From the sequence record MN158213.1: a stretch of DNA of 44,021 nucleotides, one strand, 5' to 3'. Below the pieces are notes generated by a model. That model was not told the origin of the DNA. It made no database searches and saw only the letters and a list, made by a program, of their open reading frames with translations. The translations under genes were made by a program, and so were the position numbers. This stretch comes from Escherichia phage BEK2-2. Every line of letters begins with the position of its first letter. Position 1 is the first letter of the stretch. Shown piece after piece: positions 1 to 44,021 of the stretch.

Positions 1-141
1 GGCGCATACGGCATCGACTACGGCGTACTGGAATGGTTATTTAAGATGCACGGCATCGAAAACGCGCAACGTGCGTTTAAAGATATCAAGCTAATGGAAC
101 GCGTTGCGCTGGATGAGATGGCGCGGCAGAACCCCGCATAA
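1..141 (+). CDS. 3' end of a gene truncated by the window edge; possibly a tail assembly chaperone by position upstream of the tape measure gene
   Basis: Frame 1 is open from base 1 to TAA at 139-141; position resembles lambda G/GT upstream of H. No sequence-level family recognition. Confidence 0.3.
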   Translation, partial: GAYGIDYGVLEWLFKMHGIENAQRAFKDIKLMERVALDEMARQNPA

Positions 142-146
142 CGAAG

Positions 147-330
147 CGGGACAGGCGGGACGTCCCGTTTTGTCCCGCCCCTCAAAAGTGAATGGCTATG
201 CGGTTTTTCTGCATAAAGTAAGCGGGACAAAAAGCGGGACAAACAGGAGGCGGGACAAAGCGGGACAGCACCCCTGTCCCAGTCAGTGCTGCCGCTGGTT
301 TTAGCCGATCGGGACAGGCGGGACAAAGCC
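147..330. repeat. GGGACA iteron-like array, copy A (direct and inverted GCGGGACA units, including palindromes GGGACGTCCC and GGGACAG-N5-CTGTCCC)
   Basis: Read directly: at least 8 direct and 3 inverted GGGAC(A/G) units within about 180 bp; homologous to 27722-27828. Confidence 0.7.
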
Positions 331-384
331 CAGTCTTTCAGACTAGACGGGGGTCAATGGCCCCCCTCGTCTGAGACTGAATAA
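331..384. promoter_or_regulatory. Conserved 54 bp imperfect hairpin element, copy A (cagtctttcagactagacgggggtcaatggcccccctcgtctgagactgaataa)
   Basis: Identical to 27829-27882; arms agacggggg / cccccctcgtct can pair, nested inside agtct/agact arms. Confidence 0.6.
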
Positions 385-447
385 GGTTTGTTTTAAATTC
401 GCTGATACAATGACCGACGGCAACTGCATAAAAAGGGGGACTGCATA

Positions 448-3090
448 ATGGCAGATCAGGCAGCGGGCATCACGCTCAAGGCGGACGTCGCGCAAATTAA
501 AACGGCTAATACTGTGCTGGACACATTCGCGCAGAAATCCGAGAACACAGAACAGAAAGTAAAGAAATTAAACGACACACTCGGCAAGTCGAAAAAGGTT
601 ACTGGCGACGCCGCTGGAGGAATGGAAAAGTTAGCGACTGAATCGCAGCGCGCCGCCGACGGCATGACGAAACAGGAGCGACTAGCCAGCCGATTAGGCA
701 TGTCGACCAAAAACCTGGGATTTGCTTCACGGAACGCGGCATTCCAGTTACAGGATATTGCGGTAACGCTTGAGATGGGTATGCCGGTGCACCGCGTCAT
801 GCTTCAGCAGTTACCACAGCTAACCGGCGCATTCGGCGGATTAGGTAACACGCTGCGTTATGTTGCGGGCTTCCTCGGCCCAGTAGGGATCGGACTTGCG
901 GCAGTAACGGCGACGTTAGGCGTGGGCGTGGCAATCACGTCACGGGCAGAGAACCAGGTAGCCGCGCTTAATAAGACGCTGGCGCTGTCCGGTAATATTT
1001 CAGGCCTCACAGCTAACCAGATCCTTGTGCTGTCCGAGAACGCTGAGCGCATGGGCGGGTCATTTCGCAAGACGCGTGACACAATCCAGGCGCTGGCGGC
1101 GGCGGGTGTGAAAGCGGGTGGTGACTTCGGCGCATTGGCTAAGGTAGTTAATGACTTTGCGAAGGTGTCCAGCCAGCCGATCGAGGATGTGGTGGCGGCG
1201 GTGGCGAAGCTGTCAACCGACCCCGTTGGCGGACTGCGTGCGCTGGCGGATAAGTATCACGTCGTAAACGAAGCGCAGATCCAGCAGGTACAGTCGCTCG
1301 TTGATGCGGGTCGTGAGACAGACGCAGTTGCGTTGGCTAACAAAACAGCCGCTGCGTCGTTCACCAGTATGACCAATGAGGTCAAGGCGAACATGGGTAC
1401 GCTTGAGCGATCTATGAACGTCGTCACATCGGCAGCCAAATCAATGTGGGATGCCATCCTGGATGTGGGCCGCGCGCAGTCCTCCAATGAGTCCGAGATG
1501 AAAGCGCGCGAATCACTACAGCGCATGACCACGGCTTACTATGCCGAGATGAAAGCGGTAAACGCTGCCGGTGGGGTAATGACTGAAGCGCAGAAAGCAC
1601 GTATTAACATGCTTTACAGCGAACTGGTCGCCCAGGAAAAAGTGGTGGCGTCGCTCACCCTGCGTAACCGTGCTGAGCGAGACAACGCCCGCGCCGCAGA
1701 CGAATCCGCAAAGGCGAACGAGGAGGCCAACCGCACTGCCCGTGACCGCGCCGCGTTCGAGAAGGAATACGCCACCAACGCTAAGAAGCGCGCCGACGAG
1801 ATCGCCCGCCTCAATTTGCTGAATAAGCGCGGCGTTATTGATGAGAAAGAACTAGCCGAGGCGGTGAAGCAGGTAAACGAGCGGTACAAAGACCCAGCCC
1901 CGAAAAAGGCCGCGGCTGTTCGCGTGGATGCCGGTATGAAAATGCTGGAAGTCGCACGGAGCGAACTGGCCCAGCTTCGAGAATCCGGCAAGCAGATCGA
2001 AGCCAACGCGTCTACGCAGACCCGCACGCAACGCGCTCAAGCGGCCTTAAACAAGCTGATCGCCGACAATGAGCAGTTAATCGCTGCGAGCAAAGAAAGA
2101 GCGCTAACGGCAGCAGAAAAGCAGCAATTAGTCGAGTTCGGGCGCGTGAAGGAAGTCCGCGAGCAGATCGTCGAAGAAGCCAAATTGCTGGATGCGAAAG
2201 AGCAGCAGGTTAAGGCGCACGCGCAGATCGATGCCTTCGTTAAGAACCAGAACGCCGAACTAAAAGCCACCGCCGCGGGGTATGCGCTTTCCACTCGCGA
2301 AGCGGCAAACCTGCGCGAAGAATTGCAGCTAATTGACCGCCTGAAGCGGGTTGGCGCTAACGATACCGATATTGACAAGGCGGTGTCTAAGCTGCGAGAA
2401 GTGCAGGAAGCACAGACCGGCGCTAACGCCTCGTTATGGGATGGATTCAGTCGCGGGCTTAAGGATAGCGTGGATGAAATGGGTAACGGATATACGCAGA
2501 TGGCGTCGCTCACGAAATTTACATTCAGCGCTATGCAGGACACGATGAACGAGTTTTTCGAGACTGGTAAGCTGAACGCAAAGGATATGGTTAAGTCCAT
2601 CCTGAGCGAATTAATCAAGCTGGCTACCTCGCAGGCGTTCAAGTCCATCGTTAGCGCTTTCGGTGGTGACGGCGGAAAAAACGGATTGTTCGGCGCTATC
2701 TTCTCTGGCCTCACTAAGAATGCGGACGGCGGAGCGTACACAGGCGGCAATCTCGCGGCCTATTCGGGGAAAGTGGTAAGCCAGCCTACCTTTTTCAGTT
2801 ATGGCGTCCAGGCGTTCGCTAAGGGCGCTGGGTTGATGGGTGAGGCTGGACCCGAGGCCATCATGCCACTGAAGCGCGGGCCGGACGGGAAACTGGGCGT
2901 TGCCGCGTCTGGCGCAGGCGGTGGTATGGTCGTGACGACTAACGTTTACACGGGGACCGGTAAGACGGACACCAGTGTTAGCGGGCCAGACCCACGTACC
3001 GCGCAGGCGTTCGGCAAGCAAATCACCGAGGCGGTGAAGTCCGAGATCGTGAAAGCGACTAAACCAGGTGGTGTACTTTACAAACGATGA
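448..3090 (+). CDS. Tail tape measure protein
   Basis: 880 aa, Ala/Gln-rich with long coiled-coil stretches and a Gly-rich C-terminus; immediately upstream of M/L/K/I/J-like genes. Confidence 0.88.
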   Translation: MADQAAGITLKADVAQIKTANTVLDTFAQKSENTEQKVKKLNDTLGKSKKVTGDAAGGMEKLATESQRAADGMTKQERLASRLGMSTKNLGFASRNAAFQLQDIAVTLEMGMPVHRVMLQQLPQLTGAFGGLGNTLRYVAGFLGPVGIGLAAVTATLGVGVAITSRAENQVAALNKTLALSGNISGLTANQILVLSENAERMGGSFRKTRDTIQALAAAGVKAGGDFGALAKVVNDFAKVSSQPIEDVVAAVAKLSTDPVGGLRALADKYHVVNEAQIQQVQSLVDAGRETDAVALANKTAAASFTSMTNEVKANMGTLERSMNVVTSAAKSMWDAILDVGRAQSSNESEMKARESLQRMTTAYYAEMKAVNAAGGVMTEAQKARINMLYSELVAQEKVVASLTLRNRAERDNARAADESAKANEEANRTARDRAAFEKEYATNAKKRADEIARLNLLNKRGVIDEKELAEAVKQVNERYKDPAPKKAAAVRVDAGMKMLEVARSELAQLRESGKQIEANASTQTRTQRAQAALNKLIADNEQLIAASKERALTAAEKQQLVEFGRVKEVREQIVEEAKLLDAKEQQVKAHAQIDAFVKNQNAELKATAAGYALSTREAANLREELQLIDRLKRVGANDTDIDKAVSKLREVQEAQTGANASLWDGFSRGLKDSVDEMGNGYTQMASLTKFTFSAMQDTMNEFFETGKLNAKDMVKSILSELIKLATSQAFKSIVSAFGGDGGKNGLFGAIFSGLTKNADGGAYTGGNLAAYSGKVVSQPTFFSYGVQAFAKGAGLMGEAGPEAIMPLKRGPDGKLGVAASGAGGGMVVTTNVYTGTGKTDTSVSGPDPRTAQAFGKQITEAVKSEIVKATKPGGVLYKR

Positions 3091-3125
3091 TAAAATGGCC
3101 CTCACTACAACGTGGGGGCTTTTTA

Positions 3126-3724
3126 TGTCACAAGGTACAATCACACTAACGAAAGGAAGTAAGACCGTCACGGGCGCGGGAACGGCGTTCCTTAGCGAGA
3201 TCGGGAAGGTACTCGTATTCGCCCGCATCGACGGCAACGACTACACCGGCAAAATTGCGGCATTCAACTCGAACACGGTCATTACTCTTAAAGATAACTG
3301 GGCTGGGCCAACGAAATCCGGTGCGGCATATGAGCTAATCGAAGCACACGACCCGCGATCAAACGAATGGCCCTATTACTGGCACATGCAATTGCAGGGC
3401 GGTGGCGACGTGCAGTTAGCTTTCCGGTCCGAGGAATTGCAATTCGGTAATGGCTACGGGCAGAACATCGCGGACGGCCCGAACGCCGAAACTAAACAGT
3501 TCCCCGTGCAATTCATAGGGCTGACTACTGACAAGTGGTGCAACCCTAAACTGGTTTACAACTTCCTTCGCGGGCACTTCGTCAAGCCGTTTGTCGTCAC
3601 CGCGCCGGATGGCGAAACAGGTTTATTCGTGGTCGAGCGTTCGAGCTTGTCGTACACGGACAACGGACACCTCACGGCAACCGTATCCGCCACCCTTAAG
3701 ACTGCTATTGGATTCGTAAGATGA
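3126..3724 (+). CDS. Minor tail protein (lambda gpM position)
   Basis: Synteny between tape measure and gpL-like gene; start moved to the ATG at 3126 preceded by a GGGGG ribosome-binding site (ORF track begins at 3068). Confidence 0.55.
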
Positions 3725-4509
3725 ATAAACTTTATCGCGAGGCGACGCGCTTTGACCCATCGGGTCGCGTTCGCCTGATTCACATTGACGCGCAGGACGT
3801 GGAACCAGGCGACGGCGCGATCGGCGCGGGCCATCACTATTTTCACTACTGCTTTATTCCGCACACTGCCGAGGATATTGCTGCCGCTGGGGGTGACGAG
3901 GATAAGCTGAAGCCAAAATCAATCTTCTTCGGCGGGCAGGAGTTCGAATTTTGGCCCTTCGATTTATCCGGCCTTAACTTCTCCACATCGACGGCGGCAG
4001 AACCGCAACTAACAATCGTCGATATTGGCGGCATAATAACCCGGCTGTCGCTGAACCACGACCAGCTACTTGGCGCGAAGGTTGAGATCATTGATACGTT
4101 CGCGAAGTTCCTGGACAACGGGGCAGATCCAGACCCGACGCAGAAACGAGTTCAGGAGTATTACATCGACTCGCAGGTCGGGCGCAATCCGGGCAAGCAA
4201 ATTACCTTCGCACTATCCTCGCCTGCGGATATGGAAGGGCAGGTCGTTCCCCGTCGCCAAATCATGAATATGTGCGAGTGGGCGCTCAACGGGAAGTACG
4301 CCAGCGGGGACGGGTGCACCTGGAACCTTGCGAAGCCTGGTATAAAGTATTATGACGAGCGGGGTAATGAAGTCATTGCGATGAATATGGACCGATGTGG
4401 CGGCTGTTTGTCCGACTGTTATCTTCGATTTGGGCAAGGGCTTGCGGACCCGAAAGCGGCGGTGCTGGACTTCGGCGGCTTTCCTGGGTCCAGATTAATT
4501 AAGGGGTAG
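3721..4509 (+). CDS. Minor tail protein L-like (tail tip, Cys cluster)
   Basis: 262 aa; C-terminal cysteine cluster CEW...CTW...CGGC...C as in the Fe-S-binding lambda gpL family; synteny. Confidence 0.75.
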   Translation: MNKLYREATRFDPSGRVRLIHIDAQDVEPGDGAIGAGHHYFHYCFIPHTAEDIAAAGGDEDKLKPKSIFFGGQEFEFWPFDLSGLNFSTSTAAEPQLTIVDIGGIITRLSLNHDQLLGAKVEIIDTFAKFLDNGADPDPTQKRVQEYYIDSQVGRNPGKQITFALSSPADMEGQVVPRRQIMNMCEWALNGKYASGDGCTWNLAKPGIKYYDERGNEVIAMNMDRCGGCLSDCYLRFGQGLADPKAAVLDFGGFPGSRLIKG

Positions 4510-4511
4510 CC

Positions 4512-5252
4512 ATGTTAACGAAAAAGGTTAAAAGCGATATCGCCGCGCACGTTGCGGCGTGTCTGCCGGAAGAAGCCTGCGGCCTGGTGGTCATGGTGGG
4601 TCGTAAGCAAGTGTTCGTCCCATGTCTGAACGTATTTGAAGACCCGACCGGCGTGCGCTCACGCAAAGACGCGTTTACTATTAGTGATATGGCCTGGATG
4701 GATGCCGAGGATATGGGCGACGTCGTGCGCGTAGTCCACTCGCATCCGGGCCAGCGCGAGCTTACCCCATCACTGGGAGACGTTAACGGATGCAACGGCA
4801 GCGGCGTAGTCTGGACCATCACTAACGAATATGGCGACTTTATCGAGATCGACCCTGAAGACCCGCCGCTGGTAGGCCGCCGATTTGTTCTCGGAATTAC
4901 GGATTGTTACGGCCTCGTCATGGACTGGCACAAAAAGCAGGGCGTAAACCTGCCAGACTTCCGCGTGCCGTATAACTGGTGGGAGACAGGTGAAAACCTG
5001 TATATGGACAATTGGTACGGTGCGGGCTTCAGGGAATGCGAGGAGAATACGCCGGGGGCGATGGTTATCATGCAGATTAGCGCGCCAGTACCTAACCATG
5101 CTGGGATATTCCTTCCGGGCAACCAACTACTACACCACATCTACGGCAGTCTGTCGAGCGTAGTCCCTTTCCGGGCAGGATTTTTCCGCGACAATGTGGT
5201 TAAATGGGTCCGTCATAAAGACCTACCGGGGGATATCACAGAATGGCAATGA
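4512..5252 (+). CDS. Tail assembly protein K-like (JAB/MPN plus NlpC/P60-like domains)
   Basis: JAMM-like motif VVHSHPG plus a Cys/His-containing C-terminal half; size and position match lambda gpK. Confidence 0.75.
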   Translation: MLTKKVKSDIAAHVAACLPEEACGLVVMVGRKQVFVPCLNVFEDPTGVRSRKDAFTISDMAWMDAEDMGDVVRVVHSHPGQRELTPSLGDVNGCNGSGVVWTITNEYGDFIEIDPEDPPLVGRRFVLGITDCYGLVMDWHKKQGVNLPDFRVPYNWWETGENLYMDNWYGAGFRECEENTPGAMVIMQISAPVPNHAGIFLPGNQLLHHIYGSLSSVVPFRAGFFRDNVVKWVRHKDLPGDITEWQ

Positions 5253-5860
5253 CAACGTTTAAATTGTACGGCGTTTTGGGGCGTCGATTCGGTAAAGTTC
5301 ATAAGCTGGACTGCTTCACTCCGGGCGAGGGTATTACCGGCCTGTGCGTGAAGTTACCCGGCTTACAGGACTTTCTAATGTCAGCCCACCTGGACAATAT
5401 GATGTTCAAGGTGCGCAAAGGCGACCACACGATGACCGGCTATGATGAGCTGGGTGAGTTCCACGGCAACCGCGTCGTCACCATCGCGCCGGTTATGACT
5501 GGCGCAAAAAGAGGGTTGGGACAATTGCTGGCGGGTGTCGCGATCGTAGTGGCGTCGTTCTATACGGGCGGACTTGCTACTGCTGCTTTCGGGGCTTCGG
5601 CTGCAACCGCTGCCGCTATCGGGACGGCGACGTTTTCGTTCGGGATGTCGATGGCGCTGGGTGGCGTTATGCAATTGCTATCTCCGCAACCGAAAGGATT
5701 GCAGACACGGCAGGATGTGGATAACAAGGCGTCGTATGCGTTCGGCGGCCCAGTAAACACTACCGCGCAAGGCACGGCTCTTGGTGTATTATGGGGCGAG
5801 CGTGAGATCGGCGGCGCTATTATTTCAGCCGGAATCGTAACCGAGGACTTGAACGAATGA
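5243..5860 (+). CDS. Tail assembly protein I-like
   Basis: 205 aa with Gly/Ala-rich hydrophobic C-terminal half; lies between K-like and J-like genes. Confidence 0.65.
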   Translation: MAMTTFKLYGVLGRRFGKVHKLDCFTPGEGITGLCVKLPGLQDFLMSAHLDNMMFKVRKGDHTMTGYDELGEFHGNRVVTIAPVMTGAKRGLGQLLAGVAIVVASFYTGGLATAAFGASAATAAAIGTATFSFGMSMALGGVMQLLSPQPKGLQTRQDVDNKASYAFGGPVNTTAQGTALGVLWGEREIGGAIISAGIVTEDLNE

Positions 5861-8800
5861 CGATTATCTACGACGTCACAGGGCATAAAGGCGGCGGCGG
5901 AAAACAGCACACCCCACAGGAGACGCCAGATAGCCTGCATTCGCTGGCTAAAATCCGCATCTTGCTTGCGCTGGGGGAAGGGGAATTCGAAAGTATTACC
6001 AGCGCCAGCGAATTGCGGCAGCGTGTTTACCTGGATGGAACGCCGATCCAGAACGCTGACTTGTCCGAAAACTTCCCTGGCGCGCGTGTGGAGTTCCGCC
6101 CCGGCACACAGCACCAGGATGTGATCCACGGATTTTCAGCGGTGGAAAGTGAGCAATCTGTCGGCGTAAAACTGGAAAACGGTACGCCGTGGGTACGCCA
6201 GATTAACGATACCAGTCTGGACGCCGTTCGCATTCGCATCGGAATTCCGGCCCTGTACACTAACGAAGATAATGGCGACCTGGTTGGCGGACGCATTGAC
6301 TATAAGATCGTTGTGTATACGGATAACGCCGACCCGCGTGAGTTCAGATTCGCCGCCGTTGGTAAAACAATGTCGCTGTATGAGCGCGACCACCGCATCG
6401 AATTACCGCCGAACGTGAATACCGGCTGGCGCGTGGAGGTGCACCGCATAACGGCAGACTCCACATCGGCGAAAGTGGTTAATGATATCCGGGTGCAGTC
6501 CATCACTGAGATTATTGACGCCCGCCTGCGTTACCCGCTAACCGCGCTGTTGTTTGTGGAGTTCGACGCCAAAGCGTTCCAGAACATCCCGCGCGTGTCC
6601 ATCAAGTGCAAAGGTCGCAAAGTTCTAATACCGAACAACTACGACCCGATCAATCATACCTATTCCGGGGACTGGGACGGCACGTTTAAACGCGCATGGA
6701 CTGATAACCCTGCGTGGCACTGGTACGATATTTGTATTACTGAGCGCTTCGGCCTCGGTCGGCGTATCAAACCGCAAATGCTAAACCGATACGCGCTCTA
6801 CCAGATTGCGCAGCGCTGCGATCAGTTGGTCAGCGACGGCAACGGTGGTAGAGAAATCCGCTTTAAGAATGATATGTACATTCAGTCACAGACGGATGCC
6901 TGGACCGTGCTTAAGGATTTAGCCGCCATCTTCGCCGGAATGACCTGGTGGGGCAACCAGATGTTGAATATCGTCAGTGACCAACCGGTCGCAGCAGTGT
7001 CGCACACTATCACCAACGCCTCGGTAATTGATGGGCGATTCGACTACGCATCTGGTAGCCAGAAAACGCGCTATTCCACATTCGCGGTAGCATACGGCAA
7101 TCCGAAAAACCACTATGAAGATGCTATCGCAACGGGGCAACGTGTCGAACTGGTACGCCGCCATAAGATTAACCGTCTTGATATTACGGCGATCGGCTGT
7201 ACGCGCGAGTCAGAAGCGCAACGCCGGGGGCACTGGGCGCTAATCTCAAACCAGCTTGACCAGCAAGTTAGTTTTAAGGTGGGCATGGAGGGGCTATTCT
7301 TTATTCCTGGTAGCGTAGTAGCGATCGCGGATACTAATATTTCTGGCGGATTCGAGACTCGCGGCGGTCGCCTGTTGTCAGACCCTGGCACGCGTACCGT
7401 GCTGAACACGGACTGCGAAATCACGTTCCGCCCTGGCGATAAGTTCCTGGTGCGTACAGATAGCGGAAATGTGGAGACTCGCGAGATCGCCAACGTCAAC
7501 GGCAACAAGGTCACGCTAAAAACCGCACTGGATGCCGACCCGATTCCAGACCAGCCGTTTTGCGTTGATGGTGACGATATCCAGTTGCAGAAGTTCCGCA
7601 TAACCGACCTGGAATATGATGACTCTACCAGCACTTTCTCGGTGCGCGGGATTGAATACAACGATAGCAAATATGATGCCGTTGATAATGGCGCGCGCCT
7701 AGACCCGGGCATCTTTACGCAAGTGCCGGACGGTGTAATGAAGGGGCCGGAATCCGTGACTATAACTCCGTCGCAGATTTCATCGCAAGGCCAGCTAATC
7801 ACCAACGTGGATATTGTATTCCCTCCGGTGAAAGATGCCGTGGTGTATGAAATCCAGTGGAGGCGTACTAGCCTGCAGAATATGGAAATCCAGTGGGGTA
7901 ACGACTGGGTGAATATCCCGCGCACGGCGTCGAATGGGGCGCACATCCCCAACGTGTTCTCCGGTAACTATCAGGCACGCGTCCGCGCGATCGGTATGGG
8001 TGAAATCTCGTCCCCGTGGGTGTCGTCCCCCATCACGCCGATCGAAGGTCGCCTCGGTGGGCTTAATGCGCCAATCATCACCAACGCGATTTCAGGTTTG
8101 CACCAGATCCTATGGAAGTGGAACCACAACAACGCCGCGACTGATATCTCTTACACCGAGCTTGAAGTGCGCAAGACGGGCGAAACGGAATGGAAATTCC
8201 TGTCCAACGTCCCATACCCTGGGGCGGAGTATGCGCAAACGTCGCTGGAGTTCGGAATTTACCAGCAGTTGCGCGCCCGTGTAGCGGATAAAATCGGCAA
8301 CCTGTCGGACTGGTCGGCCCCGTTTGAAGGGCAGGTGAGTGACAAAGTTGACGAGTATATGAAGGGGTTGGACAACGAGTTTTTGACTTCCGAGGACGGT
8401 AAACGCTTCCAGGAAGCAATCGACACGGTCCCGCAGGGTATTTACGAGGCAATGCTCACCGACGCGCAGCAGTTGTTTAACGCCCGTGCCGAGTACAAAG
8501 GGATTTACGCAGAAATCAAGGTGGCTTATAACGTAGCCGCGGATGCCCACAAGGCCGTAGCGCAACTGGAGACGTTGATCGGCACGCGCCTCGACGATGC
8601 GGAAGCGGCGATCCACACGTTGCAGACAGCGCAAAGCACCCACGAACAAGCGTTCGCCCAGTACCAACAAACGGTTGCCGCTAAGTTTGGGGAACAGGAA
8701 GCCGCCATCCAGCAGGTACAAACGGCAACGGCAGACGTAGCGGGCGCGCTGGCGGAGTACAAGACCCAGGTGGCGGCACAGTTCGGTCAGCAGTCTGCAG

Positions 8801-9279
8801 CTATTGAGCAGAAGATGACGTCCACGTTTAACCATGCCGGTGGCAACGCCACATACAGCCTTAAGGCGGGCGTGACGTATAACGGGACTTACTATGATGC
8901 TGGTATGCAGCTTTCCGTCGTGGCGGAAGGCGGCGCGGTTAAATCCCGCATCGCATTCAAAGCGGACCAGTTCTACATCATGCACCCATCTAACGGGTCG
9001 CTTTCGTCCGCGTTTATCGTAGACGGCGGCGCGGTGTATATTGACACGGCGCGCATCAAGGACGCGACTATTAACTTCGCGCAGATCACGGACACGCTGC
9101 AATCGAGTAACTACGACGGCATCACTCGCGGATGGCGCTTAGGGAAAGATGGAACGTTCATCAACCTGGGCACAGGTAGCGGTGGCGGGGCGATGAAAAT
9201 GACGAATGATACAATCAGCGTCAAGGATTCGAACGGAGTTTTGCGAGTTCAGCTTGGTAAAATCACTGGCAGTTGGTAG
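5857..9279 (+). CDS. Host specificity protein J-like central tail fibre / tip attachment protein
   Basis: 1140 aa, follows I-like gene; size and position match the lambda J family. Confidence 0.85.
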   Translation: MTIIYDVTGHKGGGGKQHTPQETPDSLHSLAKIRILLALGEGEFESITSASELRQRVYLDGTPIQNADLSENFPGARVEFRPGTQHQDVIHGFSAVESEQSVGVKLENGTPWVRQINDTSLDAVRIRIGIPALYTNEDNGDLVGGRIDYKIVVYTDNADPREFRFAAVGKTMSLYERDHRIELPPNVNTGWRVEVHRITADSTSAKVVNDIRVQSITEIIDARLRYPLTALLFVEFDAKAFQNIPRVSIKCKGRKVLIPNNYDPINHTYSGDWDGTFKRAWTDNPAWHWYDICITERFGLGRRIKPQMLNRYALYQIAQRCDQLVSDGNGGREIRFKNDMYIQSQTDAWTVLKDLAAIFAGMTWWGNQMLNIVSDQPVAAVSHTITNASVIDGRFDYASGSQKTRYSTFAVAYGNPKNHYEDAIATGQRVELVRRHKINRLDITAIGCTRESEAQRRGHWALISNQLDQQVSFKVGMEGLFFIPGSVVAIADTNISGGFETRGGRLLSDPGTRTVLNTDCEITFRPGDKFLVRTDSGNVETREIANVNGNKVTLKTALDADPIPDQPFCVDGDDIQLQKFRITDLEYDDSTSTFSVRGIEYNDSKYDAVDNGARLDPGIFTQVPDGVMKGPESVTITPSQISSQGQLITNVDIVFPPVKDAVVYEIQWRRTSLQNMEIQWGNDWVNIPRTASNGAHIPNVFSGNYQARVRAIGMGEISSPWVSSPITPIEGRLGGLNAPIITNAISGLHQILWKWNHNNAATDISYTELEVRKTGETEWKFLSNVPYPGAEYAQTSLEFGIYQQLRARVADKIGNLSDWSAPFEGQVSDKVDEYMKGLDNEFLTSEDGKRFQEAIDTVPQGIYEAMLTDAQQLFNARAEYKGIYAEIKVAYNVAADAHKAVAQLETLIGTRLDDAEAAIHTLQTAQSTHEQAFAQYQQTVAAKFGEQEAAIQQVQTATADVAGALAEYKTQVAAQFGQQSAAIEQKMTSTFNHAGGNATYSLKAGVTYNGTYYDAGMQLSVVAEGGAVKSRIAFKADQFYIMHPSNGSLSSAFIVDGGAVYIDTARIKDATINFAQITDTLQSSNYDGITRGWRLGKDGTFINLGTGSGGGAMKMTNDTISVKDSNGVLRVQLGKITGSW

Positions 9280-9305
9280 CACAGGGGTCCATACGGACCC
9301 CTCTA

Positions 9306-9920
9306 TCAGTCATATTTAGCGGCATCTATCACAAGTATGGATGATGAGTAATAAACGCCAAGCGGCCCCGGTGTGTGGGCTACTTGCTTAGCTATCGAAT
9401 AAATACTTGTCCCGGATGCGCCGGATTGTGACTCGTAAATAGCGTGCCCACCAATCTGAGGGGCGGGAACCGAGTTTATTGCCGTTTGTTGTGGGGATAC
9501 AGCACATGTATACCCCAAATTAACATCAAAAGACAGACCGTTTATAGGTATTTGGTGGGCCTCCAACGGCAACATTTTCCCGTGGTACACCATATCACCC
9601 GCAGAATTATAGAATGCGATCCCGTAGTCTCCCGGCGGTGTGACCATGTCACTAAAAGCATAAACCTTAATCCATCCGGGGTTGTCGGTCTTGTCTAGTC
9701 GGAGCGCATGATAACCACCGTTATTTATGTGCGTGAATGCGGTGTACGCGCGCCCGCCCATCCTCACAAAGAAAAAGCACACGCGATCGAATGGTATTGG
9801 AGTTGTAAAAACAGAACCGCTATATACACCCATATCACCGCGACTTATTAAATTAACAGGCGTAAAATCCGGGCTTAACCAAATGGACCCATCAGGCTTT
9901 ACAAGCTGCATTCCGTACAT
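9306..9920 (-). CDS. Hypothetical protein, third gene of a reverse-oriented cassette
   Basis: Start placed at the ATG (MYGMQLVKPDG...) preceded by GGGGG and lying 1 nt downstream of the upstream gene's stop; shares a YG(F/I)A(I/F)..GxD(V/M) motif with the upstream ORF. Confidence 0.5.
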   Translation of the reverse strand: MYGMQLVKPDGSIWLSPDFTPVNLISRGDMGVYSGSVFTTPIPFDRVCFFFVRMGGRAYTAFTHINNGGYHALRLDKTDNPGWIKVYAFSDMVTPPGDYGIAFYNSAGDMVYHGKMLPLEAHQIPINGLSFDVNLGYTCAVSPQQTAINSVPAPQIGGHAIYESQSGASGTSIYSIAKQVAHTPGPLGVYYSSSILVIDAAKYD

Positions 9921-9921
9921 G

Positions 9922-10200
9922 TTACCCCCAATACGTATATATAAACCTGGATTCACCAGCGTTAAAGCCGCTCCAGGAGACAGTGTTGTCGCTTACGGAT
10001 ATTGATGGCGCACCCCACGATGTGCCGTTCCAGGTATGCGTACCAACATAACCGGCCTTTAAACTTTTCCCCGGCGGACGGTTGTGATACGTCTTGCTCC
10101 CGGATGGTTGTGTGAATTTGTCGAGGAAAAAAACCGGCGTTAGCAGGCCGGTTACATCCCGGCCGTGCTCGTCAAAAATCGCGAACCCATAGTTACTCAC
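9922..10200 (-). CDS. Hypothetical protein, second gene of the reverse cassette
   Basis: GTG start preceded by GGAG; start overlaps the stop of the lipoprotein gene, suggesting translational coupling. Confidence 0.45.
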   Translation of the reverse strand: MSNYGFAIFDEHGRDVTGLLTPVFFLDKFTQPSGSKTYHNRPPGKSLKAGYVGTHTWNGTSWGAPSISVSDNTVSWSGFNAGESRFIYTYWG

Positions 10201-10462
10201 TTTTACACTCCACGATTTCGAATTTATCTTCGCGTTGCCATCTGTGAACGAAAGTCACAAATTTCAGCGATGGGGCTACCCGGTATTGTTTTTCGCCAAA
10301 TCTATTTTCACGCACCGCGTTTAGGTTAACAGGGTAGCTATCGTTTACAGGGAATGTTTTAACAACATATTGGCCTACGCAATCGATAGCCTTGTAGTTG
10401 CCGTCTGGCGATGCGGAGCAACCGGATAAAAGAACCGCACAAATCATAATTAAAGTTTTCAT
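10193..10462 (-). CDS. Small lipoprotein (signal peptide plus lipobox LSGC); candidate superinfection-exclusion protein
   Basis: MKTLIMICAVLLSGCSAS N-terminus with strong AGGAG site; reverse-oriented between J and tail fibre genes, as for cor/llp-type genes. Confidence 0.6.
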   Translation of the reverse strand: MKTLIMICAVLLSGCSASPDGNYKAIDCVGQYVVKTFPVNDSYPVNLNAVRENRFGEKQYRVAPSLKFVTFVHRWQREDKFEIVECKSE

Positions 10463-10542
10463 GGTATCATCTCCTATATTTGGTTGAGTTTTAGTATTAC
10501 ACCGCTCGATCAAGAATGCAACCAATTTACGAGGATTTAGCT

Positions 10543-12480
10543 ATGGCGGCGGGAACATTATCCGTAACGAATAACAGCAAGGCAGTTGCAGGGGTTGACA
10601 CGACGTTTACCGCGTTCAAGGCTGGCGACTTCTTAACTCTGGTGGTGGGTCAAGTCCCCTACACCGTGGCAATCGCATCCATCGAGAGCGACACCGCGCT
10701 TACTCTGGTGTTGCCGTTCGACGGCCCAACGGCAACCGGCCTTGCATGGGATGGCGTTGCGCGCGATACCATGTCGCTGGCGACGATGGGCATAACAGTC
10801 CAGGCACAGAAAGCGTTGCGCTTGATGATCGCAGATGAAAACAACTGGCGTGCAATCTTCGGCGACGCTGAAGAAATCACAGTGACGTTACCTAACGGGC
10901 AAGTTATGCAGGGCATGTCGTGGGGCTATTTGTCCTCCTTGCTGAAGGAAGTAGACCCCGTTGAGATGCGCAACCTTCAACAACAGGCCGAGACGGCGAA
11001 AAACCAAGCTGTTACCGCTAAGGGGCAGGCAGAATCGGCGCGCGACGCAGCTAATACGGCGAAGACTGGGGCGGAGACGGCACGCGACCAGGCTAACAAT
11101 GCGAAGACCGACGCGCAGACCGCAAAAGGCCAGGCCGAATCCGCGCGCGACGCCGCTAATACTGCGAAGACCGGAGCAGAGAACGCCCGCAACCAGGCGC
11201 AAGGCTACCGTGATGAGGCGGAAGGTTTTAAAAACCAGATTAACCCTGCACTATTCGTGCAGAAGTCCCAAAACCTGAATGACGTTGCCGATAAAGCTGA
11301 GGCGCGCGCTAACTTGCAAGTTTTATTTGCGTCAAACTCTAACCTGGGGGATACCGACCTCAACACGCTCAACAGCACGAAGGAAGGGCGTTACTACCAG
11401 ACCACATCGGTGGACGCTACACCAGAGCGTAACTACCCGTTTCAGGAAGCCGGTTGTCTTACCGTGTTTAAAACCGGCGGGGGGAGTGTCGAGGCGTGCG
11501 TCCAGGAGTACACCACGTTTTCAAGCCTGCGTCGGTTCGTCCGTTCGCTTGCTGGGGCGGTATGGACGGCGTGGAGGGAGATCTACCTGCAAGGGTCGTC
11601 CCCAACATACGAAAATATCGACTCGACAGGACGAGTTAGATCTGAAAAGGCATACCCCTCGTTCGAGTGGGTGTCGACGAGAGTAGCCGACGATTTCATC
11701 GGTAAGCGAGTCAGCATTGAGAACGACACAGGCGTTAATATGTTTATGTTCTTCATGCAGAAAGACACAACCGCAAACAGACGTGTCGTAGCGTTCGCAA
11801 GGCCAAACTCTACTGTTTTCCACTTCGTAGGATATAACGGCGGGCTACCTACCGACGGCGACAGTGCGCCGTCAAATAACATCAACTTTAACACGCAACC
11901 GCAAGGCTGGCGTCTGGTGGCCAGCCGCTGGCAAAATGCACCGCTAGCCGGTGACAATTACGGGACACTATTCACGCAATGTATGCAGGGTGTCGCGAAA
12001 GGGGATTCGAAAGACAACGGTACATTTGGCTTGTGGTATTCACAGCGATATTTTAATACCGATTCTAGGGTGTTCATCCGACATCAAACAAACAACTCCG
12101 CCTGGGCTGGCTGGTACGAGCTTACTAAAACAGCAGTATCGGATGAACGCCTGAAGAATGTAAAAGGTAATTTGAATGTTGAAGGTGCGCTCGATAACAT
12201 CAACCGCATGGAATTTAAAGTATTCTCGTTTAAGGATGAGAAGGCCGGTAAGGGGTATCGTCGCGGTGTTATCTCGCAGCAGATTCGCCAGATCGATAAA
12301 GAGTACACGAAGGAGATCGGCGGGTACTATCACCTCGACCAGACACCAATGCTACTGGACGCCCTAGCGGCAATTAAGGCGTTGCGTGCGCGTGACGAGG
12401 CGAACAAGGCCGAGATTGCAGAACTGAAAGCTGCCGTAGCGGAGTTGAAAGCCGCGGTCGCGGCACTGACTAAAGCATAA
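10543..12480 (+). CDS. Tail fibre with C-terminal intramolecular chaperone (peptidase S74-like) domain
   Basis: Internal helical repeats (AKTGAETARDQA.. twice, encoded by a tandem DNA repeat about 10980-11200); C-terminal SDERLKNVKG motif followed by coiled coil. Start moved to the ATG at 10543 with GAGGA site (ORF track begins at 10516). Confidence 0.72.
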   Translation: MAAGTLSVTNNSKAVAGVDTTFTAFKAGDFLTLVVGQVPYTVAIASIESDTALTLVLPFDGPTATGLAWDGVARDTMSLATMGITVQAQKALRLMIADENNWRAIFGDAEEITVTLPNGQVMQGMSWGYLSSLLKEVDPVEMRNLQQQAETAKNQAVTAKGQAESARDAANTAKTGAETARDQANNAKTDAQTAKGQAESARDAANTAKTGAENARNQAQGYRDEAEGFKNQINPALFVQKSQNLNDVADKAEARANLQVLFASNSNLGDTDLNTLNSTKEGRYYQTTSVDATPERNYPFQEAGCLTVFKTGGGSVEACVQEYTTFSSLRRFVRSLAGAVWTAWREIYLQGSSPTYENIDSTGRVRSEKAYPSFEWVSTRVADDFIGKRVSIENDTGVNMFMFFMQKDTTANRRVVAFARPNSTVFHFVGYNGGLPTDGDSAPSNNINFNTQPQGWRLVASRWQNAPLAGDNYGTLFTQCMQGVAKGDSKDNGTFGLWYSQRYFNTDSRVFIRHQTNNSAWAGWYELTKTAVSDERLKNVKGNLNVEGALDNINRMEFKVFSFKDEKAGKGYRRGVISQQIRQIDKEYTKEIGGYYHLDQTPMLLDALAAIKALRARDEANKAEIAELKAAVAELKAAVAALTKA

Positions 12481-12484
12481 CGAG

Positions 12485-12510
12485 AAGGGGCCACACGGCC
12501 CCTTTTTTAG
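12485..12510. terminator. Intrinsic terminator between the convergent tail fibre gene and leftward operon
   Basis: GC hairpin aaggggccacacggcccc followed by a T-run; sits between convergent genes. Confidence 0.6.
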
Positions 12511-13082
12511 TTTGAGTTTTCCCAGTCCATTTTGCGCCGCACCAGCGGGCTTTCGTAATATTCCTTGCCCTCAACTTCCACTAATGGCCAGTCATTAACA
12601 ATCACGTACGGTTCCGCGAAATCTTCAATAACGCCGTGCGCGCTTTGCGGCCCTAACGACACACCCACCAGGATAACACCGGCAACTCGACGGGTGAGAT
12701 ATTCGCGAGCGCAACGGGCCTCCACCAGTCCGCGACGAATGCCGCTGGTGGCTTTAACCTCGTAGGTCCATACGGCATCGATCACATGCTCGCGGAAGTC
12801 GGGACCGGACTTCACCTTGCGCTTGCCGACCATGATGATATCGCCGCGGTCAATGGTGTTGGCGCTAAACAGGCCGGTACGCATAAGCAAGCCTTGCGGT
12901 ATACAACTGCGCCCGCCTGCTTGCCCTTCAAGGTACATGCCTGCAAACATTTCGCCCAGCACACCGACAAGACGGCTTTGCTTGCACGCGTCAGACTTGT
13001 ATCGCCACTGGTCAAACTCGATGCTTGCAATCATTGCCGCCAGGTGGAATTGTTTACCGGTTATTTCATATTCGCCGTACAT
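12507..13082 (-). CDS. Hypothetical protein, possible PD-(D/E)XK-like nuclease fold
   Basis: ATG with GAGGG site; D...EVK arrangement (GDIIMV ... TYEVK). Weak, motif-level only. Confidence 0.45.
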   Translation of the reverse strand: MYGEYEITGKQFHLAAMIASIEFDQWRYKSDACKQSRLVGVLGEMFAGMYLEGQAGGRSCIPQGLLMRTGLFSANTIDRGDIIMVGKRKVKSGPDFREHVIDAVWTYEVKATSGIRRGLVEARCAREYLTRRVAGVILVGVSLGPQSAHGVIEDFAEPYVIVNDWPLVEVEGKEYYESPLVRRKMDWENSN

Positions 13083-13124
13083 TGTGAATCCCTCATTGAT
13101 GCGGGCCGAAGCCCGCGATTAGAA

Positions 13125-13646
13125 TTATTTCAGTGCACCAGTCACCAGTGTTTTTTCCATGTTGCGGAAGTCTTCCGGCGTCATGAGGATTTTGGATCCG
13201 TCTTCGCCGGTGAGCACGACCATAGGATGGACGTCCTGGGCTACGACGCCGAAATTGGCGGCTTTGACAGTCTTGCCCGCAGATGCCGAAGGATGCCACG
13301 CCCCAGCGGTGGCGATGGGACAACCTTTAAGGCTGTCGTATTGCGCTGCCGTTGTATCGATCTGAATCTCGTCATGCACGGTCATGTAAGACTCGCCCAG
13401 CAGGGCGGCATACGCTACCAGGTCGACGATATTGTCTTCCTGGTGCTTACGGTGCTGGCGCACCAGCTTCAGGCAGATCAAGAAGGTCCAGGCTTCTTGC
13501 TCGGTAAGGTCGCGACCGGTAAGCGCGTTAAACACGGCAGCGATCTGCTTAGCACTACGCTCCTCTTTCGCGTTGTCATAGCCGTTTTCTTTCCCGCGCT
13601 GTTCCATAGTGGTGGCGGCGTTTTTGCAGTATTCGTATGCTTTCAC
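13125..13646 (-). CDS. Hypothetical protein
   Basis: 173 aa ORF in the leftward operon; no confident family. Confidence 0.45.
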   Translation of the reverse strand: MKAYEYCKNAATTMEQRGKENGYDNAKEERSAKQIAAVFNALTGRDLTEQEAWTFLICLKLVRQHRKHQEDNIVDLVAYAALLGESYMTVHDEIQIDTTAAQYDSLKGCPIATAGAWHPSASAGKTVKAANFGVVAQDVHPMVVLTGEDGSKILMTPEDFRNMEKTLVTGALK

Positions 13647-13700
13647 AGTATTACCCTTTTAGCGAGGGGGCTGTATTGCCCCCGACACGTTTACTATAGT

Positions 13701-13722
13701 GCAACCAACCTATTGGTTGCAA
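13701..13722. promoter_or_regulatory. Perfect palindrome TGCAACCAA-N4-TTGGTTGCA (operator-like)
   Basis: Read directly; member of the recurrent TGCAACCAAT motif family. Confidence 0.5.
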
Positions 13723-14180
13723 GTGAATTTTGCAACGTTTATCGCATAAATTTTCGGGACCAGATCGCCACACGCCCGACGAATTGCCGCGATGTTCTTC
13801 GGGCAGTCTTCAATGATGACCAGTTCCGACACGTCCGCATAGCAGACCATTTTGAACACGGCGCACGCCTTAAACTCTGGCGGCGGGGTGTCGTCCAGCA
13901 TGTGGCGCATAAACAACCGACCCACGGGGAAGACCTCCAATTGCTCGGCTGTGGTTTCCCAACATTCGCGCTGCCGGTTGGTCAGATACGCTATCTTGAA
14001 GCCTTGCTCTTCATACATGCGCAGCAGCGGCAGCATATCCATGTTAAGTTCTTCGCGTACGTGCGCTTTGTGCCACTTCGCCCAAAAAGTGGATTTGGTT
14101 TTTATGCCGGGGACAAGGTCGGCACGCGCATCGCTTGATCCGTTAATAACGCCATCCAGATCACAAATCAGTAGTTTCAT
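13710..14180 (-). CDS. HAD-superfamily phosphatase / nucleotidase-like protein
   Basis: N-terminal motif I LLICDLDGVI (DxDG) typical of HAD phosphatases. Confidence 0.6.
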   Translation of the reverse strand: MKLLICDLDGVINGSSDARADLVPGIKTKSTFWAKWHKAHVREELNMDMLPLLRMYEEQGFKIAYLTNRQRECWETTAEQLEVFPVGRLFMRHMLDDTPPPEFKACAVFKMVCYADVSELVIIEDCPKNIAAIRRACGDLVPKIYAINVAKFTCNQ

Positions 14181-14401
14181 TTTAAGCTCTCAATAAGGGT
14201 GTTTCGGGCGCTGCGCGCGGTGAAGGAGTTACACACAAAATGGCAACGCTTGGTTATGATAAGCCATCCGGTAAGGTCCAGGCCCAGAAGGTATTCAGGC
14301 CGCGACACGCGACGCACACGATCGCGGCGTGGGTCGATGCAGAAGTCTTTCTGCATTTGGTCTACTACCGCGGGGTCGCGGTCAACGATTAAGATATTCA
14401 A
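14177..14401 (-). CDS. Hypothetical small protein
   Basis: ORF fills the gap between the Dam and HAD genes with small overlaps; no motif. Confidence 0.3.
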   Translation of the reverse strand: MNILIVDRDPAVVDQMQKDFCIDPRRDRVRRVSRPEYLLGLDLTGWLIITKRCHFVCNSFTARSARNTLIESLK

Positions 14402-14867
14402 GGAGTTCTCCTTCGCTCATTATTTCAATTTGTGCGCTGCCGATTGGTGGCGCTTCGTCAAATATTATCAATTGCTGGCATTTGTTATTGCTCGGCCCGA
14501 CTTCACCGGTGACGGCGTGAATGAATCTAATCCGCCAGTCCAGAAGAATTATCAGGTTTGCAGTCTTCCGGGCCAACTTCGCCCACTTCGTCGACGTGTC
14601 CTGATTCAGTAGCATGACAGTCCGTCGTCCGTGCGCAGCGCACTCTACCCACGGCAGCGGATCGGAATACGGTGGATTGCACCACTTCCACCCTTTCAAC
14701 TCCGCCCAGTCAACATCAAGCGCGCTGTGTTCCGCCGTGAAGTAACGCGGGAGCAGGTGGTTGGCATCGCTTGCAGCCATATCGTAACGGAATCGGTACT
14801 TCCGACGAAGCGGTTTAAATAAAGCTGGCGGCGTGCGCCAGCTATCTTTTTGCTCACTCTTCTGCAT
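14382..14867 (-). CDS. dam: Phage-type DNA N6-adenine methyltransferase (Dam family)
   Basis: N-terminal DSWRTPPALF and catalytic NPPY (WCNPPYS) motifs. Confidence 0.85.
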   Translation of the reverse strand: MQKSEQKDSWRTPPALFKPLRRKYRFRYDMAASDANHLLPRYFTAEHSALDVDWAELKGWKWCNPPYSDPLPWVECAAHGRRTVMLLNQDTSTKWAKLARKTANLIILLDWRIRFIHAVTGEVGPSNNKCQQLIIFDEAPPIGSAQIEIMSEGELLEYLNR

Positions 14868-14965
14868 GGTCGGTGTCTATCGCATAAAGTGGAGTCTTAC
14901 CTCCTTTATTGATGCCGCGCTGCACGCGCTTTGCTTCTTCGACACTAAGCGGACGCACGTACGCC

Positions 14966-15226
14966 TCAGCGCGCTTGCAATGCTCGCGCAGACCTTCGGC
15001 AGTGATGCGGTTTAGTGCAACGCTGGTTGTATAATCCGGTGCGCTGCATAATCCCCATCAATTCGAAAAGCAGTTCGAAGCGCTCCTCTAATTCCTTGCG
15101 CATCTTCTCCTCGCCTTCATAGCTTGCCAGGTAGGTATCAGCCAGCGCGTTCGCCCGTTCGGCTTGCTCTCGGGCTTCGAGGCATTGCGCGGCCCAGTAA
15201 TTTTTCTCTTCTTGTAAAATTTTCAT
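14966..15226 (-). CDS. Hypothetical coiled-coil protein
   Basis: Glu/Arg-rich helical ORF; true C-terminus uncertain. Confidence 0.35.
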   Translation of the reverse strand: MKILQEEKNYWAAQCLEAREQAERANALADTYLASYEGEEKMRKELEERFELLFELMGIMQRTGLYNQRCTKPHHCRRSARALQAR

Positions 15227-15307
15227 CGTGTTGTCTCCGGGTATTAAAAAGGGCGTCCAAACCGGACACCCTCAATATAATGCAACCAATCTAATTATGC
15301 AACCAAT

Positions 15308-15631
15308 TTACGAATAAAAATTTGGGTCGCGTGCAACGTCTACCAGATACAGATTGCTGATTCGGTTGCCGTAGTGGCCTGGTGTTCGCTGGCGGCACAC
15401 AACGGCGTAGCCTGGAGGAATTGTATTGCCGGTCGCGATAATCCACGCCACGCGTGCGCCAGACAGCGTCTTTCCGTTGCATTCGATACGTGTTCCGCCG
15501 TCGGCAGTATTGATGTTGCCAATCTTGCAGCCGGTGGACTTCAGACGAATGACGCCGGTTTTGCTGTCGTAGGAGAATAACTGGTTAGTCATTGCGACCG
15601 AAAAGTCGATGGCTTCGAATGTCGTATTCAT
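15308..15631 (-). CDS. HNH_3-like domain protein with substituted catalytic residues
   Basis: ARVAWIIATGNTIPPGYAVVCRQRTPGHYGNRISNLYLV resembles the HNH_3 core, but the usual D-H is replaced by C-R. Confidence 0.45.
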   Translation of the reverse strand: MNTTFEAIDFSVAMTNQLFSYDSKTGVIRLKSTGCKIGNINTADGGTRIECNGKTLSGARVAWIIATGNTIPPGYAVVCRQRTPGHYGNRISNLYLVDVARDPNFYS

Positions 15632-16323
15632 TTTAAATTTTCCTCGTTAACCGCTATCGCGAAGCCGCGCGGAGTGAGCGACCGGATTAATTTTGTGCGG
15701 GCTGATTTGCCTCCGAGGCGACTATACTGCTTCGAGTACCCTTTTTCAACGAAAACGGGTTTCTTCTCTGGCATACGGAAGCCGTTGCCGGTCCATAAGC
15801 AGGTCAGCTTCGGATATGAATCGCGGGCGTTGATGTATTCCGGGAAGAGCGGGTGTACGTCATCCTCCGGCAGATATCCCCCATACTCCCACGGGTCGAA
15901 TGAGTGATCCGGTTTGCGCCACTGGGTGGATAGCACACTGCGCGGATTCTCAATCATATATGGCACTTCGAAGAAGTCACCCAGGTAAGCGGCGATCTTC
16001 GCGGTGCGCACCGCCTTAAGCTGAAAGGCTGGGTCTTTTGCACGCTTGCGCGGGAAAGCTGGCGCACCGCTCACTGCCAGATCCGTGCACGGAGGAAACG
16101 CATAGATGATATCTGGCGTACCGAAATCGCCATTCATCGCACGGTCTACAAAGTCCGGATCGATAAACTCATTGCGATAGCGGATTCCGCGACCATAAAT
16201 CCGGTAGTCAAGGTATGACCCGTGATCAGCTTCGGAGTAGTTGAAGCAATAACACTTATGCCCCATCTCGGCAGCACGCTCAATCATCAAGCCGCTGCCG
16301 TCAAACAATGACCAGATTATCAT
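15628..16323 (-). CDS. Short DNA cytosine-5 methyltransferase-like protein
   Basis: Motif I-like LFDGSG, motif IV-like FPPCTDLAVSG (catalytic Cys), motif VI-like IENP; only 231 aa, so the target-recognition region must be minimal. Confidence 0.5.
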   Translation of the reverse strand: MIIWSLFDGSGLMIERAAEMGHKCYCFNYSEADHGSYLDYRIYGRGIRYRNEFIDPDFVDRAMNGDFGTPDIIYAFPPCTDLAVSGAPAFPRKRAKDPAFQLKAVRTAKIAAYLGDFFEVPYMIENPRSVLSTQWRKPDHSFDPWEYGGYLPEDDVHPLFPEYINARDSYPKLTCLWTGNGFRMPEKKPVFVEKGYSKQYSRLGGKSARTKLIRSLTPRGFAIAVNEENLK

Positions 16324-17744
16324 TTGCGCGCCTTTTTAGCTTTCATGTATTCCATCAAGTCGTCCTGAATATCTCGCTTGCTGTCGCGACGCTCGGCGAC
16401 CAATTCGTCCAGTGTCCCGCGCGCCTGGATAATGTAGACGAATACCGGACGGGGGTGTCCTGCCTGCATCTGGCGAACCGGCCCGATACGCTCAACGATC
16501 TGCGAAAAGTGCTCAAAGTTCCAGGTATCGGAGAAGATTGCCAGGTGATGTCCGCCGTCCTGCAAGTTAAGGCCGTGGCCTGCCGATGCCGGGTGTGCAA
16601 ACATGATGGGGATCTCGCCCCTGTTCCACGCTTCCATATCCTTATTGCCCTGCTTACCCTCACCCAACGCGACGCCGTGCGGAAATTTCTTCTTAAGACG
16701 TGCCAGGTCATGCTTATACTGATACGCAACGAGCAACGGCGCGCCGTTCAACTCCTCCACGATACTTTCCAGTGCGTCCAGCTTCGCGTCGTGAATCTTC
16801 ACCCACTCGTCGGTCCGTTCGCCGTCTTCGTCCACCTTATACACAGCGCCGGAAGCAAGCTGAAGGCACTTAATTGTCTTCGATGCCGCGTTCGCCGCTT
16901 CCACTGTTCCGCTTTCCAGTTCGGCAAATAGCTCGCTTTCAAACTGGTCGTAAATCTTGCGGGCTTTCTTCGGCAGGTCCACAACAACCGGCGTATAGAT
17001 TGGCTTGTCGCACCCGAAGTATTCAGCCGCGTCAACGGTGAGGGATACATCTGACAGACGTTGTTGTATCTCTTTCTCGGAGTTCTTTAGCGGAGCGTGC
17101 TGCATAGTGAAGCTGCCCGGCTTAACAGGCTTGCTAATGAACCAGCGGTCGGTAAATGCCTTATAGCTACTGCCGAGGCGTTCGCCACCGTCGACAAACC
17201 ACGTCTGACCCCATAAGTCTTTCAGCCCGTTGGGTGCGGGTGTGCCTGTAAGGTTAATCCAGCGCTTGACGTGTTTATGTGCAATCGCTGCCAGTGCGCG
17301 GGCGCGCTTGCTCCCCTGCTTGCTACGATAGCCTTTCAGCTTAGTCGATTCATCGGCAACAACGACCGTAAAGGGCCACGCATCGCCGTAATAGTCGACC
17401 AGCCACTCAACCACATCGTAGTTAACACAAACTACGTTAGCGTCGCTCTCAAGCGCAGCGATGCGGTCCTTCTCTGGTCCGGTGCCGTCTACTACCAGCA
17501 GGGCAGGGAAGCGCCATTTTTCTTGCTCCGGGGGCCATGTACCGGACGCAACTCGCAGCGGGGCCAGCACCAGTACGCGGTCCTCCTGGTTGGACAGGAT
17601 ACCCGTCTGGAACATTTTATTCAGCGCCCACATAGTCGCGCCGGTTTTACCCGACCCCATTGTCGCCCATATATTGCATCGCTTATGCTTGAGGATGAAC
17701 GCGGTTATCAACTTCTGATATTCGCGACGTCGGAAACGTGCCAT
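16320..17744 (-). CDS. SNF2-family ATP-dependent helicase
   Basis: Walker A ATMGSGKT, DExx box VVADESTKLK, SNF2-type LTGTPAPNGLKDLW; start placed at MARFRRRE (ORF track extends to 17834). Confidence 0.8.
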   Translation of the reverse strand: MARFRRREYQKLITAFILKHKRCNIWATMGSGKTGATMWALNKMFQTGILSNQEDRVLVLAPLRVASGTWPPEQEKWRFPALLVVDGTGPEKDRIAALESDANVVCVNYDVVEWLVDYYGDAWPFTVVVADESTKLKGYRSKQGSKRARALAAIAHKHVKRWINLTGTPAPNGLKDLWGQTWFVDGGERLGSSYKAFTDRWFISKPVKPGSFTMQHAPLKNSEKEIQQRLSDVSLTVDAAEYFGCDKPIYTPVVVDLPKKARKIYDQFESELFAELESGTVEAANAASKTIKCLQLASGAVYKVDEDGERTDEWVKIHDAKLDALESIVEELNGAPLLVAYQYKHDLARLKKKFPHGVALGEGKQGNKDMEAWNRGEIPIMFAHPASAGHGLNLQDGGHHLAIFSDTWNFEHFSQIVERIGPVRQMQAGHPRPVFVYIIQARGTLDELVAERRDSKRDIQDDLMEYMKAKKARK

Positions 17745-17748
17745 ATCT

Positions 17749-17973
17749 TTATTCCGCCTTTTTCCAGACTTCGGTTTCACTGTTCCAATTCCTTTTTGTG
17801 GCGTCGTAGTTGGTGCGGTGCCCGATGTGCACACCCGTCGCCCGGAAGCTCTTAAATTTTTGCCAGCATACCGTCAACGGCAGCGGGTCATTCATGCCCG
17901 CGATAAACCATACGCGATCGCCCGGTTTACATTCGCCCAGCTTGGTGAGTCGGTAATGATCTTTCATCGTCAT
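17749..17973 (-). CDS. Hypothetical protein
   Basis: ORF between helicase and Zn-ribbon genes; start placed at MTMKDHY (ORF track extends to 17982). Confidence 0.4.
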   Translation of the reverse strand: MTMKDHYRLTKLGECKPGDRVWFIAGMNDPLPLTVCWQKFKSFRATGVHIGHRTNYDATKRNWNSETEVWKKAE

Positions 17974-18010
17974 GTCTCCCAAAAATGGCGGGACAAGCCC
18001 GCCGTATTAA

Positions 18011-18183
18011 TTATTTTTGCTCTGCGCGGTAGCGGCGCTGCCGTTCGCGCTCTTTTTTATTGCGGCACGATTTGCACTCGGCCCGATACCCGTCCGGGCT
18101 GCGTGCAGTCTTACCGGTGTATTTGTGGAACTGGGATAGCGGTTTAACGCAGCCGCAATTACTGCAACGTTTTTCTTCAATCA
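18011..18183 (-). CDS. Small zinc-ribbon protein (CxxC ... CxxC)
   Basis: MIEEKRCSNCGC...ECKSCRNKK; GAGGA site; start placed at MIEEK (ORF track extends to 18256). Confidence 0.45.
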
Positions 18184-18224
18184 TCTCTAAAATCCTCGAT
18201 ATGGCTAACCGGCACACTATACCG

Positions 18225-18503
18225 CTATGCGACCAATTCAGCAACCAATAAATCACAGTCGGCGATGTTGTCTATAACGCGAACGTCAGCGCCGCGGCGG
18301 GCCATCCGCTCATGTTCACGTACCTGGTGCGGCTTCGGTTTTCCTCCTGGGCGCTTCACTTCGACGAACACTATTTTGCCGTTGATGATGATAATCAGGT
18401 CGGGCGCACCTGCGCGCCCCTCCCAGGCCATTTTGCGGCAGAATCCGCCTACCTCTTTCACCCGTCGCATCAGGTGACTTTGAATCTTGCCTTCTGGTGT
18501 CAT
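18225..18503 (-). CDS. VRR-NUC domain nuclease
   Basis: GAPDLIIIINGKIVFVEVKRPG matches the VRR-NUC PD-(D/E)XK core; start overlaps the polymerase stop (TAATG). Confidence 0.75.
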   Translation of the reverse strand: MTPEGKIQSHLMRRVKEVGGFCRKMAWEGRAGAPDLIIIINGKIVFVEVKRPGGKPKPHQVREHERMARRGADVRVIDNIADCDLLVAELVA

Positions 18504-20794
18504 TACTTCCTGTACCTGTACATGATGTCGCCTTCGGCGGCAAGCGGGAAGCCTTTCGCCCAAACAGGCAGGTCGCACATCAGCGCGCATAGCTCCTCGG
18601 TCGTGTAGTCGTCAGTATCCGGAACCTCGGTGATCAGTTCATCGTGTACGGACAGTACGATCTCATACCCCGCAGCTTCAACGCCTGGCATGGACCATGC
18701 GAGAATATCGCGACACAGCGCCTGCACGATGTTTTCCGTCAGTTTGCCGCCGTAGGTATACTGGAAGCCCCACTGGCGCGTCGTCTGATTCTCGCCCTGG
18801 TATTTGATGCGGGTGCTGGTGCGCTTCTTGCCGGTGTCCTCGTCAATCTCTGTCGTGACAGACAGCGCGATGCCTGGGTAGCTCATGATGCGCCCTGACG
18901 GCAACTCAATTTTAAGCCACCACCCCGCCGCGTTCGGGTCGTCGCGCTCCTCGTCGAAGGTCGGGTCATGCTTCGCCTTCGTTCGAACAATTTTGAGCGC
19001 TTTCCTGCCATCCGGGCGAACGTTCGCGCCAGCCCAGTACGCTTTGCCCGGATTGCGGATCGCGCAGAGCACTGCGTCCTCCAGTTCGGCCCAAAATGCT
19101 ACCGTCATCGGGTGAGACTCACGCCACATACGTTTGATCGCGTCACACGTCAACCACACGTTTTTCGGCAGTATGTAAGTTGGGCGCTCGTCTTTCTTGC
19201 CAGGCTTCGGCGGGCGCTTGGCTTCGTTAATGCGGGCATACTCATAACCACGTTTCGCCGCGGCCCAAATATGATCGGGGAATGTGCCCTTCATGACGTC
19301 CGCCATCGCATACAGGTCGAGGCCCAGGTTTTTAGCAAACTGCAGGAACGCTGCAACACCGCCACCATAGCCCAACCCCAATTCGCACGCCTTACCAATC
19401 TGGCGCAAGTCTTTGCGGTTGGCTTTGATGTATTCCGGGTCGAGGCCAAACATCTTACCGGCAGTCTCACAATAGATATCACGACCGGCCTTAAACACCA
19501 TTAGCGCGGTTTTCTCGCCAGCGATCCAGGCAAGCCCGCGACCTTCCACGTTAGAATAGTCAGCTACAACAAACTTCTTGCCCTTAGCCGGGATAATGCA
19601 CCCGCGAACGGTCGAGGCCGTTAACTTCGATATGTCATACGCCCAGTGTGCAGTCCCGCGTAACAGGGAGTTGATGCCGTTGGTGAGCATGTGCGACCGG
19701 ACCCAAAAAGAAACGTCGCTCTCGCCATCACGGCGCTTAATCTTCCCTTCGTGGTCGTCGCTATACTCGCCGCGCGCCAGGTTTTGCGGCTGGAAGCCTT
19801 TGCCCGCCCAGCGTAGCGTGCGTTTCGCCCCACCATACTGGAGACACCCACGACGGCGACCATCTGCAGATAAGCCATTAACGAGCGGATTGTACTTAGT
19901 CGATGCCGTTGATGATGCACCGAGGCGCATCTCGATAAGCACTTTGCCCTCGTCGGGGAAGTCCGGGTCTTCCAGCAGGTCGTTAAGCGTGGATTTCTGC
20001 GCGTTGTGTATTGTGAACGCAGGCGCGAGGTCGCGCAGCGCTGGCAGGAAGTCATTGCCTGTCAGCTTACCGCCGAAGCGCTCCCATGCTTCTTCCTTCA
20101 ATTCTTCCTTATGCGCCTGCACCGCTTTGATCGCGGCGTTCGCCAGGTCAACGTCCACATAGAAGCCGCGGTCGTTGATCAACTGGTCAATAAGCAGGAT
20201 TTCATCTTCCTTCGGCGTGTTACCCCAGTCCGGTATGCGCCAGTAGACTTCCCTCATCGCTATAATGTCAAGCGCGGCATAGCGCAGGAATTTAGCCCAC
20301 TCCTCGGGGTGCGTCTCGCGCGTGTAGCGGCGGATTTTGTAGGTCTTAGGGGTTGGCTTACAGAATCGTTTGATCAGCGCCTTGCCCGCCTTATCCTTCG
20401 CGTGCTCTGCGTCAACGCCCAGCACCTGGCATTGCATATCGAGGCTACCCGGCAGCGCGTGGCGAAAGGCCATAATCATGGTATCTTCGATCTGGCCTAC
20501 CGGCAGGTCAATGCCCCACTTCTCGCGAATAACCAGGCGGTCAAACAGGAGGCCGTTAGCCATCACGATTTTTGCTTTCTTGCGGGATACCTGGCGGAGC
20601 GCCTTGCGCAGTTCACGCGGCATTGTGGGGGATTCGGTGCAATCCCAGGTCTGCACGCGGCCCTCGTCGATGGCGTATGTGCAAATCATAATCTCAGTAG
20701 TTGGGTGTTCCGCGTAGGCGTATGCGCCCACTTTCTTCAGATCCACCCCGCTAAATGTCTCGGTATCGAGAAACAGGCGTTCAAAGTCTTTCAT
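18503..20794 (-). CDS. Family A DNA polymerase with N-terminal 3'-5' exonuclease domain
   Basis: Exo I motif FLDTET; motif A VVADYSNVEGR; motif B RQIGKACELGLGYGGG; motif C SVHDE. Confidence 0.92.
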   Translation of the reverse strand: MKDFERLFLDTETFSGVDLKKVGAYAYAEHPTTEIMICTYAIDEGRVQTWDCTESPTMPRELRKALRQVSRKKAKIVMANGLLFDRLVIREKWGIDLPVGQIEDTMIMAFRHALPGSLDMQCQVLGVDAEHAKDKAGKALIKRFCKPTPKTYKIRRYTRETHPEEWAKFLRYAALDIIAMREVYWRIPDWGNTPKEDEILLIDQLINDRGFYVDVDLANAAIKAVQAHKEELKEEAWERFGGKLTGNDFLPALRDLAPAFTIHNAQKSTLNDLLEDPDFPDEGKVLIEMRLGASSTASTKYNPLVNGLSADGRRRGCLQYGGAKRTLRWAGKGFQPQNLARGEYSDDHEGKIKRRDGESDVSFWVRSHMLTNGINSLLRGTAHWAYDISKLTASTVRGCIIPAKGKKFVVADYSNVEGRGLAWIAGEKTALMVFKAGRDIYCETAGKMFGLDPEYIKANRKDLRQIGKACELGLGYGGGVAAFLQFAKNLGLDLYAMADVMKGTFPDHIWAAAKRGYEYARINEAKRPPKPGKKDERPTYILPKNVWLTCDAIKRMWRESHPMTVAFWAELEDAVLCAIRNPGKAYWAGANVRPDGRKALKIVRTKAKHDPTFDEERDDPNAAGWWLKIELPSGRIMSYPGIALSVTTEIDEDTGKKRTSTRIKYQGENQTTRQWGFQYTYGGKLTENIVQALCRDILAWSMPGVEAAGYEIVLSVHDELITEVPDTDDYTTEELCALMCDLPVWAKGFPLAAEGDIMYRYRK

Positions 20795-20964
20795 TGCTTA
20801 ATCCTCACTACGGCGTCGGCGCTGCCGATCATGGAGAAGATGCCGTCGGAAAGGGTTATCTCCTCGCCGTTGTTGCGAATCTCGGCAACGGTGAAATATT
20901 CCCCCAGCAATTTGGACCATACCTGCATTCCGACTTTTACTTCGCTGGCTTTAATGCGCATTTT
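20795..20964 (-). CDS. Small hypothetical protein (about 56 aa, below ORF-track cutoff)
   Basis: Hand-translated ORF MRIKASEVKVGMQVW... whose stop overlaps the polymerase start; weak ribosome-binding site. Confidence 0.25.
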
Positions 20965-20974
20965 TCATTGTCCT

Positions 20975-21008
20975 ATTAAAAAGCCCGCATTAAGCGGGCT
21001 TGAATAGT
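20975..21008 (-). terminator. Intrinsic terminator downstream of SSB-like gene
   Basis: On the - strand, hairpin agcccgcttaatgcgggct followed by TTTTT. Confidence 0.5.
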
Positions 21009-21019
21009 GGGCCTTGCCC

Positions 21020-21793
21020 TTAACGGCGGCGACGTTTGCGTGGTGCTTCGTCTTCGTCGTCGTCCTCATCATCTTCGTCATCGCGTGGCTTACGACGTTT
21101 ACGAGGTTTCTCATCTTCGTCGTCATCGTCATCGCGGCGCTTGGACTTTTTGGACTTGCGCGGCTTGTCGTCTTCGTCATCGCGGCGCTTGGACTTTTTG
21201 GACTTGCGCGGGCTTTCATCTTCGTCGTCGTTGTCCAGGTCTTCATCGGAGCACGAAGACCCGCCACCGAAGGCTTCACCGTCATCACGGAAGCGTAAAC
21301 CCAGCAGTCCAGCACCGAGTCCCTTGCCGTTGGTGTTGTTCCACGCCCAAATATCCAGTGACACATTGCAATAACAACCGGAGTAGATCTCCTTGCCTTC
21401 GATTTCGTCGCCTTCTACGGTCAGGCCCTGTTCGGTCTGCTTCTCGCCGAGTGACGTTTGGATGTTTGGCTGTTTGAACGATTTAGCGTTGATGTACAAC
21501 ATTCCTTCGAATTCTTCGGTTACTTCATCGCGCTCGTCGCCGTCGCGAACTGCACATTCCTTAGAATCCTGGGCGTAGTGGCGGTCCATCCACTTATCGG
21601 CATTCTTCTCGGATTTCAGCTTGTCGGTGAGCACTGCGCGCGCTGCCGCTTCCACTTTGTCCACCTGCGGATCTTCTTTATCAAGAAGAATCACGGCGCG
21701 GTATGCCGGTTTTTGTCCATCCTGTTTAGGGGTATCACGTTCCCAAATTTTCAGGAAACATACGCGCACATTTTTCAGGTTGACTTTAGCCAT
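21020..21793 (-). CDS. DUF2815-like single-stranded DNA-binding protein with highly charged repetitive C-terminal tail
   Basis: N-terminus MAKVNLKNVRVCFLKIWE typical of DUF2815; C-terminal DDEDDKPRKSKKSKRRDD repeats encoded by a tandem DNA repeat near 21100-21220. Confidence 0.6.
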   Translation of the reverse strand: MAKVNLKNVRVCFLKIWERDTPKQDGQKPAYRAVILLDKEDPQVDKVEAAARAVLTDKLKSEKNADKWMDRHYAQDSKECAVRDGDERDEVTEEFEGMLYINAKSFKQPNIQTSLGEKQTEQGLTVEGDEIEGKEIYSGCYCNVSLDIWAWNNTNGKGLGAGLLGLRFRDDGEAFGGGSSCSDEDLDNDDEDESPRKSKKSKRRDDEDDKPRKSKKSKRRDDDDDEDEKPRKRRKPRDDEDDEDDDEDEAPRKRRRR

Positions 21794-21883
21794 TTTCCAA
21801 TTCCTCATTTTCACATGTATCGGGGTTATTGGAAGCCACCCCGTTCGGCTTGGTTGCTAATTTACTTGGTTGCGCCTAAGCGG

Positions 21884-22126
21884 TCAAGCATTTTCACTAA
21901 AAAGATTTCTGGTAACGTAGTTGGTGGCGTTCTCGATCCAGCTTAGCGGCGGTCGGTCGATGTTCTTTTCCACCCAATCGACGGCAACTTCGCTATAGCC
22001 GTCATCCAGCCAGCGGGTCGGATGGCGAATCATCCACGCCACCATTAACACGCCTTGCACGCAATGCAGGATAAAGCCCAGCGCGCCGAGCAAAAACATC
22101 AATAAGATTGCAAATACTTTATTCAT
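21884..22126 (-). CDS. Small membrane protein
   Basis: Hydrophobic N-terminus MNKVFAILLMFLLGALGFIL; start overlaps the upstream nuclease gene end. Confidence 0.45.
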   Translation of the reverse strand: MNKVFAILLMFLLGALGFILHCVQGVLMVAWMIRHPTRWLDDGYSEVAVDWVEKNIDRPPLSWIENATNYVTRNLFSENA

Positions 22127-23549
22127 TGCTTAAGTCCTCGTCAGTAGCTTCCGACCACGCAGGGCGCGGGTCGTCGATCGGTGCTAACACCGGTTTAGCT
22201 GGCGCGCGTGTGATTTTATCACACAGCTTAGCCCACACTTTCGGTTTTTCGTCCTTCAGTACCTTCTCGGCATCCGTAGGGCTGAGCAATGTTTCTTTGT
22301 ACATCACATCGCGCTTGATCCGGGCCTTCGTGAAGATTTCAATAACTTCGCTCTCGTCCGCCCACTTACGGACCCCTTCCTTACCGGCAACCATCTTGAG
22401 GCCCAGCGATTCGCCATCGCCCGCCATTACCGCTTTGAATACCGCGGACTCGATAGCCTTGATGTGCTGGCGCATTGCGTCCAGGCCTTCATAAGCCTTG
22501 CGCAGTTCTGCGGCGGTCATAGCGCCGGGGGCCGCTTCTTTCTTGCCACGCTTCGCACGTCGGGCCGCCTTCCGGGCTTCGCGGGCCATATTGCGGTCGT
22601 GATTGGCGCATTCTTCCTCTGTCGCAATACTCACGTCGTCGCCCAGGTCTTCGTCTGTTGCCGTTGGCGGGGCCATCGTGTCGATTGCGGCCTTAGCGCG
22701 GGCGCTACACTGATCCGCAAATCTGCACCACTGACACGCATCAACGCTCGGTCGGAAGTCGGCACGGGTGAGTCCCTTTTTGCCGCGGGCGTACGCTTCC
22801 AGGGCGGCGATAGCACGCTTGGACGCAAACTTCGCGAATATCTCCAGGGCTTCTACCGAAATATCCCACTCCGACGCCCCGCCGCAATACGGCTGGAAGA
22901 TAACCAGGCGCACGGTCGTGATGTCGTACATGGATTGCAGCTTGCGCAGCAGGCCGAGCGCATACAGCATGAGCTGTTTGTTTTCTTTCGCCTCGACCTT
23001 ATGCCGCCCCGTCTTCAGGTCGCCAACAATCAGCATGTACGTGCCGTCGGTCTTCTTCATGACCATGACCATATCCGCAGTGCCGAACGTCTTAACCCGG
23101 TTGCCGTCGATCTCGAAGCCCGAGTGTAGGACGCGGGTGAGATCGGCGCGCATCTCAAGCTGAACAAACTCCGCCACTTCGAGGAGCGGTCGCCAGTGGT
23201 CGATGTACGCGTCGCACTGTTTCACCATGTCGTCGTTGACCAGTACGCCGCCTTTCGGCGCTTTCGGGTGCGCCTTTACCGGCCCCTTACCTTCGTTCTC
23301 GACGTAGCACCCTTTGTACGTTTTCGCGGTTATCAGCTTCTCACCGGCGATAATGCGGTTAAGCACGACTTCCGATACTGTGTGCATACTCGTACCGTTA
23401 ATAGCCGCTTGCCCGGATTCGTTCGGGATACCCTGTTCTACCACCAGGGCCGCGGGACACCCCATCCATTTTTTAGCACCGGATGGCCCGAGTAATGAAT
23501 GTTCCGTATTACTACCGGATTGTGTTTTGCGCTTCGGTTTAATCGCCAT
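22119..23549 (-). CDS. RecB/Cas4-like PD-(D/E)XK nuclease (DUF2800-like) with C-terminal cysteine cluster
   Basis: IVGDLKTG and QLMLYALGL (QxxxY) motifs plus CQWCRFADQC cluster; position upstream of SSB-like and polymerase genes. Confidence 0.65.
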   Translation of the reverse strand: MAIKPKRKTQSGSNTEHSLLGPSGAKKWMGCPAALVVEQGIPNESGQAAINGTSMHTVSEVVLNRIIAGEKLITAKTYKGCYVENEGKGPVKAHPKAPKGGVLVNDDMVKQCDAYIDHWRPLLEVAEFVQLEMRADLTRVLHSGFEIDGNRVKTFGTADMVMVMKKTDGTYMLIVGDLKTGRHKVEAKENKQLMLYALGLLRKLQSMYDITTVRLVIFQPYCGGASEWDISVEALEIFAKFASKRAIAALEAYARGKKGLTRADFRPSVDACQWCRFADQCSARAKAAIDTMAPPTATDEDLGDDVSIATEEECANHDRNMAREARKAARRAKRGKKEAAPGAMTAAELRKAYEGLDAMRQHIKAIESAVFKAVMAGDGESLGLKMVAGKEGVRKWADESEVIEIFTKARIKRDVMYKETLLSPTDAEKVLKDEKPKVWAKLCDKITRAPAKPVLAPIDDPRPAWSEATDEDLSNE

Positions 23550-23737
23550 TATTCCACCCTTGAAAATTGAGCAATGTAATAATCGTGTTCAACATTGGCC
23601 CGCTTCGCGGCATTGTTCATGGTAGCCGCCAGTCCTCGAGCTTGCGTCCAGCAGCAATTCCAGTTTTGATTCATAATAATTTCTGGTTGCTCGTCGCCGG
23701 TAATACGGCAACGAAATAAAACAAAGAAGATAGCCAT
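23549..23737 (-). CDS. Hypothetical small protein
   Basis: 62 aa ORF fitting the gap in the operon; no motif. Confidence 0.3.
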   Translation of the reverse strand: MAIFFVLFRCRITGDEQPEIIMNQNWNCCWTQARGLAATMNNAAKRANVEHDYYIAQFSRVE

Positions 23738-23989
23738 TTATTTTGTCTCCCAGCGGTCAATTGTTCTTGCTTCGGATGCAACTGCGAATCGAACATATTC
23801 CAGATTGGACTCCGCCCAAATATAAAAGTCGGGATTAGTAAAGGTGGTGCGCTTGATTTGCGCGGGTGTATTGCGGCGTTTATCTATTACGGCAACTCGC
23901 GACTGAAAGCTGCCGATGCGTTCGAATAGCCAATAGTAAGGGCGTTGGTCGCGTGAATCCACCGCCTCGATTAGCGTGAAGCGTGCCAT
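23738..23989 (-). CDS. Hypothetical protein
   Basis: 83 aa ORF in the leftward operon. Confidence 0.4.
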   Translation of the reverse strand: MARFTLIEAVDSRDQRPYYWLFERIGSFQSRVAVIDKRRNTPAQIKRTTFTNPDFYIWAESNLEYVRFAVASEARTIDRWETK

Positions 23990-23996
23990 TGTCTCG

Positions 23997-24032
23997 TCCT
24001 CTAAAAAGAGGCCCGCTAATCTGCGGGCCGGA
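23997..24032 (-). terminator. Intrinsic terminator or attenuator after the first leftward early gene
   Basis: On the - strand, hairpin ggcccgcagattagcgggcc followed by TCTTTTT. Confidence 0.5.
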
Positions 24033-24037
24033 ATATA

Positions 24038-24553
24038 TTAATCTTCCAGTTCGAAATAGGTTTCGACGATTTCTTTTAGCTCTTTGTGGAAGTCTTCGAC
24101 GTCGTCATCTTCCAGCTTGGCGATTGATTTGATCTCGAACGATTCCAGCAGGTCGTCGAATTCGTCGTTCGCGTCGTCGTCATCACCACCGGCAATAATA
24201 GCGGCATATTGTTTGATTTCGTCGCGCATCTCCGCCAGCGGATCGGCATCTTTCTTGCCTTTGCCTTTCGCCGGGGCTTTTTTAGATTTAGCCGGTTTTT
24301 CGTCTTCGGCATCATCGTCGTCGTCGTCATCTTCTACGACTTCTTTTTTGGCCTTACCCTTCGCCGGTGCTTTTTTAGCTTTAGCCGGTTTTTCGTCTTC
24401 GTCGTCGTCATCTTCGACAACTTCTTTTTTGGCCTTAGACGGCTTCTTGTCTTCCTGTTTACCAACGGCAGCGCCAACGGTTTCATAATGCTTTGCAATG
24501 GTTTCCAGTGCTACTACGCCGCGAGTGATCAGGTTTACGATTTGCTCAAACAT
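24038..24553 (-). CDS. Highly acidic Lys/Asp/Glu repeat protein, first gene of the leftward early operon (candidate DNA mimic)
   Basis: Start placed at MFEQIVN with GGAGA site (ORF track extends to 24733); two KKEVVEDDDD(E/D)DEKPAK(A/S)KKAPAKGK repeats from a tandem DNA repeat about 24230-24440. Confidence 0.6.
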   Translation of the reverse strand: MFEQIVNLITRGVVALETIAKHYETVGAAVGKQEDKKPSKAKKEVVEDDDDEDEKPAKAKKAPAKGKAKKEVVEDDDDDDDAEDEKPAKSKKAPAKGKGKKDADPLAEMRDEIKQYAAIIAGGDDDDANDEFDDLLESFEIKSIAKLEDDDVEDFHKELKEIVETYFELED

Positions 24554-24895
24554 GGTATATCTCCGATTGGTTAAGTTTAGGTGTCGGCAGTTAACTTCGT
24601 CGGTGGCCTTAACATATTGCCAGGTTACGCGTTCTCCCGTTCGGGTAGTGGACCTGGTTATATAATCACGGTTGGGAATCCTGACACTTCGATCCGGCCC
24701 CTGCGTTGCCCCTCTCCAGTTTGCGTCCTGCATCCTGTCGACGGAGTGAATGATAGATTGGTTGCAGGATGGGTGTCAACAACTAATTTCAAAAAAAAAG
24801 CGCCGAGGCAAAATGCGACGGCGCTAACCAATAAGAGACAATGAGACGGGAATTATTATTACACGCGTGCGCGCCCGTTTCAATATCCAAAGGAT

Positions 24896-24924
24896 TTGAC
24901 ACCGTGCAGTTTTGGGTGTAGTTT
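24896..24924 (+). promoter_or_regulatory. Putative sigma70-type promoter for the rightward early operon
   Basis: Perfect -35 TTGACA, 17 bp spacer, weak -10 TAGTTT, about 30 bp upstream of the 24956 gene. Confidence 0.3.
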
Positions 24925-24955
24925 CGTTGGTCATTAACCAACAGGAGACTGAATT

Positions 24956-25285
24956 ATGAATATCAAAGAAGCAATTGAAGTGTTATCTAATGCAATCCGC
25001 GGCGAAGCGGGTAAATCCTGGTATTACACAAATGCGGTGGATACTCTGTTATTTGAAGTGTCCAGATTATCGCGTGCTGAGAAGGAGCTTACCGCGAAGC
25101 TGGAATTGCTCAACGGCACGGCAGCAAGCAAGCTGCAAAAACACAATGAAGAAATGGAAGAATACAAAAAGCAGGTTATCCGTTTACGCAATGAGGGAAA
25201 GTCATGGGCAATGATCGCCGAGTTGACCGGAATTAATCAGAGCACAGTGCGCTCCTGGGTACGCAATAATAAAACTTCAAAGTAA
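24956..25285 (+). CDS. Putative HTH transcriptional regulator
   Basis: C-terminal helix-turn-helix-like segment SWAMIAELTGINQSTVRSWVRNN; first gene of the rightward early operon. Confidence 0.55.
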   Translation: MNIKEAIEVLSNAIRGEAGKSWYYTNAVDTLLFEVSRLSRAEKELTAKLELLNGTAASKLQKHNEEMEEYKKQVIRLRNEGKSWAMIAELTGINQSTVRSWVRNNKTSK

Positions 25286-25295
25286 GGCAACGGCA

Positions 25296-27560
25296 ATGAG
25301 CTTGATTAAATTCGCTGTAACACGACCCGCTAAAAAAGGCGAAAAAGCCAGGGCGGAAAACTTCCAGATGAGTACCGAAGAGTTTTTCGAATTTATCAAT
25401 GATGCGAAAGAAATCTCCTCGGTGCATATCAACAAAACGGAAGATAAAGCGGAGTATGCGCGCCGCAAGCGTAAGGCTGATGGGATTGTGGCTTATACCA
25501 GTGACGGATTACGCCGCAAGACCAGTGCGGTGGACCGCTCGATCCTGTTCTTCGATATTGACCGTACCGACACCCGCACCCTACGCCGCTGCCGTAAGGC
25601 TTTCATCGACGCGGGGCTGGAGCACGTATTCCACACAACCACCGGCGACCGTCACCCGCTTAAGGGCGGAACGCGTTGCGCTCGCTTCCTGGTACTCACT
25701 GACAAGCCTGTACCGGCTGAAGACCTGGGCCGTGTCCAGTATGCGCTATTACACCAACTTGGCCTGTCAGATGTGGACTTCGACGATTGCACGAAAGACA
25801 CAAACCGCCTGATGTACCTGCCACACCAGCAGTCTGTTATTAAATGCCATTACGGAAAGCGCGCCCGTGTCCGTCGTCTGCTTCGCCTGGCCGATAAGCT
25901 GGGAATGGAAAAAGAGGAAGTACGACGAGAACTGACCCAGGGCGATAACGGCGTGGCGGACGGTATTCTGGATTGGTGCTTCCAGGCGGGATTCGAACCG
26001 CTGTCGTCCGGTCGTGGTTATGAAGTGCCATGCCCGAACGAACACCTGCACAGTGGTGAAGGGTCCACCGCTATCATGGTTAAGGATGGCGAGATCCGTT
26101 TCAAGTGTATGCACACCGGCAACGAGTGTTGCTCGGAGCTAAATAGACACCAGCACCTTGCGCTACGCCTCATCGGGATACCGGACCACCTGAACGTCGA
26201 ACCGCACAACATGTCACGTAAGCAAATCGCCGCCATCCTCCCAGGGCTGGACGACGAGGAAGTCGAATCCTTATATGAACATATTGTTGATGCGGTTGGC
26301 GACGGCGAAGAATACGGCGTGTGCACCGATGCGGATCTGGATAACGAGCCGGTTGCGCTGTTCAGTAAGCACGACCCGATTATCGAGGGGTTGGTTAACT
26401 TTAAATCAACCTGGTATATGGCGGGTGAGTCGAACATCGGTAAATCGTTCTACGTGCTGGGGCAAATGGGTGCGGTTGCCGCGGGGATTCCGTTCGGTGG
26501 CGCGAAGGTCGTCCAGTCTCATTGCTTCTATTTCGACGCGGAAGGTGGCGAAGCCTCCAACCAGCGTAAGGAAGCATTGCAGATTAAATATGAGCACGAC
26601 CTGGACAAGCTGCACATTATCGATCTGCAATCACGCGGCTGGGATATCACCAGCAAATCCGGCTTGCGTGAAGTTATCAGCTTCATCAACCGCACCGCTA
26701 ACGGCGAGCCGGTTGGCCTGGTGGCGTTCGACTCACTCAACCAGACTGTTGCGCTGCGGTCCGCCGATGCTAAACCGTTCGACGAGAACAACGCCAGCGA
26801 TATGGGTGAAGTGGTCAAGGCGCTGAAGGCCATTGCGGAAAATACAGGCGGCAGTGCGGGCGTCATCCACCACCCGGCGAAGGGTGCAAACGGCAGCAGA
26901 TCTCCCCGTGGGTCCGGCGCGCTGCATGGCGCTGTCGATTCTGCGTTCTTCCTGGAGCAACCGGACGACAATCAGCCGGGCCAATTGAACCTGTATCACG
27001 AAAAGGCACGTAACGGCATCAAGCAAGCGCCGCGCGGCTTCGTCCTGCTCAAGTGCAAGGTTAAGGTGGATCTCCGCAAGTCCGAAGCGTTCGAATCACA
27101 CCAGTCCACCAGCATCGGGCCTGACTTCGGCGACGTGGTTGCCGGTTGGGACGTCAAGCCAATTGCATCCACGCCACGCGACGAGACTCTTTATCTCGTA
27201 CCGGTCGCCCTGGCACCGTTCGCCATCGAACAGGCAAAGGCCGCGGGCAAGGCCGCAGTTAAGGATGAGAACGCCGCAGGACCGCGCAACGAAAAAGAGA
27301 AAGTTCTTTATGCGGCACTGGAAAAACTGATGGAAGATAACCCGGACCATACCGGATTCAGTAAATCGGCAATTGTCCGCCAGGCTGGACTTGCGAAAGG
27401 TGGCACATCGACGAAGGCAATAGACGATATGGTGGAGCGCGGCGTGCTCGGTTTTTATACAGATCCGCACACCGGGGCCATCTATGGGTCGTCGAATATC
27501 GTCATCAAAACGAATATACCCATCACGCTTTCTGCGACCGACGATGACCTGAAAGATTAA
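25296..27560 (+). CDS. DNA primase/helicase (prim-pol-like N-terminus plus RecA-fold helicase)
   Basis: N-terminal FFDIDR (DxD); C-terminal Walker A GESNIGKS and Walker B-like VGLVAFDSLNQ. Confidence 0.7.
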   Translation: MSLIKFAVTRPAKKGEKARAENFQMSTEEFFEFINDAKEISSVHINKTEDKAEYARRKRKADGIVAYTSDGLRRKTSAVDRSILFFDIDRTDTRTLRRCRKAFIDAGLEHVFHTTTGDRHPLKGGTRCARFLVLTDKPVPAEDLGRVQYALLHQLGLSDVDFDDCTKDTNRLMYLPHQQSVIKCHYGKRARVRRLLRLADKLGMEKEEVRRELTQGDNGVADGILDWCFQAGFEPLSSGRGYEVPCPNEHLHSGEGSTAIMVKDGEIRFKCMHTGNECCSELNRHQHLALRLIGIPDHLNVEPHNMSRKQIAAILPGLDDEEVESLYEHIVDAVGDGEEYGVCTDADLDNEPVALFSKHDPIIEGLVNFKSTWYMAGESNIGKSFYVLGQMGAVAAGIPFGGAKVVQSHCFYFDAEGGEASNQRKEALQIKYEHDLDKLHIIDLQSRGWDITSKSGLREVISFINRTANGEPVGLVAFDSLNQTVALRSADAKPFDENNASDMGEVVKALKAIAENTGGSAGVIHHPAKGANGSRSPRGSGALHGAVDSAFFLEQPDDNQPGQLNLYHEKARNGIKQAPRGFVLLKCKVKVDLRKSEAFESHQSTSIGPDFGDVVAGWDVKPIASTPRDETLYLVPVALAPFAIEQAKAAGKAAVKDENAAGPRNEKEKVLYAALEKLMEDNPDHTGFSKSAIVRQAGLAKGGTSTKAIDDMVERGVLGFYTDPHTGAIYGSSNIVIKTNIPITLSATDDDLKD

Positions 27561-27670
27561 ATCCAGCGCGCATTGGTTGCCGATATGGGGATTCCCATAT
27601 CGCTAAAAGGTTAAATCCTGCGCGCATTGGTTGCCATTTTTAGTGTTTTTATCCGGTCGTATTGGTTGCC
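27557..27670. repeat. Direct repeats ttaaatccWgcgcgcattggttgcc (two copies plus a third partial) flanking palindrome gatatggg-N-cccatatc
   Basis: Read directly, immediately after the primase/helicase stop codon. Confidence 0.6.
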
Positions 27671-27721
27671 GTGTAGTGTGAATACAGTGAATAGTTATGC
27701 AATAAAACTGCATAAACCAAA

Positions 27722-27828
27722 CGGGACAGAAAGCGGGACAAACATGGGGCGGGACAAAGCGGGACAGCACCCCCGTCCCGCCCCGGATGGCGCGGCCTGG
27801 CGGGGAGCGGGACAAGCGGGACAAACCC
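27722..27828. repeat. GGGACA iteron-like array, copy B
   Basis: Direct GGGACA units and palindrome GGGACAGCACCCCCGTCCC; homologous to copy A at 147-330. Confidence 0.7.
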
Positions 27829-27882
27829 CAGTCTTTCAGACTAGACGGGGGTCAATGGCCCCCCTCGTCTGAGACTGAATAA
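27829..27882. promoter_or_regulatory. Conserved 54 bp imperfect hairpin element, copy B
   Basis: Identical to 331-384. Confidence 0.6.
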
Positions 27883-28037
27883 AATCCGGAGATTGCAAAA
27901 CACACGGCAGCATGATACGAAGTGCGGTCGTCTACTAACTAGGCAACCAATGCGGGTTGTATTATGCTGAGTGAAAAATGCGGTTTGCAGCCACAGCAGA
28001 TAGCGATCAACTTTTTCATGCGCGTGATTAATATTGG

Positions 28038-28066
28038 TTGCGTCCACCCCGGCACCAGGCTATATT
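28038..28066 (+). promoter_or_regulatory. Putative promoter TTGCGT-N17-TATATT overlapping two ATTGGTTGC motifs
   Basis: Read directly; 28 bp upstream of the 28095 gene. Confidence 0.35.
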
Positions 28067-28094
28067 GGTTGCACACCAACATGAGGACTGAACA

Positions 28095-28400
28095 ATGAAA
28101 GCATTAATCTGGAATTACACAATGGCGGTGGCGAAGCTGTATGAAGCGAAGCACACAGACGGCAACGCAGACGACGCGCGCCAGGTTGTCATCCTGGCCC
28201 AGCAGGGAATCATGCACGCGTTCGACGATATGTTTGCCAGTCTGGACGAACTGGAACCGCTGCGCGTGGCAATCTGCGAATATGCGATGGCTTTTGCCCG
28301 CGAGCGCCTGGCGTATCGCTTCGGGATCGGTGAGACGGCAGTAACAAACGTCGCCCGGATTAAAGCCCAGCGCGAACTATTCGCCCAGCTTGCGAAATAA
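28095..28400 (+). CDS. Hypothetical early protein
   Basis: ATG with GAGGA site; 101 aa. Confidence 0.55.
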   Translation: MKALIWNYTMAVAKLYEAKHTDGNADDARQVVILAQQGIMHAFDDMFASLDELEPLRVAICEYAMAFARERLAYRFGIGETAVTNVARIKAQRELFAQLAK

Positions 28401-28409
28401 GGGGCAAAA

Positions 28410-28679
28410 ATGGACCGCAGACGAGCTAAACGGCTTTCCTGGAGCATTACCCTGCATTGCATACGAATATGGGCTAAGAATGCGAATGAGGGCGATTCTG
28501 TGTTCTGGAGCTATCGCGACGATGTGAAGCCATTAACGCAGACTCGCTACTTGCACCAGTTCGCCAGGGAGCATGGGTTAGCCATAAAAACGTCCTTGCA
28601 ACCAATTGGCGTTCGTATTACATTACGCCGGAAGCCTGCCGTTGAGCGGGTAGGCAAACACTGGAGACTGAGCAAATGA
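28410..28679 (+). CDS. Hypothetical basic early protein
   Basis: ATG with AAGGGG site; tightly packed in the operon. Confidence 0.5.
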   Translation: MDRRRAKRLSWSITLHCIRIWAKNANEGDSVFWSYRDDVKPLTQTRYLHQFAREHGLAIKTSLQPIGVRITLRRKPAVERVGKHWRLSK

Positions 28680-28885
28680 CACCAATGCAAAAAACACTAA
28701 TGGAGGGATTCTCGCAGGAGTTTATCGACCTGGAATCCTGCCACGACGACTACAAGCATTACGGCATCGCTACGGTATGCGACGGCGACAACCTTACCGC
28801 CGACGAGATCGACGAAAGCGAATGCAACCACGACCACCAGCAAGAAATCATCGTGTGCGACAAGTGCGGCACGGTTAAACTTTAA
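28676..28885 (+). CDS. Small acidic Cys-rich (zinc-ribbon-like) protein
   Basis: SCHDD...VCDG...ECNHD...VCDKCG; start overlaps the upstream stop. Confidence 0.5.
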   Translation: MTPMQKTLMEGFSQEFIDLESCHDDYKHYGIATVCDGDNLTADEIDESECNHDHQQEIIVCDKCGTVKL

Positions 28886-28898
28886 AGGAGACAGAGCA

Positions 28899-29423
28899 AT
28901 GAAATTACTATTACGCCGTAAGCACGATGGTCGCATCCTGAAGCCGATCCAGACCCTGGATTCCTACGTCCGCTTACAAAACGCGGCAGGCAATCGGGTG
29001 TGGCGGGCGCCGAAACACACGCTGCCGCAGTTCTTCGACGTACTCACACATGATATTGAGCGCGGCGATGTGCTGCGTGATATTCGCGACGGGCAGCTAT
29101 GGGTCGTGGAGCACACCCACCAGCACGGCTTGCGGTTGAAGTCCGGCATCTTGTTGAAGGGGATGACTTACTTCGGGCTAATCCACTTTGAACGAGTGGG
29201 GCGCAAATACCTCCTTCGCGACCGCCAGCCGCATGAGCGCGCTACTTACGACGCGACCCAGGTGCAATCTAAAATTCGCCAGGCGACGCATGAGATTATT
29301 AATCGCTTTGATGCCGTGACGAATGCGCAGCGCCATGCGCAGGAATACGGCGTTGGATTCATCCGGGTAGAACGAGACGGCAGCATGAACGCCATTGACC
29401 CGCGCTCGGTGATTCTGAAATGA
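28899..29423 (+). CDS. Hypothetical early protein
   Basis: 174 aa with GGAG site. Confidence 0.55.
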   Translation: MKLLLRRKHDGRILKPIQTLDSYVRLQNAAGNRVWRAPKHTLPQFFDVLTHDIERGDVLRDIRDGQLWVVEHTHQHGLRLKSGILLKGMTYFGLIHFERVGRKYLLRDRQPHERATYDATQVQSKIRQATHEIINRFDAVTNAQRHAQEYGVGFIRVERDGSMNAIDPRSVILK

Positions 29424-29642
29424 GTGCGGCTATCCGTGATATGCTGATGCACAACCGCTTTGAGATCGGCGGTCGGGTGTTTCGCAATTACTTCGTGGCG
29501 CGTGCCTGGGCGCGCCATATTGGCAAACCAGAGGGGGCAATACGATGCTACACGTCTTCGCGGTAGTATGTGGCGGTAGTCTGGCGGCCCTGGTGCTGTT
29601 GGCGTCGGTTATTAGTCTGGTTAAATACCTATGGGGCAGATT

Positions 29643-29930
29643 ATGATTCATGATGTGATTTATTGGTTTGGTTTGATCTGCGGGCTATGCCTGCGTACCG
29701 CGGTGCTGTTGGGCATCCTGATGTTCGTCGTATGGCCTGCAGTGGAGGCCGCCAGTATTACCCGCATGACGTTCGAGGTATACAAGCGCCACGGGGTCAC
29801 GGAGCACCCGACCAGGTTGCGCATGTGGTGGCTGTGGTATCGGGATATGATAGGCGGGCGAACATTCGAAGCCGTCCGGTCGAGTGGATGGGAGTGGAAA
29901 GGCGTCGGCAAGTGGTCCATTTTCGATTAA
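29643..29930 (+). CDS. Small membrane protein
   Basis: Hydrophobic N-terminal half; start placed at MIHDVIYW (ORF track begins at 29631). Two shorter upstream ORFs (29420-29566, 29544-29645) are below the track cutoff. Confidence 0.4.
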   Translation: MIHDVIYWFGLICGLCLRTAVLLGILMFVVWPAVEAASITRMTFEVYKRHGVTEHPTRLRMWWLWYRDMIGGRTFEAVRSSGWEWKGVGKWSIFD

Positions 29931-29947
29931 TTATGCAAGCGTGATAT

Positions 29948-29982
29948 AGTCCCAGTGAGATAAAACTTACTGGGACTTTTTT
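29948..29982 (+). terminator. Intrinsic terminator-like hairpin just upstream of the holin gene
   Basis: Hairpin agtcccagtgagataaaacttactgggact followed by TTTTTT. Confidence 0.5.
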
Positions 29983-30273
29983 ATGGATAAGCTAAACGAG
30001 TGGTTATTCGCCCTCGCGTGCCTTGCAGGTGGCTTTGTTGGCGCCCGCATTCACGGCGAGGCTACGAAAGGGCCGCTAAACTTCGTTTTATATATCGTGG
30101 TCGGCTTCTTGTGTGCCGTTTTTGGCGCTCCAGCGATTGCCGAGTGGGCTGGCTTATCTGGCGAGCGCACTGTCGCCGGTTTGGGCTTCGTAACTGCTAT
30201 CTTCTGGATGCCAATAGCCGCCCGGATCAGGGAGACTATTGAGTCGTTCCGACTTCCGGGGGGCGCAAAATGA
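29983..30273 (+). CDS. Holin (multi-pass membrane protein)
   Basis: 96 aa with hydrophobic helices; immediately upstream of the lysozyme gene. Confidence 0.6.
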   Translation: MDKLNEWLFALACLAGGFVGARIHGEATKGPLNFVLYIVVGFLCAVFGAPAIAEWAGLSGERTVAGLGFVTAIFWMPIAARIRETIESFRLPGGAK

Positions 30274-30515
30274 TTATCTCCGTCCTGTTGTTTGTTATCA
30301 TAGGGGCTTCGTCCCTGTTTAACGTGTATGCGCCGTCCGTCCAGGATGGCATTTTAGGCCGGGTGTTATATCTGCTAACGGCAATGATCTGCGTTATCGG
30401 ATTATTGCAAACAGGAGACGTATCTGACACCACCTGGACCGCGTTAATCTGGCTGTTTGCATTGCGCACGCTGCGTAATGCTGTTTTGAATGGGGTAAAA
30501 CATGCGATTCAGTGA
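30270..30515 (+). CDS. Second small membrane protein (holin or antiholin partner)
   Basis: 81 aa with two hydrophobic segments; overlaps neighbours in the lysis cassette. Confidence 0.45.
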   Translation: MIISVLLFVIIGASSLFNVYAPSVQDGILGRVLYLLTAMICVIGLLQTGDVSDTTWTALIWLFALRTLRNAVLNGVKHAIQ

Positions 30516-30993
30516 TAACGGTCTAAGATTTACGGCAGCATGGGAGACGTTCAGCCCAGTGCCGTATTTCGCGACTAAGAAAGAGCAGGCCCGCGGCCTG
30601 TACACCTGGGGCTATGGTCACACCGGCACTAACCCGCCTCGAAGCATTACCCGAGAGGAAGCGCTGGCGCTACTCAAGCGCGATGTGGCGTATGCCGAGG
30701 CTTGGGTGAATAAATACGCACATCCGAGCATTAACCAGGCGCAATTCGACGCGCTGGTGGACCTGGTTATCAATGCCGGTAATGGCCCGATCGTACCGGA
30801 TAACATCGCGAACGATTTCGATGATGCGGTGCGCCTGGGTGACTGGGCGAAGGTCCGAGCTACGCTGCCACAGTTCCGCAAGCAAGGCGGGGAAGTGCTG
30901 AAGGGGCTAGTCCGTCGAGCAATCGGCAGGCAAGCGCTATTCGACGGTAAGCAGTGGGACGTTGCCGAGAAAATCGGACGTAACGCAGCATAA
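30502..30993 (+). CDS. Endolysin, GH24 phage lysozyme (P22 gp19 / T4 E-like)
   Basis: Matches the lysozyme core by eye: catalytic Glu in AAWETF, GYGHTG, INQAQFDALVDLVINAG. Confidence 0.88.
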   Translation: MRFSDNGLRFTAAWETFSPVPYFATKKEQARGLYTWGYGHTGTNPPRSITREEALALLKRDVAYAEAWVNKYAHPSINQAQFDALVDLVINAGNGPIVPDNIANDFDDAVRLGDWAKVRATLPQFRKQGGEVLKGLVRRAIGRQALFDGKQWDVAEKIGRNAA

Positions 30994-31009
30994 TACGGAG
31001 TAACACAGT

Positions 31010-31417
31010 ATGCTAAAAAGTATTCTTGATCATAACGCCGACGCGCTCGCCGCGCTGGCTAAAACCAAAGACCCAGGCGCACGCGCTATTGTAGCGGATA
31101 CGATCAGCCATGCGGGGGTCTTCGACGCGAAGTTACCCAGCCCGCCGGAAAGTAAGCCGGTGACAAGTGCAACCGTAACTATCACACCGGAATCCGCCGC
31201 AGTTGGTGCGAAGGCCACCGCTTCGGTTGCGGTACAGCCATCCGACGCAACTAACAAGGCCGGGTCGTGGGTGTCGTCTAATCCTGCCTGCGCGGCAATC
31301 GATCAGACTACCGGAGAAATCACAGCCCAAACGGAAGGTGGCGCCCACATCTTTTGGGTGGCATCCGACGGCAGCGGGGTGCTAGCGTCCGCCATCTTCA
31401 CCGTAACGAGAGCATAA
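31010..31417 (+). CDS. Ig-like (Big_2-type) domain protein
   Basis: Ser/Thr/Ala-rich beta-type C-terminal half resembling bacterial Ig-like domains; follows the endolysin gene. Confidence 0.45.
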   Translation: MLKSILDHNADALAALAKTKDPGARAIVADTISHAGVFDAKLPSPPESKPVTSATVTITPESAAVGAKATASVAVQPSDATNKAGSWVSSNPACAAIDQTTGEITAQTEGGAHIFWVASDGSGVLASAIFTVTRA

Positions 31418-31427
31418 GAATAAAACC

Positions 31428-31457
31428 ACAAGCCCGGTTAATTCCGGGCTTTTTATT
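31428..31457 (+). terminator. Intrinsic terminator ending the early/lysis operon
   Basis: Hairpin caagcccggttaattccgggctt followed by TTTTATT. Confidence 0.6.
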
Positions 31458-31661
31458 GCTTGACTTGCAACCAACATAGACGCCATACTGCGACCAACCA
31501 ACGAGAGGAGTATTACACTATGGCACGTAATGATATTTGGGTATTGGCAATCTGGTCCACCGCAGCATTTATCGGTATGGTTATTTGCGAATTGCTATAA
31601 CCCGCCGCAATAGGGACCGTGGTATATTGTCCTCGGTACCATAATCTGGAAGTGAATTAAT

Positions 31662-32804
31662 ATGCACCCGCAAACTAAAATCACCGACGAGCAATTGATC
31701 GCCGAGTTGCAATCCGGCACTACCGCGAAAGAGATTGCGAAGAAGTACGGAATTGCTCTTCGAAATGTCTACATGCGCAAAGCCCGCCTGTCGAAGAAAG
31801 GTATTGGTCACGGTAATGATGCCGTAATTCGTAAGCGCGTTGCCGATGGCTTCGGCGTTAAACGCGTATCCGCCCTGGTGCGCGGAAATGGCGAAGAGGT
31901 CATGTCGTGGGTTATCACTGAGCAGGACAAAGAGCGCCAGCTTGAAGCAATGCGCGCCGTTGTCGAGGGTATGAACAGCGAAATCACACCGGCAGCGCCA
32001 GTAAGCGCCCCACCAGTCCCGATCCAGGCACTTGACCTACTCAACCTGTACACAGTGTCAGACTTCCACCTGGGCATGTTGGCATGGGGCGAGGAGACTG
32101 GCGAGGATTGGGATATGGCAATCGCCGAAGACCTGTTTTACCGCTGGTTTGTCGAAGCCTTCGCACGCGCACCGGACGCAGGCACTGCCGTAATTAATAT
32201 CCTCGGTGATATGGCCCACTTTGACAGCCTTGATGCCGTCACTCCAGCCAGCGGTCACGTACTGGACGCGGATACCCGCTACCAGAAGCTGGTCCGCTAC
32301 ATGATCCGCATGGTGCGCAACGTGGTGGAACTGGCGCTGCAAAAACACCACAAAGTCAAACTGCTAATCGTCCAGGGGAACCATGACGAGTCGGGTATGA
32401 TTTGGCTGGCTGAAATGTTCAATACCCTGTACGAGAACGAGCCGCGCGTCGATGTGGACACGTCCCCGGACGTATACAAGATGGTGCAGCACGGCAAGAC
32501 CACGCTGTTCTTCCACCACGGGCACAAAGCGCGCTTCGATGCTATCGAAACCGTCATGATTTCTAAATTCAGACAGGCTTTCGGGGCCAGCGAGTACAGC
32601 TACGCGCATATAGGCCACTTGCACCACCAGAAGATTGTAGAATCCCGCAACATGATTGTTGAGCAGCACCGGACACTCGCAGCGAAAGACGCCTACGCCA
32701 GTCGTGGCGGTTGGATGAGCGGTCGCAGCGCAAACGTCATCACCTATAGCGCCAACTACGGAGAAGTAGCGCGCTTAACCATTAGCCCGGAAATGTTGAA
32801 GTAA
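31662..32804 (+). CDS. N-terminal HTH fused to calcineurin-like metallophosphoesterase domain
   Basis: Five metallophosphoesterase motifs in order: SDFHLG (DxH), ILGDMAHFD (GDxxD), VQGNHDE (GNHD/E), FFHHGH, HIGHLHH (GHxH); N-terminal segment TAKEIAKKYGIALRNVYMRKARL is HTH-like. Confidence 0.6.
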   Translation: MHPQTKITDEQLIAELQSGTTAKEIAKKYGIALRNVYMRKARLSKKGIGHGNDAVIRKRVADGFGVKRVSALVRGNGEEVMSWVITEQDKERQLEAMRAVVEGMNSEITPAAPVSAPPVPIQALDLLNLYTVSDFHLGMLAWGEETGEDWDMAIAEDLFYRWFVEAFARAPDAGTAVINILGDMAHFDSLDAVTPASGHVLDADTRYQKLVRYMIRMVRNVVELALQKHHKVKLLIVQGNHDESGMIWLAEMFNTLYENEPRVDVDTSPDVYKMVQHGKTTLFFHHGHKARFDAIETVMISKFRQAFGASEYSYAHIGHLHHQKIVESRNMIVEQHRTLAAKDAYASRGGWMSGRSANVITYSANYGEVARLTISPEMLK

Positions 32805-32934
32805 CGGCAACCCATAAGCCTCCCAGCCTGCCGATTTGGTGGGCTTTTTTGTGCCTGTTATAATCCCCCTTAGATGGCAGGGCCGTCTCCTATGTTGCCG
32901 ATGGTCGGCGCATATGAACAAAAGGGCTTATATC

Positions 32935-33486
32935 ATGGCAGAAATTAAAGTTAAGGGCCGACGCGCCAAACTGGACGGACGAGTAGCAGTAACCCCTCGC
33001 CGTAAACCAGGCGAGCAAACCGAGCACACCAATCTCGGACCTGAAATCGAGTACGGAAAGCGCCGTAAAGGCGGCAAATGTGGCCGCCCTACTGACTACC
33101 GATCCGTTTACTGCGACCAGCTTCGCCGCTATTTTGCCGACGCCGACGCATGGCAGGTCAACTACTCCGATAAAGGCGCTGCGCAAGTAATCCCCCGGAA
33201 CAAAATGCCAACCTTCGGCCGATTTGCCGCTGAAATCGGCGTGGGCGTAGCTTGCTTGTATCGCTGGGCGCGTGCGCATGAGGAGTTTGCCGAGGCGATG
33301 GCGGACGCAATGGAGTTGCAGAAAACTTTCCTGATGGAAGCTGGCGGCGTAACCATCGCGGCGGGCTTCGCTACGTTCCTGCTTAAAGCAAACCACGGCG
33401 TCCGCGACGATGTACCGCTGGATGACGACGAAGATGATAACGGCGACGTAGTTGTCGAACCTTCCGGCAAAGGTCAGGGTGAATAA
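32935..33486 (+). CDS. Terminase small subunit
   Basis: TFGRFAAEIGVGVACLYRWA HTH-like core and acidic C-terminus; immediately upstream of the large subunit. Start placed at MAEIKVKG (ORF track begins at 32836). Confidence 0.7.
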   Translation: MAEIKVKGRRAKLDGRVAVTPRRKPGEQTEHTNLGPEIEYGKRRKGGKCGRPTDYRSVYCDQLRRYFADADAWQVNYSDKGAAQVIPRNKMPTFGRFAAEIGVGVACLYRWARAHEEFAEAMADAMELQKTFLMEAGGVTIAAGFATFLLKANHGVRDDVPLDDDEDDNGDVVVEPSGKGQGE

Positions 33487-34871
33487 TGCGTAACTATGCG
33501 GCAGAACACCGCGCACTGGAACGCGCGATCGCAAAGCGCAACCGACCGCCACGCCCGACACGCGTTGCGCAGGCCGTCCGCCTTTACCAGCCTGATTGCT
33601 TGCCGCACCAGGTTGAACTACTGCGCGACACAAAGACTAAAATCCTCGGCCTGTGCTCCGGCTTCGGCGGTGGAAAGTCGTGGGTCGCTGCGCGTAAGGT
33701 CATCCAGCTTTTAACCCTGAACCCAGGTCATGACGGCATCGTTACAGAACCGACTATTCCGCTCCTGGTTAAAATCATGTATCCGGAACTGGAGAAGGCA
33801 TTCGACGAGGCTGGATTCCGGTGGAAGTTCAATAAGCAGGACAAGATTTATAGCGTGCTGGTGAAAGGGAAATGGACCCGCGTTATCTGTGAATCAATGG
33901 AGAACTATACCCGCCTGATCGGGGTCAACGCCGCATGGATTGTCGCCGATGAATTCGACACTACTAAGCAAGACGTCGCGCTGGCGGCGTATCACAAATT
34001 GCTCGGTCGTCTGCGTGCGGGCTTCGTCCGCCAGTTCGTCATCGTGTCAACGCCTGAAGGCTACCGGGCGATGTATCAAATTTTCGAGGTGGAGAAAGAC
34101 AACCAGAAACGCTTGATCCGGGCGAAGACCACGGACAACCACCATTTACCGGCAGACTTTATCGACACGCTGCGCAGTCAGTACCCGGCTAACCTGATTG
34201 ATGCGTACCTGAACGGCCTGTTTGTTAACCTTACGTCGGGCGCGGTGTACAAGATGTTCAACCGAGAGGAGAACGCCAGCACCGAAGAAGTGCAGCCGGA
34301 CGACACGCTGATTATCGGCATGGACTTTAACGTCACTAAGATGGCGGCGGTTGTGTACGTCAGACGGCAGCGAGTCACCGAGAACAAGGAGTTCCGCGAC
34401 GAGATTCACGCGGTGGATGAATTTGTGGACCTGTTTGATACCCCGGCTATGATTGAGGCGATCGAGGAGCGATACCCCGATCATTGTGCTGCCGGTCGTG
34501 TTGTCGTTTACCCGGATAGCAGCGGCAAGTCTCGCAAGACTGTCAACGCATCGTCGTCAGATATCGCGCAACTGGAAGACGCGGGCTTCGAGGTGGAGTA
34601 TGACAGCGTTAACCCGCCTGTGAAAGACCGATTGATCGCGATGAATACGATGATGTGCAACTCGAAGGGCGTGCGCCAGTATTTTGTCAACCTGGATAAA
34701 TGCCCTACACTAGCGAAATGTCTGGAACAGCAGGTTTACGACCTGAAGAAAGGCGAGCCGGATAAGACCGCCGGTGTGGACCACATGAACGATGCCGCGG
34801 GATACCCAATTGCGCACCTGTTCCCAGTGATTCGTCCGATCGCCGTTGTTCCAACTGTAGACTTCTACTAA
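33486..34871 (+). CDS. Terminase large subunit
   Basis: Walker A LCSGFGGGKS, Walker B WIVADEFD, C-terminal nuclease-type acidic residues (GMDFN). Confidence 0.9.
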   Translation: MRNYAAEHRALERAIAKRNRPPRPTRVAQAVRLYQPDCLPHQVELLRDTKTKILGLCSGFGGGKSWVAARKVIQLLTLNPGHDGIVTEPTIPLLVKIMYPELEKAFDEAGFRWKFNKQDKIYSVLVKGKWTRVICESMENYTRLIGVNAAWIVADEFDTTKQDVALAAYHKLLGRLRAGFVRQFVIVSTPEGYRAMYQIFEVEKDNQKRLIRAKTTDNHHLPADFIDTLRSQYPANLIDAYLNGLFVNLTSGAVYKMFNREENASTEEVQPDDTLIIGMDFNVTKMAAVVYVRRQRVTENKEFRDEIHAVDEFVDLFDTPAMIEAIEERYPDHCAAGRVVVYPDSSGKSRKTVNASSSDIAQLEDAGFEVEYDSVNPPVKDRLIAMNTMMCNSKGVRQYFVNLDKCPTLAKCLEQQVYDLKKGEPDKTAGVDHMNDAAGYPIAHLFPVIRPIAVVPTVDFY

Positions 34872-34881
34872 GGAAACGACC

Positions 34882-36402
34882 ATGACCGTTAACGTTGACA
34901 ACCAGCACCCGCTCTATGCGCGCATCGCGCCAGAGTGGAAAATGATCCGCGATTGTGTGGCAGGGGAGCGCGCCGTGAAGGCGTGCGGCCCCTTGTACTT
35001 GCCTCATCCCGCCAGTGGCGACAATACGGACCCGAAAGCACGGGCGCGGTATAAGGCGTACAAGCAACGCGCTGTATTCCTGAACGCCACCGCCCGCACA
35101 CTTAACGCGCTGTTAGGCGTTGCCTTTGCTAAACCGGTAAGTCTGGACCTTTCCGGGGCGATGGCTGACCTGATTGACGACGTAGACGGCAGCGGTATGC
35201 CTCTGCCGCAACTACTGCGCGGTGCTATGTCGGAAGTGCTGCAATCAGGCCGTGCGGGCTTTATGGTGGACTACGATCGCCAGGCGCATTTTGATGAACT
35301 GGGTAACGTAGTTCCGCAGACAGCCGCCGAGATGGCGTCACACCGCCCGCTTATCCGCCTGTACACGGCAGAACAGATCATCAACTGGCGGCAGACCCAC
35401 GGCGTCGATACGCTAATTGTGCTGAAGGAAACGGACGAAATCAGCACCGAAGACCCGGACGACTTCGCAAACCACGAAGTAACAATCTGGACCGAGCTTC
35501 GCATGATTAACGGTGCGGCACACGCCCGCCGCTGGTACTACAACGCGGACACGTCCGAGGTGCAAATGGATTTGCCGCGTGGATTCACCCGCACCGACCT
35601 GGTGCCGCTGGTGGATGCCTCCGGTAATGCGCTTACACAACTTCCGTTTTGCTGGTGTGGTGCGGTGGACAACAACGCAACGCCTGACGCCGCTCCGCTG
35701 GCGGATATCGCATCCATCAACATTAAGCACTACAACGCCGAAGCGGATGTCGCCGAGATTGCGCACATCGTGGGTCAGCCTACTCTGGTGGCAACTGGCT
35801 TGACTCAATCATGGGCGGACAAAAACCTGAAGGGCGGCATTGCCCTCGGTGCGACTAAGGGCGTTATCCTGGGCCAGAACATGGACGCTAAACTGATCCA
35901 GGCGGAGGAGCGCAACTTGTCGGTTGCACTGTGTGAGCGTCGCGAATTGCAAATGGCTAAACTTGGTGCGGCCCTGGTTGAGAAGGGGACTGCACCTAAG
36001 ACGGCGACTGAAGCGGCCTACGATGCGCAGACTGATAACAGTATCCTGTCGCTTATTGCCGGTAACGTTGAGAAGGCTTTCAACCGTGCGCTGCAAATCG
36101 TCCAGCTATTCACGGGCGACACCGCCGACCAGCGTGTGACGCTGAACAAGTTCTACACTGAAATCACGGTTGATGCGCAGCTTATGACCGCGATGATGGC
36201 AGGTGTGCAGACTGGTACGGTCCGACTTGCTGACTTCATCAAGTGGATGATGGCGCAGGGCGTCATAGACGACTCGCAAACCGTCGAGCAGGTGGAAGAC
36301 GAATTGCGAAATCAGAATCCATTGCCTCAAATGTCCCCTGATGCGGTAGAATCTACCGAAGAAGACCCGGACAAGGTAGCGGACAATGGCGAAGACAATT
36401 AA
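34882..36402 (+). CDS. Portal protein
   Basis: 506 aa immediately after the large terminase with an acidic C-terminus. Confidence 0.8.
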   Translation: MTVNVDNQHPLYARIAPEWKMIRDCVAGERAVKACGPLYLPHPASGDNTDPKARARYKAYKQRAVFLNATARTLNALLGVAFAKPVSLDLSGAMADLIDDVDGSGMPLPQLLRGAMSEVLQSGRAGFMVDYDRQAHFDELGNVVPQTAAEMASHRPLIRLYTAEQIINWRQTHGVDTLIVLKETDEISTEDPDDFANHEVTIWTELRMINGAAHARRWYYNADTSEVQMDLPRGFTRTDLVPLVDASGNALTQLPFCWCGAVDNNATPDAAPLADIASINIKHYNAEADVAEIAHIVGQPTLVATGLTQSWADKNLKGGIALGATKGVILGQNMDAKLIQAEERNLSVALCERRELQMAKLGAALVEKGTAPKTATEAAYDAQTDNSILSLIAGNVEKAFNRALQIVQLFTGDTADQRVTLNKFYTEITVDAQLMTAMMAGVQTGTVRLADFIKWMMAQGVIDDSQTVEQVEDELRNQNPLPQMSPDAVESTEEDPDKVADNGEDN

Positions 36403-37489
36403 TCAATATATGGCGGATCGAATGATTCGCCGTCACATCTTCACCCAGCGCCTGAGCAATGACCAGGCGCGACGGGTGCTGGCTATGTGGGAGAAGTTCC
36501 GGCCCACTTTACTTGGTAAGCTGACCGAGTTACTTGATGGCAAAAAGTCCATGAGCAACAAGGCACTTACCACACTGTTAACTCAAATCGACAAGACCGT
36601 CAAAACGGAACTGCGCGCAGAGTTTAAAGTGCTGGCGGAGAGCCTTCAGGAGTTCGCCGACACCGAGGCTGATTATCTCGCGGACACATTAACGGCAGCG
36701 ATCCAGCCCGCGGTCGCTGTGCCTGCGGTCGAAGTAGTGGGCGTTGTGACCGGCGCGCAGATTGCCGCGACTGCAATGAAAAACCCGTTCCAGGGGAACA
36801 CCATGATGCAATGGCCTGATTCACTTTCAGAGTGGACCAGGACGCAGATCGGCAATCAGGTGCGCGCTGGATTCATCCAGGGCAAGCCGACTATGGAAAT
36901 TATTGCGGACGTGAGGCGCGCGCTAGGCGGTCGTAGTGCGCAAGCAATCTCAAGCGTTGTTAAGTCCGCAGTCAACCACTATGCGGCGACCGCCCGCGAA
37001 CTAATGGTAAAAGCAAATGACGATATTCTCGAAGGTCGCCAATGGTTATCTACATTGGACACGCATACTTCTCCCATGTGCCAGCTACGCGATCGCCTGT
37101 TTTATCCGGTTGATGTTACTCCCGACACCAAAGGCAAGCGCGGCGGGAAAGTGGTGGCGGGATCACAATATGGCGCTGGTCCGGGCAAGTTGCATTATTG
37201 CTGCCGGTCGACGGAGACGTGGAAAGTCAAAGGTATGGAAGATTGGCCCAGTGGTAAGCGTCCGGCACTGAAGGCTGACGCGGGCCGTTTACTGAGTGAG
37301 CAGGTCGACGCGCAGACTGATTTCTTCTCATGGGTGCAGCGCCAGCCGCGCCATATCCTGGAAGAATTATACGGGGTGCAGCGCGCGGACCAGATTATGC
37401 GCGGCGTGAAAGTGCCGAAGATGTTCACCGACACCGGCGAACTAATGACGATTGCGCAGCTTAAAAATCGGGGGTTATGGCGTGATTAA
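36386..37489 (+). CDS. Head morphogenesis protein (SPP1 gp7 / Mu F-like)
   Basis: 367 aa gene directly after portal. Confidence 0.6.
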   Translation: MAKTINQYMADRMIRRHIFTQRLSNDQARRVLAMWEKFRPTLLGKLTELLDGKKSMSNKALTTLLTQIDKTVKTELRAEFKVLAESLQEFADTEADYLADTLTAAIQPAVAVPAVEVVGVVTGAQIAATAMKNPFQGNTMMQWPDSLSEWTRTQIGNQVRAGFIQGKPTMEIIADVRRALGGRSAQAISSVVKSAVNHYAATARELMVKANDDILEGRQWLSTLDTHTSPMCQLRDRLFYPVDVTPDTKGKRGGKVVAGSQYGAGPGKLHYCCRSTETWKVKGMEDWPSGKRPALKADAGRLLSEQVDAQTDFFSWVQRQPRHILEELYGVQRADQIMRGVKVPKMFTDTGELMTIAQLKNRGLWRD

Positions 37490-37790
37490 ATACGCAGCGA
37501 TCGGGTTGGTTATCGGCCTGGCGGTTGGCTTCTGGCTGGGTGATTCCTACCGTGCAGGTGTTGAGGCGAGAGCGGCGCAAGAAGCGCAAGCGAAAGCCCA
37601 ACGGCAGCAAACTAAGGTCGTCGAGGGGTCTGTGCAGGCAGAACAGGCCCGCGATGTGGAATACAGGACTATCACGAAAGAGGTTGTGAAATATGTTACG
37701 CGTCCTAACCGTACTGATTGCCGTTTTGATGATGAGCGCGTGCGGATCAAGCAAAGGGCCATCGATGCCGCTAACCGAGTCGGTCTATAG
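37482..37790 (+). CDS. Putative i-spanin (Rz-like)
   Basis: N-terminal transmembrane segment AAIGLVIGLAVGFWLG then charged helical region; GTG start with GGGGG site; contains the overlapping lipoprotein gene. Confidence 0.5.
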   Translation: MIKYAAIGLVIGLAVGFWLGDSYRAGVEARAAQEAQAKAQRQQTKVVEGSVQAEQARDVEYRTITKEVVKYVTRPNRTDCRFDDERVRIKQRAIDAANRVGL

Positions 37791-37923
37791 ACCTCCTTGC
37801 ACCTTTGAGAATGCCTCGGCAGATCCAGACGAAGACTTGCTGGTTGATGTTAAGAATATGGAGTGTGGTGCTAAGCTAAGGGCGCAAGTGCTGGAGTTGC
37901 AGAAAATAATTCGGGGGCCGTGA
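37693..37923 (+). CDS. Putative o-spanin (Rz1-like outer-membrane lipoprotein)
   Basis: Signal peptide with lipobox LMMSAC; short product; starts inside the Rz-like gene in another frame. Confidence 0.55.
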   Translation: MLRVLTVLIAVLMMSACGSSKGPSMPLTESVYRPPCTFENASADPDEDLLVDVKNMECGAKLRAQVLELQKIIRGP

Positions 37924-37936
37924 TGGCCCCCTTTTT
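37912..37936. terminator. Intrinsic terminator between convergent genes (bidirectional candidate)
   Basis: Hairpin cgggggccgtgatggccccc followed by TTTTT. Confidence 0.6.
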
Positions 37937-37937
37937 G

Positions 37938-38702
37938 TTAGCGCGGAATACCGCAGATTTCGTTTAACGTCTTCACATCCAGCGCCACCGCCGTGGATTT
38001 AGGCTTGTCCTGGTATGGAATGAATTGCTCAACTTCAGGCCATGCCTTAATCAGCTTCTTGTCAGTATTGTGCAGGTCCAGCACACCGGTAACGGTGAGT
38101 TTGAACGCATCATACTTCGCGCGCAACTCGCGACGGGCCTTGTCGTTGCGGTCCAGGCGCTTACAGAAGTCATGGTCCGCCGGGTAGTCTACGCGACCGC
38201 GTGGCATATATATCGGCAGCGCTTTTCCGTCATCGTCCAATTCGCACACTGACGCTAACAAAATTTCCTCATACCCTGGCACAATATCGCCGAGATCGGG
38301 AGACAGCTTATTCATGTATTTATATTCCCAGTATCCGCGATGTACTCGGAATCGGTGTCCGTCTCCGCTCAATGACACGGTACGGACGTTTCCGCCGGCG
38401 TTGATTTCGAAAGTGGCATCATAAACGCGGCCGATACCATACGGGCGGTCAGCGTTATAACTATACGTCGCCTTGTTGGTGTATACGCTTACTCCGTACA
38501 TCTGCGACGGGTCATCGCAGATTGCTTTAATGCGCGCGAGTAGCTCGGCGAAAGTGCGAATGCCTTCCGGCATACAGTCCAGCGTAATGGCGTACGCCAG
38601 GTCGCGCGAGTCCATCATGATGGATTTGGCTTCGGTCGCGATTTCGTGGTCGCGCAGGATGTTAGCCAGAATCTGGTTTTTAATGTCTTTCGTCAGTCTC
38701 AT
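37938..38702 (-). CDS. Hypothetical protein, reverse-oriented accessory gene inside the head module
   Basis: 254 aa ORF on the opposite strand to all flanking structural genes; no recognisable motif. Confidence 0.55.
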   Translation of the reverse strand: MRLTKDIKNQILANILRDHEIATEAKSIMMDSRDLAYAITLDCMPEGIRTFAELLARIKAICDDPSQMYGVSVYTNKATYSYNADRPYGIGRVYDATFEINAGGNVRTVSLSGDGHRFRVHRGYWEYKYMNKLSPDLGDIVPGYEEILLASVCELDDDGKALPIYMPRGRVDYPADHDFCKRLDRNDKARRELRAKYDAFKLTVTGVLDLHNTDKKLIKAWPEVEQFIPYQDKPKSTAVALDVKTLNEICGIPR

Positions 38703-38741
38703 TTGTGTGTCCTCGTTGTTGGGGCTTTCGCCCCGTTTGGA

Positions 38742-39056
38742 TTAGTTAAACTTGATGTCTCCACCGGCGGAAGTTAAGCGAGCGCATACAGCTTCAACGG
38801 CATCAACGCACATGAAATCGTTAAAGGCTTTGACCAGGGCGTTGATGAAAGATGCCGGAACCAGACCGCAAGCCGGATTATCAAAGGTCGCGGAATTGAT
38901 TGCAGCCTTCGCTGCTTCATTAGCGTTCATGCTCTGGCACAGATTCAGAGCTTCGGCGTTACGCATTGCGTGAAAGGTGAAGGTATTGGCTACGGTAGCT
39001 TTATTGAAACGGGTCATTGCTACGTCTACTGGAGTTACTACGGTCATGTTAGTCAT
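38742..39056 (-). CDS. Hypothetical protein, first gene of the reverse accessory cassette
   Basis: Start placed at MTNMTVV with AAGGA site (ORF track extends to 39107). Confidence 0.5.
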   Translation of the reverse strand: MTNMTVVTPVDVAMTRFNKATVANTFTFHAMRNAEALNLCQSMNANEAAKAAINSATFDNPACGLVPASFINALVKAFNDFMCVDAVEAVCARLTSAGGDIKFN

Positions 39057-39077
39057 TTTGTTTTCCTTCATATCTCT

Positions 39078-39120
39078 GTCGGTGTGCAACCAATATATTG
39101 CAACCAATACACGGATTGCA
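39078..39120. promoter_or_regulatory. Divergent control region with two TGCAACCAAT motifs
   Basis: gtgTGCAACCAATatatTGCAACCAATacacggattgcaagc read directly between the reverse cassette and the scaffold gene. Confidence 0.45.
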
Positions 39121-39211
39121 AGCTAATTTTGCGATTATTTTTATCACTGATAATATTAGAGGCGTGAAGTCGAGCGGGTGGCCCGCTCTGCCACAATCCC
39201 AGGGGGATAGC

Positions 39212-39913
39212 ATGAAACTTACTAAAGCAGAATATGACGCGTTGCCGGAAGGTATGAAGGCGCTTTTTGTTGCCGATGGCGACGGGTATAAATCAACGTT
39301 CATGACCGCTGAAGAAGTACAGGCGGAAATCAAGGGTCTGAAAGACAACAACGCGAAGCTGGTGAGCGAGAAGAAAGCAGAAGCCGAACGCCGCGCCGAA
39401 GCTGAGCGCCTTGCGAAAGAGAAAGAGGAAGCCGCCGCGCGCAAAAATGGCGACCTCGAAGCGATCGATAAGTCCTGGAAAGATAAGTTTGCGAAACACG
39501 AAGCAGACACATCGGGGAAAATCGAAGCCTACCGCAAGCAGATCCACGATCTCACCATCGGCAGCGCTGCCAAAGACCTGGCGTCGAAGCTGTTCGGTAA
39601 GAATGCGGGCATCATGCAACGCCACGTAATGGACCGCCTGACGCTGGAAGACGGCGAAGACGGCAGCTTGAAAGTGCGTGTCTTGCAGGATGGCAAACCG
39701 TCCGCGCTGACTATGGAAGAGCTTGAAAAAGAGTTCCGTAATAACGCCGATTTTGCATCCGTCCTGGCTGGCACGCCAGCAGGCGGCGCTCCTAGCAAAC
39801 CGACGCAGGTTGTCGAAGATGTGAAGTCTAAAATTACTATGGGCCATAGCTTCGGTATCACCGATCTCACCAAACAGGCCGGGGATATCATCGCTAAAAT
39901 GGGCGACGAGTAA
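39212..39913 (+). CDS. Capsid scaffolding protein
   Basis: Coiled-coil Glu/Lys/Ala-rich protein upstream of the major capsid gene; start placed at MKLTKAEYD with GGGGGA site (ORF track begins at 39098). Confidence 0.6.
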   Translation: MKLTKAEYDALPEGMKALFVADGDGYKSTFMTAEEVQAEIKGLKDNNAKLVSEKKAEAERRAEAERLAKEKEEAAARKNGDLEAIDKSWKDKFAKHEADTSGKIEAYRKQIHDLTIGSAAKDLASKLFGKNAGIMQRHVMDRLTLEDGEDGSLKVRVLQDGKPSALTMEELEKEFRNNADFASVLAGTPAGGAPSKPTQVVEDVKSKITMGHSFGITDLTKQAGDIIAKMGDE

Positions 39914-40010
39914 GCAGATTGCCCGCTTTCGCGGGCAATTTTGCGAGCGCGTAAAACTAAGGTAACATTAACGTCACTGGGCGAATGCTCACAACTCAAA
40001 GGATTTAGAT

Positions 40011-41111
40011 ATGTCTTTAACAGTGTTCCAGCGTAAACTCGTTACCGCGGTTACGCAAATGATCCCCGACAACCTGAACGTATTCAACGCTGCCGCCAAT
40101 GGCGCTGTTGTTCTCGGTACTGGTGAAGTGCTGAAGGACGTTGTAGAAAAAATGTCCGTAGGCTTGATCGCCAACCTCGTTACCGACCGTAACGCCTATG
40201 CCCCTGTAGGTACTCCGGCGACCGCAAAAGTGCTGGCGCGTATGCTGACCAACTCCGTTAACCTTTCCGCTAAAGTGGGTCCGGTGGCAATCACTAAGGC
40301 CATGATGGCTAAGATCGAAACCAACGTTAACAGCGTTGCGGCTGAGATTGCGGCACAGGCCACGCAAGCGATTATGCTGCATTACCTGAAAGCGGGTATC
40401 GGTGCGGGTAAAGCGGCGATCGAGAGCAACAACAACGCGGTATACACCCAACCGGCGCGCGTCGATGGCGTTGGCGGTCGTACCTTCCCGACCCTGGCTG
40501 ACTTCCCTCTGGCGGCTTCTAAGTTCGGCGATCAGGCGTCTTTGATTAAGTCCTGGTTTATGGACGGCGTTACCTGGGCAAACTTCATCGCGTACCAGGC
40601 GCTCCCTTCCGCTGAACAGGTATTCGCAATTGGCGATCTTCAGGTAATGGGTGATGGCCTGGGCCGTCGTTTCATTATCTCCGATGCCGCTGCCGATGCT
40701 ATGGGTGCTGGTAAAATGCTTGGTCTGGTACCGGGTGCGGTTGCAGTTACCACCAACGGCCTCGATATGCTGGCGCAGGAAAAAGGCGGCAACGAGAACA
40801 TCGAACGCTGGTGGCAGGGCGAGTTCGACTTCAACGTGGCGGTTAAAGGCTACCGTCTGAAGGCGTCCGCTCGTACCCCGATCGAAGGCATTCGCTCGTT
40901 CAAGCTGTCAGATATCACCACTAAGGACAACTGGGAGCTTGACCAGGGCCAGGTAGACAACGCACCGGCAACCGTGCAGGACGTTGGCGCTGTTGGTGAT
41001 GGCGATACTAAAGGCCGTCGTAAGACCCAGGCCGCACAGGAAGTGCCGACCCGTCACATCAAGGAAACGGCGGGCGTGCTGGTTACGCTGACTGCGACCA
41101 AAGCGTCCTGA
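40011..41111 (+). CDS. Major capsid protein
   Basis: 366 aa after scaffold with a strong terminator downstream; Ala/Gly/Val-rich. Confidence 0.82.
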   Translation: MSLTVFQRKLVTAVTQMIPDNLNVFNAAANGAVVLGTGEVLKDVVEKMSVGLIANLVTDRNAYAPVGTPATAKVLARMLTNSVNLSAKVGPVAITKAMMAKIETNVNSVAAEIAAQATQAIMLHYLKAGIGAGKAAIESNNNAVYTQPARVDGVGGRTFPTLADFPLAASKFGDQASLIKSWFMDGVTWANFIAYQALPSAEQVFAIGDLQVMGDGLGRRFIISDAAADAMGAGKMLGLVPGAVAVTTNGLDMLAQEKGGNENIERWWQGEFDFNVAVKGYRLKASARTPIEGIRSFKLSDITTKDNWELDQGQVDNAPATVQDVGAVGDGDTKGRRKTQAAQEVPTRHIKETAGVLVTLTATKAS

Positions 41112-41129
41112 TCTACGCACATCCCAAAT

Positions 41130-41156
41130 GGGCGGGCTTATGCCCGCCTTTTTTAT
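41130..41156 (+). terminator. Intrinsic terminator after the major capsid gene
   Basis: Hairpin gggcgggcttatgcccgcc followed by TTTTTT. Confidence 0.6.
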
Positions 41157-41169
41157 AGGAGCAAATAAG

Positions 41170-41670
41170 ATGTATGGCGACCCGCAAACCTTTGTCGATT
41201 ATGCCGCTGCGCGAGGCGTTGAAATTACGCTGGGCGATGCAACGCGACACCTTACCATCGTTAATGACTTCCTTAACGGCATCAACTGGATCGGCGAACA
41301 AGCGGACCAGACAGGAATCGACGCATGGCCCCGCATCAATTACCTATCGGACGGTAAGCCGGTGCGCGACACGCTAACCGAAGTCGTGGCGGTAGTGCCT
41401 GCCGGGCAAATCGTAGACTTTGCATCAATCCCCGTTGCCGTTGAGCAAGCTGTTTACCGGCTGGCGCTGTTGGTGGCGGACGAGATCGATATTTCTCCGG
41501 TCGGCGATGGTAAAGAGACTATCCGCGAAACGGTCGGCCCGATAACGATGGAATATGACCCTGCGACGATTGGTAGCGGTGTCTCGTTCCCGTGGTGGGA
41601 TGGCTTGCTGGGCCACTGGATTGACACAGACGGCAACGCAGCGGGTAATTTTGACGTATTCCGGGGGTGA
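41170..41670 (+). CDS. Putative head completion / head-tail connector protein (lambda FI/W position)
   Basis: Synteny only; start placed at MYGDPQTF with AGGAG site (ORF track begins at 41128). Confidence 0.4.
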   Translation: MYGDPQTFVDYAAARGVEITLGDATRHLTIVNDFLNGINWIGEQADQTGIDAWPRINYLSDGKPVRDTLTEVVAVVPAGQIVDFASIPVAVEQAVYRLALLVADEIDISPVGDGKETIRETVGPITMEYDPATIGSGVSFPWWDGLLGHWIDTDGNAAGNFDVFRG

Positions 41671-41774
41671 TATGAATCCTGCATTACTGGCGGCTATTTT
41701 AGCCGCAAATACTAAACGTCAACCGGAACCTGAACCAGAGCCAGAACCGGAACCACCGGTACAGGAGGATGAAA

Positions 41775-42128
41775 ATGGCTGGCTTTAATTACGCGGGCTT
41801 AAAGCGGAAAGTCAATCCGCTGATTAAAAAGTACGGCATGACGGCTACGGTGACGCGTCCTGGTACAGTCGACCGCGTAGACGGCGACGAAGTGGTCATC
41901 CCTCCGACCTCGTTTGACGTCATCGGACTTCGTGAGGAGTACAAGCCAAGCGAGATCGACGGGACGCGTATCGTTGCCGGAGATGTGAAGTTTTTATGTC
42001 GGGCTGTCACGCAGGTCAAGGTCGGGGATTTGATTAGCCTGAACGGCACGGACTACCGGGTCGTCAACCCTAACCCACTGCAACCGGCTGGCACTACCAT
42101 GCTGTTTCAACTACAGCTAAGGGGCTAA
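41775..42128 (+). CDS. Head-tail joining protein (lambda FII position)
   Basis: 117 aa with AGGAGG site; order and size match lambda FII. Confidence 0.5.
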   Translation: MAGFNYAGLKRKVNPLIKKYGMTATVTRPGTVDRVDGDEVVIPPTSFDVIGLREEYKPSEIDGTRIVAGDVKFLCRAVTQVKVGDLISLNGTDYRVVNPNPLQPAGTTMLFQLQLRG

Positions 42129-42129
42129 C

Positions 42130-42723
42130 GTGGCTGAAGTCTACTCGTTCGCCGCCACTATTGCTACGTGGGTGGATAAGACGAAGGAGAACAACGACAA
42201 GGCGGTGCGGGCGTACGGTATGCAAATACTCGGACGCCTGATCGAGATCTCCCCAGTGGGCGACCCCCGCCGGTGGAAAATTAACAGGGCTTACGCGCTC
42301 GCCCGCCAGCACGCAAACAAGGTGAACGCCGCACAGCGTCGCAAGAATGGCGGCAAACTGAAGCGTGGGCAGAAGAAGCACGCAAGTGTGCTGGTATCGT
42401 TCAAGACTAAAAACGGCAATGTAACATTCCGCCAGCGTGGCTGGGCCGCGAAGAATTACACCGGCGGGCGCTTCCGTGGTAACTGGCAGGTGACGTTCGA
42501 CCGCCCGGCTGTTGGCGCTATTGACCGCGTGGACAAGGCCGGAACGGCAACATTAGCCGCTGGGCGTGAAGTGTTGGCGCACTATGATTCGAGTGAATAC
42601 GGGTCGATCTGGTTTACTAACAACGTGCCATACGCGCAGCGACTTGAGTATGGCTGGAGTAAACAAGCGCCAGCGGGGATTGTTCGCGTCGTAGCGGCAG
42701 AAATTAATTCGAAGGTGAAATAA
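42130..42723 (+). CDS. Tail completion protein (lambda Z position)
   Basis: 197 aa; order and size match lambda Z (192 aa). Confidence 0.5.
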   Translation: MAEVYSFAATIATWVDKTKENNDKAVRAYGMQILGRLIEISPVGDPRRWKINRAYALARQHANKVNAAQRRKNGGKLKRGQKKHASVLVSFKTKNGNVTFRQRGWAAKNYTGGRFRGNWQVTFDRPAVGAIDRVDKAGTATLAAGREVLAHYDSSEYGSIWFTNNVPYAQRLEYGWSKQAPAGIVRVVAAEINSKVK

Positions 42724-43145
42724 TGAGCAATACCGCAATCCGCAAAGCGCTTAACAGCGTGGTTGAAGAGTTATCGACAAGCCTGAGCACAAGCCAGCGT
42801 CCGATTAGGGTTAACTGGGAGAACGTGAGCGGCGACCACGCAAACGGCAGCGGTGTCTACCTGGAGCCGTACCTGCTACCGGCCCCGACCCAGTTTGTGG
42901 GCTTACAGCAGAAGGGTCGGATCTATGCTGGCGTATATCAGGTTGCCGTGGTGTTTCCCGCAGGAACTGGAACACAGTACGCGAGCGAACTGGCGGACGC
43001 CATCGCTACGTCTGATAAGTGGCTGGCGGTGAAGATTTCCGGTGCGTCATTTCAGCTTCAGGACGCGCCATACACCAGTTCAGTGATTGAAGACGTTGAT
43101 CGCGCCCGCATCGTGGTTACAGTACCCTACACCTGTTGCGCCTGA
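42723..43145 (+). CDS. Tail terminator protein (lambda U position)
   Basis: 140 aa; order and size match lambda U (131 aa). Confidence 0.5.
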   Translation: MSNTAIRKALNSVVEELSTSLSTSQRPIRVNWENVSGDHANGSGVYLEPYLLPAPTQFVGLQQKGRIYAGVYQVAVVFPAGTGTQYASELADAIATSDKWLAVKISGASFQLQDAPYTSSVIEDVDRARIVVTVPYTCCA

Positions 43146-43206
43146 TTTGGCGCTATTCTGCGCGTGCTGTATCATTAAACCGTATATCTAAACAGGAGCG
43201 TTCATT

Positions 43207-43932
43207 ATGGGTTATCAACTTCCTAACGGGTCTAGCGTCCAGATTGGGTCCGTACTGGGCAACGGTATCGCTGTTACGGCAGCTACCAACGCCGCCGCGT
43301 CGATCTCTGATCTTACGAAAGGTTGCGTTATCACCTGCGCGGCTTCTCATGGCCTGCAAGTTGGTGACGTGGTTATGTTCACTAAAACCCCGTGGGTACG
43401 TGCGCTGAACCGCGCGTTTATCGTGGGTAAAGTGGCGACTAACGACGTTACACTGGCGCGCTTCGACACCTCGGACGTTACCAAATATCCTACCGGTGCT
43501 TTCGGCGTAGGCACACCAGGCGAGGTGGTGAAGGTGTCGAGCTTTATCGACTTCCCGTTTATCACTAACGTCGCCGTGTCTGGTGGCGACCAGCAGACTA
43601 CTACCTTCCAGCCGTTGCAGGTGAATACCGCGATCAGTCTGAACACCACGAAAAACCCGTTGGTCCAGACCTACACTTTCACCCACGACGAAGAAGACCC
43701 GATCCGCCCGATTCTGGAAGACCTGGACGACACACAGAAAACCACTGTGATTAAGTTCACCAACCCGGCAGCGGCAAGCGGCAAAGGTGAGATCCGCATT
43801 TACCCGGCTAAGGTGTCTTTCCAGAAGATTCCATCTGCTGAAGTAAACAACGTGGAGACGGTGGAGTCCACCCTCACTATGCAGTCAGATATGGTTATTT
43901 ACCGTAAGGATTTGGTCGAGGCGCTGTCGTAA
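43207..43932 (+). CDS. Major tail protein (lambda V position)
   Basis: 241 aa, beta-rich; after the U-like gene and before a terminator-like attenuator. Confidence 0.72.
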   Translation: MGYQLPNGSSVQIGSVLGNGIAVTAATNAAASISDLTKGCVITCAASHGLQVGDVVMFTKTPWVRALNRAFIVGKVATNDVTLARFDTSDVTKYPTGAFGVGTPGEVVKVSSFIDFPFITNVAVSGGDQQTTTFQPLQVNTAISLNTTKNPLVQTYTFTHDEEDPIRPILEDLDDTQKTTVIKFTNPAAASGKGEIRIYPAKVSFQKIPSAEVNNVETVESTLTMQSDMVIYRKDLVEALS

Positions 43933-43962
43933 TTTGGTCGCTTAAATAGCGGGTGTTAATAT

Positions 43963-43989
43963 GGGGCCAGTACGGCCCCTTTTTATTGG
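43963..43989 (+). terminator. Hairpin plus T-run after the major tail gene (attenuator)
   Basis: ggggccagtacggcccc followed by TTTTTATT. Confidence 0.5.
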
Positions 43990-44000
43990 AGAATTACATA

Positions 44001-44021
44001 ATGGCTAAATCACCACTCTTC
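44001..44021 (+). CDS. 5' end of a gene truncated by the window edge (tail assembly chaperone by position)
   Basis: ATG with GGAGAA site at 44001; only 7 codons in the window. Confidence 0.3.

What the first reader, a model, noticed from the sequence alone, without database searches (positions are those of the whole stretch)
28095..29930. Block of small early genes of unknown function, including an acidic Cys4 zinc-ribbon protein and small membrane proteins
Directly downstream of the putative origin is a tightly packed set of small genes (101, 89, 69 and 174 aa, plus two sub-60-aa ORFs at 29420-29566 and 29544-29645 and a 95 aa membrane protein), none with a recognisable enzymatic motif. This is the typical location and architecture of host-takeover or anti-defence genes. 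The 69 aa acidic protein with four Cys pairs resembles small zinc-binding inhibitors of host enzymes.
Basis: inference. Interest (0 to 1): 0.45.

Follow-up and report, generated by a model that had tools for sequence, protein, structure and literature searches.

The report
Variable small-gene block in a Dhillonvirus coliphage
This is a real, tightly packed operon of seven small phage genes of unknown function that sits between the replication and lysis genes of an E. coli Dhillonvirus; several of them vary much more between related phages than their neighbours do and can be lost, so they look like accessory host-interaction genes, but nothing here shows what they do.

Summary
The window is the whole genome of an E. 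coli Dhillonvirus (Escherichia phage BEK2-2). The seven ORFs at 28095-29930 are real genes. All are conserved in about 150 related genomes, have dN/dS below 1, and most have a Shine-Dalgarno site or an ATGA stop/start overlap.

They form one unit. A conserved sigma70-like promoter lies upstream, overlapped by a genome-wide 9-mer (ATTGGTTGC), and a strong conserved terminator lies 6 nt before the holin gene.

None matches a Pfam, NCBIfam, PADLOC or PDB family. PHROGs lists them all as "unknown function".

Flanking genes are 93-100% identical among relatives, but:
- A (56-99%), C (49-100%, absent in about a third) and D (35-92%, often truncated) are hypervariable and mosaic.
- F is a roughly 98-nt indel present in about half the genomes.
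- B, E and the soluble domain of G are conserved.
- G's family extends to about 300 Jerseyvirus genomes.
- Phage Teewinot lacks D' through G, so these are dispensable.

The "Cys4 zinc ribbon" is not supported. The 69-aa protein has 5 Cys and one CxxC, and the Cys-rich tail occurs in only about 10% of homologs.

The anti-defence or host-takeover reading is plausible for A, C and D but untested. The Dhillonvirus anti-Tmn (inferred from CDS numbering) and Ksap1 genes appear to map outside this block. Ordinary phage dark matter; modest interest.

The parts
28038..28066 (+). Sigma70-like promoter candidate for the block: TTGCGT (28038-28043), 17-nt spacer, TATATT (28061-28066). Both hexamers overlap copies of the 9-mer ATTGGTTGC (28033-28041 and 28064-28072).
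   Evidence: Read from the sequence. The hexamers and the 17-nt spacing are conserved while the spacer sequence varies in the relatives whose promoter lies directly upstream of gene A; Opt212 carries a deletion spanning it. The same 20-nt element TATATTGGTTGCACACC[A/G]ACA precedes a minus-strand gene near 39047, where the scan tool calls TTGCAA-18-TATATT a promoter. The 9-mer occurs 15 times against 0.43 expected. Function is inferred, not shown.
28095..28400 (+). Gene A, 101 aa, phrog_9839 (unknown function). All-alpha protein with conserved ends and a hypervariable centre.
28410..28679 (+). Gene B, 89 aa, very basic (pI 11.4), phrog_12533 (unknown function). Present in every relative examined.
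   Evidence: 156 records, 60-95% identity. dN/dS 0.18. No PDB or Pfam match. Its stop overlaps the start of C (ATGA).
28676..28885 (+). Gene C, 69 aa, acidic (pI 4.2). A long allele of the ~50-aa phrog_15977 family, with a rare C-terminal Cys/His tail (C50-x-H52 ... C61-x-x-C64).
   Evidence: The PHROG match covers only aa 4-49. Found in 101 records, but only 10 cover at least 80% of the protein. The alignment shows only C22 and C35 conserved, and the gene is absent from 8 of the 22 non-redundant relatives compared. dN/dS 0.20.
28899..29423 (+). Gene D, 174 aa, basic (pI 10.3), phrog_10243. Two modules: an N-terminal beta-rich part and a C-terminal ~55-aa part that also occurs alone (phrog_27442). 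A linker of 0, 10 or 30 aa joins them.
   Evidence: 155 records at 35-92% identity. Truncated, split or domain-swapped in JL1, BF9, CS16, JohannBuxtorf and Teewinot. Only 22 representatives among 1.84 billion proteins. AF2 model is poor (pLDDT 48). dN/dS 0.33 with raised dS.
29420..29566 (+). Gene E, 48 aa (46 aa in many relatives), basic (pI 11.2), phrog_13628. The most conserved gene of the block.
   Evidence: 151 records, all at least 80% identical. dN/dS 0.09. ATGA overlap with the stop of D. An HTH-like segment aligns to lambda NinH, but without statistical support (hhalign probability 0.5%).
29545..29646 (+). Gene F, 33 aa, a single hydrophobic helix. Lies in a roughly 98-nt insertion present in 10 of the 22 compared loci (9 of the 20 non-redundant relatives that reach this region).
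   Evidence: GGGGG Shine-Dalgarno site. Its stop overlaps the G start at 29643 (ATGA). The JohannBuxtorf copy is 70% identical with only hydrophobic-for-hydrophobic changes. dN/dS 0.29. Annotated in GeorgBuechner and SM_S22.
29643..29930 (+). Gene G, 95 aa (99 aa if started at 29631), phrog_2531. An N-terminal membrane anchor with a variable sequence, then a conserved Trp-rich basic domain carrying the motifs WPAVEAxSxxR and GRxFEAxR...W.W..VGKW.
   Evidence: Found in 478 phage records, including 302 Salmonella phages (Jerseyvirus where checked) and Klebsiella and Erwinia phages. In the two Jerseyviruses examined it lies after the lysin and next to a NinH-like gene. Elsewhere it lies between the terminase and portal genes. 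Deleted in Teewinot.
29948..29983 (+). Intrinsic terminator closing the block: a 12-bp stem, a 6-nt loop and a T6 run that continues into the holin ATG at 29983.
   Evidence: Scan hit. RNA fold -24 kcal/mol, z = -7.1. Identical or nearly so in the 20 non-redundant relatives that reach this region, with a paired CCCC/GGGG insertion in LM40P1.
29942..29950 (+). Extended -10-like element TGATATAGT overlapping the 5' arm of the terminator. It is a candidate promoter for the lysis cassette: its transcripts would start inside the stem and so escape termination.
   Evidence: Read from the sequence and conserved in relatives. An RNA starting at 29955 folds at only -3.5 kcal/mol. This is inference only, and the pattern is not enriched genome-wide.
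27561..28094 (.). Upstream non-coding region. Contains six ATTGGTTGC sites (27572, 27626, 27661, 27943 on the minus strand, 28033, 28064), five GCGGGACA iterons (27733-27823) and a 56-nt hairpin (27829-27877).
   Evidence: The layout is conserved in all relatives. The iteron-plus-hairpin part is a second copy of window ~207-386.

Best explanation
The block is a self-contained accessory operon of a Dhillonvirus. Seven small, mostly genus-specific genes are probably transcribed by host RNA polymerase from a promoter of the same type that precedes the phage's replication and DNA-modification operons. That makes them early or middle genes, and transcription stops at a strong terminator just before the holin gene.

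The genes are translated largely as coupled pairs (B-C, D-E, F-G share ATGA stop/start overlaps). They fall into two classes.

1. Fast-evolving, mosaic, optional cytoplasmic proteins. These are A (a four-helix protein whose second helix and flanking loops are hypervariable), C (a small acidic protein), D (a two-module basic protein), and alternative small ORFs in a slot upstream of A. I take them to bind variable host factors, with host-defence or host-takeover targets the most likely.

2. Conserved small proteins. B and E are very basic and most simply read as nucleic-acid- or protein-binding modulators. G, with the optional F, is an inner-membrane protein with a conserved Trp-rich domain, and its family is shared with Jersey-like phages.

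At least D, E, F and G are dispensable for plaque formation.

Shown here: coding status, operon boundaries at sequence level, the conservation and variability pattern, dispensability, and absence of known domains. Inferred: expression timing, host-directed function, nucleic-acid binding and membrane topology.
For: - Identity of the phage: megablast gives 158 Dhillonvirus records at 80-95% identity, and P0001 shows the window is phage BEK2-2.
- Coding: dN/dS 0.09-0.44 for all seven genes. Shine-Dalgarno sites and ATGA overlaps are present.
- Variability against flanks: helicase 97-99% (83-92% in HK578 and LM40P1), holins 93-100% and lysin 93-96% (about 70% in LM40P1), but A 56-99%, C 49-100% or absent, and D 35-92% or truncated. 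dN is about ten-fold higher and dS is raised for C and D.
- Alleles assort independently. For example, the window's A is closest to UAE_MI-01 and CS16, its D to SO-1, and its G to GeorgBuechner and slur05.
- The slot between promoter and A carries different small ORFs in different phages.
- Dispensability: Teewinot (41.8 kb) lacks most of D, all of E and F, and most of G. Natural D::G deletion fusions exist, P0274 and P0276.
- Operon boundaries: conserved promoter elements, and a terminator at -24 kcal/mol with a compensatory change in LM40P1.
- Same promoter type as other non-structural operons, including the one directly upstream of the anti-Tmn homolog at 14857-15226.
- ORFan status.
- A's confident model shows that the variable residues map to helix 2 and its adjoining loops.
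Against: - No experiment, homology or structural match ties any of the seven proteins to a host target or a defence system.
- B, E and most of G are conserved rather than variable. That fits a housekeeping or regulatory role better than an arms race.
- The promoter is weak by consensus (8 of 12) and was not called by the scan tool. There is no transcript data for any Dhillonvirus in the literature searched.
- A limited proteomics study of a relative, which detected only four phage proteins in infected cells, listed no hypothetical protein of matching size; the CDS numbers were not mapped to the block.
- High divergence of A, C and D could also reflect relaxed constraint plus recombination rather than selection by host factors.
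Confidence: 0.5

Rival explanations
1. A nin-like region. The genes would be accessory modulators of the phage's own DNA transactions or gene expression, such as replication helpers or regulators of late transcription, rather than host-directed factors. This would resemble the non-essential nin genes between lambda's replication genes and Q and the lysis genes.
For: - Position between the primase-helicase plus iteron region and the lysis cassette.
- B, D and E are strongly basic, with pI 10.3-11.4.
- A and B are present in every relative examined.
- E's C-terminal segment ARHIGKPEGAIRCY lines up with the helix-turn-helix of lambda NinH, ARRLKCSRGTVRKY.
- In the two Jerseyviruses examined, an annotated NinH-like gene sits immediately upstream of the G homolog.
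- The lysis cassette has no obvious strong promoter of its own, so some regulator of read-through or late initiation must exist.
Against: - The E-NinH profile comparison is not significant (probability 0.5%, E = 0.12), and Pfam's NinH model does not hit E.
- E is deleted in Teewinot.
- Hypervariability of A, C and D is not expected for factors that act on the phage's own conserved machinery.
- A better regulator candidate exists outside the block: the 109-aa HTH protein at 24956-25285.
Confidence: 0.25
2. The membrane proteins F and G belong functionally to the lysis cassette (antiholin, lysis-timing regulator or spanin-like), or act as superinfection-exclusion proteins at the inner membrane. 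On this reading the rest of the block is unrelated.
For: - G and F each have a transmembrane segment as hydrophobic as those of the two holins.
- G ends 53 nt upstream of the holin start.
- The G family stays close to the lysis and terminase genes in the two Jerseyviruses examined, where it is followed by another small two-TM ORF.
- The transmembrane segment of G is allelic while its soluble domain is conserved. That pattern is compatible with interaction with variable membrane partners.
Against: - A strong, conserved terminator separates G from the holins.
- Neither F nor G matches the PHROG holin or spanin families, whereas the two downstream genes do.
- An Rz-like spanin is encoded elsewhere, at 37452-37790.
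- Gene order relative to the lysis genes is not conserved: upstream in Dhillonvirus, downstream in Jerseyvirus, and far away in other contigs.
- Teewinot lacks G and still forms plaques.
- There is no test of exclusion.
Confidence: 0.15
3. Some or all of the small ORFs are annotation artefacts in a non-coding spacer.
For: - E (48 aa) and F (33 aa) are very short and overlap each other.
- F gives no PHROG hit.
- Several ORFs annotated in relatives across the iteron and promoter region look spurious.
Against: - dN/dS is well below 1 for every one of the seven, including E (0.09) and F (0.29).
- Substitutions in F are hydrophobic-for-hydrophobic.
- Ribosome-binding sites or ATGA coupling are present.
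- Reading frames are conserved across about 150 genomes.
Confidence: 0.02

Closest known systems
Lambda nin region (ninB-ninI, between replication genes O/P and Q and the lysis genes)
   Same: A run of small, tightly packed, partly overlapping and largely non-essential genes. It lies between the replication module and the lysis cassette on the same strand, and lysis expression is gated by a terminator (for the lambda layout; for the window).
   Different: There is no sequence homology. The only hint, E against NinH, is not significant. No Q-like antiterminator, Rap, Orf or phosphatase homolog is in the block. The block has its own promoter and ends at a terminator rather than leading into Q.
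Dhillonvirus anti-Tmn protein (phage SM_S22 ORF35; PMC11846954)
   Same: A small protein almost confined to Dhillonvirus (the paper reports one homolog in Skarprettervirus). Its activity depends on small allelic differences, and it is preceded by the same ATTGGTTGC-type promoter.
   Different: It is encoded in the minus-strand module. The window's homolog is at 14857-15226 and is frameshifted. It has no similarity to A-G. Its function is shown by experiment, whereas none is shown for A-G.
PHROG families phrog_9839, 12533, 15977, 10243, 13628 and 2531
   Same: A, B, C, D, E and G match these families at E-values from 1e-19 to 1e-89.
   Different: All are labelled "unknown function". C's match covers only aa 4-49, so the Cys-rich tail lies outside the family. 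F matches none.
Small zinc-ribbon or zinc-knuckle proteins (Cys4)
   Same: The window's C allele ends in C-x-H-x8-C-x-x-C. Together these could supply four zinc ligands (Cys3His).
   Different: There is only one CxxC knuckle and no second Cys pair. The tail is absent from about 90% of homologs. There is no significant match to any zinc-ribbon family: Pfam gives nothing, and the best PDB sequence hit has E = 0.32.
Phage inner-membrane superinfection-exclusion proteins and antiholins (for example T4 Imm, HK97 gp15, lambda S107). Named from general knowledge, not tested here.
   Same: Small size, an N-terminal transmembrane anchor, and location close to the lysis genes.
   Different: No homology was detected. 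A terminator separates G from the holins. Topology and phenotype are unknown.

Membership tests
Cys4 zinc ribbon (protein C) | Two CxxC (or CPxC) knuckles supplying four Cys ligands | tested here: not met
   The sequence has C22, C35, C50, C61 and C64, and only C61-x-x-C64 forms a knuckle.
Cys4 zinc ribbon (protein C) | Metal ligands conserved across homologs | tested here: not met
   Only C22 and C35 are conserved. The Cys/His tail is present in 3 of 15 aligned sequences (the window plus two relatives), and only 10 of 101 records cover at least 80% of the protein.
Cys4 zinc ribbon (protein C) | Zinc actually bound | not testable with these tools
   This needs metal analysis of purified protein. 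A Cys3His site (C50, H52, C61, C64) in the rare long allele is not excluded.
Known anti-defence or host-takeover protein families | Sequence or fold homology to a characterised inhibitor | tested here: not met
   No significant hits in Pfam, NCBIfam, PADLOC, PHROGs (function-annotated families) or PDB sequences. A's model has no informative fold match. No similarity to anti-Tmn. No dedicated anti-defence protein library was available.
Known anti-defence or host-takeover protein families | Accessory behaviour: variable, optional and mosaic among close relatives | tested here: met
   Met for A, C, D, F and the slot upstream of A. Not met for B, E or the soluble domain of G.
Known anti-defence or host-takeover protein families | Host-directed phenotype (inhibits a defence system or a host enzyme) | not testable with these tools
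   None of the papers searched or read reports one for these genes.
Early gene class | Transcribed before the late and lysis genes, from a host-RNAP promoter | tested here: inconclusive
   A conserved TTGCGT-17-TATATT element of the same type precedes the non-structural operons, and a terminator precedes the holin. There are no transcript data.
Lambda NinH family (protein E) | Significant profile similarity to NinH (Fis-like HTH) | tested here: not met
   hhalign probability 0.5%, E = 0.12, over 14 columns. No Pfam NinH hit.
Cro or HTH DNA-binding proteins (protein A) | Compact helix-turn-helix fold, or a domain hit above threshold | tested here: not met
   The Cro and HTH_Tnp_4 hits have E = 0.1-0.17, far below their cut-offs. 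The AF2 model (pLDDT 96) shows four long helices, and no DNA-binding fold appears among the top matches.
Holin, antiholin or spanin (proteins F and G) | Match to a lysis protein family and co-transcription with the endolysin | tested here: not met
   PHROG holin families hit only the two downstream genes. The spanin is at 37452-37790. A terminator separates G from the holin. Gene order is not conserved in the Jerseyviruses examined.
Intrinsic (rho-independent) terminator, 29948-29983 | GC-rich stem-loop followed by a U-run, and conserved | tested here: met
   12-bp stem, T6 run, -24 kcal/mol, z = -7.1. Conserved, with a compensatory insertion in LM40P1. Termination itself was not measured.
PHROG unknown-function families of Dhillonvirus | Full-length HMM match | tested here: met
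   A, B, D, E and G match end to end at E-values from 1e-35 to 1e-89. C matches partially. F does not match.

The most novel reading that the evidence does not exclude
At least one of the hypervariable proteins is a previously unrecognised counter-defence or host-takeover factor whose allelic diversity sets which E. coli strains each Dhillonvirus can infect. The candidates are A (a confidently predicted four-helix protein with no informative structural relative and a hypervariable second helix), the translationally coupled basic/acidic pair B-C, and the two-module D. Alternatively or in addition, the widely conserved G family (about 480 phage genomes, including most of the Jerseyviruses sampled) is a new class of inner-membrane phage protein, for example a superinfection-exclusion or injection-blocking protein.
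Probability: 0.3. Interest if true: 0.55.

Novelty: new member of a known kind. Interest (0 to 1): 0.3.

Why it matters
Dhillonviruses are among the most commonly isolated coliphages. They belong to reference collections such as BASEL and are used in defence-system and phage-therapy work, yet this roughly 1.8-kb block is annotated only as "hypothetical" in about 150 genomes.

This analysis shows which genes of the block are fast-evolving and optional (A, C, D, F) and which are conserved (B, E, G). It also delimits the transcription unit. Together these give a short, ranked list for deletion and allele-swap experiments aimed at host-range and counter-defence determinants.

If one of them proved to be an inhibitor of a defence system, it would be directly useful for engineering therapeutic phages, as was done with anti-Tmn. 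As it stands, the finding is typical phage dark matter, not a surprise.

Tried and rejected
1. Domain searches of all seven proteins against Pfam, NCBIfam, PADLOC and PHROGs gave nothing beyond unknown-function PHROGs.
2. Sequence and profile searches against PDB chains for A, B, C, D and G gave nothing significant.
3. Large-database searches for D, A and G found only Dhillonvirus-type contigs, except two distant G homologs. A full HMM scan of 1.84 billion representatives with the D profile gave 22 hits, all within the same family or fragments of it.
4. The AF2 model of D is too poor to use (pLDDT 48).
6. The idea that A is Cro- or HTH-like was rejected on structure.
7. The idea that E is NinH-like was not supported.
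8. The idea that G or F is the missing spanin or part of the lysis cassette was rejected.
9. Literature on Dhillonvirus, SECphi4 and SECphi18 escape mutants, anti-Tmn, Ksap1 and RAZR places every determinant that could be located outside the block. The 56-aa SECphi4 protein lies at about 8.3 kb in that genome.
10. Proteomics of the relative EE09 listed no hypothetical protein of a size matching the block's products, but detected only four phage proteins in infected cells; its CDS numbers were not mapped to the block.
11. An Rfam scan of 27400-30100 gave only a sub-threshold chance hit on the terminator.
12. tblastn with the 33-aa F is too insensitive to count its prevalence.
13. The 44-aa ORF at 27964-28098 upstream of A, annotated in some relatives, was judged non-coding. 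It spans the promoter, whose spacer varies freely and is deleted in Opt212.
Full report
**What the window is.** Megablast of 27500-31100 finds 158 phage records, nearly all Escherichia or Shigella Dhillonvirus, at 80-95% identity. The 174-aa protein of the block is 100% identical to a protein of Escherichia phage BEK2-2 on a contig of exactly 44,021 bp. The window is therefore a complete genome of an HK578-like lytic siphovirus. In annotated relatives the finding's region lies between the replicative primase-helicase and a lysis cassette of holin, holin and endolysin. Every gene in between is labelled "hypothetical protein".

**Check of the observation.** The + strand carries seven ORFs:
- A, 28095-28400, 101 aa
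- B, 28410-28679, 89 aa
- C, 28676-28885, 69 aa
- D, 28899-29423, 174 aa
- E, 29420-29566, 48 aa
- F, 29545-29646, 33 aa
- G, 29631-29930, 99 aa

The second ATG of G, at 29643, has a GGGG Shine-Dalgarno site and overlaps the stop of F (ATGA). A, B, C, D and F have good ribosome-binding sites. B-C, D-E and F-G share ATGA stop/start overlaps.

All seven evolve under purifying selection in 10-23 compared genomes. dN/dS is A 0.44, B 0.18, C 0.20, D 0.33, E 0.09, F 0.29 and G 0.23, against 0.05-0.14 for the helicase, holins and endolysin. They are genes, not chance ORFs.

C is acidic (pI 4.2). B, D and E are basic (pI 10.3-11.4). F and G each contain a segment as hydrophobic as the holins'.

The description of C as a "Cys4 zinc ribbon" with "four Cys pairs" is wrong. 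C has five cysteines and one CxxC. In the family alignment only C22 and C35 are conserved. The C-terminal C50-x-H52...C61-x-x-C64 tail exists only in the window, UAE_MI-01 and 101114BS4 among the compared genomes. Only 10 of 101 homolog-bearing records cover at least 80% of the protein. A Cys3His knuckle in this rare long allele is possible, but it is not a property of the family.

**No recognisable family.** Pfam, NCBIfam and PADLOC give no significant hit. PHROGs places A, B, C (aa 4-49 only), D, E and G in families of unknown function, and F in none. PDB sequence and profile searches are empty.

A (117 clusters) and D (427 clusters) occur only on contigs of about 46 kb or less. An exhaustive HMM scan of 1.84 billion representatives with the D profile returns just 22 proteins, all of the same family or fragments of it.

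**Comparative pattern.** Across the 22 non-redundant relatives (24 loci fetched, two of them duplicates):
- The helicase-primase is 97-99% identical in most relatives (83-92% in HK578 and LM40P1). The holins are 93-100% and the endolysin 93-96% identical in all but the outlier LM40P1, where they are about 70%.
- A ranges from 56 to 99%.
- C ranges from 49 to 100% and is missing in 8 of 22.
- D ranges from 35 to 92%. It is truncated, split or reduced to one module in JL1, BF9, CS16, JohannBuxtorf and Teewinot.
- F lies in a roughly 98-nt insertion present in 10 of the 22 compared loci (9 of the 20 non-redundant relatives that reach this region).

Within A the variability is concentrated in residues 18-58, with 36% mean pairwise identity against 84% for residues 59-101. 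That region is helix 2 and its adjoining loops. D consists of an N-terminal module, a linker of 0, 10 or 30 residues, and a C-terminal roughly 55-residue module that also exists alone (phrog_27442).

Alleles of A, D and G assort independently between genomes, so the block is mosaic. The slot between the promoter and gene A holds different small ORFs in different phages.

Teewinot, a 41.8-kb phage isolated from raw sewage on E. coli and deposited as a complete genome, lacks most of D, all of E and F, and most of G. Metagenomic D::G fusion proteins record similar deletions. D-G are thus dispensable in culture.

G is different from the rest. Its family occurs in 478 phage records, including 302 Salmonella phages and phages of Klebsiella, Erwinia and Pectobacterium. 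The family has an invariant juxtamembrane P...A.S..R motif and a conserved C-terminal GR.FEA.R...W.W..VGKW-type motif.

**Regulatory frame.** The 535-bp region upstream contains six copies of ATTGGTTGC. This 9-mer occurs 15 times in the genome against 0.43 expected. It occurs mostly in intergenic or promoter regions of non-structural operons on both strands, with one copy inside gene B. There it overlaps the -35 (TTGCnn) and -10 (TATATT) hexamers of sigma70-like promoters.

Immediately before gene A the arrangement is TTGCGT-17-TATATT at 28038-28066. In the relatives whose promoter lies directly upstream of A, the hexamers and spacing are conserved while the spacer varies. The same 20-nt element precedes a minus-strand gene near 39047. 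A paired copy precedes the window's anti-Tmn homolog. By inference, the block belongs to the same early or middle regulatory class as the replication, modification and accessory operons.

The block ends at a 12-bp-stem terminator at 29948-29977 followed by T6 (-24 kcal/mol, z = -7.1). It is conserved in every relative that reaches this region, with a compensatory CCCC/GGGG insertion in LM40P1. The holin ATG follows directly.

A conserved TGATATAGT (extended -10) overlaps the 5' arm of the stem. Transcripts starting there could not form the hairpin (-3.5 kcal/mol). This would let a separate lysis promoter bypass the terminator. That step is conjecture.

**Literature.** None of the papers found by the searches run here assigns a function to these genes. 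The anti-Tmn protein of Dhillonvirus SM_S22 is ORF35 (PMC11846954). Taking ORF35 to be the GenBank CDS0035, whose sequence fits the described fold, it lies in the minus-strand module. Its homolog in the window is at 14857-15226 and is frameshifted. [quoted passage not shown] Escape mutations reported for SECphi4 and SECphi18 map to the SSB, the DNA polymerase, the portal and a 56-aa protein at about 8.3 kb. A proteomic study of the relative EE09 detected only four phage proteins in infected cells, and none of the hypothetical proteins it lists matches the block's products in size. It did detect the Ig-domain protein downstream of the lysin.

**Interpretation.** The best-supported reading is an accessory operon expressed before lysis. 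It has a fast-evolving, optional set (A, C, D, F and the upstream slot) that most plausibly contacts variable host factors, and a conserved set (B, E, G) with more constant tasks.

The nin-like alternative holds that these are modulators of the phage's own replication or transcription. It is kept alive by three things: position, the basic proteins, and the juxtaposition of a NinH-like gene with the G homolog in the two Jerseyviruses examined. The only sequence link, E against NinH, is not significant.

A lysis role for F and G is unlikely for four reasons. A terminator separates them from the holins. The spanin is elsewhere, at 37452-37790. Gene order is not conserved in other phages. Teewinot has lost G.

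**Verdict.** The feature is a typical, already annotated but uncharacterised accessory region of a common phage genus: of modest interest, and useful mainly as a ranked target list for experiments.

Noticed in passing
window 207-386 and 27707-27886: A roughly 180-bp direct repeat made of GCGGGACA iterons plus an identical 56-nt hairpin (CCCAGTCTTTCAGACTAGACGGGGGTCAATGGCCCCCCTCGTCTGAGACTGAATAA; -28 kcal/mol, z = -5.2). One copy lies just upstream of the tape-measure gene and the other between the primase-helicase and the block. SM_S22 has the same two copies, and both carry the same loop change (GCGG for ATGG), which implies concerted evolution. Two copies sit awkwardly with a simple single-origin reading.
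   Followed up: partly
window, 15 sites: 10518, 13712, 15282, 15299, 18241, 24757, 27572, 27626, 27661, 27943, 28033, 28064, 28598, 39086, 39100: The exact 9-mer ATTGGTTGC occurs 15 times against 0.43 expected. It occurs mostly in promoter regions of non-structural operons on both strands and overlaps -35 and -10 hexamers, so it is probably the operator of a phage regulator. One copy lies inside gene B (codons L-Q-P-I) and is kept in both B alleles. A near-palindromic pair sits at 13701-13720.
   Followed up: partly
window 24956-25285 (+): A 109-aa protein annotated "transposase" in relatives has an HTH_23 / sigma70 region-4-like helix-turn-helix above Pfam cut-offs. It sits at the divergent early promoter region and is a candidate for the factor that reads ATTGGTTGC.
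   Followed up: partly
window 14857-15226 (-): The homolog of the SM_S22 anti-Tmn protein (taking the paper's ORF35 to be GenBank CDS0035) is split between two reading frames. An 86-aa ORF at 14966-15226 is followed by a C-terminal fragment in another frame, so the gene is probably inactivated in this phage. It is the first gene downstream of a paired ATTGGTTGC promoter.
   Followed up: partly
window 37452-37790 (+): An Rz-like spanin (phrog_2536, E = 4e-36) is encoded in the head-gene region, about 7 kb away from the holin-holin-endolysin cassette.
   Followed up: no
window 31010-31417 (+): The gene after the endolysin encodes a conserved 48-aa N-terminal part fused to a Big_2 Ig-like domain. 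In many relatives only a 55-aa ORF without the Ig domain is present. The EE09 homolog was detected by mass spectrometry in lysates and in infected cells.
   Followed up: no
L001, L020, L021, L022, L016, L019, L004, L003: the region between the promoter and gene A: The promoter-proximal slot upstream of A holds at least three unrelated small ORFs in different Dhillonviruses. A 59-aa gp49-like ORF is in HK578, SO-1, SECphi4, JL1 and SM_S22. Another ORF, in frame with A, is in GeorgBuechner, JohannBuxtorf and Teewinot. A third is in CS16. The slot is empty in the window.
   Followed up: partly
P0004 (a metagenomic D homolog), C-terminus: One D variant carries a 29-aa Cys-rich extension (KCC...C-x-x-C) in place of the normal stop. 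This is a second, independent appearance of a small CxxC tail within the block.
   Followed up: no
L028 3241-3946 and L029 3112-4011 (Jerseyvirus): In these Salmonella Jerseyviruses the G homolog is flanked upstream by a NinH-like gene. In L028 the two share a stop/start overlap, and a 60-aa two-TM ORF follows downstream. This resembles the order E, (F), G in Dhillonvirus.
   Followed up: partly

What the first reader, a model, noticed from the sequence alone, without database searches (positions are those of the whole stretch)
31662..32804. HTH domain fused to a calcineurin-like metallophosphoesterase, upstream of the terminase genes
The protein has all five metallophosphoesterase signature motifs in canonical order (DxH, GDxxD, GNHD/E, H, GHxH) behind an N-terminal region of about 100 aa with an HTH-like segment. 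This fusion differs from lambda-type Ser/Thr phosphatase, which has no DNA-binding extension. Possible roles include a DNA-targeted Mre11/SbcD-like nuclease, a protein phosphatase acting on host regulators, or a phosphodiesterase degrading nucleotide second messengers. Its own putative promoter lies at about 31460-31500 after the early operon terminator.
Basis: partly seen in the sequence, partly recalled or inferred. Interest (0 to 1): 0.55.

Follow-up and report, generated by a model that had tools for sequence, protein, structure and literature searches.

The report
Phage HTH-fused metallophosphoesterase (T1 gp16 family)
This is a real, expressed gene of a Dhillonvirus coliphage that fuses a DNA-binding helix-turn-helix to a nuclease-like metal-dependent phosphoesterase; it belongs to a very large, already catalogued phage family that includes phage T1 gp16, and the family's biological role has never been tested.

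Summary
ORF 31662-32804 (+, 380 aa) has an N-terminal HTH (aa 9-45), a beta-hairpin plus helix (aa 64-107) and a metallophosphoesterase domain (aa 121-380). The motif metal-ligand residues are invariant in 104 homologues at 32-81% identity.

The window is a near-complete Dhillonvirus genome. The protein is 99% identical to Sodalis phage SO-1 gp58 and 45% identical to T1 gp16. It matches PHROG 704 ("DNA repair exonuclease") at E 7e-161, and homologues occur in 2061 of 50,697 phage records.

No Rad50/SbcC partner exists, and there is no room for a capping domain. The link to terminase is not conserved. In other phages the gene sits by lysis genes, Q-like antiterminators, or exonuclease, endonuclease VII, polynucleotide kinase and ligase genes.

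Best reading (about 0.5): a stand-alone, HTH-tethered Mn2+-dependent DNA nuclease or phosphodiesterase of phage DNA metabolism, possibly used in host-DNA attack. The role is inferred, not shown. The finding is ordinary in kind, but the family is large and uncharacterised.

The parts
31430..31451 (+). Intrinsic terminator ending the upstream lysis/Ig-domain transcription unit
   Evidence: 8-bp GC-rich stem followed by a T-run. Invariant in 5 Dhillonviruses. Annotated as a terminator in phage PTXU06.
31460..31489 (+). Sigma-70-like promoter candidate, TTGACT-18 nt-CATACT
   Evidence: Consensus scan, 9 of 12 matches. Both hexamers are conserved in 5 Dhillonviruses. Function not shown.
31520..31600 (+). 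26-aa hydrophobic mini-ORF (MARNDIWVLAIWSTAAFIGMVICELL) with a GAGAGGAG ribosome-binding site
   Evidence: Sequence read directly. The reading frame is kept in 5 Dhillonviruses, where several of the differences are synonymous. Maximum Kyte-Doolittle hydropathy 2.15. Expression not shown.
31613..31640 (.). Inverted repeat GGGACCG-N14-CGGTACC enclosing an extended -10-like TGGTATATT; possible operator or second promoter
   Evidence: Unique in the window and conserved in 5 Dhillonviruses. It is not a notable RNA structure (z 0.5). Function unknown.
31662..32804 (+). CDS for the HTH-metallophosphoesterase, 380 aa (T1 gp16 / PHROG 704 family)
   Evidence: ORF. PHROG 704 E 6.9e-161, full length. 3675 homologues. 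Orthologue detected by MS.
31686..31796 (+). N-terminal tri-helical HTH (aa 9-45), of sigma-70 region 4 / LuxR-GerE type
   Evidence: (GerE 1fse E 0.019).
31851..31982 (+). Beta-hairpin (aa 64-88) plus helix (aa 90-107). Belongs with the enzyme core: it is retained in an HTH-less homologue.
   Evidence: AlphaFold secondary structure. G77 and W83 are nearly invariant. The Campylobacter phage 317-aa homologue matches PHROG 704 from profile position 78.
32022..32801 (+). Calcineurin-like binuclear metallophosphoesterase domain (aa 121-380)
32061..32069 (+). Motif I, D134-F-H136
   Evidence: Invariant; coordinates.
32205..32225 (+). Motif II, G182-D183-M-A-H186-F-D188 (GDxxH)
   Evidence: G and D invariant; H186 and D188 conserved in at least 90%; coordinates.
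32376..32390 (+). Motif III, G-N240-H241-D-E
   Evidence: N and H invariant; coordinates.
32511..32525 (+). Motif IV, F-H285-H286-G-H288
   Evidence: H286 invariant; coordinates.
32613..32627 (+). Motif V, G318-H319-L-H321-H322
   Evidence: G318 and H321 invariant; coordinates.
32825..32845 (+). Intrinsic terminator directly after the gene
   Evidence: 9-bp stem followed by TTTTTTG. T1 gp16 is likewise followed by an annotated terminator.

Best explanation
The gene encodes a stand-alone, DNA-tethered binuclear metallophosphoesterase of the nuclease-like branch of the superfamily, the branch that holds Mre11/SbcD and PolD DP1.

Proposed mechanism:
- The N-terminal HTH binds DNA.
- The C-terminal domain holds two metal ions, probably Mn2+, through D134, H136, D183, N240, H286, H319 and H321.
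- H241 and the extra conserved histidines (H186 of GDxxH, H285, H288, H322) help bind and cleave a phosphodiester.
- The expected activity is exonucleolytic or single-strand endonucleolytic cleavage of DNA, without a Rad50/SbcC ATPase partner.

The gene is transcribed as its own small unit (promoter, 26-aa ORF, gene, terminator) between the lysis cassette and the packaging genes.

Its likely biological role is in phage DNA metabolism. The first possibility is degrading or nicking host DNA for shut-off, nucleotide supply or blunting of defence, as shown for the unrelated mycobacteriophage MPE Gp48 and suspected for T5 A1. The second is trimming replication or recombination intermediates before packaging.

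Shown here: the gene, its conservation, the architecture, the fold neighbours and expression in a close relative. Inferred: the metals, the DNA substrate and the biological role.
For: 1. Metal-ligand residues are invariant across 104 homologues at 32-81% identity. Catalysis is therefore selected for.
3. When the family profile is searched against all PDB sequences, the only MPE-superfamily proteins it touches are Mre11/SbcD (E 0.2-1.3) and the P. putida nuclease MPE (E 1.2). PHROG 284 'exonuclease' matches at 2e-13.
4. Motif II is GDxxH, as I recall for archaeal and eukaryotic Mre11. Motif I is SDFHLG.
5. The HTH is present across the family. Homologues that lack it keep the enzyme core. A nucleic-acid-binding add-on fits a nucleic-acid substrate.
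6. Neighbours in other phages include exonuclease, endonuclease VII, polynucleotide kinase and DNA ligase in Erwinia phiEa100, polynucleotide kinase in Klebsiella SBP, and DNA ligase and a Holliday-junction resolvase in Campylobacter F355. The census shows exonuclease, PNK, endonuclease VII, primase and polymerase genes nearby.
7. Precedents exist. Mycobacteriophage Gp48 is an MPE with in-vitro DNase activity that degrades host DNA (PMC12287305). T5 A1 is described as a predicted metallophosphatase resembling DSB-repair and proofreading nucleases (bioRxiv 2026.04.02.716235), and some A1 relatives also carry N-terminal HTH Pfam domains.
8. The EE09 orthologue was detected by mass spectrometry.
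Against: There is no biochemical or genetic data for any member of this family.

The sequence-profile hits to nucleases are not significant. Pfam Metallophos models fall just below their gathering cut-offs.

There is no conserved gene partner or context. No specific relationship to T5 A1 was found beyond motif III (hhalign probability 24%).

The phage already encodes a 476-aa PD-(D/E)XK nuclease, so a recombination nuclease is not obviously missing.
Confidence: 0.5

Rival explanations
1. Nucleic-acid end-healing enzyme. The MPE domain removes 3'-phosphate or 2',3'-cyclic phosphate ends, or trims damaged ends. It would work with polynucleotide kinase and ligase to repair phage DNA, or tRNA cut by host defence nucleases.
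For: The gene is immediately followed by a polynucleotide kinase gene in two unrelated phages, with a DNA ligase nearby in phiEa100 and directly upstream in Campylobacter F355. The census found PNK and nucleotide kinase among neighbours. The weak NCBIfam hit is to the ligase-associated PdeM (E 0.2). From my own knowledge, bacterial Pnkp uses an MPE-fold phosphatase domain.
Confidence: 0.15
2. Anti-defence phosphodiesterase that destroys nucleotide immune signals (cyclic oligonucleotides, cADPR isomers, cyclic mononucleotides).
Against: An HTH conserved across the family has no obvious use for a small-molecule hydrolase. The gene appears to be core rather than sporadic in Dhillonvirus (145 near-full-length matches). 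There is no PADLOC match (that library holds defence, not anti-defence, models). Known signal-degrading phage enzymes use other folds (my own knowledge).
Confidence: 0.1
3. Primarily a transcription regulator. The HTH binds promoter DNA, for example the inverted repeat at 31613-31640 over its own -10-like element, or late promoters. The MPE domain would act as a sensor or accessory module.
For: The HTH resembles sigma-70 region 4, LuxR and LysR. A conserved inverted repeat overlaps an extended -10-like sequence just upstream of the gene. Some annotators call it a transcriptional regulator. It sits next to Q-like antiterminators in 3 lineages.
Against: All catalytic residues are invariant, so enzymatic activity is the selected function. 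Homologues without an HTH keep the enzyme core. The inverted repeat occurs once in the genome, which would allow autoregulation at most.
Confidence: 0.1
4. Packaging accessory nuclease that assists terminase at pac cleavage, in the way HNH proteins assist HK97-like terminases.
For: The gene lies directly upstream of terS and terL in this genome and in Klebsiella SBP.
Against: Adjacency to terminase is absent in T1, where gp16 is 32 kb from terS, and in Warwickvirus, Jerseyvirus and N4-like phages. Terminators and a separate promoter-like element separate it from terS. The N-terminal region shows no similarity to TerS.
Confidence: 0.05
5. Ser/Thr/Tyr protein phosphatase acting on host proteins, like lambda NinI.
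For: It belongs to the same superfamily. It occupies a nin-like position next to Q-like antiterminators in some phages.
Confidence: 0.04

Closest known systems
PHROG 704 / phage T1 gp16 ('DNA repair exonuclease', 'putative phosphoesterase', 'winged helix-turn-helix domain-containing protein' in GenBank)
   Same: Full-length match at E 6.9e-161. 45% identity to T1 gp16 over 377 aa and 99% to Sodalis phage SO-1 gp58. Same HTH plus MPE architecture. In T1 and here the gene is followed by a terminator.
   Different: Nothing of substance; this protein is a member. The database name 'DNA repair exonuclease' is a transferred label, not a tested function.
Mre11/SbcD nucleases (including T4 gp47)
   Different: Only about 58 residues follow motif V, so there is no room for a capping domain. 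There is no Rad50/SbcC partner gene. An N-terminal HTH plus beta-hairpin replaces the C-terminal Rad50-binding elements. Sequence profiles do not match significantly.
Archaeal PolD small subunit DP1 (3'-5' proofreading exonuclease)
   Different: No DP2 partner. The model's N-terminal part is an HTH plus a beta-hairpin and helix, not the N-terminal OB fold that I recall for DP1. 13% identity. The phage uses a family-A DNA polymerase.
Mycobacteriophage A10ZJ24 Gp48 (cluster A MPE)
   Same: A phage-encoded MPE with the five motifs. Experimentally it is a phosphodiesterase and DNase that degrades host DNA early and blunts defence (PMC12287305). It is the best functional precedent.
   Different: Judging from its motif residue numbers (D10, D41, H175), Gp48 starts directly with the MPE domain and has no N-terminal HTH.
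Phage T5 pre-early protein A1
   Same: A predicted metallophosphatase said to resemble DSB-repair and proofreading nucleases, and genetically required for host DNA degradation. Some A1 relatives carry N-terminal HTH Pfam domains. This is a parallel HTH plus MPE design.
   Different: 556 aa. The profile-profile comparison aligns only 55 columns around motif III, with probability 24%. It belongs to a different PHROG (1745) and is restricted to Demerecviridae.
Lambda NinI Ser/Thr phosphatase (PPP family)
   Same: A phage-encoded calcineurin-like enzyme. In some phages the family member sits next to a Q-like antiterminator, which from my own knowledge is where ninI sits in lambda.

Membership tests
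Calcineurin-like binuclear metallophosphoesterase superfamily | Five motifs (DxH, GD, GNH[D/E], H, GHxH) in order, with conserved metal ligands | tested here: met
   Positions. D134, H136, G182, D183, N240, H241, H286, G318 and H321 are invariant in 104 sequences.
Calcineurin-like binuclear metallophosphoesterase superfamily | Pfam PF00149 or PF12850 score above the gathering cut-off | tested here: not met
   20.1 bits against 21.5, and 21.7 bits against 27. These are near misses. 26 and 16 of the 104 family members match the two models at E up to 0.01.
Calcineurin-like binuclear metallophosphoesterase superfamily | Structural match of the model to solved metallophosphoesterase structures | tested here: met
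Calcineurin-like binuclear metallophosphoesterase superfamily | Metal-dependent phosphoester hydrolysis | not testable with these tools
   Needs purified protein.
PHROG 704 (T1 gp16 family) | Full-length profile match | tested here: met
   E 6.9e-161, residues 5-380 against profile positions 2-390 of 390. 45% identity to T1 gp16.
Mre11/SbcD | Significant sequence-profile match to Mre11/SbcD | tested here: not met
   No NCBIfam SbcD or Mre11 hit. The family profile against PDB gives E 0.21-1.3.
Mre11/SbcD | Capping domain C-terminal to the phosphoesterase domain | tested here: not met
Mre11/SbcD | Partner Rad50/SbcC ATPase gene | tested here: not met
   None is annotated in the Dhillonvirus genome or in T1, and none recurs among neighbours.
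Mre11/SbcD | Mn2+-dependent 3'-5' exonuclease and ssDNA endonuclease activity | not testable with these tools
   Biochemistry required.
PPP Ser/Thr phosphatases (lambda NinI type) | GDxHG, GDxVDRG and GNHE motif variants, and a close structural match | tested here: not met
Class III cyclic-nucleotide phosphodiesterases (CpdA/Rv0805) and GpdQ | Closest structural or sequence neighbour among MPEs | tested here: inconclusive
PolD DP1 exonuclease | MPE domain plus an N-terminal OB fold and a DP2 catalytic partner | tested here: not met
T5 A1 family (PHROG 1745) | Profile-profile homology across the MPE domain | tested here: not met
   hhalign probability 24%, 55 columns around motif III only.

The most novel reading that the evidence does not exclude
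The T1 gp16 / PHROG 704 proteins are a widespread class of partner-independent, HTH-guided Mre11/DP1-like nucleases. Virulent phages of many lineages (Drexlerviridae, Dhillonvirus, Guernseyvirinae, Schitoviridae, some Autographiviridae) would use them to attack the host chromosome or otherwise disarm host responses. They may also autoregulate through the conserved inverted repeat at their own promoter. This would be a general host-takeover module that has gone unstudied even in phage T1.
Probability: 0.25. Interest if true: 0.55.

Novelty: new member of a known kind. Interest (0 to 1): 0.3.

Why it matters
About 4% of deposited phage genomes carry a homologue (2061 of 50,697 records). These include the classic phage T1 and many phages used in defence-system screens, such as the BASEL Dhillonviruses and SECphi4. 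No member has been characterised.

If the protein is a host-directed or intermediate-processing nuclease, it would matter in two ways. It would affect how phage sensitivity to DNA-damage-sensing or nucleotide-sensing defences is interpreted. It would also add a Rad50-independent design to the Mre11-like nucleases.

As a finding in this window, however, it is an ordinary, already annotated core gene.

Tried and rejected
1. Single-sequence AlphaFold gave a useless model (pLDDT 40.6). It was replaced by an alignment-based model.
2. The sequence search against the PDB with the single protein returned only spurious repeat-protein hits.
3. PADLOC and NCBIfam returned nothing useful.
4. The search for related loci with the 104-sequence alignment failed. 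A 14-sequence alignment worked.
5. The neighbourhood census of 35 dereplicated loci found no conserved partner gene. My simple ORF caller also produced many spurious ORFs in GC-rich contigs.
6. I tested a specific relationship to T5 A1 and rejected it.
7. I tested whether the N-terminal region resembles the phage's own TerS. It does not.
8. I tested the 5' UTR for a stable RNA structure and found nothing unusual (z 0.5).
9. I asked whether a small hydrophobic ORF upstream is a family-wide feature. It appears in only 6 of 34 lineages.
10. I considered a homing endonuclease, given the HTH, the nuclease-like domain and the variable context. I rejected it because the gene is present in essentially all matched Dhillonviruses at a fixed site.
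11. Literature searches found no functional study of this family. Escape-mutant data for SECphi4 do not involve this gene in the text I could read. The ApeA sensitivity pattern across phage groups was uninformative.

Full report
**What the window is.** The 44-kb window is an essentially complete, circularly permuted Dhillonvirus (HK578-like E. coli siphophage) genome. The region 31400-32900 is 91-94% identical at the nucleotide level to phages PaulFeyerabend (Bas15), GeorgBuechner, Gluttony, welsh, SECphi4 and about 140 others.

Gene order around the finding is as follows:
- primase/helicase and small ORFs;
- two holins and the endolysin (30502-30993);
- a 135-aa Ig-domain ORF (31010-31417);
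- the target gene;
- terS, terL (33486-34871) and the portal gene.

**The observation.** ORF 31662-32804 (+) encodes 380 aa. The five metallophosphoesterase (MPE) motifs are at D134-x-H136, G182-D183-x-x-H186-x-D188, G239-N240-H241-D-E, H285-H286-G-H288 and G318-H319-x-H321-H322.

I aligned the protein with 103 homologues at 32-81% identity. These came from a search of 1.84 billion cluster representatives, which gave 4656 hits at E up to 1e-3 and 1131 at E up to 1e-30. In that alignment D134, H136, G182, D183, N240, H241, H286, G318 and H321 are invariant. H186, D188, D242, H285, H288 and H319 are nearly invariant.

The N-terminal HTH is weak by Pfam in this one protein. Among family members it is clear: Sigma70_r4_2 at 1.5e-9, GerE at 2.4e-8, and LysR-, Fis- and homeodomain-like HTH models in dozens of members. 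The family profile's best PDB hit is GerE itself (E 0.019).

Motif II is GDxxHxD rather than GDxxD. The upstream terminator ends the lysis/Ig-ORF unit, not a demonstrated early operon.

The 380-aa orthologue in Dhillonvirus EE09 (CDS39) was detected by mass spectrometry in lysates, with 3 peptides (PMC10673088). The protein is therefore made.

**Anatomy of the locus.** The elements are, in order:
- a terminator at 31430-31451;
- a sigma-70-like TTGACT-18-CATACT site at 31460-31489;
- a strong ribosome-binding site and a 26-aa hydrophobic ORF at 31520-31600;
- a 60-nt spacer holding an inverted repeat, GGGACCG-N14-CGGTACC (31613-31640), around a TGGTATATT extended -10-like sequence;
- the gene;
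- a terminator at 32825-32845;
- a TGTTATAAT extended -10-like element at 32856-32864, ahead of terS.

The whole upstream region is 93% conserved in five Dhillonviruses, while the coding sequence before the terminator diverges. The inverted repeat is unique in the genome. The 5' UTR has no unusual RNA fold.

**Structure.** Single-sequence AlphaFold failed. With the 104-sequence alignment the model reached pLDDT 93.1 and pTM 0.81. It shows a tri-helical HTH at aa 9-45, a beta-hairpin at aa 64-88 plus a helix at aa 90-107, a lower-confidence linker, and an MPE sandwich at aa 121-380.

Foldseek also puts Mre11 first, but its E-values barely differ among Mre11, Rv0805, DP1 and GpdQ. In BFVD the same fold recurs in many phage proteins of about 400 aa, several labelled 'DNA polymerase II small subunit' by virome annotators.

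Searching the family profile against PDB sequences gives no significant MPE hit. The only MPE-superfamily entries below E 10 are Mre11/SbcD and the P. putida nuclease MPE.

Taken together, the protein sits nearest the DNA-nuclease branch of the superfamily. The margin is modest.

**Family and distribution.** PHROG 704 ('DNA repair exonuclease') matches full-length at E 6.9e-161. tblastn finds homologues in 2061 of 50,697 phage records:
- Dhillonvirus at 95-99% identity, including Sodalis phage SO-1 gp58 at 99%;
- Jerseyvirus and Kagunavirus at about 75%;
- Jedunavirus at 55%;
- Drexlerviridae at 42-47%;
- Erwinia phiEa100 (Autographiviridae) at 48%;
- N4-like Schitoviridae at about 34%, plus Rhodobacter and Vibrio phages;
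- versions that match only from about residue 80-130 onward, without the HTH region, in Vibrio, Sulfitobacter, Roseovarius, Flavobacterium and Campylobacter phages.

Phage T1 gp16 is 45% identical over the full length. No paper that I could find tests any member.

The 317-aa Campylobacter protein matches PHROG 704 from profile position 78. The beta-hairpin and helix therefore belong to the enzyme core, and the HTH is an add-on.

**Context elsewhere.** The position next to terminase is specific to this genus.
- In T1 and Warwickvirus the gene follows the Dam methylase and small ORFs and precedes the lysis genes. In T1 it is also followed by a terminator.
- In Jerseyvirus it lies in an opposite-strand islet inside the tail module.
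- In an N4-like Vibrio phage it follows RNAP2 and precedes a MazG-like gene.
- In phiEa100 the order is exonuclease, endonuclease VII, MPE, polynucleotide kinase, a hypothetical gene, then DNA ligase.
- In Klebsiella SBP it is followed by polynucleotide kinase and then terminase.
- In Campylobacter F355 it follows DNA ligase and a Holliday-junction resolvase.

I ran a census of the two genes on either side in 35 dereplicated IMG/VR loci. No common partner emerged. The most frequent neighbours were Q-like antiterminators (3 loci), then exonuclease, PNK, endonuclease VII, endolysin, nucleotide kinase and HNH genes (2 each). No Rad50/SbcC-like gene is present in the Dhillonvirus genome or in T1.

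**Mechanism.** The most likely reading is a stand-alone nuclease or phosphodiesterase that acts on DNA. The HTH would tether it to DNA, and a binuclear metal centre would do the chemistry. I give this about 0.5.

The support is as follows:
- the catalytic site is invariant;
- the nearest structural neighbours are nucleases;
- motif II is the GDxxH variant;
- the HTH is fused across the family;
- DNA-metabolism genes recur nearby in other phages;
- there are two phage precedents.

The first precedent is mycobacteriophage Gp48, an MPE shown to be a DNase that degrades host DNA and blunts defence. The second is T5 A1, a predicted metallophosphatase needed for host DNA degradation, some of whose relatives also carry N-terminal HTH domains. 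Profile-profile comparison shows no specific homology with the A1 family (probability 24%), so this is a parallel design rather than shared ancestry.

The biological role is inferred only. It could be host-DNA attack, or it could be processing of replication or recombination intermediates.

**Rivals.**
- End-healing with PNK and ligase (about 0.15) is suggested by the recurring PNK adjacency.
- Signal-nucleotide hydrolysis (about 0.1) is not excluded structurally, but it does not explain the HTH.
- A mainly regulatory role (about 0.1) is contradicted by the invariant active site, although autoregulation through the inverted repeat remains possible.
- A terminase helper (about 0.05) is contradicted by the non-conserved context.
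- A PPP-like protein phosphatase (about 0.04) is contradicted by motif variants and structure.

**Comparison with known families.** The protein is a member of the calcineurin-like MPE superfamily and of PHROG 704. It works most like Mre11/SbcD/DP1-type nucleases but is not a member of those families. It has no significant profile match, no space for a capping domain (58 residues after motif V), no Rad50/SbcC or DP2 partner, and different accessory domains.

**Verdict.** This is a real, expressed core gene of Dhillonviruses. The architecture is not rare or new: it is catalogued and found in thousands of phages. What is missing is any functional study. I score interest at 0.3 and rate novelty as a new member of a known kind.

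Noticed in passing
window 31520-31600 (+): A 26-aa hydrophobic mini-ORF (MARNDIWVLAIWSTAAFIGMVICELL) with a strong GAGAGGAG ribosome-binding site lies between the promoter-like site and the MPE gene. It is conserved in 5 Dhillonviruses. Small membrane-like ORFs also sit directly upstream of the homologue in T1 (23 aa, L092 40740-40811) and Jerseyvirus f18SE (59 aa, resembling a superinfection-immunity protein, L004 4741-4920). Across lineages, though, only 6 of 34 have one.
   Followed up: partly
window 31613-31640: Inverted repeat GGGACCG-N14-CGGTACC surrounds an extended -10-like TGGTATATT, 22 nt upstream of the MPE start codon. It is unique in the genome and conserved among Dhillonviruses. 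It could be an operator for the protein's own HTH or a second promoter. As RNA it is not unusually stable.
   Followed up: partly
window 32856-32864 (+): A TGTTATAAT extended -10 element with a perfect -10 hexamer lies right after the terminator and about 45 nt before terS. It is a candidate promoter for the packaging and structural operon. The scan tool missed it because the -35 is poor.
   Followed up: no
window 31010-31417 (+): A 135-aa ORF after the endolysin shares its first 48 aa with PHROG 11068 and ends in an Ig-like domain. In Bas15, welsh and AV129 the corresponding ORF is only about 53-55 aa, so the Ig extension is variable. The 137-aa EE09 counterpart (CDS40) was detected by MS both in lysates and in infected cells.
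   Followed up: partly
L010 2902-3159 and L011 2879-3091, against window 32801-32910: Some Dhillonviruses (PTXU06, AV129, and SO-1 as gp59) carry an extra 70-85-aa gene that overlaps the MPE stop codon and precedes terS. It is absent from this window, where the terminator follows the stop codon directly.
   Followed up: no
proteins P0343-P0385 (T5 A1 relatives): Relatives of T5 A1 that are about 530 aa long and 45-48% identical to it carry precomputed N-terminal HTH Pfam domains (HTH_23, HTH_38, HTH_7, CENP-B-like). An HTH plus MPE fusion has therefore arisen in a second, unrelated phage MPE family.
   Followed up: partly
L009 3497-8206 (Erwinia phage phiEa100) and L008 4995-6610 (Klebsiella phage SBP): In two unrelated phages the homologue is immediately followed by a roughly 165-aa polynucleotide kinase gene. 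In phiEa100 it sits within an exonuclease, endonuclease VII, MPE, PNK, hypothetical, ligase block.
   Followed up: partly

What the first reader, a model, noticed from the sequence alone, without database searches (positions are those of the whole stretch)
37938..39056. Reverse-oriented two-gene accessory cassette embedded in the head module
Two genes of unknown function (104 aa and 254 aa) are transcribed leftward from a promoter region carrying two TGCAACCAAT motifs and end at a bidirectional terminator. They interrupt an otherwise co-linear rightward packaging/head operon between the head-morphogenesis/spanin genes and the scaffold gene. Opposite-strand insertions with their own promoter and terminator inside structural operons are typical morons, which commonly carry anti-defence, exclusion or host-modulating functions. 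Neither protein shows a motif I recognise.
Basis: inference. Interest (0 to 1): 0.6.

Follow-up and report, generated by a model that had tools for sequence, protein, structure and literature searches.

The report
Nmad5 accessory cassette inside head genes
A backward-facing two-gene unit among the head genes of an E. coli Dhillonvirus phage encodes the already-published, dispensable Nmad5 protein (tied to escape from the bacterial Tmn defence) and an optional small orphan gene; the unit is real and non-structural, mostly already known, and its mechanism is unsolved.

Summary
Two leftward genes lie at 37938-38702 (254 aa) and 38742-39056 (104 aa). They sit between a bidirectional terminator hairpin (37913-37931) and a sigma-70-like promoter (TTGCAA-18-TATATT, 39121-39092) that carries two TGCAACCAAT boxes.

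The window is a Dhillonvirus (HK578-like coliphage). The 254-aa protein does have a recognisable family: Pfam Nmad5, E 3e-55. The same gene was studied in Dhillonvirus SM_A8 and SM_S22 (Yamashita 2025). There it could be deleted, resisted cloning (apparent toxicity), and a K216E change let the phage escape the Tmn defence, whereas deletion did not. The window carries the wild-type K216.

Nmad5 is in about 149 of 156 Dhillonvirus records, so it is not a variable moron. It is not structural either. In the outgroup phage eiAU the head-morphogenesis and scaffold genes are adjacent, and the Nmad5 homolog sits after the primase gene.

The 104-aa gene behaves like a moron. It is a precise ~360-bp insertion in the nmad5 leader, present in about 60 of 156 records, and it also occurs without Nmad5 in unrelated phages. 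Its family is tiny.

I found no support for the label "DNA modification enzyme": no partner genes, no enzyme-like fold.

Verdict: a real accessory cassette, largely known, mechanism open.

The parts
37913..37931 (.). Bidirectional intrinsic-terminator hairpin (GGGGGCC-GTGAT-GGCCCCC). It ends the rightward packaging/portal/head-morphogenesis/spanin unit and the leftward cassette.
   Evidence: -18.5 kcal/mol on the + strand and -18.4 on the - strand (z -2.6 and -3.4). U-run UUUUUGUU on +, GAAUUAUUUU on -. The nmad5 stop codon lies 6 nt away.
37938..38702 (-). nmad5: 254-aa Nmad5-family protein (PF18757), wild-type K216 allele. It carries a lineage-specific insert of roughly 65-90 residues (about residues 62-150) that Yuavirus and lambdoid Nmad5 proteins lack.
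   Evidence: E 3e-55; phrog_1965; K216; conserved T213-x3-L217-x3-W221-P222-E223; K216 invariant in 38 Dhillonvirus clusters; dN/dS 0.04-0.17; AF2 pLDDT 74.8, pTM 0.72. Published genetics: PMC11846954.
38703..38741 (-). Intercistronic spacer with a GC hairpin (38721-38734, GGGGCGAAAGCCCC on the - strand) and no U-run, followed by the nmad5 ribosome-binding region AACAACGAGGA.
   Evidence: -11.5 kcal/mol, z -3.3; the hairpin belongs to the inserted p104 module; p104 homologs in AAM37 and ZQ1 are also followed by a GC hairpin; the same CAACAACGAGGA sequence lies upstream of eiAU nmad5.
38742..39056 (-). p104: 104-aa small orphan protein, predicted all-alpha, with an invariant FDNPACGLVP motif. 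It is a facultative gene.
   Evidence: phrog_24635, 2e-63; only 10 clusters of homologs; 3 representatives in 1.84 billion proteins. (alignment). AF2 model poor (pLDDT 60.5). (dN/dS 0.07-0.20); also present in Dibbivirus AAM37 and Ackermannviridae with no Nmad5 adjacent (no Nmad5 HMM hit in those ~10-kb loci).
38718..39077 (-). Approximate extent of the ~360-bp p104 insertion module (own ribosome-binding site, p104, hairpin). It sits in the nmad5 leader between CACC(A/G)AC and AACGAGGA.
   Evidence: KS_S9, Oekolampad and Ioannina have the same promoter joined directly to nmad5. The window, Bas85 and JL1 carry the module. SM_S22 and SM_S24 also lack it.
39092..39121 (-). Leftward sigma-70-like promoter: -35 TTGCAA (39121-39116), 18-nt spacer, -10 TATATT (39097-39092).
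   Evidence: 9 of 12 match. Conserved in 6 Dhillonviruses. Similar TTGC(A/G)x-N17-TATATT arrangement, by eye, at 28037-28065 and 15306-15278. No transcript data.
39085..39108 (-). Two direct copies of the phage-wide box ATTGGTTGCA (TGCAACCAAT on the + strand) at 39085-39094 and 39099-39108. They overlap the -10 element and the spacer of the leftward promoter, and lie about 20-45 bp upstream of the candidate rightward -35.
   Evidence: The box is also frequent in eiAU. Operator function is inferred, not shown.
39129..39156 (+). Candidate rightward promoter for scaffold and capsid (TTGCGA-16-TAATAT), back to back with the leftward promoter. A conserved 5' UTR hairpin lies at 39172-39188.
   Evidence: Read from the sequence. 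The region is almost invariant among 6 Dhillonviruses. It falls below the scan threshold (8 of 12), so this is tentative.

Best explanation
The cassette is an autonomous, non-structural accessory operon placed back to back with the scaffold/capsid promoter, inside the head module of a Dhillonvirus. It has its own host-type (sigma-70-like) promoter carrying the phage's common ATTGGTTGCA boxes, and it ends at a shared bidirectional terminator.

Its ancestral content is nmad5 alone. In the sister genus (eiAU) the same gene, with the same ribosome-binding region and its own promoter, sits after the primase gene. In Dhillonviruses it has been relocated to the junction between head morphogenesis and scaffold.

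Nmad5 most likely acts as a non-catalytic binding or adaptor protein that engages DNA-replication or nucleotide-metabolism machinery, or host factors, during infection. Its nearly invariant C-terminal helix (T213-x3-L217-x3-W221-P222-E223, including K216) is probably the functional surface. A K216E change there alters the outcome of Tmn immunity as a gain or change of function, since deletion does not. In this phage Nmad5 is not part of a base-hypermodification pathway.

p104 is a later, facultative insertion (a moron) into the nmad5 leader. It is a small alpha-helical orphan protein, presumably involved in host takeover or counter-defence.

Shown: gene reality, family membership, anatomy, distribution, dispensability (published and natural deletions), absence of partner genes. 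Inferred: promoter activity and timing, non-enzymatic binding role, any defence-related role of p104.
For: Identity: Dhillonvirus, 91-95% DNA identity to phages welsh, SM_A2 and SM_A8. Nmad5 Pfam E 3e-55.

Published genetics on the same gene: deletion is viable, cloning failed because of apparent toxicity, K216E gives Tmn escape, deletion does not (PMC11846954). The window has K216.

Conserved motif and invariant K216. The C-terminal third is the most constrained (pN/pS 0.03-0.05) and the middle is relaxed (up to 0.32).

No thymidine-hypermodification partner genes in the window.

Contexts of 10 homologs outside the genus: 4 in 5-hmdU clusters; 2 beside ThyX and dUTPase (one also with RNR); 4 in early, replication or recombination regions without such genes.

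Outgroup junction is uninterrupted. Same promoter and ribosome-binding architecture.

p104 indel and distribution. Natural deletions and fusions.
Against: There are no transcript data, so promoter strength and timing are unverified. The same box also lies in the promoter region ahead of the packaging operon (31466), so it does not mark early genes only.

The AF2 model is only moderately confident (pLDDT 74.8; the insert is below 50 in places). An enzyme with a new fold cannot be excluded.

Six of ten outside contexts are nucleotide-metabolism or modification clusters. That is compatible with a real role in nucleotide chemistry.

No binding partner is known. p104 has no functional evidence at all.
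Confidence: 0.55

Rival explanations
1. Dedicated anti-defence cassette. Nmad5 and/or p104 are inhibitors of host immune systems, expressed from their own promoter.
For: Own promoter and terminator inside a late operon. Both genes are dispensable and repeatedly deleted in nature. p104 is patchy within the genus and shared with unrelated phages. A single K216E change turns Nmad5 into a Tmn-evasion determinant while deletion does not, which looks like a gain of function. Cloning failed because of apparent toxicity. dN/dS is 2-4 times that of neighbouring head genes.
Against: Phages with wild-type Nmad5 are Tmn-sensitive, and the genuine anti-Tmn gene is a different one, ORF35. No match to defence or named families. 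No window with dN/dS above 1. Nmad5 homologs usually sit inside replication or nucleotide-metabolism operons rather than in anti-defence islands. No library of known anti-defence proteins was available to test against.
Confidence: 0.25
2. Nmad5 is a DNA or nucleotide modification enzyme or cofactor, as its name and the 2025 paper assume. Tmn would then respond to Nmad5-dependent modification of phage DNA.
For: Family name and annotation. Four of ten outside contexts are 5-hmdU hypermodification clusters, where Nmad5 lies between the kinase/aGPT-Pplase genes and the thymidylate-synthase homolog. Two more lie beside ThyX and dUTPase. An unspecified NMAD domain appears together with TS and 5-hmdU kinase domains in the figure legend for defence systems validated in PMC13092281.
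Against: None of the SN1 partner genes (aGPT-Pplase1/2, P-loop 5-hmdU kinase, TS-like hydroxymethylase, rSAM, PLP enzyme, HD, dCMP deaminase) has a hit below E 0.05 in the window. No catalytic-type fold or residue set. Homologs occur in lambdoid and Stx phages between N and cIII and in eiAU. Dhillonviruses are described as only moderately resistant to tested RM systems (PMC11990801). Deleting nmad5 leaves Tmn sensitivity unchanged.
Confidence: 0.12
3. Head assembly or structural accessory proteins, as their position in the head module might suggest.
For: Position between head-morphogenesis and scaffold genes. Nmad5 is present in about 95% of Dhillonvirus records. A weak sub-threshold Phage_TAC_4 match for p104 (E 0.057, 14.1 bits against a cut-off of 21.1).
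Against: Opposite strand with its own promoter. The deletion mutant is viable. Natural truncations and fusions exist. eiAU has no gene at this junction and keeps its Nmad5 in the post-primase region. p104 is absent from about 60% of records. Family contexts are never structural.
Confidence: 0.03
4. Superinfection-exclusion or defence cargo that protects the infected cell against other phages (classical moron function).
For: Moron-like architecture. A second leftward cassette with the same box, in the tail module (9306-10525), encodes a lipoprotein-type protein and its welsh homolog is annotated as superinfection exclusion.
Against: No PADLOC hit. Neither protein sequence shows an obvious signal peptide or long hydrophobic segment (by eye; GRAVY -0.45 and +0.32). 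No integrase is annotated in the Dhillonvirus records viewed, so there is no sign of the long-lived lysogen stage in which such cargo usually acts.
Confidence: 0.05

Closest known systems
nmad5 of Dhillonvirus phages SM_A8 (CDS7) and SM_S22 (CDS6), Yamashita et al. 2025, Commun Biol 8:290 (PMC11846954)
   Same: Same gene at the same genomic position (SM_A8 is 91.7% identical over 37000-40200). Same 254-aa protein with K216. It lies between the Rz-like spanin and scaffold genes on the opposite strand.
   Different: A different allele. Cluster representatives are 85-95% identical in protein, and KS_S9 is 98% identical by tblastn. SM_S22 lacks p104. Its reported 80-residue longer N-terminus is an over-called ORF that runs through the promoter and antisense into the scaffold gene; the real start is M81 = MRLTK, so K296 equals K216.
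Nmad5 (PF18757) of Yuavirus phages (SN1, M6-like) within thymidine hypermodification clusters
   Same: Same Pfam family. Shared N-terminal helix and C-terminal TxxKLIxxWPE ... LNxxLGLP region, 38% identity over residues 169-253.
   Different: About 186 aa, without the Dhillonvirus insert. Embedded co-directionally between aGPT-Pplase1 and the TS-like hydroxymethylase. The window has none of those partner genes.
Lambdoid and Stx-phage Nmad5 homologs (for example mEp235_037) in the pL operon between N/Nun and cIII
   Same: Same family (32% identity over the C-terminal 96 residues). In a phage region with no annotated base-modification genes.
   Different: 207 aa, temperate phages, transcribed as part of the pL operon rather than from a private promoter inside a late operon.
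Morons of lambdoid phages (the concept of Juhala, Hendrix and colleagues; recalled from knowledge, not checked in a paper here)
   Same: p104 is an extra gene present in some genomes and absent from close relatives, with precise boundaries, its own ribosome-binding site, a trailing hairpin, lower GC, and relatives in unrelated phages.
   Different: p104 has no promoter of its own; it was inserted into an existing leader. The carrier phage shows no sign of being temperate. The whole cassette, promoter to terminator, fits the architecture, but nmad5 is nearly universal in the genus.
T2 RIIB as the direct protein trigger of Tmn (PMC13001434)
   Same: A phage protein in which single substitutions decide whether Tmn arrests the infection.
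   Different: No homology (hhalign probability 0.2%). RIIB nonsense mutants escape Tmn, whereas nmad5 deletion does not.

Membership tests
Pfam Nmad5 (PF18757) | Full-length match to the family HMM above the gathering score | tested here: met
   187.9 bits against a cut-off of 27, E 3e-55, protein 1-253 on profile 1-206 of 206.
Pfam Nmad5 (PF18757) | Conserved N-terminal RL and C-terminal T-x3-L-x3-WPE ... LN motifs | tested here: met
   R2, L3, T213, L217, W221, P222, E223, L246 and N247 are each conserved in 90% or more of 80 family members and are present in the window protein.
Phage thymidine (5-hmdU) hypermodification system | Presence of a dUMP hydroxymethylase (TS homolog), a 5-hmdU DNA kinase and an aGPT-Pplase alongside Nmad5 | tested here: not met
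   tblastn of the SN1 partner proteins against the window gave no hit below E 0.05; only Nmad5 itself hits (2e-11). The annotations of Bas85 and welsh list none. The window covers about 44.0 of ~45 kb; judging by collinearity with welsh, the missing part lies in the tail region.
Phage thymidine (5-hmdU) hypermodification system | Hypermodified bases in virion DNA | not testable with these tools
   Needs LC-MS/MS or restriction analysis. [quoted passage not shown]
Moron (independently acquired accessory gene in a late operon) | Present in some genomes and absent from close relatives at the same site, with sharp boundaries | tested here: met
   Met for p104: a ~360-bp indel, absent from KS_S9, Oekolampad, Ioannina, SM_S22 and SM_S24, present in ~60 of 156 records. 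Not met for nmad5: ~149 of 156 records.
Moron (independently acquired accessory gene in a late operon) | Own promoter and terminator | tested here: inconclusive
   The cassette as a whole has a consensus-type promoter and a terminator hairpin, but p104 itself only brings a ribosome-binding site and a hairpin without a U-run. No expression data.
Moron (independently acquired accessory gene in a late operon) | Deviating base composition | tested here: met
   p104 48.6% GC, nmad5 52.7%, window 54.4%. The deviation is modest.
Known anti-phage defence proteins (PADLOC) and curated NCBIfam families | HMM match | tested here: not met
   No family with E up to 1 for either protein.
Known anti-defence proteins | Homology to a characterised inhibitor, or a demonstrated rescue phenotype | not testable with these tools
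   No anti-defence library is on offer. PDB sequence search gave nothing significant. Published data show wild-type Nmad5 does not confer Tmn resistance.
Structural or assembly proteins of the head | Essential for plaque formation, with conserved synteny in relatives that share the head module | tested here: not met
   The deletion mutant is viable. eiAU and MED16 lack the genes at this junction. Natural deletions exist.

The most novel reading that the evidence does not exclude
Nmad5 is misnamed. It would be a widespread phage protein family with no catalytic role: a binding module that docks through its invariant C-terminal helix onto replication or nucleotide-metabolism machinery or a host factor, and that lies one substitution (K216E) away from neutralising or evading the Tmn membrane NTPase. 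The two ATTGGTTGCA boxes would form a divergent switch in which one phage regulator shuts off the leftward cassette while activating the scaffold/capsid promoter. p104 would be a new small anti-defence or takeover effector that moves between unrelated enterobacterial phages.
Probability: 0.25. Interest if true: 0.6.

Novelty: already known. Interest (0 to 1): 0.33.

Why it matters
The cassette is present in well over a hundred sequenced coliphages that are candidates for therapy. One of its genes already decides, through a single residue, whether the Tmn defence stops the phage.

This analysis makes three useful points. First, the label "DNA modification enzyme" that the literature attaches to Dhillonvirus nmad5 has no support in the genome: no partner genes and no enzyme-like fold. 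The Tmn link should therefore be reinterpreted as a protein-level effect. Second, the reported N-terminal length difference between SM_S22 and SM_A8 Nmad5 is a gene-calling artefact. Third, the upstream 104-aa gene is a separate, mobile orphan that has not been studied.

The biochemical role of the Nmad5 family, which is very common in E. coli prophage-derived sequences (one cluster alone holds 2436 member sequences), remains an open question that can be tested.

Tried and rejected
- Sequence search of both proteins against PDB: nothing significant.
- Foldseek against BFVD: only uncharacterised family members for Nmad5 and only the AAM37 homolog for p104 (that model has low confidence, pLDDT 60.5, so its other matches mean nothing).
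- The afdb50 library was unavailable.
- PADLOC and NCBIfam: no hits.
- Rfam on 37400-39400: no RNA family.
- Homology between Nmad5 and T4/T2 RIIB, the known Tmn trigger: rejected, hhalign probability 0.2%.
- Positive selection in the variable insert: not seen; the highest sliding-window pN/pS is 0.32 (only 5 sequences, so weak power).
- The Ojima et al. knockout-library preprint turned out to concern a Queuovirinae phage, not a Dhillonvirus.
- The Iyer et al. 2013 paper that defined the Nmad domains is not held.
- Exhaustive profile search with p104: only 3 representatives, no link to a larger family.
- The weak Phage_TAC_4 match of p104 (E 0.057, below cut-off) was dismissed.
- The idea that the ATTGGTTGCA box marks early promoters only was dropped, because a copy also sits in the promoter region ahead of the packaging operon (31466).
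Full report
**What the window is.** Region 37000-40200 is 91-95% identical to more than 130 Dhillonvirus (HK578-like) coliphage genomes, including welsh, SM_A2, SM_A8 and Bas85. Projecting the welsh annotation onto the window gives the usual genus map: tail genes; a leftward block of replication and methylase genes; primase; lysis genes; then TerS, TerL, portal, head morphogenesis, Rz/Rz1, the cassette, scaffold and major capsid protein.

**The observation.** All of its elements are present at the stated coordinates.
- ORFs lie on the minus strand at 37938-38702 (254 aa) and 38742-39056 (104 aa; ATG with AAGGA 8-12 nt upstream).
- Exact TGCAACCAAT copies lie at 39085 and 39099.
- A 7-bp G/C hairpin at 37913-37931 folds at about -18 kcal/mol on both strands. 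It is followed by UUUUUGUU on the + strand and by GAAUUAUUUU on the - strand.
- Both ORFs are genuine genes, with strong family matches and purifying selection: dN/dS 0.04-0.17 and 0.07-0.20, against 0.00-0.08 for the flanking head genes.
- No Rfam family lies in the region.

**The promoter region.** On the leftward strand the sequence reads TTGCAA (39121-39116), an 18-nt spacer, then TATATT (39097-39092). One ATTGGTTGCA box fills the spacer and a second overlaps the -10 element. This arrangement is conserved in six Dhillonviruses.

A candidate rightward promoter for scaffold and capsid, TTGCGA-16-TAATAT (39129-39156), lies back to back with it. It is below the scan threshold, so it is tentative.

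The 10-mer is not private to the cassette. It occurs 19 times (up to 1 mismatch) against 3.2 expected, and 15 of the 19 sites fall in the ~13% of the window not assigned to genes. Many sites are part of, or next to, TTGCAx-N16-18-TAxAxT promoter-like sites:
- ahead of leftward replication-region genes;
- after the primase gene (28033-28073);
- ahead of a second leftward cassette in the tail module (10517);
- in the promoter region ahead of the packaging operon (31466).

The related phage eiAU uses the same (A/G)TTGGTTGCA box. I read it as the operator of a phage regulator, or as a promoter-associated element of the phage. It does not by itself assign the cassette to a temporal class.

**The 254-aa protein.** It is a full-length member of Pfam Nmad5 (PF18757; 187.9 bits against a cut-off of 27). 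The same gene has been studied in Dhillonviruses SM_A8 and SM_S22 (PMC11846954):
- Tmn-escape mutants carry K216E (numbered K296E in SM_S22).
- Reverting the mutation restores sensitivity.
- Deleting nmad5 gives viable phage that is still Tmn-sensitive.
- Cloning nmad5 failed because of apparent toxicity.
- The genuine anti-Tmn gene is a different one, ORF35.

The window carries K216, which is invariant in 38 Dhillonvirus clusters. It lies inside the most conserved motif of the whole family, T213-x3-L217-x3-W221-P222-E223.

The 80-residue longer N-terminus reported for SM_S22 is an over-called ORF. It runs through the promoter boxes and antisense into the scaffold gene. The conserved start MRLTK is residue 81.

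**Is Nmad5 a DNA-modification enzyme here?** I found no support.
- None of the Yuavirus SN1 hypermodification genes has a hit in the window: aGPT-Pplase1/2, 5-hmdU kinase, TS-like hydroxymethylase, rSAM, PLP enzyme.
- An AF2 model built on an 80-sequence alignment (pLDDT 74.8, pTM 0.72) shows an N-terminal helical hairpin, a small sheet, a long C-terminal helix and a conserved tail.
- Foldseek against viral models finds only Nmad5-family proteins with no assigned function.
- The columns conserved across the family are mostly hydrophobic or structural.
- Ten homolog contexts outside the genus divide as follows: four 5-hmdU clusters; two regions with ThyX and dUTPase, one also with RNR; four early, replication or recombination regions with no nucleotide chemistry. 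The last group comprises lambdoid mEp235 between N/Nun and cIII, a temperate phage next to a PD-(D/E)XK gene, a phage next to an Rv2179c-like exonuclease, and eiAU.
- Dhillonviruses are reported as only moderately resistant to RM systems (PMC11990801).

The common theme is early DNA metabolism, not a specific base modification.

**Evolution of the locus.** In eiAU (head-morphogenesis protein 58% identical) the head-morphogenesis gene is followed within 86 bp by the scaffold gene. Its spanin gene sits in the lysis cassette.

The eiAU Nmad5 homolog (gp32, HMM E 7e-25) lies after the primase gene. It has its own TTGCAC-N17-TATAGT promoter and the same CAACAACGAGGA ribosome-binding region as Dhillonvirus nmad5. 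So, relative to eiAU, both the spanins and nmad5 sit at a new position at this junction in Dhillonviruses.

Pantoea phage MED16 has a leftward HNH endonuclease plus a hypothetical gene at the same junction. The junction therefore looks like an insertion hotspot.

Among phage records, head-morphogenesis protein at 80% identity or more marks 156 Dhillonvirus records. Nmad5 is found in about 149 of them. Relative to other family members, the Dhillonvirus protein carries a lineage-specific insert, roughly residues 62-150. Within the genus the most variable stretches are residues 51-90 and 116-120. The N-terminal 20 and C-terminal 75 residues are nearly invariant.

Natural loss variants exist:
- JL1 retains 74 codons.
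- SM_S24 and two metagenomic forms are truncated at the C-terminus.
- One metagenomic protein fuses the p104 N-terminus to the Nmad5 C-terminus.

**The 104-aa protein.** p104 is a separate entity. KS_S9 (whose Nmad5 is 98% identical to the window's), Oekolampad, Ioannina, SM_S22 and SM_S24 lack it. In those phages the same promoter is joined directly to nmad5. In the window, Bas85, welsh and JL1, a module of about 360 bp is inserted between CACC(A/G)AC and AACGAGGA. The module consists of a ribosome-binding site, p104 and a GC hairpin.

Only about 60 of 156 Dhillonvirus records carry p104. Homologs at 58-64% identity occur in Pantoea Dibbivirus AAM37 and in Ackermannviridae phages, in regions with replication or methylase genes, and the Nmad5 HMM finds no Nmad5 gene in those ~10-kb loci. 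Each is again followed by a GC hairpin.

The family is tiny: 10 clusters, and 3 representatives in 1.84 billion proteins. The protein is Ala-rich and predicted all-helical, with an invariant FDNPACGLVP motif. The structure model is poor (pLDDT 60.5), and no fold or family match exists. Its function is unknown. By architecture and distribution it fits a moron.

**Most likely mechanism.** The cassette is an autonomous accessory operon, not a structural one. I consider Nmad5 most likely a non-catalytic binding protein of the replication and nucleotide-metabolism phase, with its conserved C-terminal helix as the functional surface. K216E would then change a protein-protein contact so that Tmn is no longer effective. 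This fits the separate finding that Tmn senses a phage protein (T2 RIIB) directly (PMC13001434), although Nmad5 and RIIB are unrelated and nmad5 deletion does not give escape.

A dedicated anti-defence role is the main rival and cannot be excluded. The modification-enzyme and structural readings are unlikely.

**Verdict.** The moron/anti-defence interpretation is partly supported: well for p104 as a moron, weakly for any anti-defence function, and not for nmad5 as a variable insertion. The central gene is already described in the literature, so novelty is low. The open mechanistic question, the correction of the "modification enzyme" label and of the start-site artefact, and the unstudied mobile p104 give the finding moderate residual interest.

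Noticed in passing
window, 19 sites: 10517, 13700/13712, 15281/15298, 18228/18240, 24757, 27572/27626/27661, 27942, 28033/28064, 28597, 31466, 38895, 39085/39099: A phage-wide 10-mer box, ATTGGTTGCA (TGCAACCAAT on the other strand), occurs 19 times against 3.2 expected, and 15 of the 19 sites fall outside assigned genes. Sites often come in pairs 12-31 bp apart and overlap the -35, spacer or -10 of TTGCAx-N16-18-TAxAxT promoter-like sites. The same box is frequent in Edwardsiella phage eiAU. It is probably the operator of an unidentified phage regulator, or a promoter-associated element.
   Followed up: partly
window 146-325 and 27733-27823: There are two clusters of the 8-mer GCGGGACA (7 and 5 copies; 15 in the window against 2.0 expected). 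One lies before the tape-measure gene. The other lies just after the primase gene, next to three ATTGGTTGCC boxes. They look like iterons and may mark a replication origin or a regulatory region.
   Followed up: no
window 37452-37923 compared with 29983-30993: The spanin genes (Rz-like at 37452/37482-37790; overlapping Rz1-like lipoprotein at 37693-37923) sit at the end of the packaging/portal/head-morphogenesis unit, about 6.5 kb from the holin-holin-endolysin cassette. In eiAU the spanin is inside the lysis cassette. So both the spanins and nmad5 occupy a different position, at the same junction, in Dhillonviruses.
   Followed up: partly
window 9306-10525 (minus strand): A second leftward cassette is embedded in the tail module, between the central tail-fibre gene and the lateral fibre gene. 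It has three ORFs (216 aa, 92 aa, and a ~90-aa protein with a lipoprotein signal, MKTLIMICAVLLSGC). An ATTGGTTGCA box and a TTGCAT-16-TAATAC promoter-like site lie at 10517-10526 and just downstream on the leftward strand. Relatives annotate genes at this position as membrane or superinfection-exclusion proteins.
   Followed up: no
L023 (SM_S22, PP627283.1) 2006-3010, and window 39098-39913: There are gene-calling artefacts around the divergent promoter. SM_S22 nmad5 is annotated as 334 aa, and its scaffold gene is also called from a start upstream of the conserved ATG, so the two annotations overlap across the promoter. The window has the equivalent long ORF, from TTG at 39098. The conserved starts are MRLTK (nmad5) and MKLTKAEYD (scaffold, 39212). 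The published statement that SM_A8 Nmad5 has a truncated N-terminus follows from this artefact.
   Followed up: yes
L015 (Pantoea phage MED16) 4588-5162; L014 (eiAU) 5607-5694: The junction between head morphogenesis and scaffold looks like an insertion hotspot among related siphophages. It is empty in eiAU, holds a leftward HNH endonuclease plus a small ORF in MED16, and holds spanins plus the nmad5 cassette in Dhillonviruses.
   Followed up: partly
P0130, P0041, P0042 (metagenomic proteins); L013 (JL1) 2501-2725; L021 (SM_S24) 2020-2574: The cassette is repeatedly deleted in nature: a p104::Nmad5 in-frame fusion, C-terminally truncated Nmad5 forms, and a 74-codon remnant in JL1. JL1 also lacks one of the two promoter boxes. 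This may reflect selection against Nmad5 on some hosts.
   Followed up: partly
window 39172-39188: A conserved GC hairpin (GAGCGGGTGGCCCGCUC) lies in the 5' UTR of the scaffold gene and is nearly invariant among six Dhillonviruses. The fold of the 56-nt stretch containing it is not better than shuffled sequence (z -0.67).
   Followed up: no

What the first reader, a model, noticed from the sequence alone, without database searches (positions are those of the whole stretch)
39078..39120. Recurrent TGCAACCAAT motif in at least ten intergenic regions, often as paired direct repeats or a palindrome
The 10-mer TGCAACCAAT (or its complement ATTGGTTGCA) occurs almost only in intergenic DNA: 10514-10523, 13701-13722 (perfect palindrome with 4 bp spacer), 15283-15308 (two copies), 18229-18249 (two degenerate copies), 21856-21878 (two copies), 24764-24773, 27572-27670 (three copies), 27943-27952, 28034-28076 (two copies), 31470-31495 (two copies) and 39081-39106 (two copies). 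Pairs are typically spaced 15-17 bp centre to centre, and copies in the ATTGGTTGCA orientation are often preceded by TAAAT or TATAT, so the motif may be part of an extended -10/start region or an operator for a phage-encoded regulator. Either way it marks a phage-specific transcription control code across early, replication and structural operons.
Basis: seen in the sequence. Interest (0 to 1): 0.55.

Follow-up and report, generated by a model that had tools for sequence, protein, structure and literature searches.

The report
Promoter-overlapping operator motif of Dhillonvirus phages
A 10-base DNA word, TGCAACCAAT, occurs about twenty times in this lytic E. coli phage genome, almost always on top of its promoters or beside its likely replication origin, and is most probably the docking site of a small phage-encoded DNA-binding regulator; this is a real and conserved control element of a familiar kind, and I found no description of it for this phage group.

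Summary
TGCAACCAAT occurs 9 times exactly (0.07 expected). The core GCAACCAA occurs 20 times (2.2 expected), and 18 of 26 GCRACCAA hits lie in the 7.9% of the genome that is intergenic.

The window is a near-complete Dhillonvirus (HK578/SO-1-like lytic siphophage). Every relative examined keeps 19-23 core copies. They are invariant islands in variable intergenic DNA, and this holds even in four lineages only ~71-72% identical.

18 of 21 copies lie inside sigma70-like core promoters, at recurring positions (over the -35, in the spacer abutting the -10, or over the start site) and in either orientation. That is operator-like geometry, not a promoter element in its own right and not an RNA signal. 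Further copies flank an iteron array next to the helicase-primase gene.

The best candidate binder is the 109-aa HTH protein (24956-25285). Its HTH half is nearly invariant across the clade while its N-terminal half is hypervariable, and in three diverged lineages its own promoter carries a copy at +3..+10. The 380-aa HTH-phosphoesterase is disfavoured.

Caveat: Serratia phage Otaku has the same motif enriched but no detectable homologue of the 109-aa protein. The binder and the sign of regulation remain inferred.

Verdict: a new member of a known kind, of moderate interest.

The parts
10517..10526 (+). Motif copy A (TGCAACCAAT). It lies in the 80-bp divergent gap between a leftward lipoprotein-like gene and the lateral tail-fibre gene (ATG at 10543).
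   Evidence: Invariant in 8 genomes, and LM40P1 gained a second copy here. No >=8/12 promoter window was found here.
13700..13721 (.). Motif pair B, an inverted pair (TGCAACCAA-CCTA-TTGGTTGCA). It covers the -35 and spacer of the minus-strand promoter-like site TTGCAA-18-TATAGT (13722..13693), upstream of the DUF6378 gene (13607..13125).
   Evidence: cores at -34..-27 and -22..-15.
15281..15307 (+). Motif pair C, direct repeats spaced 17 nt. It lies over the -35 and spacer of the minus-strand TTGCAT-17-TATATT site (15302..15274), between the HNH gene and the next leftward gene.
   Evidence: cores at -39..-32 and -22..-15.
18228..18249 (+). Motif pair D (TGCGACCAAT, AGCAACCAAT; spaced 12 nt). 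It overlaps the last codons of the VRR-NUC gene and lies over the -35/spacer of the minus-strand TTGCTG-17-TATAGT site (18244..18216), upstream of gene 18184..18011.
   Evidence: Otaku has a copy at the homologous promoter.
21849..21874 (-). Motif pair E (spaced 16 nt), in the spacer and over the start of the minus-strand TTGACC-17-TAAATT site (21887..21859), upstream of the SSB-like gene.
   Evidence: cores at -21..-14 and -5..+2. Same geometry in L188, L194 and L219.
24757..24766 (-). Motif copy F, in the spacer of the near-consensus minus-strand promoter TTGACA-18-TATCAT (24779..24750). This promoter heads the leftward replication-gene block.
   Evidence: 11/12 match; core at -22..-15. Same position in L192 and L194.
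27572..27670 (-). Three 'origin-type' copies (GGCAACCAAT at 27572-81, 27626-35, 27661-70) immediately after the helicase-primase stop codon, on the left flank of the iteron array.
   Evidence: Position 0 is G in origin-type copies in all Dhillon-like lineages.
27942..27951 (+). Origin-type copy (GGCAACCAAT) on the right flank of the iteron array, inverted relative to the three left-flank copies.
   Evidence: inverted repeats I1-I3.
28033..28073 (-). Motif pair H (spaced 31 nt), over the -35 and the -10/start of the plus-strand TTGCGT-17-TATATT site (28038-28066), upstream of the gene at 28095.
   Evidence: cores at -39..-32 and -8..-1.
28597..28606 (+). Motif copy K, inside the coding region 28410-28679. 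It overlaps the -35 of a possible internal promoter TTGCAA-17-TACATT.
   Evidence: Invariant amid a variable upstream flank in 8 genomes. (core at -33..-26).
31466..31498 (+). Motif pair I (TGCAACCAAC, TGCGACCAAC; spaced 23 nt), abutting the -35 and over the start of the plus-strand TTGACT-18-CATACT site (31460-31489). It follows a terminator and lies upstream of the 380-aa gene and the terminase operon.
   Evidence: cores at -29..-22 and -6..+1. Same TTGACG-T-GCAACCAAT arrangement in L188, L192 and L219.
39085..39108 (+). It lies in the divergent gap between the Nmad5-domain gene (leftward) and the scaffold/major-capsid genes (rightward), in the spacer and over the start of the minus-strand TTGCAA-18-TATATT site (39121..39092).
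   Evidence: cores at -22..-15 and -8..-1. Conserved in the diverged contig L062.
24956..25285 (+). Gene for the 109-aa HTH protein ('HTH109'), the best candidate binder and the first gene of the rightward operon with helicase-primase. Its N-terminal half is hypervariable. Its C-terminal ~60 residues, with a LuxR/sigma-region-4/resolvase-like HTH, are nearly invariant.
   Evidence: Pfam HTH_23, Sigma70_r4_2 and HTH_28 at residues 65-106. Alignments. AF2 model pLDDT 87. Fold hits. The family is confined to this clade.
24896..24942 (+). Promoter-like site TTGACA-17-TAGTTT (24896-24924) for the HTH109/helicase-primase operon, followed by a degenerate inverted pair GTTGGTcattaACCAAC. In L188, L192 and L194 the equivalent promoter has a true GCAACCAAT exactly 9 nt after the -10.
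   Evidence: Sequence read. (core at +3..+10 in three lineages).
27716..27826 (+). Context: an iteron array of (A/G)GCGGGACA(A/G), at least 6 copies. It is duplicated at 147-325 (8 copies). This is a probable origin/crr-like element and is a repeat family distinct from the motif.
   Evidence: The iteron sequence differs by lineage while the motif does not.

Best explanation
TGCAACCAAT is a double-stranded-DNA binding site (an operator) for a phage-encoded regulator. It is placed once or twice on the core of about ten sigma70-type phage promoters and on both flanks of the iteron-type origin region.

The most likely binder is the 109-aa protein encoded at 24956-25285. It has a long helical N-terminal part, which may serve dimerisation or partner contacts, tethered to a small LuxR/sigma-region-4-like HTH. 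Each HTH would read one asymmetric 10-bp site. Flexible tethering would explain why copies work singly, as direct pairs 12-31 nt apart, or as an inverted pair.

The copies sit over the -35, in the spacer against the -10, or over the start site. Bound protein should therefore mostly exclude host RNA polymerase, giving timed repression or tuning of the replication, lysis/late and structural operons. In diverged relatives it should also repress its own operon. Activation at the weaker promoters cannot be excluded.

Shown: the enrichment, the conservation, the promoter geometry, and the co-distribution of the motif with the HTH domain within the clade.

Inferred: the identity of the binder, the sign of regulation, and that the predicted promoters are real.
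For: 1. Real and selected. 9 exact copies against 0.07 expected, and core 20 against 2.2. 18/26 hits lie in the 7.9% intergenic DNA. There are 19-23 core copies in each of 7 other Dhillonvirus genomes. Motif columns are 100% identical at 9 of 11 loci, against 72-93% for neighbouring columns. GCAACCAA is the top intergenic 8-mer in an unbiased count in the diverged L219.

2. Operator geometry. 18/21 cores fall within >=8/12 sigma70-like promoter windows, against 6.2+-2.1 (maximum 12) for random intergenic positions. They take recurring positions (-39..-32, -22..-15, -8..+2), with both orientations at the same position. The same geometry appears in lineages ~72% identical. Orientation is not tied to the direction of transcription, which argues for a DNA-level rather than an RNA-level signal.

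3. Binder.
- HTH109 has a bona fide HTH (fold hits to SdiA/RhlR/NarL/GerE, resolvase and IS-transposase HTHs with probability ~0.9).
- Its C-terminal ~60 residues are nearly invariant while its N-terminus is replaced many times. This parallels the invariant motif.
- Every lineage with a family member has the motif (Dhillonvirus, CHD5UKE2 type, L188, L192, L194, L219).
- The family exists nowhere else: 24 clusters in 5.8e9 proteins, and 3 full-length representatives in 1.84e9.
- Its own operon's promoter has a copy at +3..+10 in three lineages.

4. Rival binders fit less well.
- The 380-aa family lacks any association with the motif, and the gene is absent from L188, L192 and L219.
- The helicase-primase C-terminal winged-helix-like domain is only 50-59% conserved among lineages that share the identical motif.
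- A separate iteron family, which changes by lineage, is the more natural target for the helicase-primase.
Against: - No binding, TSS or expression data exist for this phage group. Promoters are consensus matches only, and overall counts of such matches are no higher than in shuffles.
- The motif itself supplies a TTGCAn '-35-like' hexamer at five loci, so the promoter overlap is partly circular.
- All co-occurrence of HTH109 with the motif lies within one clade, so it could reflect common descent alone.
- Serratia phage Otaku has tGCAACCAAc enriched (9 against 0.57 expected), including at a homologous promoter and next to its helicase-primase. No HTH109 homologue is detectable there, even at relaxed thresholds.
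- Salmonella phage STP-1, which also lacks HTH109, has a variant (GCAGCCAACAT) flanking its iterons. This suggests the origin-flanking copies predate HTH109 or are read by something else.
- The HTH109 and helicase-primase genes share one operon, so the autoregulatory site does not discriminate between them.
- A pure repressor acting on both replication and late promoters does not by itself explain late gene expression.
Confidence: 0.55

Rival explanations
1. The motif is an origin-associated site read by the replication machinery, namely the C-terminal winged-helix-like domain of the 754-aa helicase-primase. It would resemble DnaA boxes or P4 alpha iterons (known systems, recalled from memory). 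Copies at promoters would couple transcription to the replication protein.
For: - Six copies flank the iteron array directly downstream of the helicase-primase gene, in inverted orientation.
- Otaku has four copies at the 3' end of its helicase-primase gene, and STP-1 has three copies of a variant flanking its iterons. Both phages have the helicase-primase but not HTH109.
- The promoter of the HTH109/helicase-primase operon carries a copy in three lineages.
- The protein ends in a helix-turn-helix-plus-wing-like segment (read from the sequence, not modelled).
Against: - That C-terminal domain is the least conserved part of the protein (50-59% identity), with different putative recognition helices in lineages sharing the identical 10-mer.
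- Otaku's domain resembles STP-1's more than Dhillonvirus's, although Otaku shares the Dhillonvirus motif.
- A second, lineage-specific repeat family (GCGGGACA / GGTGCCA / TTCCGCACA / GGGGAGA) occupies the classical iteron position.
- Most copies sit on core promoters, not at the origin.
Confidence: 0.17
2. The motif is read by a host component: either a conserved enterobacterial DNA-binding protein, or RNA polymerase holoenzyme itself, acting as a specialised promoter sub-element (variant -35, spacer or discriminator).
For: - The motif is unchanged across phages whose proteins have diverged to 40-80% identity. It recurs in Otaku (Serratia host) without HTH109.
- It contains TTGCAn/TTGCAA hexamers that can serve as a -35, and it often directly follows a -10 (TATAAT-GCAACCAAT, TATAGT-GCAACCAAC).
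- The half-site ACCAAT resembles the PdhR box half-site (recalled from memory, not tested).
Against: - Copies occupy at least three different promoter positions, in both orientations. This is incompatible with a single RNAP-contact element.
- Paired copies are essentially confined to Dhillonvirus-like contigs among 2.9 million viral contigs. Other hits are 9-bp-period coding repeats or isolated pairs. Broad exploitation of a host factor would be expected to show elsewhere.
- No known E. coli factor with this asymmetric 10-mer comes to mind, and the PdhR box arrangement (ATTGGT-N3-ACCAAT) is not what is conserved here.
Confidence: 0.13
3. The binder is the 380-aa N-terminal-HTH/metallophosphoesterase protein (31662-32804; SO-1 gp58, annotated 'putative transcriptional regulator').
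For: - It has an N-terminal HTH-like segment (alignment).
- Motif pair I lies on the promoter upstream of its gene.
- An unrelated phage lineage (L013/L016/L056), recovered by the paired motif alone, encodes a 34%-identical homologue ~270 bp away.
Against: - 72 non-Dhillonvirus loci encoding closer homologues (42-55% identity; 0.94 Mb) have the core at background frequency, 0.39 against ~0.31 per 10 kb.
- In the L013/L016 lineage the pair is a single local occurrence (2 copies in 21 kb; relatives have 0-1). About one chance hit is expected for that pattern in a collection of this size (my estimate).
- L188, L192 and L219 keep the motif but have no homologue in 17-20 kb that includes the syntenic lysozyme-to-terS slot.
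- PHROG labels it a DNA repair exonuclease family.
Confidence: 0.03
4. The motif acts in RNA, for example as a 5'-leader signal for processing, antitermination or translation.
For: Several copies would be transcribed near the 5' end of mRNAs (E, H, I, J at about -8..+2; P_R in relatives at +3..+10) and lie 17-25 nt upstream of start codons (A, H).
Against: Roughly half the copies are antisense to the local direction of transcription. Many lie upstream of the predicted start, over the -35 or the spacer. There is no conserved structure around them and no information outside the 10-mer.
Confidence: 0.02

Closest known systems
Dispersed asymmetric operators of the phage P1 C1 repressor (recalled from memory)
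   Same: A single phage-encoded regulator is proposed to read an asymmetric site. The site is scattered over the whole genome, single or paired in various orientations, and usually overlaps promoters of many operons.
   Different: P1 is temperate and C1 is its immunity repressor, with 17-bp sites. Here the phage is strictly lytic by gene content, with no integrase or CI-like repressor seen in the annotations. The site is 10 bp. The candidate protein is a 109-aa LuxR/sigma4-like HTH unrelated to C1. Binding is untested.
Mycobacteriophage L5 gp71 'stoperators' (recalled from memory)
   Same: About 20-30 copies of a short asymmetric site lie in short intergenic gaps throughout the genome, and are thought to be bound by a monomeric HTH protein.
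   Different: Stoperators are oriented consistently with respect to transcription and act by blocking elongation. Here orientation is mixed and the copies sit on core promoters rather than within transcription units.
Lambdoid Cro/CI operators with an adjacent replication module (established knowledge)
   Same: A small HTH gene is the first gene of a rightward early operon that continues into the replication genes, with sites overlapping -35/-10 elements and apparent autoregulation.
   Different: Lambdoid operators are palindromic 17-mers clustered at two promoters. Here the site is an asymmetric 10-mer at ~10 promoters plus the origin flanks. HTH109 is not a Cro/CI-type HTH by Pfam, whereas Otaku and STP-1 carry Cro/C1-type HTH genes at this position.
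T4 MotA box of middle promoters (recalled from memory)
   Same: A ~9-bp asymmetric phage-specific word is associated with sigma70-type -10 elements across many operons of a lytic phage. HTH109 also scores against sigma70 region 4 models.
   Different: The MotA box has a fixed position (about -30) and a fixed orientation, and it replaces the -35. Here position and orientation vary, and several motif-bearing promoters have good -35 hexamers (TTGACA, TTGACC, TTGACT).
DnaA boxes and NarL heptamers (recalled from memory): short asymmetric sites used both in clusters and singly at promoters
   Same: A 9-10 bp asymmetric site has flexible spacing and orientation. It is clustered beside an origin-like iteron region and also placed singly or in pairs at promoters. 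The HTH109 fold resembles NarL/GerE-type HTHs.
   Different: There is no sequence relationship to either site. The candidate binder is a phage protein restricted to one clade.

Membership tests
Operator regulon of a phage-encoded HTH regulator | Short specific DNA word, statistically over-represented and concentrated in non-coding DNA | tested here: met
   9 against 0.07, 20 against 2.2, and 18/26 in the 7.9% intergenic DNA.
Operator regulon of a phage-encoded HTH regulator | Sites conserved against diverging flanks in related genomes | tested here: met
   (100% identity at 9/11 loci). (retained at ~71-72% nt identity).
Operator regulon of a phage-encoded HTH regulator | Sites overlap core promoter elements | tested here: met
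   18/21 against 6.2+-2.1 for random intergenic positions. The promoters are consensus predictions only, and the test is partly circular because the motif contains TTGCAn.
Operator regulon of a phage-encoded HTH regulator | A cognate DNA-binding protein encoded by the phage and co-distributed with the site | tested here: inconclusive
   The HTH109 C-terminal HTH is co-distributed with the motif in all Dhillon-like lineages. But Otaku has the motif without a detectable homologue.
Operator regulon of a phage-encoded HTH regulator | Demonstrated sequence-specific binding and an effect on transcription | not testable with these tools
   Needs EMSA/footprinting, ChIP or DAP-seq, and reporter assays.
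Intrinsic sigma70 promoter element (-35, extended -10, discriminator) | Fixed position and orientation relative to the -10 hexamer / TSS | tested here: not met
   at least three position classes, and both orientations occur at -22..-15.
T4 MotA-box-type activator promoters | Box centred near -30 in one orientation, replacing a -35 hexamer | tested here: not met
   variable position, and good -35 hexamers at F, E and I.
L5-type stoperators | Orientation of sites correlated with the direction of transcription | tested here: not met
   copies are 'same' at E, F, I and K, 'opposite' at C, D, H and J, and both at B.
Origin iterons of a primase-helicase initiator (P4 alpha-like) | Closely spaced, mostly direct repeats clustered at the origin and co-varying with the initiator | tested here: not met
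   That description fits the separate GCGGGACA family. TGCAACCAAT only flanks that array, is invariant while the iterons change by lineage, and is mostly located at promoters.
LuxR/GerE / sigma-70 region 4 / resolvase-type small HTH (protein HTH109) | Helix-turn-helix detectable by profile and by fold | tested here: met
   Pfam HTH_23 27.8 bits (cut-off 24.6), Sigma70_r4_2 27.6 (25.7), HTH_28 26.1 (25). The AF2 model (pLDDT 87) has helices at 84-91 and 95-107. Foldseek top hits are RhlR, SdiA, LiaR, NarL, IstA and Tn3 resolvase HTHs with probability ~0.9, but E ~1 because the domain is only ~35 residues. Subfamily is not resolved.

The most novel reading that the evidence does not exclude
A strictly lytic siphophage clade runs nearly its whole transcription programme, and marks its replication origin, with one 10-bp word. 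That word is read by a single tiny regulator whose DNA-reading half is frozen while its other half is swapped freely between strains. The hypervariable N-terminal module would be a plug-in that couples the fixed genome-wide switch to changing host partners, or lets it escape host defences that sense it. On this reading the protein is an evolutionary hotspot of phage-host conflict and not a housekeeping repressor.
Probability: 0.2. Interest if true: 0.6.

Novelty: new member of a known kind. Interest (0 to 1): 0.4.

Why it matters
Dhillonvirus phages (HK578, SO-1, SECphi4, several BASEL phages) are widely used in phage-defence and therapy work. Even so, I found no description of their transcription programme in the searchable literature.

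This motif gives a concrete map to test. It points to about ten candidate promoters with defined operator positions, a candidate regulator, and a candidate origin. It also offers parts for engineering: promoters that should respond to one small protein.

The kind of element, dispersed operators for a phage HTH protein, is well known, so the result fills a gap without overturning anything.

Tried and rejected
1. 380-aa HTH-phosphoesterase as binder.
- It was prompted by three non-Dhillonvirus contigs with a motif pair next to a 34% homologue.
- It was rejected for three reasons. The family is widespread without the motif. That lineage has only one local pair. The gene is missing from motif-bearing L188, L192 and L219.

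2. Motif as a -35 surrogate. I looked for a -10 at 16-18 nt downstream of the reverse-orientation TTGCAn. This holds at only some loci (C, D, H and weakly A; reading), so it is not general.

3. Sigma54 (-24/-12) reading of TTGG...TTGCA. The GG-to-GC spacings in single or paired copies do not fit the canonical spacing (reading of the sequence against remembered consensus).

4. Inverted half-site model (TTGGT-N5-ACCAA), seen at H, J and the P_R leader. The matrix shows no information at the upstream half-site positions.

5. Otaku gp37 (108 aa, C-terminal HTH) as a diverged HTH109. BLASTP finds no alignment, the HMM finds nothing, and Pfam gives only a sub-threshold HTH_38 match.

6. Rfam and tRNA scans of the window found nothing at gathering thresholds.

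7. PDB sequence hit 8vd6 'CAP REPEAT'. It is a designed consensus HTH-like repeat and is uninformative.

8. Literature searches found nothing relevant. I searched for the motif string, Dhillonvirus promoters and transcriptomics, and SO-1/HK578 papers.

9. The other over-represented 8-mers (ACGGCAAC/GTTGCCGT) are scattered in coding DNA and are not part of this element.
Full report
**What the window is**

Megablast places the 44-kb window at 91-95% identity, over nearly its full length, with complete genomes of Dhillonvirus phages (HK578/SO-1-like lytic E. coli siphophages such as Gluttony_ev152, EC115 and TheodorHerzl). I projected the TheodorHerzl annotation onto the window, which gives this map:
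- a rightward structural block (tape measure to J, 448-9279);
- a tail-fibre region;
- a leftward block of replication and modification genes (12507-24934);
- a rightward block starting with a 109-aa HTH gene (24956-25285) and a 754-aa helicase-primase (25296-27560), followed by small genes, lysis genes, a 380-aa gene, terminase, portal and head genes.

**Check of the observation**

TGCAACCAAT occurs 9 times exactly, against 0.07 expected from dinucleotide shuffles. With one mismatch there are 19 hits against 3.2 expected. The core GCAACCAA occurs 20 times against 2.18 expected. On my gene map, 18 of 26 GCRACCAA hits fall in the 7.9% of the sequence that is intergenic (binomial ~1e-14).

The palindrome at 13700-13721 is real, with 9-bp arms and a 4-bp spacer. 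Pair spacings are 12-31 nt, not 15-17. A weight matrix from 21 sites gives t-GCAACCAA-t with almost no information outside it.

**Conservation**

Seven other Dhillonvirus genomes each hold 19-23 core copies. In alignments of the eleven motif-bearing loci across eight genomes, the motif columns are 100% identical at nine loci, while the other columns are 72-93% identical. The two exceptions are copy-number or replacement indels. The coding copy at 28597 is equally invariant beside a highly variable flank.

Four more distant lineages keep the motif at the homologous places. These come from metagenomes (L188/L062, L192, L194, L219), with ~71-72% nucleotide identity and proteins 40-85% identical. 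In L219 an unbiased count makes GCAACCAA the most frequent intergenic 8-mer.

**Anatomy**

A consensus scan and my own scan (at least 8 of 12 hexamer matches, spacer 16-18) place 18 of 21 cores inside a sigma70-like window from the -35 to +5. Random intergenic positions give 6.2+-2.1, with a maximum of 12.

The positions recur:
- -39..-32, over the -35 (C, D, H);
- -34..-26 (B, K);
- -22..-15, in the spacer against the -10, at five promoters (B, C, E, F, J);
- -8..+2 (E, H, I, J).

Promoter F is near-consensus (TTGACA-18-TATCAT, 11/12). It heads the leftward replication block after a terminator. Both motif orientations occur at the same promoter position. About half the copies are antisense to local transcription. 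This argues for a duplex-DNA protein site rather than an RNA signal or a fixed RNA-polymerase contact.

The same geometry is seen in the diverged lineages, for example TTGACG-N8-GCAACCAAT-c-TAATAT.

Three caveats apply. These are consensus matches, and overall counts of such matches are no higher than in shuffles. No TSS data exist. At five loci the motif itself supplies a TTGCAn hexamer.

**Origin region**

Between the helicase-primase gene and the next operon (27561-28094) lie three copies in one orientation, an array of at least six (A/G)GCGGGACA(A/G) iterons, and then a copy in the opposite orientation. The iteron array is duplicated at 147-325. These correspond to 'regions A and B' of the SO-1 GenBank record.

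Origin-type copies have G before the core (GGCAACCAAT) in all lineages. The iteron word differs by lineage: GCGGGACA in the window and L188, GGTGCCA in L192/L194/L219, TTCCGCACA in Otaku, and GGGGAGA in STP-1. TGCAACCAAT does not change.

**Who reads it: the 109-aa protein**

- It has a C-terminal HTH above Pfam thresholds for HTH_23, Sigma70_r4_2 and HTH_28.
- Its model has pLDDT 87 and shows a long helix followed by two short helices.
- The best fold matches are LuxR/NarL/GerE, resolvase and IS-transposase HTHs. Probabilities are ~0.9, but E-values are not significant for so small a domain.
- Across the family, the N-terminal ~45 residues exist in many unrelated versions. The C-terminal ~60 residues are nearly invariant.
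- The most remote member (P0025, 39% identical overall) keeps the pattern I-N-x-S-T-(V/I)-(R/K)-x-W, and its phage keeps the motif.
- The family is confined to this clade: 24 clusters among 5.8 billion proteins, and three full-length representatives among 1.84 billion.
- In L188, L192 and L194 the promoter of its own operon has a copy at +3..+10. The window has only a degenerate inverted pair there.

**Who reads it: the 380-aa protein**

This protein has an N-terminal HTH-like segment. A paired-motif scan of viral contigs recovered an unrelated lineage with a homologue 270 bp from the pair. However:
- 72 other loci with closer homologues show only background motif frequency;
- that lineage has just the one pair;
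- L188, L192 and L219 lack the gene yet keep the motif.

**Who reads it: the helicase-primase**

It ends in a winged-helix-like segment. That segment is the least conserved part of the protein among lineages sharing the identical motif, and the lineage-specific iterons are its more natural target. This last point is inference.

**The main counter-evidence**

Serratia phage Otaku (helicase-primase 46% identical) has GCAACCAAC 9 times against 0.57 expected. The copies include a promoter homologous to locus D, the divergent early region, and the 3' end of its helicase-primase gene. No relative of the 109-aa protein is detectable there.

Salmonella phage STP-1 has only three copies of a variant (GCAGCCAACAT), all flanking its iterons.

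So the origin-flanking role may be older than the promoter role. In those phages something else must read the word: another phage protein, the helicase-primase, or a host factor.

**Mechanism proposed**

A phage-encoded regulator, most likely the 109-aa protein, binds each 10-mer through one HTH. Copies on the -35, spacer or start site would occlude RNA polymerase. This would give timed repression or tuning of the replication, lysis/late and structural operons, with feedback on its own operon in some lineages. The origin-flanking copies may link this to replication.

The sign of regulation is inferred from geometry only. Activation at the weaker promoters is possible. A pure repressor leaves late expression unexplained.

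**Comparison with known systems (from memory unless a call is cited)**

The element works like the dispersed asymmetric operators of P1 C1 or L5 gp71, and like DnaA boxes in combining an origin cluster with promoter sites. It fails three specific tests: the orientation rule of stoperators, the fixed -30 position of T4 MotA boxes, and the clustered, initiator-covarying character of iterons.

No paper in the searchable library mentions the motif or any promoter analysis for this genus.

**Verdict**

The finding is real, strongly conserved, and functionally interpretable as an operator code. The kind is familiar, and this instance is, as far as I can tell, undescribed. Binder identity and regulatory sign need experiments.

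**Side finding**

The ~115-nt stretch 24594-24709 (minus strand) lies between promoter F and the first leftward gene. It is a covariation-supported structured RNA candidate shared with unrelated enterobacterial phages and has no match in Rfam 15.

Noticed in passing
window 24594-24709, minus strand (leader between promoter F at 24779..24750 and the gene starting at 24553): Candidate structured RNA with no match in Rfam 15. Its invariant core is GGAGAGGRGCAACGCAGGGGCYTGATCGWAGTGTCAGGATTCCCAACCGTGA, followed by helices that change sequence but stay paired. It occurs in unannotated ~250-nt gaps of unrelated phages: Drexlerviridae Motto, tunus and KMI8, Jilinvirus Arya, Serratia MQ-4, and E. coli BUCT618. 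RNAalifold gives 29 pairs, 8 of them with compensatory double changes. 97.7% of cells are paired, against 23-48% in slid controls, and 0/500 shuffles do as well. The exact 22-nt core is found in 18 viral contigs. There is no Rfam or literature hit. In the window an ORF (24733..24038) reads through it, so a coding role is not formally excluded..
   Followed up: partly
window 147-325 and 27716-27826: Two duplicated arrays of (A/G)GCGGGACA(A/G) iterons (8 and at least 6 copies), each followed by the same conserved hairpin segment. This is a P4 ori/crr-like arrangement (comparison from memory) and a probable replication origin. The iteron word differs by lineage (GGTGCCA, TTCCGCACA, GGGGAGA). The small ORF annotated over the second array in relatives (window 27687-27872) is probably spurious..
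   Followed up: partly
window 24956-25100 (N-terminal half of the 109-aa HTH protein): The N-terminal ~45 residues are hypervariable. At least six unrelated versions exist, including a 149-aa form in CHD5UKE2, all fused to a nearly invariant C-terminal 60 residues. This suggests module swapping or diversifying selection..
   Followed up: partly
L006 (Serratia phage Otaku) 15262, 15283, 24856, 24931, 26646-26767, 29422, 35895; L007 (Salmonella phage STP-1) 13125, 13186, 13453: Otaku has tGCAACCAAc enriched (9 against 0.57 expected) without any homologue of the 109-aa protein. STP-1 has a variant, GCAGCCAACAT, only on the flanks of its iterons. What reads these is unexplained..
   Followed up: partly
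window, dispersed (e.g. 3231, 5463, 7499, 8722, 18898, 23705, 41630): The 8-mer ACGGCAAC/GTTGCCGT occurs 25 times (about 2 expected) and CAACGGCA 20 times. Nearly all are in coding DNA, with 18 of 25 on the plus strand. STP-1 shows a similar excess of TGTTGCCG/TTGCCGAT. The cause is unknown; codon or peptide bias, or a strand-biased signal, are possibilities..
   Followed up: no
window 37938-38702, minus strand: A 254-aa protein matches Pfam Nmad5 (nucleotide modification associated domain 5) at E = 3e-55. It occupies a slot where some relatives carry a 'DNA polymerase III beta subunit' moron, and it is expressed leftward from the motif-bearing gap J..
   Followed up: no
L013 5617-5639, L016 5591-5613, L056 7806-7828 (IMG/VR contigs 3300032240_002239, 3300023179_000138, 3300032247_000443): An unrelated phage lineage has one exact TGCAACCAAT pair (spaced 14 nt, as at 39085-39108). 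The pair lies ~60-85 bp upstream of a small acidic-protein gene and 270 bp from a homologue of the window's 380-aa protein. It is a single local occurrence and is probably coincidental..
   Followed up: yes
window 13655-13675, 15250-15272, 21815-21840, 39165-39185: Several motif-bearing promoters are followed directly by a G+C-rich stem-loop before the ribosome-binding site. This forms a promoter / 5' hairpin / RBS module, and at 15250-15272 the hairpin looks like a terminator placed just after the promoter. Possible roles are mRNA stabilisation or attenuation. Read from the sequences; coordinates are approximate.
   Followed up: no
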